Part shown: positions 1 through 64,000 of the stretch, one piece after another
Position numbering within the stretch: position 1 is the stretch's first letter
Layout: each line of letters begins with the position of its first letter
From: Escherichia coli
Lineage (GTDB): Bacteria; Pseudomonadota; Gammaproteobacteria; Enterobacterales; Enterobacteriaceae
Strand: one strand, 5' to 3'
Assembly (NCBI RefSeq): GCF_024502345.1
Contig: NZ_JALDNN010000001.1
Length of the DNA stretch: 64,000 nucleotides
Made by a program: the position numbers and the translations under genes
The notes under the pieces: model-generated
What the model saw: the letters and a program-made list of their open reading frames with translations, nothing else
Databases searched by the model: none
What the model was told of the DNA's origin: nothing

Positions 1-9507: not shown

Positions 9508-9944
9508 GCCGTCACTTCCTCTATCCGGTTGGTATCAGCACGCACATCACTGTGCTCGCCCGTCCGGCAGGTGAGGCAGTAGCGCTCACCGTGGTAATCA
9601 CTGCCGCAGCCGTGACAGTGCCAGTCTGCGTAGAAAACCAGGGGACGGGCTTCCGGTACATAAGACTGCAGTTGCCGGATATGGCGGGTCTCCCTCACCC
9701 CGGGCTTTACATACGGGCAGTGCTGTCGACCGTTCTCCGAAAGCTTTGCTGCATGATGTTCAAACCACGGACGTTCGGTGTCGTATTCAGGATGGTACTG
9801 CAGGGCACTGGCACACAGATGGCAGCTGTAGCGGTCATACGGCGCGGTCTGCGCGGTTATGGCTCCCGTGAGACGGCCGTTGCCGTCCAGAGCCATAAAC
9901 GATTTTGCATACATAGTGGTACTCTCCTTACCGCCAGACGACAC
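9495..9944 (-). CDS. cysteine-rich protein, paralog of 9091..9507 (putative zinc-binding)
   Basis: RPWFEH, WHCHGCGSDYHGERYCLTCRTG; overlaps the downstream paralog by 13 nt. Confidence 0.5.
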   Translation of the reverse strand: MSSGGKESTTMYAKSFMALDGNGRLTGAITAQTAPYDRYSCHLCASALQYHPEYDTERPWFEHHAAKLSENGRQHCPYVKPGVRETRHIRQLQSYVPEARPLVFYADWHCHGCGSDYHGERYCLTCRTGEHSDVRADTNRIEEVTACAC

Positions 9945-10054
9945 GCAGGCGTCAGCCGTCCCGGTACGGGCAGCGTGGCAGGGTGAATGGCGGTTCAGTT
10001 ATGCGTTAGCGGGTCGGTACGGTTGGTGGTCGGCACCGGAATACAGAAAGGTTA

Positions 10055-10186
10055 CGGTTGTGCAGGTGCGTCGGTGGGTCTGAAACAAACGGGACAGGGT
10101 CTGGCGCCACAGTACTGTCGCCGGCAACGGGGACACGTCCAGCGAACCGGGATGGCCTGTGGCTGAGTGCGGCGTCGTTTTTCCAT
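10055..10186 (-). CDS. small zinc-ribbon protein (43 aa) just downstream of alpA
   Basis: Not in track. MEKRRRTQPQAIPVRWTCPRCRRQYCGARPCPVCF… ; a second copy sits at 30804..30917 with the same C-x2-C-R-R-x-Y-C-G-x2-P-C-P-x-C pattern. Confidence 0.4.
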
Positions 10187-10203
10187 TCAGATATCCTCCC
10201 TGC

Positions 10204-10443
10204 TCAGACGCCACGGGAATCAGCAATACGCTGCTGCATCCAGGCTTCCACCTCGCTTCTGCGCCAGCGGGAGCTGCGCCCCAGCTTGATGGGTTTCGGA
10301 AACAACCCGTCGCCAATCAGTTTGTAAAACCATTTGTCGGTCATCCCGGTAAACGTGGTGATAAAGGTCATGTCGATAAGCGGGTCCTGAGCTGAAAGCA
10401 GTGTGTCAGGGCTGGCATTAATATTCGTATTCAACGTGGTCAT
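10204..10443 (-). CDS. alpA: AlpA-family phage regulatory protein (HTH)
   Basis: …DPLIDMTFITTFTGMTDKWFYKLIGDGLFPKPIKLGRSSRWRRSEVEAWMQ… is the canonical AlpA sequence signature. Confidence 0.85.
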   Translation of the reverse strand: MTTLNTNINASPDTLLSAQDPLIDMTFITTFTGMTDKWFYKLIGDGLFPKPIKLGRSSRWRRSEVEAWMQQRIADSRGV

Positions 10444-10595
10444 GGTATTTTTCTCCCTCTGAGGATATGGCTATCGGGAGACGTCCGGTGGTGGTTGAAT
10501 CATGGGGTTACCGGTTCTCCTCAGAGGATAGGGGAACGTTGTAAAAAATTACCCGGCCCGCACAATCAGGCCTGATGAATCGAGATATGTCTGGC

Positions 10596-11201
10596 TCAGC
10601 CACGGCTGCAACCGAAGTTACGCTCACCGTCACCGGTGATTTTGGTCTCCAGCTTGGCTAAATAGGCCGCCTGCGACAGGGCCTGTTGCAGTTGAGCACC
10701 ATCGCCACGTGTCAACCATGAGACTGGACTCGCCGGGAAACGAGCCAGAACGGCATGCGCCTGTGCATCCACCTTCAGGGCGCTGCACCACGCTTGTTTA
10801 ATCATACCTGCAAGCGAATCCGGGTCTTTGTAATCTCCCGGTCCGCACCACGTATCGCGGTTCAGCAACAGCACCGCGTGGTAATGCTTCTTCCCTTTGA
10901 TTTCACCAAACTCCCGCGCCCAGATAAAACGCAGCGTGGTCGGCCAGACGCGTTTGCCCTCGCGACGTTGACGCGTCTGAAGGGCATCAATCCGGGCTTT
11001 CAGGGAATCGGTGAAGCGGGAGATAACAGCAGCATCGGTGGCCGCTGGCGTATCCGGCAGACGGAGGTCAACACGCAGGGCCAGTAAGCGGGTGTAAGCG
11101 TTAAGAGCGCAACTGAAGGTATCAGCGATGCGTTGCTGCCAGTAAGGGTCGTATGTGTAACTCATTAAAATGGACTCCGGTGGGTTATCGTTCATAACCA
11201 T
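10596..11201 (-). CDS. YagK/YfjJ-family (inovirus Gp2-like) protein
   Basis: …KRVWPTTLRFIWAREFGEIKGKKHYHAVLLLNRDTW… shared with the 38217..38948 paralog; true start may be the internal Met (MSYTYDPYWQ). Confidence 0.7.
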   Translation of the reverse strand: MVMNDNPPESILMSYTYDPYWQQRIADTFSCALNAYTRLLALRVDLRLPDTPAATDAAVISRFTDSLKARIDALQTRQRREGKRVWPTTLRFIWAREFGEIKGKKHYHAVLLLNRDTWCGPGDYKDPDSLAGMIKQAWCSALKVDAQAHAVLARFPASPVSWLTRGDGAQLQQALSQAAYLAKLETKITGDGERNFGCSRG

Positions 11202-11336
11202 TACCGGTGCTGTTAAAAAAAACTTATTGCCTTCAGCGAGTCCGCCAGTCGATCCCTCAGAGACGGCTGGCTTCAGTAAAATATCGTGGCTGGCAGAATG
11301 ATTGCGTAAAGGGTAATCGCCTCTCAGAAATCGGTT

Positions 11337-11762
11337 CTAATGCCGGGTGACCCGAAGGCTGCGAAAAAACAGTCTTCCCGTTAGACGATGGCGGGTACGC
11401 TTGACATAAGCGGCGTCAACGAGTTCATCGGGTGGCAAATCACGGGTGATATTACAAATCGTCGCCAGTGCTGTATCGGAGAGTTTAAAACTCCGTGACA
11501 AGGCGTAGTAATCCCCGGTTTTTTGGTTACTGATGTTATCGAATAACGCTCTGAAGAAATCCGTCTGTGAAGGTCTGCGGGCGTTGATAATTGCCTCTGT
11601 CGCTTCATCCCTGAATGTTACCTCCACCTCTTCCATCCCCAGTGAGCGAATGATCCCGGCAATGTCAGGCCAGTAGCGAAGATCGAAACTGTTAAGTCGC
11701 TGCAATTCTGGCTTACAGAAGCAGCTGAAGATTGCGATGCCCTTGTATTGACCTGGACCCAA
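11337..11762 (-). CDS. hypothetical protein (141 aa), possibly a gene fragment
   Basis: ORF in track; no confident family assignment. Confidence 0.3.
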   Translation of the reverse strand: MGPGQYKGIAIFSCFCKPELQRLNSFDLRYWPDIAGIIRSLGMEEVEVTFRDEATEAIINARRPSQTDFFRALFDNISNQKTGDYYALSRSFKLSDTALATICNITRDLPPDELVDAAYVKRTRHRLTGRLFFRSLRVTRH

Positions 11763-13311
11763 AATAGGTTGTGGTTACCCTGAAAAGCAAATATTACCCC
11801 AGAGGGATGTATATACCCGGGGCAAGAGCCCCTGTACCAGTCCCTCATTGCTGTCATGATATTATTACCCCGTTCAATAAGCCCGATAAATAATCGTTAT
11901 CGGGACTACTGCTAAAACGCCCTGTAACGCATCAGGAGCGCCATATTCATACTAACCACAGATTTCCACTATCGTGTTATTCAATGCGCTTATGCAGGCT
12001 CACAGGAAGCTATGGCGGTATAAGACACTACAGCGCTCAATTACTTATTAAATAGCTTGCGGTGATTACCAGGATAATCACCCTATTCCACGTCACCTCA
12101 ATCGGGTTATTCTGTTTACGATACAATCATGACTATTATCACCAACACGGATAATGCCCCGTTTACAGTCGTTACCAATGGCCTTGTTTACACATATCAA
12201 AAAACTTTCAGGGATAACGGGTCACCGTAGTATCTGTAACTGACAGGTATTGTAAGCGTCAATATCAGGCAGACAGAGCAATACCGACAGGCTTACTACA
12301 GGTTAGTTCACTGACTGAGCATTTAACGCTCATCACTAATACGCAGACCAGTAATAAACCATTGATACTCACCTGCTGATTTTCAGGCATGACCATTCAC
12401 CCAAAACGTTACTGTTAACCAGTAACCACCCTGTCGTTATGATTATTAGATTACTGATGTTAATCATCTTCACTTTTATCCTGACGAGGACTAGTCAATG
12501 GTAATATCGACTCAATTCAATTCTGTTTTCTTAATGATAGATTTTTAATGAGTGCTAAACATTCAGGTTGTGACTACATTGAATGGTGTATTTCTTACCT
12601 GATGGCAATGATTGCTCAATGGATACCATCCAATAGTACTATCCCCTTAGTGAATACCTTCAGATAATAATACCTCCCAGGCATAACCCACTTACTGATA
12701 ACACATCATCGATTACTGTTACAAATGATAAGACCCCTTCTTTAATATATTAATACCAATCCAACACGCCAGGCATAACAATAGCTATGAAGATAACCAC
12801 GCCAGACAGCACTTACCTACAACAAACGCCTGCATCAGTTACTCTGGAATTATCTTTTTTCAATAACATGAAAATAGACACCACGTCATATCAAATAACC
12901 TCAATCAAATTAACCCCGTATCATCACTGCCCGCAGAAGCCCTCAATCCTGATTATGAGCAACAAAATGGAAATACCTCATGGCAGCCCGACCTGATACC
13001 AGAAATGCCCCCTGAAGCGAACCAGGCACCATGATGGGGATGAAAACGAAAGCATGCAGGAGAACAAGATAACCTATTGAGACGATACTCATCCAGTAAA
13101 CAGAGAAGCATCTGAGAGATAAACAAAGAAAATGACAACTTTAAAACCATGGTAAAACCTTGTCAAAACCAGTATAAATCAACAATAAAACCTCACGATG
13201 ACTACCAGATGTGTTTTTAAGTGACGATAAAACCATCATCGTGATACTGTGTAGCTACAACAATCACCACCATAACCACTACTATGTAGTTTACGATTAC
13301 AGGTATCCACA

Positions 13312-14280
13312 ATGGTTGTACATTACGACAATGGCAGACAACATCTTATAAAAACCCGTGACCTGAGAGTCTGTGCTTTTTATGCCGGGTGGCTGGGTGT
13401 TAATAAAATAATTAACACCCGTGACATTCCTCACCAGGATGCAGAAAGTTGTCGACAGGCACTCAACAAACTGATTAATCAGTTCATACCGAATGCAGAA
13501 CAGCGGGCAAGACTTTTTTCTGATATGGAAACAGCCCGTGATGAAAACATCCTTCCGCTGGAAAGTTTTGACTGGCTAGAACAGGATGAACGGGCAACAT
13601 TCTGGTTATGGGCGTATATTTGCAAGGCCGGAGACTACGAACTTGGTATTGACAAACCAGCAAATGCAGAGTTCGGAAAGAACTGGTATCAGCGAATGAA
13701 TCTGAGTGTATCTCCGACAAGCCACCAGGAAAGAATTAATATTATCATCTCTTTTTTCGACAACATTATTATTCCGACCCCACCGGTAAATCATCTCAAG
13801 CGCCAGGTCATGGACAGGCTGAAAGACCAGTGGAAAAATATTTACAGCAAACCAGCTCCGCTGAAATGGTTACCTAATGAAGAAGACGCGGTACTGTGGG
13901 CATGGAACAGCCTCAAATCGCTTCAGGAAGAAAGAAATGCGCCCACTATCGGGCTCTCATTAAATATTTCAACGCCAGGAATGAGTACCTGGTTTACCCC
14001 CCTGAGTCATTCTGAACGCAATTTAGCCCTGCGCACGGCGATCGACTTATGGGACGATGCACCGGATACAAAGCGTTTATTCCTTCTGAACCTGAATAAA
14101 GCCTGGAACCAGCAAAAATTACGTCAGTCCCGTACCGATAAAAAAGCACTCAATACGTACCTGAAGAACGAAACAAAAACTCGACTGGACTTTATGGCAG
14201 AACGTAGCGGAGTTCGCATCAGTGATATGCTGGAAATGCTGATTAATGACCATTACCGAAAAACCTGTGGTGGTGAGTGA
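13312..14280 (+). CDS. hypothetical protein (322 aa), paralog of 40616..41503; follows a 1.4-kb G-poor non-coding region
   Basis: Shared FW.W block and similar length with the 40616 ORF; both divergent from a YagK-like gene. Confidence 0.55.
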   Translation: MVVHYDNGRQHLIKTRDLRVCAFYAGWLGVNKIINTRDIPHQDAESCRQALNKLINQFIPNAEQRARLFSDMETARDENILPLESFDWLEQDERATFWLWAYICKAGDYELGIDKPANAEFGKNWYQRMNLSVSPTSHQERINIIISFFDNIIIPTPPVNHLKRQVMDRLKDQWKNIYSKPAPLKWLPNEEDAVLWAWNSLKSLQEERNAPTIGLSLNISTPGMSTWFTPLSHSERNLALRTAIDLWDDAPDTKRLFLLNLNKAWNQQKLRQSRTDKKALNTYLKNETKTRLDFMAERSGVRISDMLEMLINDHYRKTCGGE

Positions 14281-14371
14281 GGGCTTTGCGCTAAAAACAA
14301 GGTGAGCGGAGGCAGTAATACAGACCAGAAATGACATTCAAAATAATTTCAGACCTATATTACCGGTGTGA

Positions 14372-14404
14372 GAACGGCAGCAGAAGTGCTGCCGTTTTGT
14401 TATT
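14372..14404 (+). terminator. putative rho-independent terminator
   Basis: Stem AACGGCAGC / GCTGCCGTT followed by TTGTTATTT. Confidence 0.5.
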
Positions 14405-14629
14405 TCACTCACGGAGGTTAATGTGTCCAGTAAGAACAAACGGGGTCCCGATACCCTGTTACCGTCGTTATTCCTTCTCCCGGGTCAACTGTCCCACAAA
14501 ATACCCGTGCGTATGCTTCTCGCGCTAAGTCACAGCTATGCTTTCTGTTCCGGTACCCAGGTCTCTCTGATACACGGTCCGCCAGCTCATGAAGGCGGCT
14601 ATTTATTGCCAGTAATAAGGGAGAAAGAA

Positions 14630-14926
14630 ATGCATTGTCCGAATTGCGGTTCGCAAAACATACGACTGCGCCATGTGGGTAAAAAGACGGGTGGGGTCAT
14701 TGGCGCAACAGCCGGAGGCATTGCCGGGCTTGAAGGAGCCTCCACCGGTGCGCTGATAGGTTCAGTCATTCCGGTTGTCGGTACGATAGCCGGAGGCCTC
14801 ATTGGTTTTCTGTCCGGCGCCTGTGCTGGTGCGGTGGCAGGCTCTCTGGCCGGAGAACAACTGGACGGTACCGTCTTTGATGAATACGGCTGCACGCAGT
14901 GCGAGCATATCTTCAGTGCACCGTAA
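14630..14926 (+). CDS. small zinc-ribbon / glycine-zipper membrane protein (98 aa)
   Basis: MHCPNCGSQNIRL… then Gly-rich TM segment (GGIAGLEGASTGALIGSVIPVVGTIAGGLIGFLSGACAGAVAG) and CTQCEH; start chosen at the internal Met with RBS GGGAGAAAG. Confidence 0.5.
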   Translation: MHCPNCGSQNIRLRHVGKKTGGVIGATAGGIAGLEGASTGALIGSVIPVVGTIAGGLIGFLSGACAGAVAGSLAGEQLDGTVFDEYGCTQCEHIFSAP

Positions 14927-15187
14927 CGTTAATAAGGGTCAGCCCATCCTGCACAAAGCCTGAGCCGCTGACCGTACTCGCTACGGCACGACTGATGACA
15001 GGGCGTGTCAGCATGCTGTCGTCATTTCAGCTACCTGGCACTAACCCTTTGTTAATTCTCCTGTTTACTGAAAGATGAATTTTACTTTTTCTTTTCCGCC
15101 ATTACGGGGGATGGACATAACGTGTCCCTCCCCGCCCGCATAATAACCGCATGAAATATCAACCTATTTATCGCACACGGAGCGTCC

Positions 15188-15916
15188 ATGCAACGACCCG
15201 ATGAAGAGGCCCGCTACGACCGGCTGGCCGTCAGATTGTCGGTCATTATCAGCCGGTTAATGGCCGGAGAAACGCTGACCCTTCAGACACTGTCCGGTGA
15301 GTTTGGTGTATCGATACGCACCCTGCGTCGTGACTTACATCAACGGCTGGTCCACCTCGACATTATCGGGGAGAACGGCACGTATCGGCTCAGTGAGAGC
15401 GCCACGCGTGATCACTCTCCGGGGGCCGTTTCCTTTGCCCGCAGTACCGGTATCGCACGCATTATCCCGTCGCAGAACCGGCAACTGATGCACCTGCTGA
15501 TGAATGAAACGGGCACCTCACCCTGCTTTATCTGGCACGACTTACCGCCAGCATGGACACAGGCTGACAGTTTTCATCGTCTGGCCGAAGCCATTTGTCA
15601 TCACCGGGTGGTCAGTCTGCTGGTCGGCGGTGTCCGTCACGATGAGCAGGAGCCTTACCGCCTGATTTACCGGCATCAGCACTGGTATCTGGTCGTCTGT
15701 TGCCGGGGGAGCCTTCGGGTGTTCCGGCTGGAAGACATTATCTCGGCCTCACTCTCAGAGCAAACCTTCCGTCGCCGGAGCGAAATCAGTTCGCTCATTA
15801 CTGAAGAGGGATTTATCAGCGCACTGCCCCACTTTCGCTTTATCAGTGATGTCATTCACACCTTCAGGGAACAACACCCTGAACATCCATCCAGACCCAA
15901 AGGAGTCAAATCGTGA
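15188..15916 (+). CDS. WYL-domain transcriptional regulator (YfjR-like)
   Basis: N-terminal HTH (GEFGVSIRTLRRDL) and W-Y-L signature (YRHQHWYLVVCCRGSLRVFRLEDI). Confidence 0.7.
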   Translation: MQRPDEEARYDRLAVRLSVIISRLMAGETLTLQTLSGEFGVSIRTLRRDLHQRLVHLDIIGENGTYRLSESATRDHSPGAVSFARSTGIARIIPSQNRQLMHLLMNETGTSPCFIWHDLPPAWTQADSFHRLAEAICHHRVVSLLVGGVRHDEQEPYRLIYRHQHWYLVVCCRGSLRVFRLEDIISASLSEQTFRRRSEISSLITEEGFISALPHFRFISDVIHTFREQHPEHPSRPKGVKS

Positions 15917-16179
15917 AACCTGTCGAAGGCCCTCTGCTGCTCTTCACCCTGATGTTGTCTGCCGTAACCCTGAGCGGCTGTGGCGACAAAAATGAACGCG
16001 AGTTTATCCGGGGATGCAAATCAGGCGGCGGTACTACCGCCGTCTGCGGATGTATCCGGGATGACCTCAAAACGAAATATACGCACGGGGAGCTGGAGAA
16101 AATGAACCAGCAATACGGTTATGTCCCCCCGCGCTTCATGGACAACATGCTGAGCGCTGCTCAGCAGTGCAGAAAATAA
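15913..16179 (+). CDS. putative lipoprotein (88 aa)
   Basis: Signal peptide with lipobox LSGC (…LMLSAVTLSGCGDK…). Confidence 0.6.
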   Translation: MKPVEGPLLLFTLMLSAVTLSGCGDKNEREFIRGCKSGGGTTAVCGCIRDDLKTKYTHGELEKMNQQYGYVPPRFMDNMLSAAQQCRK

Positions 16180-16191
16180 GGAAATCTGAAC

Positions 16192-16503
16192 ATGGCGCTT
16201 GTCATTAAATATTTCGCGATTGCCTTCGCCATCGCGCTTGTGGTCGTGCTGTTTAACGTGTTCGGGAGTACCGGCGAGATACGCAGTTTTGGTCAGGGAA
16301 TGGAATATCTGTTCTGGATGACGCTTGGGCCCGGAGCCGGTATGACGGTCGGTGCTGCTCTTCGACAATGGCTGATGCCGGATGCGGTATACACCCGCGA
16401 AGGAATGACCGGATTACTCAAGGCCCGTCTGTTCTGGCTTGTGGGCCCACAGTATATCGGCTGGCTGGCCGGACTTATCGTCGTGGGTAAACAACTCATG
16501 TAA
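16192..16503 (+). CDS. small inner-membrane protein
   Basis: Two or three hydrophobic helices; operon-like spacing. Confidence 0.5.
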   Translation: MALVIKYFAIAFAIALVVVLFNVFGSTGEIRSFGQGMEYLFWMTLGPGAGMTVGAALRQWLMPDAVYTREGMTGLLKARLFWLVGPQYIGWLAGLIVVGKQLM

Positions 16504-16549
16504 CACGGCTGCCCCCCAACAACATTTTTGACTGAGAAGGAAAAATACC

Positions 16550-17020
16550 ATGCGATTCATGCACGCCATCCTGTCAGCAGGATTACTGACCTTTGCCATC
16601 ACGGCACAGGCGGTCCCCAATATGTGGAGCAGTGGCTTCGGTATGGGCGTCACCGAGTACATCATCACCAGCCCGGAAAACGTGATGATGAACCTGAACT
16701 GCACCGGCAACCCTGACGACCAGAATATCCTGCAGCATCACGTCATGCTCACCCTGCCTGACGGCAGCGGTGCCGATTCACAGGATGAGAAAACCGCCAT
16801 CACCGTCGTCACGGATGACCAGACGTTCCCCCTGCCGTCCTCTCTGGGCTGGCGTAACGGCGACAACGCCTGGCTGTCGTTCATTGATGCCATCAGAAAA
16901 GCAACGTCGTTTGAGATTTACGTCAACGACAAACAGGTGGGGCACTTTACCCCTTCGGCTGGAAACGTTCACAAGGTTCTGGCTGATATGCCCGAATGCA
17001 CGACACTGACCGCCGGGTAA
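16550..17020 (+). CDS. secreted hypothetical protein
   Basis: N-terminal signal peptide (MRFMHAILSAGLLTFAITAQA). Confidence 0.55.
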   Translation: MRFMHAILSAGLLTFAITAQAVPNMWSSGFGMGVTEYIITSPENVMMNLNCTGNPDDQNILQHHVMLTLPDGSGADSQDEKTAITVVTDDQTFPLPSSLGWRNGDNAWLSFIDAIRKATSFEIYVNDKQVGHFTPSAGNVHKVLADMPECTTLTAG

Positions 17021-17068
17021 CCCGGCGCATCCCCGGTTTACAGCAAAATCAATCAAGGACAATACGAT

Positions 17069-17581
17069 ATGACCGACATTTCGACACTCAGCCAGCGACT
17101 GACGACGCCAACCCTGCATTTTGTTCTACTCACCGTCGCCACCTGCGGCATCTGGCCGTTACTGTGGCTGTACCGAAAACAGCAGATTATCAGCGACACC
17201 ACCGGATATCCGGTTTGCGGCAATCTGTTTATCATCTGGCTCGCCGTCTGTTTTGGGCTCGGACGACAGTTCGGCGTGATGGCCTCACCGGACCTGGCGG
17301 GCTACTACACGGGCAGCGATACACTGTTGGCCTTAAGCGGCATTCTGTCGCTCACCTGCGGCGTGATGTACATCGTCTGGGCCTTTAAGGCCAGAGCAGC
17401 ACTGCGACACTATGCGCTGAACACCTTCCGGTTTGACCTGAAGATGAATGCGTTTTATACCGTGGTGCTCAACGTCTTCTACATTACATACTGCATCAAC
17501 GATATGCCGCAGGCACTGGCGAAGCACCGCATTATTCATGGTCAGGCCCCTGTGCCGCCGGAGTCTCCGTCACCGCAGTAA
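17069..17581 (+). CDS. inner-membrane hypothetical protein
   Basis: Multiple TM helices. Confidence 0.55.
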   Translation: MTDISTLSQRLTTPTLHFVLLTVATCGIWPLLWLYRKQQIISDTTGYPVCGNLFIIWLAVCFGLGRQFGVMASPDLAGYYTGSDTLLALSGILSLTCGVMYIVWAFKARAALRHYALNTFRFDLKMNAFYTVVLNVFYITYCINDMPQALAKHRIIHGQAPVPPESPSPQ

Positions 17582-17663
17582 CGCAGCTCTCCTCTTATTA
17601 TCCGGCCGGGGCATTCCTGTGTGCCCCAGATTCATCCGGATCCCCCCTCTGAGATTTGACCCA

Positions 17664-17885
17664 ATGACATTACTGAAAATCGTGCTCAACACCCTGCGTC
17701 AGGTGCTGACGTGGTGCGCCAGCAGCCGGGCGCAGCAGTTTGTGGAAGACCACTTCCGCGAAGAAGGCTATGACGAAGACAGTATTTACATCGCCAGACA
17801 GGCGGCAACCCTGCTCGCAGGTGCCTTAATCACAGCGCTCATGGAACAGATACTGCAGCTTATTGCCACACACTTAACCCACTGA
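17664..17885 (+). CDS. hypothetical protein (73 aa)
   Basis: Start taken at the Met that does not overlap the upstream gene (track ORF 17448..17885 is a longer alternative). Confidence 0.4.
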
Positions 17886-17940
17886 TGCCCTGCTCACTGA
17901 GCGGGGCATTTTGTTTTATGCCATTCATCAGGAACTGAAT

Positions 17941-18174
17941 ATGCAAGTCACTGACGATACGTCGTTACCGCCAGGGCAATTCACCCGCCGACAGGCTGAA
18001 GCCGTGGTCACGCTTTACCACAACGTCACTATAGAAGATGACCAGGGTACGCACTTTCGGCTGGTTATTCGCGACAGCGAGGGGACGTTAATCTGGCGGG
18101 CCTGGAATTTTGAAGCCAGTGCCGGGGAATGGCTTAACCGCTATCTGCTCAGCCACGGGATCCCCAAACACTGA
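17941..18174 (+). CDS. DUF905-family protein (YkfF-like)
   Basis: …[38 protein letters not shown]… ; paralog of 44225..44458. Confidence 0.75.
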
Positions 18175-18206
18175 CACACCACAGCTTAACCCAATAGCGA
18201 CCACAC

Positions 18207-18247
18207 AAAAAAGCCATGCTCCCACAGGAGCATGGCTGTTTTGTTTA
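18207..18247 (+). terminator. putative rho-independent terminator
   Basis: Stem AAGCCATGCTCC / GGAGCATGGCT followed by GTTTTGTTT. Confidence 0.55.
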
Positions 18248-18277
18248 TGCCGTTAAATCAACAATAAGGAATTTACC

Positions 18278-18673
18278 ATGAGACTAGCCAGCCGCTTTGG
18301 ACGGACAAACCAGATCCGTCGCGATCGTCCGTTAACCCGCGAAGAACTGATGCAGGTCGTTCCCAGCGTATTCAGTGCAGATCGCCACGGTTCCAGGAGC
18401 GAAAAATACGCTTACATACCCACCATTACTCTGCTCGAAAATCTTCAACGCGAAGGCTTTGAACCCTTCTTCGCCTGCCAGTCACGCGTACGCGACCCTG
18501 ACCGCCGGGAGCACACCAAACATCTGCTGCGCCATCTTTGTAGACCGGAGAATGATGTTTGGATGAAAGCGAGTTTTGGTACCCTCATCATTGAGGGTAC
18601 CAACAGCAAAATACTCGGCGAATGCTATTGTCTAAGCACAGCGCCAAGCCTTAGCGGCACGAATAGTTGTTAA
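18278..18673 (+). pseudogene. DUF932-family (YafZ-like) gene, 3'-truncated after about 86 codons
   Basis: First 86 aa colinear with the intact paralog at 44557..45375; similarity ends near 18537, where unrelated sequence and the RM cassette begin. Confidence 0.75.
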
Positions 18674-18675
18674 CC

Positions 18676-21414
18676 TTACTCAGCTTTAGCAAACTGCTGG
18701 GTGAAGTAAGCCAATGAATTAGCTTCTTTTACGGCATCATGCGGAATGAGTAAGTATTTCCAAGGTTTGCCACCGTGCTGTGCAAGGTATTCACTGGCAT
18801 GACTACACCATTTCACACCACTGCGGGCTTTTTCGGTGACTTCCTCATTCCAACTGCCGTCTTGGTTTTGATGTTGAGTACTTTTAGTTTCAATCATCAA
18901 TACATAGTCGGCGGTTTCAGCAACGAAATCCGGCACGTATTCAGGATGCTCGCTACCGCGTTTGTAGTACATCTTGAATTGGCCTTTGGCAGGCTTAAAC
19001 CACTTCTCGCAGTCGCGTTCTAAAATCACCGCAAAACGGCGCTCAGTGTCTGAATCAAACTTTTGCAATGGGTATAGACAACGGCTAAAGCCGCCAAAGA
19101 GCATTTGTTTGATGCGACTGACATCGCGTACTGTATCACGGTAGCTTTGCACCGGCTGGTCTTGCGCTATGGTGTAAGCGCAGTCACGTAAGGTACTAAA
19201 GCCACTGCGTACATCGACGACGTACTCGGTTGCTTCTTCAAAGAAGTGGTTGTTCAGTTGCGCATGAATTAACTTCGCAATCGCATCACTCTGGTTTTGC
19301 AGAATGTTCTCAACCACATCGTCGTCGTTTTCAGCGGCCAGTGTATTGACAGCTTGAGTGGCTAGGTCAAACAAAAGTTCAGCTTGCTCGTCGTAAGGAA
19401 TATCGTCGTAATCGAACAGCTTCTTCAAAATATAGTTTTGTTTCACCGGCTCGTAGTTGCCCGAATCGCCTTCGCCACGAATGGTTTGGTGATTGTCTTG
19501 CAGGCTTTGTTGAATCAGAGTTCGGTCGATAGGTTTTAAACCTTTAATGGCAGCAATGTCCAAATCGAACGGGTGATAGCCGGTACGTACTTCACCTGAT
19601 GGTGAAACAATAATACGCGGAATATCTATGGTGTTATCCACCGTGAGCTGGGTGACTTGCTCAACAATCGCCGCAATATCCACCGATTCTTCAGTAAATA
19701 GCTCCCGTTGCTCTTGGGTTAACTGAGCTTTTACTTGTTCGGTGATCTGTGCTTTTACCTCAGTCGTTAACAATGCTTTGCTGGTCGGCGCATCGGTAGG
19801 GCGTGTTTGATATTGCTTGATCACGTCCAATGCAGCGCGGGCAACGGTTTGTTGGTTAGGCGTGGTATAAGTGGCTTTAGGTTCTTGTACCTCACGGTTA
19901 CCGTCTGCACCGGTTGCGGTTACACCTGAACCAGTCAGTTGCTGCTCTAGGTTCGATTTAACCTGCACACTTTGTTTGGTTACATCGTCTTCTGGGCGAT
20001 CTAATACGCGTGTTTTCAGGCGCAGTGGGTTATTCGGGTCGTTAGCCTCATCAACAATTTCTTGGAATTTGTCGTGCGCAACAATGCTCAGCGTATCGAC
20101 GGCTTCAACACCTGTACGTTTGCCATAAGGTAAACGCAAACCACGGCCAATTGACTGTTCAATTAGGGTTCTGGCGTTGGCTGCACGTAGTGGCACAATG
20201 GTGTACAGGTTAGTAACGTCCCAACCTTCTTTCAGCATGTTAACGTGAATGACGATCTCGGTTGGCTCATCGACATGCTCAACATTGAGCAGTGCTTGAA
20301 TAGTTTCTTCTTCTTTTTTACTGCTATCCACTTGAATGACTTTGCCACGGTAGCGGCCGTCAAACACTGTTTCAAGTTTGGTTAAAAGCTCTGCTGCATG
20401 CGTGGTATCACGGGCAATCACCAACATAAAAGGCTTAACTAACTTAGCATCGTTTTCATGTGCATAAGTGATTAAATCCACCTTGGTTTGCTCATGTAAA
20501 CGAATACCGTCCATTAACTTAATGGTTTCTAGTTCGTCTTTATCATATTGGCTGGCATCAAAGTTACGCTGAGTAACAACGGCAGGCTCTTTAACAAAAC
20601 CATCATCCATGGCACAGGCCAATGGGTAATCAATCACCACATTTTTAAAGTGCACAGGGCCACGACTTGATTCGGTAAATGGTGTGGCCGTTAGCTCTAA
20701 TGCGAATAGTGGATTAAGCTCATTGAGCGCACGCATACCGGCATCGGCACGATAGCGATGCGATTCGTCCATCAGCAGCACTAAGTCAGGTAAGTTCGAT
20801 AGATACTCAAAGTAGCTTTCGCCTAGGGTTTCCGCTAAACGCTTAATACGCGGGGCTTTGCCTCCACGTACTTCGGTGTTAATTTTCGCGATGTTAAACA
20901 CATTGATCCGAACCGAACCAAATAGATCGCCCATGACTTGTGCGCCGCGGCTCTCATAGTTATCACCGGTGATCACTTCTGGCGGTGCTAGCACAAAATC
21001 GGTAATGCCTTTAAACACGTACTTCGGTGAGGCGGGCGAGAAATCGCTGATCAGCTTTTCATAAATAGTCAGGTTAGGTGCCAACACAAAATAATTGCGA
21101 ATGCCATGTACCTGATACAAATAGGTAATAAACGCCCCCATCAAACGGGTTTTACCTACACCTGTTGCCAAGGCAAAACACAGTGAAGGAAAGTCACGTT
21201 CAAAATCGCTGAGCTTAGGAAACTGCGCTTTTAAGGTTTCTAATAGCTCCGGCACATCGCGTTTTGGGTTCAGTAGTTTGTGCTCAGAAGCACTAATCGC
21301 CACTGCCAACGCACGCAGCGAATCTTGCTGCGGCTGGCGTAAGCTTAAACGGCCAATAATATTATTAATGGCACGTAATTGGTCGGGTTTTAAGCTTGAT
21401 AAATCCATGGTCAT
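18676..21414 (-). CDS. Type III restriction enzyme Res subunit (SF2 helicase + PD-ExK endonuclease)
   Basis: Helicase motifs I ATGVGKT, II DESH, VI QSIGRGLR; C-terminal PD…ETK (YVPDFVAETADYVLMIETK); directly downstream of the Mod gene. Confidence 0.85.
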   Translation of the reverse strand: MTMDLSSLKPDQLRAINNIIGRLSLRQPQQDSLRALAVAISASEHKLLNPKRDVPELLETLKAQFPKLSDFERDFPSLCFALATGVGKTRLMGAFITYLYQVHGIRNYFVLAPNLTIYEKLISDFSPASPKYVFKGITDFVLAPPEVITGDNYESRGAQVMGDLFGSVRINVFNIAKINTEVRGGKAPRIKRLAETLGESYFEYLSNLPDLVLLMDESHRYRADAGMRALNELNPLFALELTATPFTESSRGPVHFKNVVIDYPLACAMDDGFVKEPAVVTQRNFDASQYDKDELETIKLMDGIRLHEQTKVDLITYAHENDAKLVKPFMLVIARDTTHAAELLTKLETVFDGRYRGKVIQVDSSKKEEETIQALLNVEHVDEPTEIVIHVNMLKEGWDVTNLYTIVPLRAANARTLIEQSIGRGLRLPYGKRTGVEAVDTLSIVAHDKFQEIVDEANDPNNPLRLKTRVLDRPEDDVTKQSVQVKSNLEQQLTGSGVTATGADGNREVQEPKATYTTPNQQTVARAALDVIKQYQTRPTDAPTSKALLTTEVKAQITEQVKAQLTQEQRELFTEESVDIAAIVEQVTQLTVDNTIDIPRIIVSPSGEVRTGYHPFDLDIAAIKGLKPIDRTLIQQSLQDNHQTIRGEGDSGNYEPVKQNYILKKLFDYDDIPYDEQAELLFDLATQAVNTLAAENDDDVVENILQNQSDAIAKLIHAQLNNHFFEEATEYVVDVRSGFSTLRDCAYTIAQDQPVQSYRDTVRDVSRIKQMLFGGFSRCLYPLQKFDSDTERRFAVILERDCEKWFKPAKGQFKMYYKRGSEHPEYVPDFVAETADYVLMIETKSTQHQNQDGSWNEEVTEKARSGVKWCSHASEYLAQHGGKPWKYLLIPHDAVKEANSLAYFTQQFAKAE

Positions 21415-21435
21415 TATAATTATCCTTATTAACCG

Positions 21436-23142
21436 TTAATCTTGCGCTGCATCGTCATCGGCAGACGCATCGTCAGTTAGGTTTGCCACGTTTAACGAAT
21501 AATCGTCCTGACCAAATTGGCACTTGTCTAAAATGGCTTTTGGCAGTTTTTTCAAGGTTAAATTGGTAAAACGACCTGGCTCGCAGCGAAATGCACCACA
21601 CATAACCAGTAAAGTTCGGTCACTGCCAACTTCTTCTGACAGCGCTTCTAATTTATCTACCGATAAGCTTTGTGTGGTGACATAAATATGATCCGTCTCG
21701 GTTGAATAACCGTGATCCCACCAATTCACTTCCGATGGCGCATAGGTAAAACCTTCCAGCTTACAAACGGCTTCGGCGAGCATTTCTGGGTTGTACTCTT
21801 TATTGATCACTTCCAAGCCAAACTTATCTTTCACAATTAAGGTCGGGGCAAGTTTGTAATAGCGGAAGCCACCGCCACCTTGCCAGTTTACAGACTTAGA
21901 AATACCACCTTGATCTTCGCCATCAATCACTTTTTGCAAGCGCGGGATAATATGGGTATGACAATGATCACCTAGCTCGACCGAGATCCAACGTCTTTTC
22001 ATCTTGTGAGCTACAGCAGCAGTAGTTCCCGAACCACCGAATGAATCAAAGACTAAATCGCCTTCTCGCGTACACATTTCGAAAATCCGCTTCAAAAGCG
22101 CTTCGGGTTTTTTTCCATTTTTGAAACTAACGCCGCCTTCATTTGCTATTCCATTCCAACTAATGTCAGTCCAAACATCAGTTATTAGTTCAGCAGGTTG
22201 CATCTCACCGTCAATTTCCAAAAGCCTATTGGAGTAAAAGACCATTTGCCTACCATTTGCGATATAAAAGCCTTCGACATCCTCATTTGGATGTACATAA
22301 ACCTTATCCCTATCTTTCTTTGACTTCTCGATAGTTTCTTTTCTCTTTATTTTAGCACCACCACCAATTGCAACGGATTGAAATACACGTTCTGCATTAT
22401 CAATTGCGAATTGTGCTAATTCATCATCAAATGTATCAGGCAGTTTTTTCTTGGCTTCTTTTGTATCTTTATAGCCATTGGCCTTTGCAAACGCATCGGC
22501 AATACCGCACCACGTCCAACTTTTATAATGGTCATCTGGGTTTAATAGATATTTGTTATATCCCGTATCATATCCTTTAGGTATATAGATTTTGTTAAGC
22601 GGTTTCTGGGTGCGATCTTTTGCGTATACAAGCAAAAAGTTTACTGTGGAGAAAACTGTGGCCCCTGTTGCCTTAAAGCCTGAAGGGTCATTTGTGGTCA
22701 TCGATATGGTATTTAACTGATTTGCACGACCAAAAATCTCGTCCATCAAAACTTTTAAATAAGCCATTTCGCAGTCATCTAAGTGAACGAATATTACTCC
22801 ATCATCACTTAGTAGATTACGAATTATTTCTAACCTATCCCTCATTAAGCCCAGCCAAATGGAATGCTCCAGACCATCATCATAGTGCTCAAAAGCACTT
22901 CCGGTATTGAATGGTGGGTCTATGTAAACACACTTCACTTTGCCTGCATATTCTTGCTCTAGCGCCTTCAATGCCAATAAGTTATCGCCAAAAATCAGTT
23001 TATTATCAAAAATATCGTTTTCGGTCACTTTTTGGCTGGCGTGATAAGACTTGCTCGGGTCTTCTAACAAAATGCGCGGCTCTAACTTTTTGCGCTCGTT
23101 TTTGCCTATCCAGGTCAGTTCTAATTTGGTTTTGCTCATCAT
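21436..23142 (-). CDS. Type III R-M Mod subunit (N6-adenine/N4-cytosine class DNA methyltransferase)
   Basis: Motif IV DPPFN and SAM motif FDSFGGSGTT; mod-res gene order with a 21-bp gap. Confidence 0.85.
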   Translation of the reverse strand: MMSKTKLELTWIGKNERKKLEPRILLEDPSKSYHASQKVTENDIFDNKLIFGDNLLALKALEQEYAGKVKCVYIDPPFNTGSAFEHYDDGLEHSIWLGLMRDRLEIIRNLLSDDGVIFVHLDDCEMAYLKVLMDEIFGRANQLNTISMTTNDPSGFKATGATVFSTVNFLLVYAKDRTQKPLNKIYIPKGYDTGYNKYLLNPDDHYKSWTWCGIADAFAKANGYKDTKEAKKKLPDTFDDELAQFAIDNAERVFQSVAIGGGAKIKRKETIEKSKKDRDKVYVHPNEDVEGFYIANGRQMVFYSNRLLEIDGEMQPAELITDVWTDISWNGIANEGGVSFKNGKKPEALLKRIFEMCTREGDLVFDSFGGSGTTAAVAHKMKRRWISVELGDHCHTHIIPRLQKVIDGEDQGGISKSVNWQGGGGFRYYKLAPTLIVKDKFGLEVINKEYNPEMLAEAVCKLEGFTYAPSEVNWWDHGYSTETDHIYVTTQSLSVDKLEALSEEVGSDRTLLVMCGAFRCEPGRFTNLTLKKLPKAILDKCQFGQDDYSLNVANLTDDASADDDAAQD

Positions 23143-23196
23143 TTCTGTGCTCTTATCTTGTGTTCGTTACTTAGCGTTATTATTCTACAGCAATCG

Positions 23197-25062
23197 CTAC
23201 GCAGGTTGTGCTTGGCGATTACTCGCTTGGGTGTTTTGCCCTTGTCGGCGTTGCGCTTGCTCGGCTAAGTAACTGAATAAATTCTGGTTGTGTGGGTCGT
23301 TCGCTTGAAGGCGTTCTTGTTTTGCTACAACTGCCGGGCTTTCTGCCAAGTTTAAATGGCTAATCCACACCGTTTGCATTAAACGTGCGGTATCGCCCAA
23401 GCGTTTGAAGTATGCGTGCGGCGCACTGCCTAATACTAATGCCGTAAAACTATCAAAAAATTGCTGACGAAGTTCATCAAAAGCGTGGCTGATTAATCTT
23501 TTAAATGCCGCTTGCTCGGTAATCTCAGGAGCCGTAATAGCGCCTTCAAACTGCGCCATTAATAGCGTGGTTATGCAGTAAGTAAAATGTCGATATACCA
23601 GTTTTTCTGGGCTTGGACTACTGCGCTCTGCGTTTGTACATAAGACTTGAATAGCCAGATAGCAGTTCACCGCGTTAATGGCGACGGCCCCCTGTAAATC
23701 TGTACTAAAAACGGCTTGGTACTCGGCACTTTCTTGGTTAGTGAATTTGCTTGGCTCTACTTTTAGCTGATAAGGCACGCGTACATCACCGTGCATACAG
23801 GCCAATGCTTTGGCCAAGGTGTCGATAGTAATGCTGCGAATACCCGCTGCTGCGCTTTGTTGTGGGCGGTAGAGATATTCAACACCAAACATTTTCATCT
23901 CTTGGCGCAAGCGTTCTTGGGTATCATCCAGCGCGGCAAAGTTGGCTAAATCGACCGGGTTTTGCAGGTTACGCGCTTTGGTTACTTGTTTGTGAAATGC
24001 ATCGTTACCCGTGTTGATAATGGTTACCATCACTTGAGCTTGGCTGATGTCTGCATTTGGGTTTTCACGCATAAACTGTGCAGCACTAGCAATGGTTTGT
24101 GCACCGTTAACGACGGACAGGCCATCGACTGCAACATGCTTGCTACCTGTGTGGCCTCTAATATTCCCTTTTGGTTTTACTGCATTGCCAACCAGAGTAA
24201 TGCCATTGTTAAGATAAATAAAATTTTCCGGCTCATGTAAAAGGGTGTCTTTAATCGCCCTATTTACCCCACGTCTGCCAGCACCAATAAAATAGCGAAT
24301 ATTTTTCTCGTAAAGTTTACGGTCATGAGTAGTGTGCAAGGCAATTAAATCGGTTAGCTTGGCGATACCAAATACGACTTTTCGTGGTTGTTCTTGCACT
24401 CGGAACTTATATACAGCGACACGCTCGTTTACCGTATCAACCGCATGTTCACTGCGAAGAGCCTGCTCAACATCGGTGGCGGTGTATTCTTGATATTCAG
24501 GTGCGATTTGCTCTTCACCTTCATCAATCAGCTCTTGGATCGCTGGTTGTAGGTAGTTTTGTGCTTGTATGGTAATGCCATTACCTGTGTATGCGACAAG
24601 CAGTTGAATTCTTTCGCACTCGTCTAATGCGGCTTCAATATTTGCTTGAAGGTTTTGAACATTTTGATTAAAGCGGTGAAATTGCTTGTTTAAAAGTAAC
24701 TTTACACCCTCAATAAAAGCCTGTGCTTCGCCCAATTGGAATTGCGCATCTTCCTTCATTTTTGACTGTACTAAGTACAGAGTCTGATCAGCTTCGTGAT
24801 AATAAATTGCATCAATACCATGGTCTTCATAGTCGTCCACCACAGCTTTTGCTGCGGTCACTACGTCTAAATCGAATTTTTGCTGTAGTACGAATGCGCT
24901 AAAAGCCCTGGAAATTTGCTTTTTAGGTTTATCTTCTCGCCCACCTTGCCCAAGCAATGGCGGTAAATGCGGCACAAAACGCTGCTGTAGCAGTTCTTTT
25001 AATAGGGTAAGAAATTGTGGTTGTAATGCTGCCAAGTGAGTTGTCCTTATTTTTATTGCCAA
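23197..25062 (-). CDS. large abortive-infection-like protein, tentatively AIPR family (621 aa)
   Basis: Size and context (between an Abi_2 gene and an RM system) and a remembered VVNGAQT-like block; family assignment from memory only. Start overlaps the upstream stop by 10 nt. Confidence 0.4.
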
Positions 25063-25994
25063 ATTGGCCGCGCTTGCCAGTCGGCTGGAAAGCCCATGCG
25101 GTCAATGTCTATTTGGTGATGATTTATCAATTGGATGAGTCGTTGCTTCCAGTGATGTTCACCACTGATCACATCCATGAGGTAGCCCAACATCACCAAG
25201 GTGTTATAAATTTTTCGTAAACGCCGGTCGCTATCGGGCAGGTTTTGCAAGCTTTGAATCAGTGCCGGTTCACCATGGCGTGGCAGTACCGTGGTTTTAA
25301 TAAAATCACGGTTCCATAGCCTAGAATGATGGGCACTTAAATTGCGCACTAGCGACAAATGCTCACAGAATGAGGTAAGAGTTTTTTCATCTAGGCCGTA
25401 GCTTTTGCTTATTACCTGGCGGTCGGCACGCAGCTTGATATTGCTGTACCAACAGGAAAGTTGCCCCATGGTTAACAGCTCAACACAGGCCCAAATAGGG
25501 GGTAGTGGCTCTTGATATTTTTGCGTAAGGTGCTTGATGAACTCTTCACGACTGCACTTTACCTCACCCGTGAGTTTGCCAAGGCTACTGGCGTATTCTA
25601 ATAAATCACCAAAGAGCTCTGGTTTTAAATGAGGGTGCGCGGTTTGGTATTTTTGGCTCAACTGATACGCAATTTGTGTGCGTAATGACACCTCAAAACG
25701 CTCGATGGCATCTAGCACTAACAAACGTAGTTCACGGTCGAAAACATATAGGCTTAGGACTTGGTCAAACTGAGTACCTGTGATAAACGTATGACTGGCA
25801 TGATCTTGCTCATAGGGCAAACAATAAGCCGCAAAACGATAGTAGTTCAGCTGTGCTAAGTAAAACTCAGCTTTCGGGACATCACTGATCACTAGGCCAC
25901 GTTGTTGCAACAAGCGTACTTGATCGCTAAAGCTTGTAGGGGGCTTGGTAAAAGCGACTTTAGGGACTGGTTTGCGGCTCATTTGACCTCCCAT
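25053..25994 (-). CDS. Abi_2-family (AbiD/AbiF-like) abortive infection protein
   Basis: 313 aa with N-terminal …[17 protein letters not shown]… signature, which I recall as typical of Abi_2 proteins. Confidence 0.55.
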
Positions 25995-26139
25995 GCAACA
26001 GAAGATCGAATTTTGCGGGCCCCAGAAACGAGTAACCCCTCACAGGGCGCTGATCTGACGGGTAGCGGGAGGGGTGTTGTTGCAGTGATCATAGCCCCAA
26101 ACTGAAAAAAGTCAATGCTGGCGTTGAAATTGATTGTCA

Positions 26140-29034
26140 TCATTGAACCGTCCACCCAATGGTAAATAGGGTCTCTTGGCTGGTTTTTTTATTCAGTTTG
26201 CCTTCTAAGCTTTCAATCAGCTGTTCGCGCTTTTCGTCCACTTCATCTTGTTTATCAAACAGTTCACGGCGGCTTTTATTGCGCTGACTTTCTAACTGGC
26301 GCTGCTGTTTTTGCAGGGCAAGTTTCTCTTCCAGGGTTGGAGCTATTTTGGCTTCGCGGCGTACTTGCTTGATTTGCTTATCAAGCTCTTTTATAGATTG
26401 TTCAAGCCCTTCTTTTAAATCGTCTGCCCAAGAATCTAACTTGTTTACCTCTTGCTCGAAGAAGCTGAGATTACGATCGTTAACTTGCTTTTCGATGCCT
26501 AGTCTCGACTGCTGTAACGCATGCTGCAGCGCATATTGATAGCCAGGATATAAGGCGGCAAGTTCTTGCTCACTTACTTCACTTTGCACACAGGCACTAA
26601 GCTGCATCAGCTTTTGCACGACTTCACTTGGTAGCGGATGACCATGTTCATCTTGCGCGGCGAACAATAAATGGTCTTCGCTACGCTCCAATGATTCGAC
26701 ACTAAATTTTTGTAGGCTTAGTACACCTGACAAACCCACTAAGGGTTCTAGCATACTGATTTTTGTTTGGTGGTTGCTGTAATCAAAAATTACGCTGGCA
26801 ATGGGTAATTCACGTTGAAGCGCGTTGCTGATCACCCATTCACCCAGCGGGTGGGTGATACGATACACATGGGCATTGGCTAGTTTACCGGTTTCAATAC
26901 TGCCGCTTTGCTGTCCTCGGCGTACAAGTTGGTAGCTACCTGTAGGAGCCTGATTGATACTTTGATTAAGCGTAAAACTATGGTTGCTTGGGTCAATGTC
27001 TGCGATAGCTGCAAGTTCATGCGTACTGAGTTGCCAGAACCAACGGCCTACTTTATCGAGGCGTTGCTGCGCGGCATCTAGCTGAATTTTGAGTAAGTCG
27101 TGAATATCTTCATCGAAATTTTCCAGCAGCAGTTGCTGGGTCTCGCGCATTTTTTGGTTGATGTCGGCTTCTAGCTCTTTTTGCAATTGATCAAAAGCTG
27201 CTTCTATTTCCGCCGGTTGCCGACAAGTCTCGTATATATTTTGGATGCGTTTTTCAAAATCAATACCAGATTCAATGCTGCCTAGCACATCGTCCGATGC
27301 ACCAAACACGCCATCGAACAGATGGAATTTTTCAGTCAGTAACTCTAAAACACGCTGATCGGCTTTGTTGGCTTCGTTGAGGAAGTTGATCACCACAACA
27401 TCAAATTGCTGCCCATAGCGGTGACAACGGCCAATACGTTGCTCTACTCGTTGTGGGTTCCATGGTAAGTCATAGTTAATAAGTAACGAACAGAACTGTA
27501 AGTTAACCCCTTCTGCAGCCGCTTCGGTTGCGATCATAACTTCGGCATGATGGCGGAAGTAATCAATTAGGGCAGTACGGCGGTCAATTTGCGGTGAACC
27601 ACTCACCTTATCACTACCTTGGTTTTCAGCTAACCACTGCTGATAAACTTTGGTTGCTTCTGGATGGTTATTGCTGCCACTAAAGGTGACTAATTTATCA
27701 GCAAAGCCATTCGCCTCGAGGAAACGAGCTAGGTATTCTTGCGTGCGCTTCGATTCGGTAAAAATAATGACTTTACGTGGCGCCCCCATTTCCTCCATTT
27801 TGGCAAACCCTTGATTAAGCGCCGTTAGCAAGGCTTGGGTTTTACTGTCGGTGGTAATGGATTTAGCCTGCTCGATATAATGCTCAAGCTCGGCTATTTC
27901 AGCATTGAGTAACTCAAAGTCAATATCACTCTCAGGGGTATTGCTTTGTGTTTCTTCTACATACTCGCTGTACTCTTCTCCTAAATCATCACTCTCAACA
28001 AGCTCACTGATAATATCGAGGTCCGATTTAGCCTGTACTTTCAAGTCAACCAATCGGCGCTTTATAGTTTCGAGTGTGTTGAGCACTGCGTGCGAACTAG
28101 ATGCTAATAGCTTTCTCAGTATAAGGCCGGTTAAATGACGTTGGCTCTTGGGTAGTGCATAGCTCTCGTCCTTTTCCAATAAGGCACTAATACTTTCGTA
28201 AAGTGCCATCTCAGCATTAGAGGGTGTAAACGGTACGGTGAGTGTTTGACGTTGGGTATAGCGGACGTATTCGAGTACATCTTTGCGCAAGGTACGCTGA
28301 ATAAACCCGGTAAGTCGTTTCTTTAAATGCCCTAGCGCACTTTCGTTATTGACAAAGTGTTGTTTGAAGCTTCGCTCATCGCCGAAGATTTGATCGTCGA
28401 TAATGGTTGAAAGTCCATACAATTCCATGAGCGAGTTTTGTAAGGGTGTTGCAGTAAGTAATAGCTTTTTACTGCCATCTAATGCGCGGCGTAGCGTTTG
28501 ACCCATTTTATTGCTGCTACGATGTGCATTACGTAGCTTGTGCGCTTCGTCGATGACGACAATATCCCATGGCTCTAGCATTAGCTGCGTTTCCATTCTC
28601 GCAGCATAGTGATAGGACATAATAGAAACGCAGTGATTAGCTAGCGGGTTAGTTTGACCATTGTTAACACTAATGCGCCACGTTTTTGCATCAAGCACTT
28701 GCGTTGGTAAATTAAACTTATCGCCCAATTCCTGCGCCCACTGGCGTCGCAATGACGCCGGGCAGATGATCAATATGCGGCGTTTACGCTCTGCCCAATA
28801 CTGTGACAGTACTAAGCCTGCTTCAATAGTTTTCCCTAAGCCCACTTCATCAGCGAGTACAACACCTTTGCTTAACGGGTTGTTGAGCGCAAAAAGTGCC
28901 GCATGAATTTGGTGCGGATTGAGATCAACACTGGCATCAAAAAGAGATTGAGACAATTTATCAACGCCATTTTCAGCGTGGCGAATGGTTAATTCCTGCG
29001 CAAAGTATTTTGCTTGATAATCAGTTATTACCAT
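26140..29034 (-). CDS. SNF2-family helicase (about 965 aa) with C-terminal coiled-coil-rich region
   Basis: Motifs I LADEVGLGKT, II VIDEAHKLRN, III LLLTATPLQN, VI QRIGRCHRYGQ. Start set at MVITDYQ (29034) so that overlap with the upstream HTH gene is 14 nt rather than 95. Confidence 0.85.
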   Translation of the reverse strand: MVITDYQAKYFAQELTIRHAENGVDKLSQSLFDASVDLNPHQIHAALFALNNPLSKGVVLADEVGLGKTIEAGLVLSQYWAERKRRILIICPASLRRQWAQELGDKFNLPTQVLDAKTWRISVNNGQTNPLANHCVSIMSYHYAARMETQLMLEPWDIVVIDEAHKLRNAHRSSNKMGQTLRRALDGSKKLLLTATPLQNSLMELYGLSTIIDDQIFGDERSFKQHFVNNESALGHLKKRLTGFIQRTLRKDVLEYVRYTQRQTLTVPFTPSNAEMALYESISALLEKDESYALPKSQRHLTGLILRKLLASSSHAVLNTLETIKRRLVDLKVQAKSDLDIISELVESDDLGEEYSEYVEETQSNTPESDIDFELLNAEIAELEHYIEQAKSITTDSKTQALLTALNQGFAKMEEMGAPRKVIIFTESKRTQEYLARFLEANGFADKLVTFSGSNNHPEATKVYQQWLAENQGSDKVSGSPQIDRRTALIDYFRHHAEVMIATEAAAEGVNLQFCSLLINYDLPWNPQRVEQRIGRCHRYGQQFDVVVINFLNEANKADQRVLELLTEKFHLFDGVFGASDDVLGSIESGIDFEKRIQNIYETCRQPAEIEAAFDQLQKELEADINQKMRETQQLLLENFDEDIHDLLKIQLDAAQQRLDKVGRWFWQLSTHELAAIADIDPSNHSFTLNQSINQAPTGSYQLVRRGQQSGSIETGKLANAHVYRITHPLGEWVISNALQRELPIASVIFDYSNHQTKISMLEPLVGLSGVLSLQKFSVESLERSEDHLLFAAQDEHGHPLPSEVVQKLMQLSACVQSEVSEQELAALYPGYQYALQHALQQSRLGIEKQVNDRNLSFFEQEVNKLDSWADDLKEGLEQSIKELDKQIKQVRREAKIAPTLEEKLALQKQQRQLESQRNKSRRELFDKQDEVDEKREQLIESLEGKLNKKTSQETLFTIGWTVQ

Positions 29035-29227
29035 CCAACACCCCTTTTCCTTGAGCTGCTTGCGTACTGATCCATTCTTCAAGATCGGATTGTTTAAAGC
29101 GCCAAGCATTGCCAACTTTAAAAGCAGGAATTTTATGTACCGCTGCTAGACGGTAAACAGTTCTCTCATTTACCTTCAAATACTCAGCTACTTCTTTAAT
29201 TGTCAGAACGGTATCAGTCATTTTCAC
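29021..29227 (-). CDS. small helix-turn-helix DNA-binding protein (excisionase/MerR-like HTH)
   Basis: LTIKEVAEYLKVNERTVYRLAAVHKIPAFKVGNAWRFKQSDLEEWI is a typical HTH_17-type pattern; overlaps the SNF2 start. Confidence 0.7.
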   Translation of the reverse strand: MKMTDTVLTIKEVAEYLKVNERTVYRLAAVHKIPAFKVGNAWRFKQSDLEEWISTQAAQGKGVLDGNN

Positions 29228-29433
29228 TCGGCCACTTTGAAAAGTGCGTCAATTATCTAATGCGAGTGTCAAAATAGTACAAATAAGTACATGAATCAAT
29301 CTTATTCGGCACTTGCCGGAGCTCCTTGGCTTTAATCCTCATCAATTTTAGGTACAGTTTTCAGGCTCGGGGATAAAGTATAAAGAATGTCGTACTGCCG
29401 CTGCCAGAGCAATATTCCCCCCTGCTGGTTGTA

Positions 29434-40615: not shown

Positions 40616-41503
40616 TTGTTAACTTCCTTGCATATTCGATTTCCATGTGATAGTGAAAATCACCAGAAGAGAATGCGATTGAGGCGTAATCAGATGAAAC
40701 AATATGAAGATGGTTATAACGTGAATGGATATAGCTGGGAAAATGAAACAATTGAGTATTTGTTGAATGATAAACAACTGACAGATAATCACATACCTGA
40801 ATGGGTTAAAAAAAATGAAATTGCAGCATTCTGGTTCTGGTTAGTTATAATTAACACAGATCCCAAACTCCTTGGGGTTCGTAATGAATTAGGGTTCAAT
40901 ACAGCCATGATGGGGCTGATTCCTGCGGGGAGTATACCCATAACAACAATTCCTTCAGATCATGAAATGAGACTGGATGTTATAAGCAAATGGATTAATG
41001 CATTAATCCTTGACAATCAATCAGATTGGTTCATCTCAACAATGCATCAAAACTGGCTGCAGATCGAAAAGAGAAACGAAGCCAAATGGCTTAAAAAGAA
41101 TACAGAACAACTCGAATGGGCATGGAAATATATCAATGCACGCATCCCGCACACGTATCTTTCCTGGTTTTATCCTGTAAGTGATAACGAAAGATACATT
41201 GCTATCGTAGTTTTACTAAAAATTTTATTCCCCGCAGATACACCATACTTACAGCAGCCAAAAGTACTTCACTATGGGGTTGCCGCAAAAGAAAAATTTT
41301 TCGACAAGATGCACAATGCATTCCGAAAACAGTTTACCGACGGAAAAAAAGATAAGCGGGTACAAATCAACGTTAAAATATCATCAGATGCAAAACGTAC
41401 TCTGGACAGACTGACCAGAGAACTGAAAACAACACAACAGGCTGTCCTGGAACATCTGATTCAGAACCACAGGCTGGTGATTCAGAACCACAGACTGGAT
41501 TAA
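40616..41503 (+). CDS. hypothetical protein (295 aa), paralog of 13312..14280; follows a 1.6-kb repeat-rich non-coding region
   Basis: Shared FW.W block; C-terminal basic segment (…KRVQINVKISSDAKRTLDRLTREL…) may be DNA-binding. Confidence 0.55.
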   Translation: MLTSLHIRFPCDSENHQKRMRLRRNQMKQYEDGYNVNGYSWENETIEYLLNDKQLTDNHIPEWVKKNEIAAFWFWLVIINTDPKLLGVRNELGFNTAMMGLIPAGSIPITTIPSDHEMRLDVISKWINALILDNQSDWFISTMHQNWLQIEKRNEAKWLKKNTEQLEWAWKYINARIPHTYLSWFYPVSDNERYIAIVVLLKILFPADTPYLQQPKVLHYGVAAKEKFFDKMHNAFRKQFTDGKKDKRVQINVKISSDAKRTLDRLTRELKTTQQAVLEHLIQNHRLVIQNHRLD

Positions 41504-42447
41504 CTTTCACCACTTCTGCTCCTGGCGATTTTCTTCTTTTGGTAGTGTCTCCTGGCTGCGGATATCAGATACTTTTCCGTCATTTTGTTGCAGAACTCTT
41601 CAATGTAGTTAATCATTTTCTGGTGTGCTTTCAGCTTTTCTTCCCCGGGGGACGCTTTCAGATAAATGTCCTCCTTTTCCACAAGCGCATTGACAAACTC
41701 CCCTAAACATCCCTGGTTATAAAGCGACGTGAAAAACAACACATCCCCCAGTCTCTCCAGTAACTGTGGTTTATCCCCGAAATGTTTTTTTATACTTTCA
41801 AAAGGTTTTCTATTTTCCGGATCAAAAAAAACACTTAATCCCAGTCGCTTATATTCCTGGTAAAAAAGTTCAAACGTCGGGGATGCTGAACGGCAAATAA
41901 ACGAAGACTGCGCCCATGGATTAAAATCTGTGACACGCCTCCCCTCCCGCACTTCCTGTCGTGTCAGCGGTGGTTCAGCAAACCAGGCGTCCAGCTCAGC
42001 CGAATCGTTATCCCTGCTCAAAACCTCATACAAACTGCCCGTGAACGGTTGAGCCGTTTGTTTTGTTGCTTCGCCTTCTGATTGTCTGAATCCATCCACT
42101 TTTCTCCGGATATTACGCGGAATCAGCATAAAAGGCGGGACATTAAGTGATAAACGTTTACCCGTCATGCGATACCATTGACCTACCTCAACCTTAATCC
42201 GTGTATCTGACCTTAGCTCAAGTGCCATTATGCTAAGCAGGTACAGATAACGCACCGTATAACGATTAAAATGTTTCTCCGGATCAAACGATTCGGACCG
42301 TTCTCCTCTGTACACGACTCTGCTGCGCTTCAGTATTCGCAGAGTATATTTCCAGGCCGGACTTTTACAAATGGCGGTAACTCTGGCCTTATTAACAATG
42401 TCGCGTAATGCATCAATCTGTTGTGCAGTCATCTCTTCCCTCCACAC
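41500..42447 (-). CDS. hypothetical protein (315 aa)
   Basis: Complete ORF convergent with the upstream gene; no confident family. Confidence 0.45.
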   Translation of the reverse strand: MWREEMTAQQIDALRDIVNKARVTAICKSPAWKYTLRILKRSRVVYRGERSESFDPEKHFNRYTVRYLYLLSIMALELRSDTRIKVEVGQWYRMTGKRLSLNVPPFMLIPRNIRRKVDGFRQSEGEATKQTAQPFTGSLYEVLSRDNDSAELDAWFAEPPLTRQEVREGRRVTDFNPWAQSSFICRSASPTFELFYQEYKRLGLSVFFDPENRKPFESIKKHFGDKPQLLERLGDVLFFTSLYNQGCLGEFVNALVEKEDIYLKASPGEEKLKAHQKMINYIEEFCNKMTEKYLISAARRHYQKKKIARSRSGES

Positions 42448-42538
42448 TTTGCCACTCCAGATTTTTTCACGCCCATATTACCTGAATGATAAACCGGATT
42501 AGTGTGATCCGGTTCAGTGAAATCAACAGGATACCGGT

Positions 42539-43423
42539 ATGTCATTCAGCCATTCTTCCCTCTCCGCACAAGTGAAATCATATCTGACGTTTCTTCCTGA
42601 AGAAATTCGCCAGAAAATCCTTGAACATCTCCACGGTGTTATTCATTACGAGCCCGTAATTGGCATTATGGGTAAATCCGGCACCGGCAAAAGCAGTCTG
42701 TGTAATGCCATTTTTCAGTCCCGTATCTGCGCCACGCATCCCCTGAACGGCTGCACCCGCCAGGCTCATCGTCTTACCCTGCAGCTCGGTGAACGCAGAA
42801 TGACGCTGGTCGATATGCCCGGCATTGGTGAGACACCGCAGCATGATCAGGAATACCGGGAGCTTTACCGTCAGTTACTGCCGGAACTGGATCTGATTAT
42901 CTGGATCCTGCGGGCTGATGAACGTGCGTATGCTGCTGATATTGCCATGCATCAGTTTTTACTGAATGAAGGTGCAGATCCCTCGCGTTTTCTGTTTGTT
43001 CTCAGCCATGCCGATCGCGTGTTTCCTGCTGAAGAATGGAACGACACAGAAAAATGCCCGTCCCGTCAGCAGGCGCTCTCACTGGCGACGGTGACAGCCC
43101 GGGTGGCAACCCTGTTCCCTTCATCATTTCCGGTACTCTCCGTTGCCGCACCTGTCGGCTGGAACCTTCCGGCGTTTGTGTCGCTGATGATCCACGCACT
43201 GCCACCACAGGCAACCAGTGCGGTTTATTCACATATCCGGGGGGAAAACCGCTCTGAACAGGCCCGGAAACACGCACAACAGACTTTTGGTGAAACCATC
43301 GGGAAAAGTTTTGACGACGCCGTTGCCCGTTTCAGTTTTCCGGCCTGGATGTTACAGCTTCTGCGCAAAACCCGGGACCGCATTATCCACCTGCTGGTCA
43401 CGCTGTGGGATCACCTGTTCTGA
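42539..43423 (+). CDS. YeeP/YfjP/YkfA-family GTPase
   Basis: G1 motif GIMGKSGTGKSSL, G3 DMPGIGE. Confidence 0.8.
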   Translation: MSFSHSSLSAQVKSYLTFLPEEIRQKILEHLHGVIHYEPVIGIMGKSGTGKSSLCNAIFQSRICATHPLNGCTRQAHRLTLQLGERRMTLVDMPGIGETPQHDQEYRELYRQLLPELDLIIWILRADERAYAADIAMHQFLLNEGADPSRFLFVLSHADRVFPAEEWNDTEKCPSRQQALSLATVTARVATLFPSSFPVLSVAAPVGWNLPAFVSLMIHALPPQATSAVYSHIRGENRSEQARKHAQQTFGETIGKSFDDAVARFSFPAWMLQLLRKTRDRIIHLLVTLWDHLF

Positions 43424-43541
43424 ACGCCCCGGAGTCCCCCGTGGCAACCGTATACCTTTACACGACAACGGATTACGGTAACCACTGCCGTATACCGTCT
43501 GTCATTATCAATAACACGCTCTTTAATTTCAGAGGTCAGTC

Positions 43542-44219
43542 ATGAATACCAGAATTCTTTTTCCCCTGCTGTTCACTGTGGCATCATTCTCCGCCTCCGC
43601 CGGCAACTGGGCTGTCAAAAACGGCTGGTGTCAGACCATGACGGAAGATGGTCAGGCGCTGGTAATGCTGAAAAATGGCACGATTGGTATTACCGGCCTG
43701 ATGCAGGGATGCCCGAATAGCGTACAGACGCTCCTGGGCAACCGTATCAGTATTAACGGTAACCTGATCCCCACATCACAAATGTGTAATCAGCAGACAG
43801 GATTCAGGGCTGTTGAGGTGGAAGTCGGACAGGCGCCGGAAATGGTCAAAAAAGCCGTTCACTCCATAGCAGAGCGTGATGTGTCAGTTTTACAGGCATT
43901 TGGTGTACGAATGGAATTCACCCGCGGTGATATGCTGAAGGTCTGTCCGAAATTTGTCACATCACTTGCCGGTTTTTCCCCGAAACAGACACCCGCCATT
44001 AATAAAGATTCCGTCCTGCAGGCTGCCCGGCAGGCATACGCCCGGGAATATGACGAGGAAACAACAGAAACCGCTGATTTTGGCTCTTACGAAGTAAAAG
44101 GCAATAAGGTTGAGTTTGAAGTATTCAATCCTGAAGACCGTGCGTACGACAAAGTGACCGTCACGGTTGGTGCTGACGGTAATGCCACCGGCGCCAGCGT
44201 TGAATTTATCGGAAAATAG
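43542..44219 (+). CDS. secreted hypothetical protein
   Basis: Signal peptide [20 protein letters not shown]. Confidence 0.55.
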
Positions 44220-44224
44220 CCGGT

Positions 44225-44458
44225 ATGTCGGACTGCCACCCTGTTTTATTGCCCGAAGGCCCTTTCTCACGCGAACAGGCGATGGCTGTCACAACAGCTT
44301 ACCACAATGTGCTTATTGAAGATGATCAGGGAACGCATTTCCGGCTGGTTATCCGCAATGCTGAAGGGCAGCTACGCTGGCGGTGCTGGAATTTTGAACC
44401 TGATGCCGGAAAACAGCTAAATCCGTATCTCGCCAGTGAGGGAATTCTCAGGCAATAA
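44225..44458 (+). CDS. DUF905-family protein (YkfF-like)
   Basis: …[38 protein letters not shown]… ; paralog of 17941..18174. Confidence 0.8.
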
Positions 44459-44480
44459 ACGTCTTCATTTCATCCATCAG

Positions 44481-44512
44481 GCCACGTCTTCTCCGGGAGA
44501 CGTGGCTTTTTC
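44481..44512 (+). terminator. putative rho-independent terminator
   Basis: Stem GCCACGTCT / AGACGTGGC followed by TTTTT. Confidence 0.6.
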
Positions 44513-44556
44513 ATTTATTACACCAGTAAATCTTAATCACCAATAAGGAGCAAATC

Positions 44557-45375
44557 ATGCGATTAGCAAGTCGTTTTGGTTATGCGAACCAGATACGCCG
44601 TGACCGCCCCTTAACTCGCGAAGAACTGATGCAGGTCGTCCCCAGCGTATTCGGGGAAAATAAGCACACATCCAGAAGCGAGAACTATACCTGGATCCCC
44701 ACCATCACCGTGCTGGAAAGCCTGCAGCGGGAAGGCTTTCAGCCCTTCTTTGCCTGCCAGACCCGCGTACGTGACCCGGGCCGCCGGGGGTATACCAAAC
44801 ACATGCTGCGTCTGCGCCATGACGGGGAGATAAACGGACAACATGTCCCTGAAATCATCCTACTGAACTCCCATGACGGTACCTCCAGCTACCAGATGCT
44901 GCCGGGTTACTTCAGGTTCGTCTGCCAGAACGGCTGCGTCTGTGGTCAGTCTCTGGGGGAAGTGCGTGTTCCACACCGGGGAAATGTGGTGGACAGAGTC
45001 ATTGAAGGGGCTTACGAGGTGGTGGGCGTGTTTGACCGGATTGAGGAAAAGCGTGATGCCATGCAGTCGCTGGTCCTGCCGCCACCGGCACGCCAGGCGC
45101 TGGCACAGGCGGCGCTGACTTACCGTTATGGTGACGAACATCAGCCCGTCACCACCGCTGACATTCTGACACCACGACGCAGGGAGGATTACGGTAAGGA
45201 CCTGTGGAGTGCTTATCAGACCATCCAGGAGAATATGCTGAAAGGCGGGATTTCCGGGCGCAGCGCAAAAGGAAAACGTATCCATACCCGGGCCATTCAC
45301 AGCATCGGTACCGACATTAAGCTCAATCGCGCATTGTGGGTGATGGCAGAAACGCTGCTGGAGAGCATGCGCTGA
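44557..45375 (+). CDS. DUF932-family protein (YafZ-like), intact copy
   Basis: 272 aa; N-terminal 86 aa nearly identical to the truncated 18278 copy. Confidence 0.8.
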   Translation: MRLASRFGYANQIRRDRPLTREELMQVVPSVFGENKHTSRSENYTWIPTITVLESLQREGFQPFFACQTRVRDPGRRGYTKHMLRLRHDGEINGQHVPEIILLNSHDGTSSYQMLPGYFRFVCQNGCVCGQSLGEVRVPHRGNVVDRVIEGAYEVVGVFDRIEEKRDAMQSLVLPPPARQALAQAALTYRYGDEHQPVTTADILTPRRREDYGKDLWSAYQTIQENMLKGGISGRSAKGKRIHTRAIHSIGTDIKLNRALWVMAETLLESMR

Positions 45376-45466
45376 TGCTGTTTCCCTGAAAGTACAGCCC
45401 TGACTCACGGCTGTACCAGTCTCCGGGCATTCTTCCATTCATTTACTTTTTATAAGGAATAACCTC

Positions 45467-45952
45467 ATGACAACCGTTTCGCATAATTCCACCACACCTT
45501 CTGTTTCCGTAACCGCTGCATCAGGGAATAACCCACCTCAGCTGGTTGCCACTCCCGTCCCTGATGAACAGTGCATCAGCTTCTGGCCGCAGCACTTTGG
45601 CCTCATTCCACAGTGGGTGACCCTGGAGCCCCGTATCTTCGGCTGGATGGACCGTCTGTGTGAAGACTACTGCGGTGGTATCTGGAATCTGTACACCCTG
45701 AACAACGGTGGGGCATTTATGGCACCCGAACCGGATGACGATGATGACGAAACATGGGTACTGTTCAATGCCATGAACGGTAACCGCGCTGAAATGAGTC
45801 CGGAAGCCGCCGGCATTGCTGCCTGTCTGATGACGTACAGTCATCATGCCTGTCGAACGGAGTGTTATGCCATGACGGTCCACTATTACCGGCTGCGGGA
45901 TTACGCCCTACAGCATCCGGAATGCAGCGCCATTATGCGCATCATCGACTGA
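45467..45952 (+). CDS. antirestriction protein (YfjX/YafX/KlcA-like)
   Basis: …FWPQHFGLIPQWVTLEPRIFGWMDRLCEDYCGGIWNLYTLNNGGAFMAP… is typical of the antirestriction family. Confidence 0.8.
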   Translation: MTTVSHNSTTPSVSVTAASGNNPPQLVATPVPDEQCISFWPQHFGLIPQWVTLEPRIFGWMDRLCEDYCGGIWNLYTLNNGGAFMAPEPDDDDDETWVLFNAMNGNRAEMSPEAAGIAACLMTYSHHACRTECYAMTVHYYRLRDYALQHPECSAIMRIID

Positions 45953-46444
45953 ATGGAGACAGGGACAATGCAGCAGCTTTCCTTTCTGCCCGGAGAGATG
46001 ACGCCCGGCGAGCGCAGTCTCATTCTGCGGGCCCTGAAAACCCTGGACCGCCATCTTCATGAACCCGGCGTGGCCTTCACCTCCACCCGTGCGGCACGGG
46101 AATGGCTGATTCTGAACATGGCGGGACTGGAGCGTGAAGAATTCCGGGTGCTGTATCTGAATAACCAGAATCAGCTGATTGCCGGTGAGACCCTCTTCAC
46201 AGGCACCATCAACCGCACGGAAGTCCATCCCCGGGAAGTGATTAAACGCGCCCTGTATCACAATGCCGCAGCCGTGGTGCTGGCACACAATCACCCGTCA
46301 GGTGAAGTCACACCCAGTAAGGCTGACCGCCTTATTACGGAACGTCTGGTACAGGCACTGGCCCTGGTGGATATCCGGGTGCCGGACCATCTGATAATCG
46401 GTGGCAGCCAGGTTTTCTCCTTTGCTGAACACGGTCTGCTTTAA
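45953..46444 (+). CDS. RadC-like JAB-domain protein (YeeS/YfjY/YkfG-like)
   Basis: JAMM motif …HNHPSGEVTPSKAD… . Confidence 0.85.
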   Translation: METGTMQQLSFLPGEMTPGERSLILRALKTLDRHLHEPGVAFTSTRAAREWLILNMAGLEREEFRVLYLNNQNQLIAGETLFTGTINRTEVHPREVIKRALYHNAAAVVLAHNHPSGEVTPSKADRLITERLVQALALVDIRVPDHLIIGGSQVFSFAEHGLL

Positions 46445-46512
46445 CCCGTCACCATCACAACCACATCACACTTGTTTTCACTTTTATCTTCTGTCTTCAG
46501 AGGTATCCCATC

Positions 46513-46734
46513 ATGAAAATTATCACCCGTGGTGAAGCCATGCGTATTCACCAACAGAATCCTGCATCCCGTCTTTTTCCGTTCTGTACCGGTAAGTACC
46601 GCTGGCACGGCAGTGCTGAAACGTATACCGGTCGTGAAGTGCAGGATATTCCCGGTGTGCTGGCCGTGTTTGCTGAACGCCGTAAGGACAGTTTTGGCCC
46701 GTATGTCCGGTTGATGAGCGTCACTCTGAACTGA
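46513..46734 (+). CDS. DUF987-family protein (YeeT/YkfH-like)
   Basis: MKIITRGEAMRIHQQNPASRLFPFCTGKYRWHGSAETYTGREVQDIPGVLAVFAERR… . Confidence 0.8.
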   Translation: MKIITRGEAMRIHQQNPASRLFPFCTGKYRWHGSAETYTGREVQDIPGVLAVFAERRKDSFGPYVRLMSVTLN

Positions 46735-46752
46735 GTCAGAAAGGGGATTCTG

Positions 46753-47784
46753 ATGAGCAGCATTATCACCACCACAGTGTATACGCTGGATGAACTTTCC
46801 TGCCCTTCTGCACGGGAAAAAGCCCGCGACTGGTACCGTGTGCACCATTCTGACAGCAACTGGTATGAAAACGTGTACGAGGACTTCAGGGCGGTCTGTG
46901 GCATTTTCGGAATTGACCTCCGCCAGCGCGTTTTCCGGCTCAGCAACGGCAGGTTTATGGAAGAGCCGTGCATCTGGTTCAGCGGATTCTGCAGCCAGGG
47001 GGACGGAGCCTGTTTTGAAGGACGCTGGCACTGGCAGTCAGCAACAGCCAGGAGGCTCCGGGAGTATGCCACACAGGACCATGAACTCCATCGTATCGCG
47101 GATGCCCTGCAGGCGGTGCAGAAACGTAACTTCTGGCAACTGCAGGCTGAAATCCACCACCGGGGACGTTACTGCCATCCGTACAGCATGGATATCACTG
47201 TTACCCGGAACAGTCCGACTGGTCAGGCTATGACAGCCGATGCGGAAGCCGCTGTCAGCGAAGCCCTGCGCGACCTGGCCTTCTGGTTGTACCGTCAGCT
47301 GGAAAACGAGTACGACAGGCTGACCTCTGATGCCGCTGTTGATGAGGCCCTTCTCATCAACGAATACACCTTCACCGAAGCCGGTCTGCGCGCCGGCTTA
47401 CCTGAGGACTTTATCGTGTCAGACAAACTCCATGAGACAAATTATCCCGACGACCATAACGACCGCCTCTGGTGGGGACTGCTCTGCACCGTGACGCCCT
47501 GTTTCGGGGCACGTCTGGTGCAGGAGGGTAACCGGTTGCATTACCTTGTCGACCGCGCCGGCATCAGAGGCCTGTTCAGCGATGCAGATGCGTACCACCT
47601 GGACCAGGCCTTTCCGCTGCTGATGAAACAACTGGAGCTCATGCTCACCAGCGGTGAACTGAATCCCCGCCATCAGCATACCGTGACACTGTATGCGAAG
47701 GGGCTGACCTGTGAAGCCGACACCCTCGGCTCCTGTGGTTACGTTTATCTGGCTGTTTATCCGACGCCCGAAACGAAAAAGTAA
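46753..47784 (+). CDS. 343-codon ORF: unknown 222-aa N-terminal region fused in frame to a CbeA/YeeU-type antitoxin domain (C-terminal about 122 aa)
   Basis: C-terminal part …DDHNDRLWWGLLCTVTPCFGARLVQEGNRLHYLVDRAGIRGLFSDADAYHLDQAFPLLMKQLELMLTSGELNPRHQHTVTLYAKGLTCEADTLGSCGYVYLAVYPTPE matches CbeA. A GTG at 47418 sits where K-12 cbeA has its ATG, so a 122-aa product from 47418 is also possible. Confidence 0.6.
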   Translation: MSSIITTTVYTLDELSCPSAREKARDWYRVHHSDSNWYENVYEDFRAVCGIFGIDLRQRVFRLSNGRFMEEPCIWFSGFCSQGDGACFEGRWHWQSATARRLREYATQDHELHRIADALQAVQKRNFWQLQAEIHHRGRYCHPYSMDITVTRNSPTGQAMTADAEAAVSEALRDLAFWLYRQLENEYDRLTSDAAVDEALLINEYTFTEAGLRAGLPEDFIVSDKLHETNYPDDHNDRLWWGLLCTVTPCFGARLVQEGNRLHYLVDRAGIRGLFSDADAYHLDQAFPLLMKQLELMLTSGELNPRHQHTVTLYAKGLTCEADTLGSCGYVYLAVYPTPETKK

Positions 47785-47873
47785 CTCTCCAGAATAACCT
47801 TCTACTCCGGCCTGGTGCTTTCACCACGCCACTTTTCCATTTTTCATCTCTGCATATCAGGAAAATCTTCAGT

Positions 47874-48251
47874 ATGAAAACATTACCTGTATTACCCGGG
47901 CAGGCGGCCAGTTCACGCCCGTCTCCGGTTGAAATCTGGCAGACACTGCTCACCCGACTGCTGGATCAGCACTACGGCCTTACGCTGAATGACACACCGT
48001 TCGCTGATGAACGTGTGATTGAGCAGCATATTGAGGCAGGCATTTCACTGTGCGATGCGGTGAACTTTCTCGTTGAAAAATACGCACTGGTACGTACCGA
48101 CCAGCCGGGATTCAGCGCCTGTACCCGTTCTCAGTTAATAAACAGTATTGATATCCTCCGGGCACGCCGGGCAACCGGCCTGATGACACGCGACAACTAC
48201 AGAACGGTAAATAACATTACCCTGGGTAAACATCCGGGGGCGAAACAATGA
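47874..48251 (+). CDS. cbtA: CbtA/YeeV-family type IV toxin
   Basis: MKTLPVLPGQAASSRPSPVEIWQTLLTRLLDQHYGLTLNDTPFADERVIEQHIEAGISLCDAVNFLVEKY… closely matches CbtA-family toxins. Confidence 0.85.
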   Translation: MKTLPVLPGQAASSRPSPVEIWQTLLTRLLDQHYGLTLNDTPFADERVIEQHIEAGISLCDAVNFLVEKYALVRTDQPGFSACTRSQLINSIDILRARRATGLMTRDNYRTVNNITLGKHPGAKQ

Positions 48252-48670
48252 AACTGGCCCTGACGCTGGAAGCCGACAGCATTAATGCGCAGGCGCTGAA
48301 CATGGGGCGCATTGTCGTTGACGTCGATGGTATTGAGCTCGCTGAACTGATTAACAAAGTCGCTGAAAACGGTTATTCACTCCGCGTGGTGGATGAACGT
48401 GACGCTACCGAAACACCGGCGACTTCTGCCAGCCCTCATCAGTTGCCGGAAGACAATACAGTGATACAGAGCGTGATGCCATTAACCACTGAAACAGCGC
48501 TGGATATCCTCATTGCGTGGCTGCAGGACAATATTGACTGCGAATCGGAAATTATCTTTGACAACAATGAGGACAAAACGGATTCGGCAGCACTGTTGCC
48601 CTGTATTGAACAGGCCAGGGAGGATATCCGTACCCTGCGCCAACTGCAGCTTCTGTACCAGAACCAGTGA
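48248..48670 (+). CDS. YeeW-like (DUF5983) protein
   Basis: Position just downstream of cbtA with 4-nt overlap; acidic 140-aa protein. Confidence 0.6.
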   Translation: MKLALTLEADSINAQALNMGRIVVDVDGIELAELINKVAENGYSLRVVDERDATETPATSASPHQLPEDNTVIQSVMPLTTETALDILIAWLQDNIDCESEIIFDNNEDKTDSAALLPCIEQAREDIRTLRQLQLLYQNQ

Positions 48671-48754
48671 GTCTTACTCACCAGACTTCATTCCACTGAC
48701 GCCAGCCTGAACAGGGCTGGCGTTTTCATTTATCTGCAAAAAGGAATATCGATT

Positions 48755-49597
48755 ATGTCTGAAATCACAGCCCCCCGTCCGGAAGTGGTCAACGGGCATA
48801 CGGACGTTATCTGTTCAACCAGTATCCGCCACATTCTGGCTGTACGAAAGAGTACGCTGCTGCAAATCGACACACTTACCCGGCAACTGGCAGAAATCTC
48901 AGCAATGACAGAAAGTATTGGCGGTAAAACCGCACTGGACTGGGCGATGAAACAGGATTTTCGCTGTGGTTGCTGGCTGATGGAAAAACCTGAAACGGCA
49001 ATGAAAGCCATCACCCGCAATCTCGATCGCGAAATCTGGCGTGACCTGATGCAACGTTCCGGGATGCTGTCATTAATGGATGCGCAGGCCCGTGAGACAT
49101 GGTACCGGTCACTGGAGCACGATAATTTTCCGGAAATCAGTGAAGCGAACATTCTGAGCACATTTGAACAACTACACCAGAATAAGGATGAGGTGTTTGA
49201 GCGAGGGGTGATCAACGTCTTCAGGGGACTGAACTGGAATTACAAAACCAATTGCCCCTGCAAATTTGGCAGTAAAATTATCGTCAACAACCTAGTGAGG
49301 TGGGACCGGTGGGGGTTTCATCTTATCACCGGGCAACAGACTGACCGACTCGTCGACCTGGAAAGAATGCTACATCTGTTCAGCGGCAAACCGATCCCCG
49401 ACAACCGGGAAAACATCACTATTCGTCTGGATGGTCACATCCAGTCCGTTCAGGGTAAAGAGCGCTATGAAGACGAGATGTTCATCATTAAATACTTTAA
49501 GAAGGGATCTGCACACATCACTTTCAAAAGGCTGGAACTGATTGACAGAATTAACGATATAATAGCCAGGTACTTTCCTTCTGTACTCTCAGCCTGA
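48755..49597 (+). CDS. DUF4942-family protein
   Basis: 280-aa ORF in the position usual for DUF4942 genes at the distal end of CP4-like islands; assignment from memory. Confidence 0.6.
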   Translation: MSEITAPRPEVVNGHTDVICSTSIRHILAVRKSTLLQIDTLTRQLAEISAMTESIGGKTALDWAMKQDFRCGCWLMEKPETAMKAITRNLDREIWRDLMQRSGMLSLMDAQARETWYRSLEHDNFPEISEANILSTFEQLHQNKDEVFERGVINVFRGLNWNYKTNCPCKFGSKIIVNNLVRWDRWGFHLITGQQTDRLVDLERMLHLFSGKPIPDNRENITIRLDGHIQSVQGKERYEDEMFIIKYFKKGSAHITFKRLELIDRINDIIARYFPSVLSA

Positions 49598-49707
49598 TCC
49601 CAAGTGTGATTCCCTTTCGATATCAAAAGGGACTGCGGGTATAATTGAGGGTACATTTTTAATCAAACCAAGTAAATTATATTAATATCAATATGATAAA
49701 AGAAATT

Positions 49708-49729
49708 TTCGATTCCGAGTCCGGCACCA
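49708..49729 (+). repeat. tRNA-Phe 3'-end remnant (island attR-like repeat)
   Basis: TTCGATTCCGAGTCCGGCACCA matches the last 22-23 nt of E. coli tRNA-Phe (one G fewer); upstream sequence is not tRNA-like. Confidence 0.7.
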
Positions 49730-49738
49730 AATTCATAT

Positions 49739-49766
49739 AAACGGACCTCCACGGAGGTCCGTTTTT
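49739..49766 (+). terminator. rho-independent terminator (tRNA-locus type)
   Basis: Stem AAACGGACCT / AGGTCCGTTT with the T-run GTTTTT. Confidence 0.65.
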
Positions 49767-49876
49767 CGTTTCAGGACGCCACGATTTAAGCGTTCTGCCG
49801 CCAAATCAATTCTACCGAACTCAACCAGATTCTCCCCACATCACCAGCAATTTGCGGGCATGGTAATGACTCCAAC

Positions 49877-50380
49877 TTATTGATAGTGTTTTATGTTCAG
49901 ATAATGCCCGATGACTTTGTCATGCAGCTCCACCGATTTTGAGAACGACAGCGACTTCCGTCCCAGCCGTGCCAGGTGCTGCCTCAGATTCAGGTTATGC
50001 CGCTCAATTCGCTGCGTATATCGCTTGCTGATTACGTGCAGCTTTCCCTTCAGGCGGGATTCATACAGCGGCCAGCCATCCGTCATCCATATCACCACGT
50101 CAAAGGGTGACAGCAGGCTCATAAGACGCCCCAGCGTCGCCATAGTGCGTTCACCGAATACGTGCGCAACAACCGTCTTCCGGAGCCTGTCATACGCGTA
50201 AAACAGCCAGCGCTGGCGCGATTTAGCCCCGACGTATCCCCACTGTTCGTCCATTTCCGCGCAGACGATGACGTCACTGCCCGGCTGTATGCGCGAGGTT
50301 ACCGACTGCGGCCTGAGTTTTTTAAATGGCGGAAAATCGTGTTGAGGCCAACGCCCATAATGCGGGCGGTTGCCCGGCAT
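49877..50380 (-). CDS. insB: IS1 InsB
   Basis: [16 protein letters not shown]…[15 protein letters not shown], near-identical to IS1 InsB. Confidence 0.95.
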
Positions 50381-50574
50381 CCAACGCCATTCATGGCCAT
50401 ATCAATGATTTTCTGGTGCGTACCGGGTTGAGAAGCGGTGTAAGTGAACTGCAGTTGCCATGTTTTACGGCAGTGAGAGCAGAGATAGCGCTGATGTCCG
50501 GCGGTGCTTTTGCCGTTACGCACCACCCCGTCAGTAGCTGAACAGGAGGGACAGCTGATAGAAACAGAAGCCAC
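50299..50574 (-). CDS. insA: IS1 InsA
   Basis: [48 protein letters not shown]… . Confidence 0.95.
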
Positions 50575-50704
50575 TGGAGCACCTCAAAAACACCATCATA
50601 CACTAAATCAGTAAGTTGGCAGCATCACCAATCATTCTTACTCCCTTTGAATTACCCGCCTCATCAGAGATAATGCTTAAGAAATTTGTCACACAAGGAA
50701 GCTG

Positions 50705-52336
50705 ATGAGACATTCATTGCCCTACCGCATGTTACGCAAACGTCCGATGAAATTGAGTACCACTGTGATCTTAATGGTCAGCGCGGTACTGTTCTCGGTG
50801 CTATTGGTGGTGCATCTGATTTACTTCTCGCAAATCAGTGATATGACGCGAGACGGGCTAGCCAACAAGGCACTGGCAGTGGCGCGTACTCTCGCCGACT
50901 CGCCGGAAATCCGTCAGGGCTTGCAGAAAAAACCGCAGGAGAGTGGCATCCAGGCCATCGCGGAAGCCGTGCGCAAACGCAACGATCTGCTGTTTATTGT
51001 CGTTACCGATATGCAAAGTCTTCGCTACTCGCATCCTGAAGCCCAGCGTATTGGTCAGCCATTTAAAGGTGATGACATCCTTAAAGCGCTGAATGGCGAA
51101 GAAAATGTCGCTATCAATCGCGGTTTTCTGGCGCAAGCTTTACGCGTATTTACTCCCATCTACGATGAAAATCATAAACAAATTGGCGTGGTGGCGATCG
51201 GCCTTGAGTTAAGCCGCGTGACCCAACAGATCAATGACAGTCGCTGGAGCATTATCTGGTCAGTATTATTTGGCATGCTGGTCGGACTGATTGGCACCTG
51301 CATTCTGGTTAAAGTACTGAAAAAAATCCTTTTCGGCCTGGAACCCTACGAAATCTCCACGCTGTTTGAGCAACGCCAGGCCATGTTGCAGTCTATCAAA
51401 GAAGGCGTCGTTGCCGTGGACGATCGCGGCGAGGTCACGCTGATCAACGATGCCGCACAAGAATTGCTGAATTACCGTAAGTCGCAGGACGATGAGAAAC
51501 TGTCGACGCTCAGCCACTCATGGTCACAGGTGGTAGATGTCTCGGAAGTGTTACGCGACGGTACGCCGCGCCGCGACGAAGAGATTACGATTAAAGACCG
51601 GCTATTACTGATCAACACCGTTCCGGTGCGCAGTAATGGCGTTATCATCGGTGCCATTTCAACCTTCAGGGACAAAACTGAAGTTCGTAAACTGATGCAG
51701 CGACTCGACGGTCTGGTCAACTATGCTGATGCACTTCGTGAACGATCCCACGAATTTATGAATAAATTGCATGTGATTCTCGGATTATTGCATCTGAAGA
51801 GTTATAAGCAGTTGGAAGATTACATTCTCAAAACAGCCAATAACTATCAGGAAGAGATTGGCTCTATGCTGGGTAAGATCAAATCTCCGGTTATCGCTGG
51901 TTTTTTAATCAGCAAGATTAACCGCGCGACCGATTTAGGCCATACGCTGATTTTAAACAGTGAAAGCCAGCTGCCAGACAGCGGCAGTGAGGACCAGGTC
52001 GCGACGCTGATTACCACATTGGGAAATCTGATAGAAAACGCGCTGGAAGCATTAGGGCCGGAACCCGGTGGCGAAATTAGCGTAACATTGCACTACCGTC
52101 ACGGCTGGCTGCACTGCGAAGTTAACGATGATGGACCGGGGATCGCACCCGACAAAATCGATCACATTTTTGACAAAGGTGTCTCGACAAAAGGAAGCGA
52201 GCGAGGCGTCGGTTTAGCACTTGTCAAACAACAGGTAGAAAATCTCGGCGGCAGCATCGCCGTGGAATCGGAACCCGGGATTTTCACACAATTTTTTGTC
52301 CAGATACCCTGGGACGGGGAGAGGTCGAACAGATGA
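50705..52336 (+). CDS. dcuS: C4-dicarboxylate sensor histidine kinase DcuS
   Basis: 543 aa; sequence and synteny with dcuR-dcuB-fumB as in E. coli. Confidence 0.95.
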   Translation: MRHSLPYRMLRKRPMKLSTTVILMVSAVLFSVLLVVHLIYFSQISDMTRDGLANKALAVARTLADSPEIRQGLQKKPQESGIQAIAEAVRKRNDLLFIVVTDMQSLRYSHPEAQRIGQPFKGDDILKALNGEENVAINRGFLAQALRVFTPIYDENHKQIGVVAIGLELSRVTQQINDSRWSIIWSVLFGMLVGLIGTCILVKVLKKILFGLEPYEISTLFEQRQAMLQSIKEGVVAVDDRGEVTLINDAAQELLNYRKSQDDEKLSTLSHSWSQVVDVSEVLRDGTPRRDEEITIKDRLLLINTVPVRSNGVIIGAISTFRDKTEVRKLMQRLDGLVNYADALRERSHEFMNKLHVILGLLHLKSYKQLEDYILKTANNYQEEIGSMLGKIKSPVIAGFLISKINRATDLGHTLILNSESQLPDSGSEDQVATLITTLGNLIENALEALGPEPGGEISVTLHYRHGWLHCEVNDDGPGIAPDKIDHIFDKGVSTKGSERGVGLALVKQQVENLGGSIAVESEPGIFTQFFVQIPWDGERSNR

Positions 52337-53052
52337 TCAATGTATTAATTATCGATGACGACGCAATGGTCGCGGAGCTGAATCGCCGATACGTAGCACA
52401 AATCCCAGGCTTTCAATGCTGTGGAACAGCCTCGACGCTGGAGAAAGCCAAAGAGATTATCTTCAATAGCGATACGCCTATCGACCTGATATTGCTCGAT
52501 ATCTATATGCAAAAAGAGAACGGGCTCGATTTACTGCCTGTCCTGCATAACGCGCGTTGCAAAAGTGATGTGATTGTCATCTCCTCCGCAGCCGATGCGG
52601 CAACCATTAAAGATTCGCTGCATTACGGTGTCGTGGATTACCTGATCAAACCCTTCCAGGCTTCCCGCTTTGAAGAGGCGCTCACCGGCTGGCGGCAAAA
52701 GAAAATGGCGCTGGAAAAACATCAGTATTATGACCAGGCCGAGCTTGATCAGTTAATCCACGGCAGCAGCTCCAACGAGCAGGATCCTCGTCGCTTGCCA
52801 AAAGGCTTAACGCCGCAGACGTTACGCACGCTGTGCCAGTGGATTGACGCGCATCAGGACTATGAGTTTTCAACCGACGAGCTGGCTAACGAGGTTAACA
52901 TCTCGCGTGTTTCCTGCCGTAAATACCTCATCTGGCTGGTCAACTGCCACATCTTGTTCACCAGTATCCATTATGGCGTCACGGGGCGTCCGGTTTACCG
53001 TTACCGTATTCAGGCAGAACACTACTCACTGCTGAAACAATATTGCCAATAA
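52333..53052 (+). CDS. dcuR: response regulator DcuR
   Basis: 239 aa receiver + HTH; overlaps dcuS stop by 4 nt. Confidence 0.95.
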   Translation: MINVLIIDDDAMVAELNRRYVAQIPGFQCCGTASTLEKAKEIIFNSDTPIDLILLDIYMQKENGLDLLPVLHNARCKSDVIVISSAADAATIKDSLHYGVVDYLIKPFQASRFEEALTGWRQKKMALEKHQYYDQAELDQLIHGSSSNEQDPRRLPKGLTPQTLRTLCQWIDAHQDYEFSTDELANEVNISRVSCRKYLIWLVNCHILFTSIHYGVTGRPVYRYRIQAEHYSLLKQYCQ

Positions 53053-53622
53053 CGGATCGCTGGTTATCTGTAAGTAATAATTATTACCGTAATGCAAAAT
53101 ATCCCTGGCACAAGTTACATCCTTCATCAGTAAAACTTGTGCCAGATCAAATATAATTATCCCTCCATCATCGTTAAAAATTAATATCTCTTCAGATGAA
53201 CGGTGTTTTTAATTTCAAAACGCTAACAAAAGTTAATTAACTATTATGTCACCCGCATTATGTGTATTTTTACCCACAAATGGGTAGATCAGATTAATCT
53301 TTAAACCTAATGATATCTGCCCTGAGAACAAAAAATAGACCGATAAATATCAATAAGATAACAGCAAACAAAACATTAACATCTGCGCAGTACAAACTAT
53401 AAACCCATCGCCAGAGAGTTTTTCTCTCTGAAAAAGCCGCTTATCACAGTGCATAAATTTGCCGCTGCTTTAATCAGCCAATATTTACTGTGAGGTATTT
53501 GCTAAAGCCGGTAACGACCAAACGGATATTTAGTCAGGCTCTGAAAACAGTTCATACAAAACAGAACGTGACTGTGATCTATTCAGCAAAAATTTAAATA
53601 GGATTATCGCGAGGGTTCACAC
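53053..53622 (+). promoter_or_regulatory. dcuB upstream regulatory region (AT-rich, 570 bp)
   Basis: Long AT-rich intergenic region before dcuB; in E. coli this region is known to carry DcuR/FNR/CRP-dependent control. Individual sites not mapped here. Confidence 0.4.
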
Positions 53623-54963
53623 ATGTTATTTACTATCCAACTTATCATAATACTGATATGTCTGTTTTATGGTGCCAGAAAGGGTGGTATCGCGCTGGGT
53701 TTATTAGGCGGTATCGGTCTGGTCATTCTGGTCTTCGTCTTCCACCTTCAGCCAGGTAAACCACCGGTTGATGTCATGCTGGTTATCATTGCGGTGGTGG
53801 CGGCATCGGCGACCTTGCAAGCTTCGGGCGGTCTTGATGTCATGCTGCAAATTGCCGAGAAGTTGCTGCGCCGCAACCCGAAATATGTCTCAATTGTCGC
53901 GCCGTTTGTGACCTGTACGCTGACCATTCTTTGCGGTACGGGTCATGTGGTTTACACCATTCTGCCGATCATCTACGACGTCGCCATTAAGAACAACATC
54001 CGTCCGGAACGTCCGATGGCGGCAAGTTCTATCGGTGCACAGATGGGGATTATCGCCAGTCCGGTGTCGGTTGCGGTCGTGTCTCTGGTTGCAATGCTGG
54101 GTAATGTCACCTTTGATGGTCGCCATCTTGAGTTCCTCGACCTGCTGGCAATCACCATTCCATCGACGTTAATCGGTATCCTGGCGATCGGTATCTTCAG
54201 CTGGTTCCGCGGTAAAGATCTGGATAAAGACGAAGAGTTCCAGAAATTCATCTCAGTACCGGAAAACCGTGAGTATGTTTACGGTGATACCGCGACGCTG
54301 CTCGATAAAAAACTGCCGAAAAGCAACTGGCTGGCAATGTGGATTTTCCTCGGTGCAATCGCTGTAGTCGCACTTCTTGGTGCTGATTCGGACCTGCGTC
54401 CATCCTTCGGCGGCAAACCGCTGTCGATGGTACTGGTTATTCAGATGTTTATGCTGCTGACCGGGGCGCTGATTATTATCCTGACCAAAACCAATCCCGC
54501 GTCTATCTCAAAAAACGAAGTCTTCCGTTCCGGTATGATCGCCATCGTGGCGGTGTACGGTATCGCATGGATGGCAGAAACCATGTTCGGTGCGCATATG
54601 TCTGAAATTCAGGGCGTACTGGGTGAAATGGTGAAAGAGTATCCGTGGGCCTATGCCATTGTTCTGCTGCTGGTTTCCAAGTTTGTAAACTCTCAGGCTG
54701 CGGCGCTGGCGGCGATTGTTCCGGTCGCGCTGGCGATCGGCGTTGATCCGGCATACATCGTGGCTTCAGCACCGGCTTGCTACGGTTATTACATCCTGCC
54801 GACTTATCCGAGCGATCTGGCAGCGATTCAGTTTGACCGTTCCGGCACCACCCACATCGGTCGCTTCGTCATCAACCACAGTTTTATTCTGCCGGGGTTG
54901 ATTGGTGTGAGCGTATCGTGCGTCTTCGGCTGGATCTTCGCCGCGATGTACGGGTTCTTATAA
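53623..54963 (+). CDS. dcuB: anaerobic C4-dicarboxylate transporter DcuB
   Basis: 446 aa polytopic membrane protein; conserved position. Confidence 0.95.
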
Positions 54964-54972
54964 ATGCACTTT

Positions 54973-55008
54973 GCGTGCCGCCCGTGACTACGCGGCACGC
55001 CATTTTCG
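54973..55008 (+). terminator. putative rho-independent terminator after dcuB
   Basis: Stem GCGTGCCGC / GCGGCACGC followed by CATTTTCG. Confidence 0.5.
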
Positions 55009-55040
55009 AATAACAAATACAGAGTTACAGGCTGGAAGCT

Positions 55041-56687
55041 ATGTCAAACAAACCCTTTATCTACCAGGCACCTTTCCCGATGGGGAAAGACAATACCGAA
55101 TACTATCTACTCACTTCCGATTACGTTAGCGTTGCCGACTTCAACGGCGAAACAATCCTGAAAGTGGAACCAGAAGCCCTGACTCTGCTGGCGCAGCAAG
55201 CCTTTCACGACGCTTCTTTCATGCTCCGCCCGGCACACCAGAAACAGGTTGCGGCTATTCTTCACGATCCAGAAGCCAGCGAAAACGACAAGTACGTGGC
55301 GCTGCAATTCTTAAGAAACTCCGAAATCGCCGCCAAAGGCGTGCTGCCGACCTGCCAGGATACCGGCACCGCGATCATCGTCGGTAAAAAAGGCCAGCGC
55401 GTGTGGACCGGTGGCGGTGATGAAGAAGCGCTGTCGAAAGGCGTCTATAACACCTATATCGAGGATAACCTGCGCTACTCGCAAAACGCGGCGCTGGACA
55501 TGTACAAAGAGGTCAACACCGGCACTAACCTGCCTGCACAAATCGACCTGTACGCGGTAGATGGCGATGAGTACAAATTCCTTTGCGTTGCGAAAGGCGG
55601 CGGCTCTGCCAACAAAACCTATCTCTACCAGGAAACCAAAGCCCTGCTGACTCCCGGCAAACTGAAAAACTTCCTCGTCGAGAAAATGCGTACCCTCGGT
55701 ACTGCAGCCTGCCCGCCGTACCATATCGCGTTTGTGATTGGCGGTACGTCTGCGGAAACCAACCTGAAAACCGTTAAGTTAGCAAGCGCTCACTATTACG
55801 ATGAACTGCCGACGGAAGGGAACGAACATGGTCAGGCGTTCCGCGATGTCCAGCTGGAACAGGAACTGCTGGAAGAGGCCCAGAAACTCGGTCTTGGCGC
55901 GCAGTTTGGCGGTAAATACTTCGCGCACGACATTCGCGTTATCCGTCTGCCACGTCACGGCGCATCCTGCCCGGTCGGCATGGGCGTCTCCTGCTCCGCT
56001 GACCGTAACATTAAGGCGAAAATCAACCGCGAAGGTATCTGGATCGAAAAACTGGAACACAATCCAGGTCAGTACATTCCACAAGAACTGCGCCAGGCCG
56101 GTGAAGGCGAAGCGGTGAAGGTCGACCTTAACCGCCCGATGAAAGAGATCCTCGCCCAGCTTTCGCAATATCCGGTTTCCACTCGTTTGTCGCTCACCGG
56201 CACCATTATTGTGGGTCGAGATATTGCACACGCCAAGCTGAAAGAGCTGATTGACGCCGGTAAAGAACTTCCGCAGTACATCAAAGATCACCCGATCTAC
56301 TACGCGGGTCCGGCGAAAACGCCTGCCGGTTATCCATCAGGTTCACTTGGCCCAACCACCGCAGGTCGTATGGACTCCTATGTGGATCTGCTGCAATCCC
56401 ACGGCGGCAGCATGATCATGCTAGCGAAAGGTAACCGCAGTCAGCAGGTTACCGACGCGTGTCATAAACACGGCGGCTTCTACCTCGGTAGCATCGGCGG
56501 TCCGGCGGCGGTACTGGCGCAGCAGAGCATCAAGCATCTGGAATGCGTCGCTTATCCGGAGCTGGGTATGGAAGCTATCTGGAAAATCGAAGTAGAAGAT
56601 TTCCCGGCGTTTATCCTGGTCGATGACAAAGGTAACGACTTCTTCCAGCAAATCGTCAACAAACAGTGCGCGAACTGCACTAAGTAA
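55041..56687 (+). CDS. fumB: class I fumarate hydratase FumB
   Basis: 548 aa; N-terminus [31 protein letters not shown]… . Confidence 0.95.
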
Positions 56688-56703
56688 CCTCTTCGGCCCA
56701 GCG

Positions 56704-56747
56704 CCTGGCAGCATGCTGCCAGGTGATCCCCCTGGGCCACCTCTTTT
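56704..56747 (+). terminator. inverted repeat / possible fumB terminator
   Basis: Perfect 20-bp palindrome CCTGGCAGCATGCTGCCAGG, downstream CTCTTTT. Confidence 0.4.
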
Positions 56748-56809
56748 GCGATTGTAATTTCACGCTTGCTGGTGAATAGTCAGTATTTTCCCTGACTTGC
56801 GAACTCACC

Positions 56810-57439
56810 ATGACCCGCACACTCAAGCCGTTAATTCTTAACACCGGCGCACTGGCGCTAACGTTAATCCTCATTTATACCGGCATTTCGGCCCATGACA
56901 AACTCACCTGGCTGATGGAAGTGACACCGGTGATTATTGTCATGCCGCTACTGCTTGCCACCGCGAAACGTTATCCGTTAACGCCGCTGCTCTATACGCT
57001 CATTTTCTTTCACGCCATCATCCTGATGGTCGGCGGACAATACACCTACGCGAAAGTCCCCGTTGGTTTTGAGGTGCAGGAATGGCTGGGGTTGAGCCGT
57101 AATCCGTATGACAAGCTGGGGCATTTTTTCCAGGGGCTGGTGCCTGCACTGGTGGCACGAGAGATCCTTGTGCGCGGGATGTACGTGCGCGGACGTAAAA
57201 TGGTGGCGTTTCTGGTCTGCTGCGTGGCGCTGGCGATAAGCGCGATGTATGAATTAATCGAGTGGTGGGCGGCGCTGGCAATGGGCCAGGGAGCGGATGA
57301 TTTTCTCGGCACCCAGGGCGACCAGTGGGACACGCAATCCGATATGTTCTGCGCGCTACTTGGCGCATTAACGACGGTGATATTCCTCGCTCGCTTTCAT
57401 TGCCGCCAGCTACGGCGCTTTGGCTTAATAACCGGATAA
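56810..57439 (+). CDS. yjdF: inner-membrane protein YjdF
   Basis: 209 aa; position between fumB and melB as in E. coli. Confidence 0.9.
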   Translation: MTRTLKPLILNTGALALTLILIYTGISAHDKLTWLMEVTPVIIVMPLLLATAKRYPLTPLLYTLIFFHAIILMVGGQYTYAKVPVGFEVQEWLGLSRNPYDKLGHFFQGLVPALVAREILVRGMYVRGRKMVAFLVCCVALAISAMYELIEWWAALAMGQGADDFLGTQGDQWDTQSDMFCALLGALTTVIFLARFHCRQLRRFGLITG

Positions 57440-57455
57440 CAACGTGCACTTTGTT

Positions 57456-57492
57456 GATGCCGGATGCGGCGTGAATTCCTTATCCGGTCTAC
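57456..57492 (+). repeat. REP (repetitive extragenic palindromic) element
   Basis: GATGCCGGATGCGGCGTGAATTCCTTATCCGGTCTAC matches the E. coli REP consensus. Confidence 0.7.
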
Positions 57493-57577
57493 AAAATTTG
57501 CAAATCCAAAGCATTCCATTAAGACGTGGCCTGATAAACATATCGCATCAGGCCATTTTCGTTAGCTATTGTCCACG

Positions 57578-58999
57578 TCAGGCTTTCACATCACTCACTG
57601 CACCGACCGGAATATCAGCATGAACAAGCTCGGGCGGTACTTTGCGATATTTATCCAGCAGATGAATCTGGATCCTGCGCAGCGTGTCGCCATTGAGGCG
57701 ATAGAAACGGAAGTAGAGAATCAGCGTTACCATGAAAAACAGAGTCGGTAGAGCAATCATAATAAACTGCATACCTAATAGGGCTTGCGTAGACTGTTCA
57801 ACATTCGGTACATAGCCAATCATCCCTAACACAACCGCAATGAAAAAAGCCGCAAAGGCTGAACCGCCCTTCACCACCATAGTCTGCACGGAGTAAGCGA
57901 TGCTTTCACAGCGTACGTGCAGTTTATATTCACCGTAATCAACGGTATCTGCCACCATGATGACCTGTAATACCCAGAAAAGCGCCGTTCCCACATTCAG
58001 CAAAATACCCGCAATCACAATGAGGACGACGTTGTGATAGCTCATTAATGCCATTAACAGGAGAACACCACAGCTTAACACCGGAAGAATAGATGCTCCG
58101 GCCCATAAAATGCGTCGGGATAATGATTTAACTAAGCGTGGGAAGAATACTAACGTCACCAGGTTAGCAGCTCCCGCATACGACAGATAATAGGGGAACA
58201 AATCCGCATCACCGATAACATATGAGAAATAATAGATAGCAAAGCCGGTAATAATGTTGCTGGCTACATTATAAGCAAGAGCCATACCCAAGAGGCATGA
58301 AAGCTGATCGTTTTTATAAATAAGCGCAACGATGGCTTTAAGTGTCAGATGGCTTCCTTCAGCAGACGGTTGATTGTCTGACGAAAAGACTTCATGCACA
58401 TTGCGCAGAGTGATGATGGTTGAAACAATAAAAAAGGCGATCAGTACCAGTGTGAACATCTGAAAGCCAAATCCCCGATCGCCACCGCCGACATAATTAA
58501 CAAATGGTAGCGTCACACCTGCCGTAACAAAGCCCGCCAGACTGGCAAAAAAACGCGGATAAGGAACCAGTTGTTCACGCTCACGTTTATCGAGCGTGAT
58601 GGTTGGAACCAGCGACCAGAAGGGAATATCCATAATGGTGTAAGTCATGCCCCAGAGGATGTAGGTCACGCAAACAAAGACAATCTGAGTAGTACCTTCA
58701 AACAGATGCGCACTAAAGAGGAGAAATAAGATTACAGAGTTTGCCAACGTACCGATCAGGATCCAGGGTTTGAACTTACCCCATCGCGATCGCGTAGCAT
58801 TTACAATCCATCCCATAATCGGATCGTTAATAGCATCCCAGATCCTCGCCACCAGAAACAAAGTACCGACCAAACCCACAGACAGCCCGACGACATCGGT
58901 GTAGTAATACATGAGGTACATATACACAATGCCGATCGCAAAATCCTTCCCGAACGCTCCAAATCCATAACTGAGTTTTGTAGTCATTGAAATGCTCAT
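57578..58999 (-). CDS. melB: melibiose:cation symporter MelB
   Basis: Start set at [20 protein letters not shown]… (473 aa); the track ORF begins 8 codons upstream. Confidence 0.95.
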
Positions 59000-59101
59000 A
59001 GGGTATCGGGTCGCTGTTACCAACGCCCGCCTTCTGTTATTGGTATCGTCAGAGGTGTGCGCCGGAATAAATCCCCCGGCGCAGTAGCGTTTAGTCGCGT
59101 T

Positions 59102-60457
59102 TTAACGGTGCAACCAGCCTGGCAGCCAGTCGCCGTGGGCGGCAATCAGGTCGTCAACAAGAGCATATATTTCGTCAATGCCCAGCACGGCGGCAGTATG
59201 CGGGTCCATCATCGCGGCGTGGTAAACACGGTCGCGATTTTCCGTAAGAATAGCTTCGGTCAGCAGCGTCTGTACGTTAATGTTGGTTTGCATCAGGGCG
59301 GCCAGATGCGAAGGTAGCGTACCGACTTTGGTCGGCTGAATGCCATTAGCATCAACCAGACAGGCTACTTCCACGCAACATCCTTGTGGCAGGTTATCAA
59401 TCAAACCATCGTTACGGACGTTGCCGTAAATCACACTCGGCTCGCCCGTCCAGATAGCGTTCATGATTGTGCTGGCATATTCCCGTGACGGTTTAATATC
59501 AATCCGGGAGGCGTTTTTATACTCCTCCAGCTCTTTATGCCAGTTCGCCAGCTGCTCGACGCAGCGTTTCGGGTACTCATCCAGCGGTACTTTATAACGC
59601 TCAATCAAATCCTCACGACCTGGCTTAATAAACCACGGTGTGTACTCAGCAAAATGTTCTGACGATTCCGTGACGAAATAGCCCAGCTTTTTGAACATTT
59701 CGTAGCGCACAATATTCTGGCAGCGAGTATTGCCATGAATATTCGGCTTCGGTGCCTGCCCTGCGTCATAAGCCGCCAGCAGTTCCGGGTAGAGATTCAC
59801 GTAACTGCCGTCGGCGGTTTTGCGCTCCAGCTCCAGGTAAAACGCCATATGGTTGATACCTGCGCAACGGTAACGCAGCGTAGCCGGGTCGATATTGAGG
59901 TCACGCGCCAGCTCTTCCGCCGTTCCCTGCACCGAATGGCACAGCCCGACCTGTTTGATATGCGGATAGCGGGCATACATCGCCCAGGTATTCATCGCCA
60001 TTGGGTTAACATAGTTGAGCATGGTGGCATCGGGGCAGACTTCCGTCATGTCCTCGCAAATTTGCCACAGATGCGGAATGGTACGTAGCGCGCGCATAAT
60101 ACCGCCCGGCCCCAACGTATCGGCAATGGTTTGTTCCAGACCATGCCGCTTACAGACCTCGAAATCAGTCACCGTGCAAGGTTCATAACCGCCAATCTGA
60201 AATGCCACCACGACAAAATCGGCATCCTCTAAGGCTTCTTTCTGTTGGGTGTGGCAGGTGATTTTGCCGCTGGCCCCTGCTGAATCCATCAGCTTACGCA
60301 CCACAATATGCGACTCTTCCAGGCGGGTGGGGTCAATGTCCATCAGGGCAATATGCGCCGTTTTCAGCGCCTCGCGATGGAACACATCACCAAGAATATT
60401 TTTAACGAAAATCGTCGAACCAGCGCCGATAAATGTAATTTTGGGTGCAGACATCAT
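59102..60457 (-). CDS. melA: alpha-galactosidase MelA
   Basis: 451 aa; MMSAPKITFIGAGSTIFVKNILGDVF… (NAD-binding GH4). Confidence 0.95.
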   Translation of the reverse strand: MMSAPKITFIGAGSTIFVKNILGDVFHREALKTAHIALMDIDPTRLEESHIVVRKLMDSAGASGKITCHTQQKEALEDADFVVVAFQIGGYEPCTVTDFEVCKRHGLEQTIADTLGPGGIMRALRTIPHLWQICEDMTEVCPDATMLNYVNPMAMNTWAMYARYPHIKQVGLCHSVQGTAEELARDLNIDPATLRYRCAGINHMAFYLELERKTADGSYVNLYPELLAAYDAGQAPKPNIHGNTRCQNIVRYEMFKKLGYFVTESSEHFAEYTPWFIKPGREDLIERYKVPLDEYPKRCVEQLANWHKELEEYKNASRIDIKPSREYASTIMNAIWTGEPSVIYGNVRNDGLIDNLPQGCCVEVACLVDANGIQPTKVGTLPSHLAALMQTNINVQTLLTEAILTENRDRVYHAAMMDPHTAAVLGIDEIYALVDDLIAAHGDWLPGWLHR

Positions 60458-60739
60458 GCAGATCTCCTGGCTTGCTTGAATAACTTCATCATGGCAGGCG
60501 AATCTGCAGAAAACCTCCGGCTTCCAGGTTGAGCATTCCCATAAACTCAGATCCTGCGTGAAGCAGCAGTAAATCTGAGTTTATGGGAATAATTTACCTG
60601 AAAAGCAGAGTTTTCGGCCTCATGATGCTCGGACACTCCCCTCGCCCCTCTGGGAAGAGGGTGAAAACCGTGCTCCCACTCGCAGTCATCCTCCCTCACT
60701 CCTGCCATAATTCTGATATTCCAGGAAAGAGAGCCATCC
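60458..60739 (+). promoter_or_regulatory. melR / melAB divergent promoter region
   Basis: Intergenic region between divergent melA and melR; known in E. coli to hold MelR and CRP sites (not individually mapped here). Confidence 0.5.
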
Positions 60740-61648
60740 ATGAATACAGATACGTTTATGTGCAGCAGCGACGAAAAACAGACCCGCAGCCCGCTGTCGC
60801 TGTATTCGGAATACCAGCGGATGGAGATTGAGTTTCGCGCACCGCATATCATGCCCACCAGCCACTGGCATGGTCAGGTCGAAGTGAATGTGCCTTTCGA
60901 TGGCGATGTGGAATACCTGATCAACAATGAAAAAGTGAATATCAATCAGGGTCATATCACGCTGTTCTGGGCCTGTACACCGCACCAACTAACAGATACC
61001 GGAACCTGTCAGAGCATGGCGATTTTTAATCTGCCGATGCATCTGTTTCTCTCCTGGCCGCTGGATAAAGACCTGATTAACCACGTCACTCACGGCATGG
61101 TGATCAAATCACTGGCCACACAGCAACTTAGCCCGTTTGAAGTGCGCCGCTGGCAGCAGGAATTAAACAGTCCGAACGAGCAAATTCGCCAGCTCGCCAT
61201 TGATGAAATTGGCCTGATGCTCAAGCGATTTAGCCTCTCTGGCTGGGAACCGATTCTGGTCAATAAAACCTCGCGCACACACAAAAACAGCGTCTCGCGC
61301 CATGCGCAATTTTATGTTAGCCAGATGCTGGGCTTTATTGCCGAAAACTATGATCAGGCGCTGACCATCAACGATGTGGCTGAGCACGTCAAACTTAACG
61401 CCAACTATGCAATGGGGATATTCCAGCGGGTCATGCAATTGACGATGAAACAGTACATTACCGCGATGCGCATCAACCACGTTCGCGCGTTACTGAGCGA
61501 TACCGATAAAAGTATTCTCGATATTGCCCTGACGGCAGGCTTTCGTTCAAGTAGTCGTTTTTACAGCACGTTCGGCAAATATGTCGGCATGTCGCCGCAA
61601 CAATACCGCAAACTTAGCCAACAGCGCCGCCAGACGTTTCCCGGCTAA
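60740..61648 (+). CDS. melR: AraC-family melibiose operon activator MelR
   Basis: 302 aa; C-terminal AraC-type HTH. Confidence 0.95.
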   Translation: MNTDTFMCSSDEKQTRSPLSLYSEYQRMEIEFRAPHIMPTSHWHGQVEVNVPFDGDVEYLINNEKVNINQGHITLFWACTPHQLTDTGTCQSMAIFNLPMHLFLSWPLDKDLINHVTHGMVIKSLATQQLSPFEVRRWQQELNSPNEQIRQLAIDEIGLMLKRFSLSGWEPILVNKTSRTHKNSVSRHAQFYVSQMLGFIAENYDQALTINDVAEHVKLNANYAMGIFQRVMQLTMKQYITAMRINHVRALLSDTDKSILDIALTAGFRSSSRFYSTFGKYVGMSPQQYRKLSQQRRQTFPG

Positions 61649-61846
61649 AGACGATATCAGTATCAGCCAAAAAAATAGTTTAGCCGTCGATAATAAGCAG
61701 TGAAAATAATTTAAAATAATCACATAACGCATTGTTTATAAAAATAAATATTTCAAAAATGTTTGTTTTTCACGCGCTTTACAGCCCGAAAAGGCCGGAA
61801 GATACTTGCCCGCAACGAAGATTCCTTCATAACCGGGTAAGCAATG

Positions 61847-64000: not shown

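What the first reader, a model, noticed from the sequence alone, without database searches (positions are those of the whole stretch)
41500..42447. Unassigned 315-aa gene convergent with its neighbour
A complete ORF with no family I can recognise lies between the 295-aa paralog and the GTPase; its stop overlaps the stop of the upstream plus-strand gene (41500..41503).
Basis: seen in the sequence. Interest (0 to 1): 0.25.

Follow-up and report, generated by a model that had tools for sequence, protein, structure and literature searches.

The report
Uncharacterised island backbone gene beside GTPase
The ORF is a real, conserved 310-residue gene for a basic, mostly helical protein with no known sequence or fold relatives; it always sits beside the YfjP-type GTPase in a family of enterobacterial genomic islands, and its function, most likely nucleic-acid binding and regulation, is untested.

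Summary
The likely start is ATG 42432, giving 310 aa rather than 315. The convergent neighbour is 269 aa rather than 295. The two genes share a 4-nt TTAA stop overlap.

Synteny is the strongest evidence. In ten lineages at 310-aa-type loci the order is: RHH-tailed protein, then X, then a roughly 100-bp conserved region, then a YfjP-family GTPase and the DUF932/ArdB/RadC/CbtA module. In three more lineages a remote homologue carrying an N-terminal Cys-rich extension is adjacent to the GTPase. Two of these loci were tested for the RHH gene and lack it.

X is basic (pI 9.6) and mosaic, and it evolves faster than the GTPase.

Best reading, at modest confidence: X is a nucleic-acid-binding backbone factor that works with a DNA-binding module (a separate RHH protein or a fused zinc finger) to control or assist the adjacent GTPase operon.

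In passing I found a covarying leader that sequesters the GTPase ribosome-binding site. Interest is moderate to low: this is an undescribed protein family in a common island type, with no demonstrated mechanism.

The parts
41500..42432 (-). Gene X: 310-aa basic, mostly alpha-helical protein (WP_021538213.1). It is the founding member of an undescribed Enterobacterales-only family. The maximal ORF extends to GTG 42447.
   Evidence: ORF. SD and ATG. PGAP annotation. Homologues. AF2 pLDDT 86.9. pI 9.59. No family or fold match.
40694..41503 (+). Convergent partner gene: 269-aa protein (WP_000816117.1) with a Trp-rich N-terminal domain and a C-terminal ribbon-helix-helix (RepB-RCR_reg/CopG-like) motif.
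   Evidence: The alignment shows QIxVKIS..AK..LDK..TTQ..IE.LI. Of 11 homologues, 7 hit PF10723 and 5 hit PF01402, all sub-threshold, best E about 8e-4. It is co-conserved with X in all nine 310-aa-type loci tested by tblastn beyond the window and its near-identical copy L001, plus a called gene of matching size in ST131-like E. coli, and absent where X carries a Zn-finger-like extension.
41500..41503 (.). TTAA, the overlapping stop codons of the two convergent genes.
   Evidence: Sequence. The same 4-nt overlap occurs in two other E. coli clades (6942-6945 and 6954-6957). Four of the five non-Escherichia genera show gaps of about 15-140 bp; the called genes in Hafnia overlap by 26 nt.
42433..42538 (.). 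106-bp divergent intergenic region between X and the GTPase gene. It contains an almost invariant box (42456-42483; AGGTAATATGGnnGTGAnAnnnTCTGGA on the minus strand) and a structured leader on the GTPase-sense strand. The inner hairpin is at about 42491-42513. The outer pairing of 42482-42497 with 42534-42549 covers the SD and AUG.
   Evidence: Cross-genus alignments. The motif is unique in the window, with 0 expected by chance. Folds. Covariation: 5 of 7 inner-stem pairs show compensatory changes and 82.6% of cells are paired, against 35-51% when the partners are slid. Inverted repeat I4.
42539..43423 (+). YfjP-family (MMR_HSR1, dynamin-like) GTPase. It is the first gene of the conserved DUF905/DUF932/antirestriction/RadC/DUF987/CbeA-CbtA module and the constant neighbour of X.
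   Evidence: Pfam. Annotation. Synteny.

Best explanation
Shown: 41500..42432(-) is a genuine protein-coding gene. It belongs to the backbone, not the variable cargo, of a family of enterobacterial integrated islands related to E. coli CP4-57. These islands carry AlpA, a YagK/YfjJ Gp2-type HUH protein, cargo, and then the GTPase-DUF932-ArdB-RadC-CbeA/CbtA module. The product (X) is a 36-kDa basic protein with a confidently predicted, mostly helical fold that matches nothing known. Inferred mechanism: X is a nucleic-acid-binding regulatory or accessory factor for the adjacent GTPase-led operon. It would act through its conserved basic surfaces: the AWxxTQxxLKRSG helix, the beta-strand plus IRRKxDxFxQ helix, the GSLY motif and the KRRxxKK tail. 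It would act together with a dedicated DNA-binding module. That module is either the separately encoded, convergent RHH-tailed protein (as in this window) or a Cys-rich, zinc-finger-like N-terminal extension fused to X in sister islands. The likely target is the conserved intergenic region, meaning the promoter or the SD/AUG-sequestering leader of the GTPase mRNA. The convergent overlap with the RHH gene would then couple expression of the two partners.
For: Real gene. Backbone position: X is adjacent to the GTPase in 13 lineages. These are E. coli with 310-, 314-, 318-, 376- and 407-aa types, Citrobacter, Lelliottia, two Serratia, two Salmonella, Hafnia and Trabulsiella. In Trabulsiella the orientation is flipped. 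X is essentially absent from plasmids (2 of 72,556) and phages (0 of 50,697). Link to a DNA-binding module: the RHH-tailed partner accompanies every 310-aa-type X examined. It was confirmed by tblastn in nine loci beyond the window and its near-identical copy L001, by a called gene of matching size in ST131-like E. coli, and is RHH by alignment and Pfam. It is missing exactly where X has the N-terminal C-x4-C...LC-x2-HY extension. Those proteins are remote homologues of X (hhalign probability 95.5% and 98.1%). Nucleic-acid-binding character: pI 9.59 (family median 9.38, range 8.84-9.85), with net positive charge concentrated in residues 1-120 and the C-terminal tail. The most conserved segments are basic. 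Regulatory setting: the roughly 100-bp region between X and the GTPase carries a box that is invariant across genera in which the proteins are only about 25% identical, plus a covarying leader.
Confidence: 0.35

Rival explanations
1. X is a protein partner of the YfjP-family GTPase itself, for example an effector, an anchor or a GAP/GEF-like modulator. The pair would form a two-component machine, and X would not regulate expression.
For: Strict adjacency of X-superfamily genes to the GTPase in 13 lineages, including one where the orientation is inverted to co-directional. The GTPase has weak similarity to dynamin-like LeoA/LeoBC models, which act in multi-protein systems.
Against: The usual arrangement is divergent transcription, not a shared operon. 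X evolves 3-4 times faster in dN/dS than the GTPase and recombines independently of it. K-12 yfjP lacks X. No interaction test was possible.
Confidence: 0.2
2. X, alone or with the RHH-tailed protein, is a conflict gene: an anti-phage defence, anti-defence or inter-element exclusion factor carried by the island.
For: It lies in the segment between the Gp2-type gene and the GTPase, where K-12 CP4-57 carries abpAB and rnlAB. The island carries defence cargo: type III R-M, AbiU/AIPR, AbiD and a DrmD-like helicase. This element family has been described as a vehicle for defence systems (PMC12458937). X shows mosaic structure and elevated dN/dS of 0.53-0.73, against 0.15-0.21 for the GTPase.
Against: No PADLOC match. 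Unlike cargo, its position next to the GTPase is fixed across genera and across different cargos. It is not found in phages or in other defence-island contexts. No catalytic motif is conserved; the invariant residues are W27, K111, L134, Y135, E193 and F234.
Confidence: 0.2
3. X and the RHH-tailed protein form a toxin-antitoxin-like addiction pair that stabilises the island.
For: RHH domains are typical of antitoxins. The pair is tightly linked, and its 3' ends co-diverge.
Against: The genes are convergent, not co-transcribed. The RHH motif sits at the C-terminus of a 269-aa protein rather than at the N-terminus of a small antitoxin. Sister islands have X with a fused finger and no RHH gene. 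The island already carries CbeA/CbtA.
Confidence: 0.07
4. The ORF is a non-functional or decaying reading frame in a cryptic island.
For: dN/dS is relatively high. Many partial copies exist in draft assemblies. Expression is untested.
Against: Full-length conservation down to 23% identity in six genera. dN/dS is below 1 in every segment. The family covariation is strong enough to raise the AF2 pLDDT from 50 to 87. A good SD is present.
Confidence: 0.03

Closest known systems
E. coli 376-aa and 407-aa hypothetical proteins WP_000147745.1 and WP_001107219.1 (and a 417-aa Trabulsiella protein), encoded next to the same GTPase leader
   Same: They share the core with X, including the AW..TQ..L.R, I(I/L)P..(I/L)R(R/Q), (G/S)LY and LL..E..RL motifs (hhalign probability 98.1% and 95.5%). 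They occupy the same slot beside the YfjP-family GTPase, with the same downstream leader at 95% identity or more.
   Different: They carry a 90-100-aa N-terminal Cys-rich extension (C-x4-C...LC-x2-HY). No RHH-tailed neighbour was found at the two E. coli loci tested. They are also uncharacterised, with no Pfam domain.
RHH transcriptional repressors of mobile-element replication and maintenance genes (CopG; RepB-RCR_reg PF10723; IncFII RepA2/CopB)
   Same: The convergent partner of X ends in a canonical ribbon-helix-helix with weak but recurrent matches to these families. The island encodes an HUH Gp2-type protein that such repressors typically accompany.
   Different: This resemblance concerns the neighbour, not X. 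The partner has an additional 210-aa Trp-rich domain of unknown function. All matches fall below the curated cut-offs. X itself has no RHH match.
CP4-57 / CP4-6 / CP4-44-type cryptic elements of E. coli K-12 and the 'uncharacterised integrated MGEs' carrying defence islands (PMC12458937)
   Same: The backbone gene set is the same: AlpA, YagK/YfjJ (HUH), YfjP-type GTPase, DUF932, antirestriction/ArdB, RadC, DUF987, CbeA/CbtA, DUF5983 and DUF4942.
   Different: K-12 CP4-57 has abpAB, yfjM and rnlAB in front of yfjP and has no X homologue. YfjH is unrelated (hhalign probability 0.1%). The cited description of these elements does not mention X or its partner.
Mosaic immunity/regulatory regions of temperate phages and satellites (cI/Cro-type divergent regulators)
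   Same: A divergently transcribed, fast-evolving, recombining gene sits beside a conserved operon and a conserved control region. This is an analogy of layout only.
   Different: No HTH or other repressor fold is present. The conserved cis elements do not vary with X type. No operator repeats were identified.

Membership tests
Any curated protein family (Pfam-A, NCBIfam, PHROGs) | Score above the family's gathering cut-off, or at least a recurrent sub-threshold hit across homologues | tested here: not met
   There were 0 Pfam and 0 NCBIfam hits at E<=1 for X, and only chance-level PHROG hits (E 0.15-0.21). Across 55 family members, no Pfam family was hit by more than 6 members, and all of those at E>=0.009.
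Known anti-phage defence system components (PADLOC-DB 2.0) | Match to a defence-protein HMM | tested here: not met
   0 hits at E<=1 for X and for its partner.
Ribbon-helix-helix DNA-binding proteins (as a possible identity of X residues about 99-140) | Beta-strand, helix A and helix B forming an intertwined dimer; match to RHH profiles | tested here: inconclusive
   X has a conserved strand (101-105) followed by a basic helix (106-118) and then the GSLY helix (134-139). No RHH profile matches, and in the monomer model the strand pairs with strand 81-85. Dimer modelling was not available.
X superfamily (this work): GTPase-adjacent island proteins | Core motifs AWxxxQ, (I/L)xPxx(I/L)RRK, GSLY, LLxLExxRL and LGxALFF, plus adjacency to a YfjP-family GTPase gene | tested here: met
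   Motifs. Adjacency.
CP4-57-like integrated element backbone | Co-occurrence of AlpA, a YagK/YfjJ HUH protein, a YfjP-type GTPase, DUF932, antirestriction, RadC and CbeA/CbtA | tested here: met
   In the window: YagK_YfjJ_C E 4e-36 and MMR_HSR1 E 5e-15. The identical region in strain SCU-125 is annotated with the full set. The related loci show the same set. The integrase/tRNA end is not in the window, which has no tRNA gene.
Type II toxin-antitoxin pair | Two small co-transcribed genes; the antitoxin has an N-terminal DNA-binding domain; the toxin belongs to a known fold | tested here: not met
   The genes are convergent. The RHH motif is C-terminal in a 269-aa protein. X has no toxin fold. 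Toxicity itself is not testable here.

The most novel reading that the evidence does not exclude
X defines a new fold of nucleic-acid-binding switch protein. Together with its RHH partner, or with a fused zinc finger, it would sense island excision or transfer, or phage attack. It would then open the conserved SD/AUG-sequestering leader, or the overlapping promoter, of the GTPase, anti-restriction and CbtA operon present in about a third of E. coli genomes. That would make it the missing regulator of this very common but unexplained module.
Probability: 0.12. Interest if true: 0.6.

Novelty: new variant of a known kind. Interest (0 to 1): 0.33.

Why it matters
The GTPase, DUF932, ArdB, RadC and CbtA module and its carrier islands are among the most common accessory DNA in E. 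coli. The same GTPase leader occurs in 1869 of 5426 complete genomes. These islands ferry defence systems, yet how they are regulated, replicated or transferred is unknown. X and its relatives occupy the one fixed position between cargo and module and have no known relatives. Assigning them a role would therefore open the regulation of this element family to experiment. On present evidence, however, X is one more uncharacterised mobile-element protein family. The practical value is a defined family with motifs, a confident model, an obligatory partner and a candidate cis target that can be tested directly.

Tried and rejected
- **Sequence families.** Pfam, NCBIfam, PHROGs, PADLOC and PDB sequences gave nothing, for the single protein or for the 55-member profile.
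- **First AF2 run.** With E. coli-only sequences the model was unusable (pLDDT 50). It was replaced by a deeper alignment.
- **K-12 YfjH.** It is 318 aa and in a similar island, but it is not related to X.
- **Rfam.** No known RNA lies in 38900-42700. The only hit in the window is a group II intron at 1910-1996.
- **Promoter scans.** Consensus sigma-70 scans of the X/GTPase intergenic region gave no consistent promoter in either direction. The promoter assignments therefore remain open.
- **Shared operator repeats.** A search for repeats shared between the partner's upstream region and the X/GTPase region found only short matches of the kind chance gives.
- **Genome-wide motif scan.** A genome-contig scan with the leader box (AAATCTCACNNNNATATTAC) was poorly chosen. 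Of 68 hits, 65 lie outside Enterobacterales and look like chance. Only the Trabulsiella locus was informative.
- **Superfamily profile search.** A search for informative domain fusions found only more Zn-finger-tagged relatives without Pfam domains.
- **Literature.** Searches by accession and by gene names found no study of X, its partner or the 376/407-aa relatives.
- **Catalytic role.** A tyrosine-recombinase- or relaxase-like role, suggested by invariant Y135 and several Arg residues, was considered and dropped. There is no fold support and no HUH or metal-binding motif.

Full report
**1. The observation**

The minus strand carries an open frame from 42447 (GTG) to the stop at 41500-41502. 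Fifteen bases into that frame there is an ATG at 42432, preceded by GGAGG with a 6-nt spacer. RefSeq annotates this 310-aa product as a hypothetical protein (WP_021538213.1) in genomes whose DNA is identical. Two of the three N-terminal variants in the family start MTAQQ. I therefore take 41500..42432 as the gene.

The plus-strand neighbour ends ...GAT TAA at 41501-41503, so the two reading frames share the tetranucleotide TTAA at 41500-41503. That neighbour is annotated as 269 aa from ATG 40694, not 295 aa. It has a distant paralogue at 13312..14280. The next gene, 42539..43423, is an MMR_HSR1-type GTPase annotated 'YfjP family GTPase'. The description is therefore correct apart from the two lengths.

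**2. Is it a gene?**

Yes, on several independent lines of evidence.

- A search of 5.8 billion proteins found 69 clusters at 59-93% identity, nearly all full length, all from Escherichia or other Enterobacteriaceae and all unnamed.
- A profile search of 1.84 billion representatives added about 17 full-length clusters at 23-28% identity. These come from Citrobacter, Hafnia, Serratia, Lelliottia, Enterobacter and Salmonella.
- Pairwise Nei-Gojobori estimates within E. coli give dN/dS of 0.53-0.73 overall and 0.24-0.54 in the conserved core (codons 61-135). The value is always below 1, against 0.15-0.21 for the adjacent GTPase.
- The E. coli alignment is visibly mosaic: N-terminal, middle and C-terminal blocks are reassorted.
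- An AlphaFold model built with E. coli sequences only was poor (pLDDT 50). With 55 diverse family members it reached pLDDT 86.9 and pTM 0.85, which means the family carries a coherent co-evolution signal.
- The exact protein is recorded on 804 contigs.
- 224 of 5426 complete E. coli genomes hold at least 80% of 41400-42600 at megablast stringency.

**3. What it resembles**

It resembles nothing known.

- There are no hits in Pfam, NCBIfam, PADLOC or PDB sequences, and only chance-level PHROG hits. Scanning all 55 members or a family profile changes nothing.
- The model is mostly helical, with a small two-stranded sheet (strands 81-85 and 101-105).
- Foldseek against PDB and against viral models gives no E below 0.9.
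- The AlphaFold database library was unavailable.

The protein is basic (pI 9.59; family median 9.38, range 8.84-9.85). Its positive charge is concentrated in the first 120 residues and in the C-terminal KRRxxKK-like tail. Family-wide invariant residues are W27, K111, L134, Y135, E193 and F234. The best-conserved stretches are S-K-A-W-L-N-T-Q-x-M-L-K-R-S-G, I-V-P-x-x-I-R-R-K-A-D-x-F-x-Q, G-S-L-Y, P-x-F-x-L-L-x-L-E-C-x-R-L and L-G-x-A-L-F-F.

**4. Context**

The window is E. coli chromosome carrying an island of the CP4-57 type. It has a YagK/YfjJ 'inovirus Gp2' HUH protein at 38217..38948. After the GTPase come DUF905, DUF932, antirestriction, RadC/JAB, DUF987, CbeA/CbtA, DUF5983, DUF957 and DUF4942. 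A recent preprint describes these elements as uncharacterised integrated MGEs that deliver defence cargo and carry this 'moron' module. It does not mention X (PMC12458937).

The decisive observation is synteny. The same local order holds in the window and its identical copy in strain SCU-125, in two further E. coli clades (314-aa and 318-aa alleles), and in Citrobacter, Lelliottia, two Serratia, two Salmonella and Hafnia. That order is: RHH-tailed gene, then X convergent with it, then about 45-135 bp as called (about 100 bp in most), then the GTPase transcribed divergently. It holds although X is only 23-28% identical between genera and the cargo differs.

X is nearly absent from plasmids (2 of 72,556) and absent from phage records (0 of 50,697). 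The 4-nt stop overlap is found only in the E. coli clades. Four of the five non-Escherichia genera have gaps of about 15-140 bp, and the called genes in Hafnia overlap by 26 nt. The overlap itself is therefore not a conserved functional feature.

**5. A wider superfamily and a complementary partner**

The GTPase 5' region and most of the intergenic sequence occur at 95% identity or more in 1869 of 5426 E. coli genomes. In many of these the homology stops about 30 nt before X.

There the same slot holds unnamed proteins of 407 aa (WP_001107219.1) or 376 aa (WP_000147745.1). Profile-profile comparison shows both are remote homologues of X over about 200 residues, including the AW..TQ, IILP..R and (G/S)LY motifs (probability 95.5% and 98.1%). 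Both carry an extra N-terminal 90-100 residues with a C-x4-C...L-C-x2-H-Y pattern that looks like a zinc finger, although Pfam does not recognise it. A Trabulsiella genome has a 417-aa relative with two such Cys clusters. It lies upstream of the GTPase and is co-directional with it.

The 269-aa neighbour of X has a Trp-rich N-terminal domain and a textbook ribbon-helix-helix at its C-terminus. Of 11 homologues, 7 hit RepB-RCR_reg and 5 hit RHH_1 below threshold. tblastn finds this gene in nine 310-aa-type loci beyond the window and its near-identical copy L001, but not in the two loci with zinc-finger-tagged X.

The X core therefore comes either with a separately encoded DNA-binding protein or with a fused putative DNA-binding finger. 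This complementary pattern is the main reason I favour a nucleic-acid-directed role for X. It rests on few lineages and is an inference. The 3' third of X and the RHH gene diverge together between E. coli clades. That is expected from linkage and is also compatible with co-adaptation.

**6. The control region**

Across nine lineages the intergenic region keeps an almost invariant box. In the window it is at 42456-42483 and occurs once, with 0 matches expected by chance.

On the GTPase-sense strand the sequence from CCATATTAC to the start codon folds into a two-tier hairpin in every lineage.

- The inner stem covaries: CCGGAT/ATCCGG, CCTGGC/GCCAGG, CCGGGAA/TTCCCGG and TCGGA/TCCGA. Five of its 7 pairs show compensatory changes.
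- For the whole structure, 82.6% of cells are paired, against 35-51% when the 3' partners are slid. No shuffle of 500 reached the observed covariation score.
- A G.U pair present in 7 of 9 sequences would be C.A on the other strand, which points to an RNA on the GTPase strand.
- The outer helix covers the Shine-Dalgarno sequence. In E. coli a 16-nt inverted repeat (42482-42497 with 42534-42549) also covers the AUG.
- Rfam has no matching family.

This looks like a translation-repressing leader of the GTPase gene. It belongs to the GTPase rather than to X, because it persists with all X types and when X is flipped. It is nevertheless the obvious candidate target for a neighbouring regulator. 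I could not place promoters with confidence.

**7. Interpretation**

Firmly shown: X is a real, conserved, backbone-associated gene that founds an undescribed Enterobacterales-restricted superfamily with no known fold relatives.

Inferred, at about 0.35: X is a nucleic-acid-binding regulatory or accessory factor that acts with an RHH or zinc-finger module on the GTPase-led operon.

Serious rivals:
- X is a physical partner of the GTPase (0.2).
- X is a conflict (defence or anti-defence) protein, which its fast and mosaic evolution and the defence-laden island would suit (0.2).
- X and the RHH protein form a toxin-antitoxin-like pair (0.07).
- The ORF is decaying (0.03).

Points against my preferred reading:
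- X has no recognisable binding domain.
- The conserved cis elements do not vary with X type.
- The K-12 islands keep yfjP without X.

**8. Novelty and score**

The gene is already catalogued as a hypothetical protein in thousands of assemblies. However, the family, its remote relatives, its obligatory neighbours and the leader have not been described in the literature I could search. I class it as a new variant of a known kind: a mobile-element backbone or regulatory module built on an unknown fold. I do not class it as categorically new, because no new mechanism is demonstrated. Interest is about 0.33.

Noticed in passing
window 42463-42549 (+ strand): A conserved structured leader lies upstream of the YfjP-family GTPase gene. 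It has an invariant CCATATTAC box, a covarying inner hairpin (5 of 7 pairs compensatory across 9 lineages) and an outer helix that sequesters the SD and, in E. coli, the AUG. It has no Rfam family. The same leader is present in 1869 of 5426 complete E. coli genomes.
   Followed up: partly
window 38949-40693: About 1.7 kb of AT-rich sequence (32-41% GC, strongly A-skewed around 39000-39500) with no ORF above 90 aa lies between the Gp2-type gene and the RHH gene. It is conserved at 75-92% nucleotide identity in islands with different X types. It contains iteron-like repeats (ACGTGTAT / ACACTTAGTA / ATGTGTAT) at about 39800-40020. It could be an origin or a regulatory region for the HUH protein.
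   Followed up: partly
window 41457-41498: A perfect-register 21-nt tandem duplication (95% identity) at the 3' end of the RHH-tailed gene duplicates seven C-terminal residues (LIQNHRL / VIQNHRL) just before the overlapping stop.
   Followed up: no
window 7767-18673: A second, partial island backbone. It includes YagK/YfjJ-like ORFs (8449-9015 and 10596-11201), a 322-aa paralogue of the RHH-tailed gene (13312-14280; PF10723 E 9e-4), an ORF at 15188-15916 in the position where related loci carry a WYL-domain gene (not scanned here), and a truncated DUF932-like ORF (18278-18673). It has no X homologue and no GTPase.
   Followed up: partly
window 18676-29115 (- strand): A defence cargo cluster: type III restriction Res (912 aa) and Mod (568 aa), an AbiU/AIPR protein (621 aa), AbiD/Abi_2 (313 aa) and a DrmD-like SNF2 helicase (991 aa).
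   Followed up: partly
window 1910-3523 (- strand): A group II intron: an Rfam RF00029 domain at 1910-1996 (64.9 bits), with an adjacent 507-aa ORF (2000-3523) that is presumably its reverse transcriptase (not scanned).
   Followed up: no
window 35646-37889: ORF fragments that look like IS/transposase remnants from their translations (35646-36996; not scanned), followed by a 292-aa Mrr_cat restriction-endonuclease-like gene (37011-37889; Pfam E 1.3e-5) just upstream of the Gp2-type gene.
   Followed up: no
L018 3752-4975, L019 3762-4892, L074 2189-3442: Remote X homologues of 376-417 aa carry N-terminal C-x4-C...LC-x2-HY motifs that look like zinc fingers. These are very common unnamed E. coli proteins (at least 1000 contigs each) and are not recognised by Pfam. 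In Trabulsiella the gene is co-directional with the GTPase.
   Followed up: partly

What the first reader, a model, noticed from the sequence alone, without database searches (positions are those of the whole stretch)
46753..47784. CbeA-type antitoxin preceded by an in-frame 222-codon extension of unknown function
In K-12-type islands the DUF987 gene is followed after a short gap by a 122-aa antitoxin. Here a 343-codon ORF starts 19 bp after DUF987; only its last about 122 codons are CbeA-like. A GTG at 47418 sits where the K-12 start is, so either a novel fusion, or an extra gene whose stop was lost, or two products from one frame. The N-terminal region (…CIWFSGFCSQGDGACFEGRWHWQ…) is not a family I recognise.
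Basis: partly seen in the sequence, partly recalled or inferred. Interest (0 to 1): 0.6.

Follow-up and report, generated by a model that had tools for sequence, protein, structure and literature searches.

The report
Stop-codon loss fuses two island genes
The long reading frame is real, but it is an ordinary accident: one base change removed the stop codon of a common, separate 214/215-codon island gene of unknown function, so it now runs into the neighbouring CbeA antitoxin gene.

Summary
The 343-codon ORF (46753-47784, +) exists as described. It is not a new antitoxin architecture. [quoted passage not shown]

In E. coli F2_407_2_2 that gene is base-for-base identical to the window, except that it ends in TGA where the window has TTA (47398-47400, G>T at 47399). 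The 15-nt spacer is in frame and has no stop, so translation runs on into the GTG start (47416) of a normal 122-aa CbeA/YeeU antitoxin. That start keeps its GAGGA ribosome-binding site.

The same TTA junction is in 24 of 5,426 complete E. coli genomes, so it is not a sequencing error. About 430 genomes have the same junction with TGA. Most copies have a 49-nt spacer that puts the two genes in different frames, and in Klebsiella and Salmonella the gene order differs. NCBI's annotation pipeline (PGAP) already annotates this allele as a pseudogene plus an antitoxin.

The N-terminal family has a confidently predicted fold with no solved relative. It usually occurs in phages and conjugative elements without CbeA/CbtA, and its function remains unknown. 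Low interest.

The parts
46513..46734 (+). DUF987 (YeeT-like) gene, 73 aa; upstream neighbour
   Evidence: ORF. Identical DNA is annotated 'DUF987 domain-containing protein'.
46753..47397 (+). [quoted passage not shown] This makes up the N-terminal part of the 343-codon ORF.
   Evidence: 100% identical over 645 nt to the intact 215-aa gene of E. coli F2_407_2_2. The family has 3,580 clusters, typically 214 aa, and 3,207 clusters at 50% identity. phrog_5162 E 5e-35. AF2 model pLDDT 96.8.
47398..47400 (+). TTA (Leu) codon that replaces the TGA stop of the DUF8835 gene; the G>T change is at 47399
   Evidence: Alignments with UMNF18 and F2_407_2_2 show TGA here as the only difference at the junction.
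47401..47415 (+). Former 15-nt intergenic spacer CCTGAGGACTTTATC. It is in frame, has no stop, and carries the antitoxin's Shine-Dalgarno GAGGA at 47404-47408, 7 nt before the GTG.
   Evidence: Read from the sequence. It equals the common 49-nt spacer minus 34 nt.
47416..47784 (+). CbeA/YeeU-family type IV antitoxin gene, GTG start, 122 aa
   Evidence: PF06154 E 3e-52. PDB 2h28 YeeU E 9e-72 over residues 1-121. PGAP annotates exactly this interval as WP_032216526.1 on identical DNA.
47874..48251 (+). CbtA-family toxin gene, 125 aa, intact
   Evidence: PF06755 E 5e-59, model positions 1-112 of 112. PGAP calls it cbtA on identical DNA.
48248..48670 (+). Context: a second chimeric ORF (140 aa), made of an N-terminal DUF5983 fragment fused in frame to a DUF957 gene
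   Evidence: Residues 1-67 are 64% identical to the N-terminus of a 163-aa DUF5983 protein. Residues 77-140 are 58% identical to a whole 64-aa DUF957-like protein. Pfam DUF5983_N matches residues 4-57. PGAP splits it into a pseudogene plus DUF957.

Best explanation
The 343-codon ORF is a stop-loss read-through of two normally separate, co-transcribed island genes.

The ancestral arrangement in this E. coli island family is DUF987, then DUF8835 (214/215 aa, ending in TGA), then a spacer, then cbeA (GTG start, 122 aa), then cbtA. Two changes produced the allele in the window. First, a 34-nt deletion shortened the usual 49-nt spacer, which is out of frame and contains a stop, to 15 nt, which is in frame and has no stop. 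Second, in a minority lineage, a G>T change at 47399 turned TGA into TTA.

Ribosomes that start at ATG 46753 therefore no longer terminate. They read through the spacer and the whole antitoxin gene, and should give a two-domain protein of about 38 kDa, with DUF8835 joined to CbeA by a flexible linker of about 25 residues (inferred).

The antitoxin's own GAGGA-N7-GTG start site is unchanged, so the normal 122-aa CbeA is probably still made as well by internal initiation (inferred). CbtA would then remain neutralised by the short form, the long form, or both (inferred).

DUF8835 is not an antitoxin. It is an accessory gene of unknown function carried by phages and conjugative or integrative elements. 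Its 'antitoxin' name comes from annotation transfer.
For: Shown:
- The ORF and its coordinates.
- The first 645 nt are identical to the intact gene of F2_407_2_2, which has TGA where the window has TTA. UMNF18 shows the same.
- The exact TTA junction 81-mer is in 24 records of the E. coli collection. About 430 more have the same junction with one mismatch and are annotated as two genes.
- About two thirds of junctions are of another type, with a 49-nt spacer that puts cbeA in a different frame. The 15-nt spacer equals the 49-nt spacer minus 34 nt.
- In Klebsiella michiganensis and Salmonella diarizonae the order is CbeA, DUF8835, CbtA.
- In alphaproteobacterial ICE-like regions, and in 79 of 80 viral-contig loci, no CbeA or CbtA is nearby.
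- The same stop codon has been lost independently elsewhere. TGA>TGC gives a 342-aa fusion (P0017). P0021's 227-aa sequence is what TGA>TGC in a 49-nt spacer would encode, without fusion.
- PGAP annotates the identical DNA as a pseudogene ('missing C-terminus') plus a YeeU antitoxin.
- The AF2 model of the fusion keeps the N-terminal domain at pLDDT above 90, with residues 222-241 below 50.
- Four genomes with this allele show only one megablast match to the locus.
Against: There is no expression data, so the existence and ratio of the long and short products are untested. Elongating ribosomes could occlude the internal start.

Persistence of the allele does not prove that the antitoxin works. 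K-12 antitoxin deletion mutants are viable (PMC5371832), and diverged paralogous antitoxins that megablast would miss could cross-protect.

The N-terminal part shows no decay: it is identical to the intact allele. The mutation is therefore either recent or the fused product is tolerated or useful. These cannot be told apart here.
Confidence: 0.9

Rival explanations
1. The fusion is a selected, functional new protein: a CbeA antitoxin with a DUF8835 sensor or regulatory domain.
For: - The allele is present unchanged in 24 complete genomes from several hosts and countries, at two or more chromosomal sites: next to yghD/gspL in SC516 and next to cadC in GS04.
- Fusions at this junction recur.
- In enterobacteria DUF8835 always sits inside the CbeA/CbtA gene block.
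Against: - It is a minority allele, about 5% of the in-frame junction type and 0.4% of genomes.
- It differs from the intact allele by a single base.
- Frame and gene order are not conserved.
- Most family members occur without any CbeA or CbtA.
- The island carries other decay products, including the neighbouring DUF5983-DUF957 chimera.
Confidence: 0.05
2. Sequencing or assembly error created the read-through.
For: It is a single-base difference. The TGC fusion (P0017) comes from a single 1.3-kb metagenome contig.
Against: The identical TTA junction is found in 24 independently sequenced complete genomes, and the 343-aa protein also occurs in several other assemblies.
Confidence: 0.01
3. Dual expression is the designed feature. 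The TGA followed by C in the in-frame 15-nt junction is naturally leaky, so intact alleles would already make some fusion protein, and the TTA allele merely fixes that state.
For: The stop context is TGA-C. From my own knowledge of Poole, Brown and Tate (1995), this is the weakest termination signal in E. coli. The spacer is in frame and has no stop in about 454 genomes.
Against: The in-frame spacer is a derived 34-nt deletion. The commoner 49-nt spacer is out of frame and has an in-frame TGA after 12 codons. An in-frame spacer would arise in about a third of cases by chance. No conservation argues for selection.
Confidence: 0.04

Closest known systems
CbeA (YeeU) / CbtA (YeeV) type IV toxin-antitoxin pair of E. 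coli K-12 CP4-44 (b2004/b2005; PDB 2h28)
   Same: - The C-terminal 122 codons are a full-length CbeA homologue (PF06154, E 3e-52; 2h28, E 9e-72).
- It has the same GTG start and the same 369-nt length.
- It is followed after 89 nt by a full-length CbtA (PF06755).
- The flanking genes are the same: RadC and DUF987 upstream, a DUF5983/YeeW-like gene downstream.
   Different: Here the antitoxin reading frame is open upstream for 221 more codons because the preceding gene has lost its stop. K-12 lacks that gene. Its 73-nt yeeT-cbeA gap holds only a remnant: the ATG and about 8 codons, MSRIIATT, plus the distal part of the 49-nt spacer.
[quoted passage not shown] WP_000086752.1, WP_032216527.1; phrog_5162)
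   Same: Residues 1-215 are a full-length member. They are 100% identical to WP_032216527.1's gene, and all near-invariant motifs are present (FSGFxSQGDGAxFxG, Y140/H142, W178/Y180).
   Different: Family members are stand-alone proteins of about 205-225 aa with their own stop. Here the stop is mutated. The family name is not backed by any experiment found in the papers searched.
Stop-codon-loss and deletion chimeras in decaying integrative islands
   Same: There is a single-base difference from an intact orthologue, the allele is in the minority, and the annotation pipeline flags it as a pseudogene. A second chimera (DUF5983-DUF957) lies next door, and IS1 and IS30 insertions are nearby.
   Different: The downstream partner keeps its own start signals and is probably still expressed on its own, so the event need not inactivate either gene.

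Membership tests
CbeA/YeeU type IV antitoxin (PF06154) | Full-length match to the CbeA_antitoxin profile and to solved YeeU | tested here: met
   PF06154 positions 2-100 of 101, E 3e-52. 2h28 residues 1-121, E 9e-72.
CbeA/YeeU type IV antitoxin (PF06154) | Lies immediately upstream of a CbtA-family toxin gene on the same strand | tested here: met
   CbtA_toxin PF06755, E 5e-59, at 47874-48251, which is 89 nt downstream.
CbeA/YeeU type IV antitoxin (PF06154) | Small stand-alone protein of about 105-125 aa with its own start | tested here: inconclusive
   The GAGGA-N7-GTG start is intact, but the frame is also open upstream. Which product or products are made cannot be told from sequence.
CbeA/YeeU type IV antitoxin (PF06154) | Counteracts CbtA toxicity | not testable with these tools
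   Needs co-expression assays.
[quoted passage not shown] | Full-length homology to the roughly 214-aa family | tested here: met
   3,580 clusters, with top stand-alone hits 90-99% identical over 100% of the query. phrog_5162 positions 3-195 of 201.
[quoted passage not shown] | Match to the Pfam DUF8835 model | not testable with these tools
   The held Pfam library gives no hit for residues 1-215. The label comes from PGAP on identical DNA.
[quoted passage not shown] | Acts as an antitoxin, as the name implies | tested here: not met
   - No similarity to any antitoxin family or solved structure.
- Usually found without a toxin partner: 79 of 80 viral loci and the alphaproteobacterial ICE regions.
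- The phrase itself is also applied to RelB.
Conserved fused or N-terminally extended antitoxin architecture | Same-frame fusion, or at least fixed order and frame, conserved across homologues | tested here: not met
   The 49-nt out-of-frame spacer is the majority form in E. coli. The order is CbeA, DUF8835, CbtA in Klebsiella and Salmonella. Fused forms are single-sequence clusters.
Stop-loss variant of an intact gene pair | A near-identical allele with an intact stop exists and is commoner | tested here: met
   F2_407_2_2 has TGA where the window has TTA, with otherwise identical upstream gene sequence. 24 records carry TTA and about 430 carry the one-mismatch junction; the TGA was confirmed by alignment in UMNF18 and F2_407_2_2.

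The most novel reading that the evidence does not exclude
In Enterobacteriaceae, DUF8835 may be a third working part of the CbeA/CbtA module, for instance a sensor or modulator. It is always embedded in the block, before the antitoxin in E. coli and between antitoxin and toxin in Klebsiella and Salmonella. The recurrent natural DUF8835-CbeA fusions would then be 'Rosetta stone' evidence of a physical partnership, with the long form having altered antitoxin behaviour.
Probability: 0.08. Interest if true: 0.45.

Novelty: already known. Interest (0 to 1): 0.12.

Why it matters
It matters little for biology but somewhat for annotation.

- A 343-aa 'CbeA-domain protein' should not be taken as a new antitoxin architecture.
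[quoted passage not shown] It should be read as 'unknown function, accessory gene of mobile elements'.
- The DUF8835 family is a reasonable target for study in its own right. It is very widespread in phages, ICEs and enterobacterial islands, its predicted fold is confident, and it has no solved relative.
- The K-12 yeeT-cbeA gap turns out to be a deletion scar of this gene.

Tried and rejected
These searches on the N-terminal part found nothing informative:
- Sequence searches gave no hits: Pfam as held, NCBIfam, PADLOC, and PDB by single sequence and by profile (best E 0.67, which is noise).
- Domain fusions gave no clue. P0137 (374 aa) has a low-complexity tail with no Pfam hit.
- Neighbour clustering in 80 viral-contig loci found no consistently linked partner. 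The neighbours were AAA ATPase, SNF2 helicase, DNA polymerase A, a DUF4942-like methyltransferase and PHROGs of unknown function.
- Literature searches for 'DUF8835', the family name and the island's DUF set found no functional study. The 'antitoxin...' phrase in papers refers to RelB or other proteins.

Two ideas were considered and rejected: a sequencing error, and a conserved programmed read-through.

Full report
**Observation.** The window holds an ATG-started ORF of 343 codons at 46753..47784 on the + strand. It begins 18 nt after the stop of a 73-aa DUF987 gene and is followed by a 125-aa ORF.
- Pfam matches only residues 240-338 (CbeA_antitoxin PF06154, E 3e-52).
- The last 122 codons, starting at GTG 47416-47418, align over residues 1-121 with solved E. 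coli YeeU (2h28, E 9e-72).
- The downstream ORF is a full-length CbtA toxin (PF06755, E 5e-59).
- In K-12, yeeT is followed after 73 nt by the 369-nt cbeA.

**What the N-terminal part is.** Megablast against 5,426 complete E. coli genomes finds the 1,032-nt ORF at 80% coverage or more in 1,809 genomes. On DNA that is 100% identical, PGAP annotates two features:
- a 369-nt 'YeeU family antitoxin' that starts at the GTG.

In strain UMNF18 (97.5% identical) the upstream gene is a separate 214-aa ORF ending in TGA. In strain F2_407_2_2 the 215-codon gene is identical to the window at every base, except that codon 216 is TGA where the window has TTA at 47398-47400. The 343-codon ORF therefore differs from a normal two-gene arrangement by one G>T change at 47399. 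The 15 nt between the former stop and the GTG (CCTGAGGACTTTATC) are in frame and free of stops. They contain the antitoxin's GAGGA, 7 nt before the GTG.

**How common it is.**
- An 81-nt probe across the junction matches perfectly and over its full length in 24 records. These are 23 strains, from chicken, duck, goose, pig, cattle, cat, dog, human and surface water.
- The next roughly 430 full-length matches carry one mismatch and are annotated 'hypothetical protein | cbeA'.
- The remaining matches, about two thirds of 1,429 records, stop matching just after the stop codon. Three of them (L011-L013) have a 49-nt spacer that places cbeA in a different frame.
- The 15-nt spacer equals the 49-nt spacer minus 34 nt.
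- The K-12 yeeT-cbeA gap contains the ATG and first eight codons of this gene (MSRIIATT) joined to the distal part of the 49-nt spacer. K-12 has therefore lost the gene by a deletion of about 0.64 kb, and the 49-nt form is the older one.

Creating the fusion took two steps: the 34-nt deletion, then the stop loss.

**Recurrence.** The protein database holds a handful of 342- or 343-aa forms, each a single-sequence cluster, against stand-alone 214/215-aa clusters with hundreds to more than a thousand member sequences. Other lesions at the same junction also occur:
- P0017 has Cys at the stop position, and its contig reads GGC TGC CCT, an independent TGA>TGC change.
- P0021 (227 aa, 501 member sequences) ends '...RAGCPVIVKLSFTDFL'. 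That is what a TGC stop-loss in a 49-nt spacer would encode, terminating at the next in-frame TGA without reaching cbeA.
- P0052 (280 aa) is a deletion-type fusion.

Loss of this stop is thus a recurrent and tolerated lesion. Whether it produces a fusion depends only on which spacer lies behind it.

**Is the arrangement conserved?** It is not.
- In Klebsiella michiganensis and Salmonella diarizonae the order is DUF987, CbeA, DUF8835, CbtA.
- In Tistrella and Methylosinus the gene sits in ICE-like regions with no CbeA or CbtA. Its neighbours there are ParB_N, DUF736, DUF2958, relaxase and coupling protein, a large AAA_34 helicase, and Toprim.
- IMG/VR holds at least 497 relatives. Of the 80 loci fetched, only one contains CbeA/CbtA homologues. 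The neighbours are replication and early-type genes and proteins of unknown function, with no constant partner.

**The family.**
- A HMMER search of 1.84 billion representative proteins gives 3,207 clusters, mostly 205-225 aa.
- An alignment of 78 members shows near-invariant E14, G78, F79, Q82, G83, D84, G85, A86, F88, G90, Y140, H142, W178, Y180, N203 and F207.
- AlphaFold2 gives an alpha/beta model with pLDDT 96.8 and pTM 0.89.
- There are no hits in held Pfam, NCBIfam, PADLOC or PDB sequence searches. PHROGs gives phrog_5162, of unknown function.
- No paper in the library treats it. [quoted passage not shown]

I conclude that the name is a transfer artefact and that the protein is an accessory gene of mobile elements with unknown function. 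Its company in ICE and island regions (antirestriction, RadC, ParB_N) suggests a role in establishment or anti-defence. That suggestion is inference with low confidence.

**Likely consequences (inferred).** Ribosomes starting at 46753 should produce a protein of about 38 kDa. An AF2 model of the fusion keeps the N-terminal domain at pLDDT above 90 and gives residues 222-241 pLDDT below 50. The CbeA part has YeeU-like secondary structure at low confidence because its alignment is shallow. This fits two independent domains joined by a flexible linker. The unchanged SD and GTG should still allow synthesis of the 122-aa antitoxin. Four genomes with this allele show a single megablast match to the locus, which hints that the locus can still control its own CbtA. 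The hint is weak, because antitoxin deletions are viable in K-12 (PMC5371832) and diverged paralogues would be missed.

**Context.** The island is decaying.
- The very next ORF (48248-48670) is another chimera, DUF5983 N-terminal fragment plus DUF957.
- IS1 and IS30 elements are present.
- IS1 abuts dcuS directly, where E. coli GS04 has cadCBA-dtpC-lysS-ghoST-yjdJI (the lysS next to cadA is presumably lysU).

**Verdict.** The feature is already annotated in RefSeq genomes, so interest is low. The residual interest lies in the uncharacterised DUF8835 family, and in the small chance that its embedding in enterobacterial CbeA/CbtA blocks reflects a functional link.

Noticed in passing
window 48248-48670 (+): A second chimeric ORF lies directly after cbtA. 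This 140-aa product joins the N-terminal 67 residues of a DUF5983 (YeeW-like) protein in frame to a complete DUF957-like protein of about 64 aa. PGAP splits the identical DNA into a pseudogene plus DUF957.
   Followed up: yes
window ~49865-50704 (IS1) and 50705 onward (dcuS): IS1 abuts the dcuS upstream region directly. The roughly 10-kb segment cadC-cadB-cadA-dtpC-lysS(presumably lysU)-ghoT-ghoS-yjdJ-yjdI, which lies between the island and dcuS in E. coli GS04, is missing. No complete E. coli genome in the collection shares this junction. This looks like a Shigella/EIEC-type loss of the cad locus, so the window may come from such a strain.
   Followed up: partly
window 18676-29115 (-): A defence-like gene cluster: a 990-aa SNF2 helicase close to DISARM DrmD (697 bits, below the 950-bit cut-off), a 312-aa unknown, a 620-aa AIPR-like protein, a 567-aa DNA methyltransferase, and a 911-aa restriction-endonuclease/helicase-like protein.
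   Followed up: partly
window 1910-3523 (-): A group II intron. Rfam RF00029 matches at 1910-1996 (64.9 bits), next to a 507-aa reverse transcriptase/maturase ORF (TIGR04416, E 8e-102). An IS30 transposase lies at 4674-5825.
   Followed up: no
L096 (E. coli K-12 NC_000913.3 2077039-2077111): The 73-nt yeeT-cbeA intergenic region of K-12 CP4-44 is a deletion scar. It keeps the ATG and first eight codons of the DUF8835 gene, joined to the distal part of the 49-nt DUF8835-cbeA spacer.
   Followed up: yes
L008/L009 (Klebsiella michiganensis) 4610-5996; L010 (Salmonella diarizonae) 4293-6084: In these islands the DUF8835 gene lies between the CbeA antitoxin and the CbtA toxin, with gaps of 13 and 33 nt, or a 4-nt overlap with the preceding gene. 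This is an unusual interruption of a toxin-antitoxin pair. Salmonella also has two tandem, overlapping CbeA genes.
   Followed up: partly
protein P0021 (227 aa, 501 member sequences; E. coli): A widespread DUF8835 variant whose C-terminus is what a TGA>TGC stop loss in a 49-nt spacer would encode. That would add 12 residues (PVIVKLSFTDFL) without fusing to cbeA. Together with the other cases, this points to repeated loss of the gene's stop codon.
   Followed up: partly

Follow-up and report, generated by a model that had tools for sequence, protein, structure and literature searches.

A 22-nt tRNA-Phe 3'-end repeat as the probable attR of a mosaic island at pheU in an Escherichia coli chromosome

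The closest described systems to the locus presented here are the GI-pheV and GI-pheU islands of Escherichia coli, which carry an intP4-type integrase and share with this locus the attR string, a right-end module of yee and DUF4942 genes, and overall architecture. Examples include the GI-pheV islands of APEC O1, H10407, 55989, and 12009, PAI V536, the she PAI/SHI-1, and SHI-3 at pheU. The string TTCGATTCCGAGTCCGG-CACCA, identical to the core described below, is given as attR for numerous GI-pheV islands (PMC11537424, Table 1), and a 22-bp direct repeat, shifted relative to K-12, has been reported at pheU and pheV insertions (PMC6174562). Islands integrated at tRNA genes are also known to accrete in tandem, with repeats lengthened in the 3' direction (PMC4891358). 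Furthermore, loss of the cad genes is a classical pathoadaptive change in Shigella and EIEC, where silencing of cad has been convergent (PMC5723341).

Here we analyze a 64,000-nt stretch of an E. coli contig (NZ_JALDNN010000001.1, assembly GCF_024502345.1), hereafter the window, in which a copy of the tRNA-Phe 3' end separates about 50 kb of mosaic DNA from core chromosome. We consider it very probable that this 22-mer is the attR core of an island integrated at pheU by a P4-type tyrosine integrase, and we infer its integrase-mediated origin because the same P arm-core junction sits in relatives with a complete pheU-integrase-island layout, such as strain M159-1. The features around the junction are as follows.

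1 to 49707: mosaic island DNA up to the scar, with its left end beyond the window
42539 to 49597, forward strand: conserved right-end gene module, open reading frames in the gene order annotated in strains L73 and M159-1
49598 to 49707, forward strand: non-coding right arm (P arm) of the island, from the DUF4942 stop codon to the core
49708 to 49729, forward strand: putative attR core, corresponding to tRNA-Phe positions 54-76 (from the T-loop to CCA) with a G lost from the GGG run
49730 to 49861, forward strand: pheU downstream flank, remnant of the left (P') arm of an older decayed island, ending at IS1
49739 to 49764, forward strand: intrinsic-terminator hairpin and T run, 11 pairs of which 6 are G-C, a loop of 4, and a T-rich tail
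49862 to 50629, reverse strand: complete IS1 (768 bp), without target-site duplication
50705 to 52336, forward strand: dcuS, where the core chromosome resumes

The letters at 49708-49729 read TTCGATTCCGAGTCCGGCACCA. In K-12, the 3' terminus of both pheU and pheV is the 23-nt TTCGATTCCGAGTCCGGGCACCA, made up of the T-loop TTCGATT, the 3' T-stem strand CCGAG, the 3' acceptor strand TCCGGGC, and a final ACCA. Alignment of the two gives 17 exact nucleotides, a 1-nt gap, and 5 exact nucleotides (22/23); the initial annotation had taken the repeat as a 22-nt match to the tRNA-Phe 3' end, which is right in substance, although it is not an exact 22-nt substring. The core lies in direct orientation, as expected of an attR copy of the 3'-terminal ~19-23 nt of tRNA-Phe, and its pattern occurs once across the window, with no second copy of the repeat within it. 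Given that the match is short, one might ask whether A+T-rich intergenic DNA could resemble a tRNA 3' end by chance. We rejected this explanation and give it essentially no weight, since none of 100 dinucleotide shuffles matched the core pattern, even with up to three mismatches allowed, and the adjoining flank matches the region downstream of pheU almost perfectly (see below).

The rest of the tRNA is missing at the repeat. ARAGORN found no tRNA gene in the entire window, and a permissive Rfam scan of 49400-49900 returned only noise-level matches and no tRNA, so that the core comprises positions 54-76 without the detectable cloverleaf of a tRNA gene or pseudogene. Nor does the window contain a P4-type integrase (best tblastn E = 0.31). 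Both results agree with the initial annotation, which had placed the intact tRNA-Phe and the integrase outside the window. They would also fit a truncated tRNA pseudogene, in which the 5' two-thirds of pheU were lost through an IS-mediated or other deletion, and the region is indeed rich in insertion sequences, with an IS1-linked deletion only 132 bp away. However, the P arm-core junction is base for base that of genomes with an intact pheU or pheV and an integrase at the far end of the island, it occurs in roughly one in three complete E. coli genomes, and the match starts at the first base of the T-loop, as in published attR sequences (PMC11537424). We therefore rejected a truncated pseudogene as highly improbable and retain the attR reading.

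Relatives with the complete layout show where the missing parts would lie. In M159-1, the order is dsbD, dicD, tRNA-Phe (pheU), a 420-aa tyrosine integrase, ~30 kb of accessory genes, the 22-mer, yjdQ', and cadC-cadB-cadA, and the accessory region ends on the right with GTPase-DUF905-DUF932-antirestriction-RadC-DUF987-YeeU-CbtA-DUF5983-DUF957-DUF4942. Strain L73 has the same right junction as the window and M159-1, and PSS-11 carries a complete island at pheV with the intact tRNA and a P4-type integrase at the other end. Similarly, the island DNA of the window ends in the conserved right-end module, as expected of an attR. Its first genes encode a GTPase, a hypothetical protein, DUF905, DUF932, an antirestriction protein, RadC, and DUF987; its last encode a YeeU/CbeA antitoxin (a 343-aa open reading frame), the CbtA toxin, DUF5983, and DUF4942 (48755-49597). 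Pfam assignments for the module were taken from loci carrying an identical DUF4942 protein. The 343-aa open reading frame (46753-47784) has the YeeU/CbeA antitoxin domain at its end; its counterpart elsewhere is a pair of separate genes for a 214-aa hypothetical protein and a 122-aa antitoxin, and the same long frame is called in some pheV islands (loci L005 and L007). The window junction thus compares well with known pheU and pheV junctions, being the same as in M159-1 and L73 and sharing its core with GI-pheV attR sites. Altogether, the empty site in K-12, M159-1, PSS-11, and the literature agree with the original description of the repeat as a scar at the distal end of a pheU/pheV island.

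The DNA to the right of the core refines the locus. Positions 49730-49861 are identical at 131 of 132 sites to the K-12 DNA directly 3' of pheU, hairpin included, and K-12 pheU adjoins this flank directly, so the island DNA left of the core is absent from the empty site. The DNA 3' of pheV differs from the window flank (CTAATTCTTAAGAACCCGCC...). Since the flank matches K-12 pheU downstream DNA while that of pheV differs, the integration locus, judged from flank identity, is pheU and not pheV, which narrows the initial assignment to either tRNA-Phe gene. The scar fixes the right boundary of the island to the base (49729/49730), and a known boundary and locus aid annotation of both the 50 kb of mosaic DNA to the left and the loss of cad genes to the right. 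The terminator hairpin starts ten bases downstream of the core, folds at -18.4 kcal/mol (z = -4.75 against shuffles), and is identical to the one 3' of pheU in K-12. A tRNA-type terminator, as first annotated, is present in the form of a hairpin and T run, but it is island derived and not an ancestral chromosomal terminator.

This last point follows from attL sites in relatives. In PSS-11, pheV is followed by AAATTCATATCAACGGACCTCCACGGAGGTCCGTTTTT..., the "pheU-type" hairpin, whereas the empty pheV of K-12 has a different terminator downstream, so the island delivers the terminator-bearing arm as its P' arm. The core and flank of the window share ~91% identity with the arm that the island brings to attL, 3' of pheU in M159-1 and of pheV in PSS-11, and for the K-12 tRNA and arm the alignment covers 209 nt at 94% identity. 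The K-12 arm then leads into yjdQ', in which integrase codons 1-11 are fused to codons ~359-420; the first 11 codons read IALTDVKCRAA in K-12 yjdQ', compared with MALTDAKIRAA. In coordinates, the 133-bp P' arm with its terminator and the following yjdQ' occupy K-12 4362191-4362550 (locus L002), 3' of pheU. Because the K-12 arm runs into an internally deleted integrase, we conclude from these alignments that island-free strains, K-12 among them, retain 3' of pheU the decayed left end of an older island. Accordingly, the window junction has the structure P arm-core-P' arm and is a product of tandem accretion; its repeat extends beyond the tRNA end because an older member of the same island family supplies its left arm on the right-hand side. 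Strain VTB97420v (locus L035, 4061-8091) provides a further example of such accretion at a tRNA-Phe site: there, a different element with a terminator, a tyrosine integrase, and an Arm-DNA-binding protein of its own comes immediately after the same one-G-deleted core.

Under the attR reading, the locus would have formed in the following way. The attP of the element would carry a copy of the tRNA-Phe 3' end, and recombination with the tRNA gene (attB) would create an attL consisting of the intact tRNA followed by the element's terminator and integrase gene. At the other end, attR would place the partial tRNA 3' end beside the DNA that lay downstream of the tRNA before integration, which here would be the terminator and 132 bp of the left arm of the older decayed island, as after K-12 pheU. 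In a later step, IS1 would have inserted into this flank, and ~10.7 kb including cadCBA would have been lost.

We asked whether the G missing from the core is peculiar to this strain. We compared 13 attR copies that share the same 60-nt P arm, namely those of the window, L73, M159-1, and ten loci with an identical DUF4942 protein; eight are at pheV and five at pheU, and they diverge immediately 3' of CACCA. The one-G deletion is present in 12 of the 13. The remaining copy, at pheU (L013), has a perfect 23-mer despite the same P arm, so the deletion is not universal. Six further strains with visibly diverged P arms (86 to 98% identity to a 100-nt query that ran from the P arm through the core into the flank) were fetched and aligned, since BLAST identities alone could not sort one-G-deleted from GGG cores when confounded by P-arm divergence; all six have the one-G-deleted core. 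The right flank in VTB97420v is of a third kind and represents the left end of another element that carries an integrase; GGCACCA is the sole sequence common to the three kinds of right flank. At attL in relatives, the tRNA is intact and keeps the chromosomal GGG.

From these alignments, the missing G is probably a fixed feature of the right arm in this island family rather than a chance local event. With moderate confidence, we favor a one-G-deleted attP core native to the family with the yee/DUF4942 right-end module, combined with a crossover within the last ~7 nt (GGCACCA) and not in the T-loop. A crossover 3' of the G run is suggested because the deletion stays with the right arm beside three different right flanks, and such an exchange would leave the attL tRNA intact with its GGG. 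A crossover near the tRNA 3' end would fit the "asymmetric 3'-end" sublocation class that Williams (2002) is reported to have defined. Alternatively, the missing G could be a decay mutation that occurred in place after integration, once the displaced tRNA 3' end no longer had a function, with crossover in the T-loop, and that arose independently or spread by homologous recombination. The perfect 23-mer beside an identical P arm in L013 would be explained in this way, slippage in a G run is a plausible recurrent mutation, and the identity block starts exactly at the T-loop. However, we regard decay in place as rather doubtful given that the deletion accompanies diverged P arms and flanks with nothing but GGCACCA in common, and that exchange in the T-loop would give the element a perfect core each time it excised, with the deletion staying behind in the chromosome. 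Furthermore, other published attR types vary in the 5' part of the repeat and keep its last 11 nt (PMC11537424). If the native one-G-deleted core is the correct explanation, an inbuilt mismatch between attL and attR would be an inherited and possibly stabilizing feature of the family, as an imperfect attL/attR pair is expected to lower excision and stabilize the island.

The P arm itself is widespread. The 60 nt of it immediately left of the core (49648-49707) do not vary among the pheU and pheV attR sites of the 13 loci, and 1,778 of 5,426 complete E. coli genomes carry P arm and core together; in other strains, diverged P arms still precede the same core. Searches of GTDB species representatives for P arm and core, with or without the G, gave no matches, a result that is uninformative given one genome per species. 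The motif TGCGGGTATAATTG at 49634-49647, 61 nt left of the core, is a candidate integrase arm site: its general form, TG[C/T]GGGTATAATTG, has one copy in the P arm and one each in the attL P' arms of M159-1 and PSS-11. Outside the window, this form lies at 1930-1943 of locus L003 and at 1135-1148 of locus L017 (reverse strand), and it also overlaps a promoter-like -10 hexamer. Similar paired motifs have been described close to both ends of selC islands (PMC6174562).

The 49.7 kb of island DNA in the window lacks an attL, and the left end of the island in this strain may have been rearranged or lost. The cargo upstream of the right-end module contains the following features.

1 to 18.5 kb: heavy-metal/accessory module carrying a group II intron reverse transcriptase and remnants of IS3, IS30, and IS256
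1443 to 1877: IS3-family transposase fragment
2000 to 3523, reverse strand: group II intron reverse transcriptase/maturase
4674 to 5825: IS30
18676 to 29115 (18.7 to 29.1 kb), reverse strand: defence cluster
18676 to 21414, reverse strand: type III restriction enzyme
21436 to 23142, reverse strand: type III methyltransferase
23197 to 25062, reverse strand: AbiU/AIPR-like protein
25053 to 25994, reverse strand: AbiD
26140 to 29115, reverse strand: DrmD-like SNF2 helicase, with no other recognisable DISARM genes
29 to 42 kb: IS remnants and small island genes

Positions 1-18533 match segments of plasmid pMB18183_1 (E. coli strain 44) and of the EH09-18-41 pheV island at 99.9 to 100% identity. 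This left-third module is associated with heavy-metal efflux and has Citrobacter-like protein accessions, and the MFS protein at its left end points to a heavy-metal module widespread in large enterobacterial genomes and also present on a plasmid. The mobile elements at 1443-5825 are nested, an arrangement that recurs in several E. coli chromosomes and plasmids. Similarity to EH09-18-41 stops inside that island's own DUF905/DUF932 right-end module, a pattern that suggests the fusion of two islands in the window. G+C content varies between 0.40 and 0.57 along the island and gives no boundary signal, because the island is a mosaic.

To the right of the flank, a complete IS1 adjoins the 132-bp pheU remnant on one side and sequence 75 bp upstream of dcuS on the other. 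Its flanks (TGCGGGCAT / IS1 / AATCATTCT) lack a 9-bp target duplication and are non-contiguous in the reference, lying 10,682 bp apart in M159-1; a complete IS1 with non-contiguous flanks and no duplication is the configuration of an IS1-associated adjacent deletion. Missing relative to M159-1 are ~10.7 kb with yjdQ', cadC, cadB, cadA, dtpC, lysU, ghoT, ghoS, yjdJ, and yjdI. From dcuS on, the genes (dcuS, dcuR, dcuB, fumB ... mel, adiA) are collinear with the E. coli core. The exact IS1 junction of the window was found in none of the 5,426 complete E. coli genomes, and the junction of IS1 with the pheU flank had no matches in GTDB species representatives, where one genome per species makes the result uninformative. 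Other deletions running from pheU through IS1 to the dcuS side occur in 12 of the 5,426 genomes, and the two viewed in detail differ in their end points. Since independent deletions with other end points exist, IS1-linked loss of cad beside pheU is recurrent.

We compared the locus with each of the known systems. As in the cad "black hole" of Shigella and EIEC, also seen in some other E. coli, the window lacks cadC, cadB, and cadA and has an IS element at the deletion junction; it differs in that its exact junction is unmatched among the complete E. coli genomes. Composite islands at the asn-tDNA of Klebsiella pneumoniae, to the extent that Pavlovic et al. 2004 are cited in PMC4891358, likewise have a repeat that extends 3' past the tRNA end. 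Compared with those islands, the older element here is reduced to a ~130-bp arm and the internally deleted integrase yjdQ'; it is found in nearly all E. coli and is shortened further by IS1 in the window. Differences from the GI-pheV islands are the location at pheU, a right flank that IS1 truncates at 132 bp, and the loss of the cad region. The window also differs from GI-pheV and GI-pheU islands generally in having no attL or integrase within it, and its cargo is a particular mosaic in which a heavy-metal module is combined with a cluster of type III restriction-modification, Abi, and SNF2 defence genes. The scar is a feature of an already known kind, and earlier publications cover the repeat, its one-base gap, and its role. 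To these systems the locus makes modest additions: a flank formed by tandem accretion, comparative evidence for an element-borne gap and for the position of the crossover, whose mapping to the last few tRNA bases is a small refinement, and an adjacent IS1-linked cad deletion.
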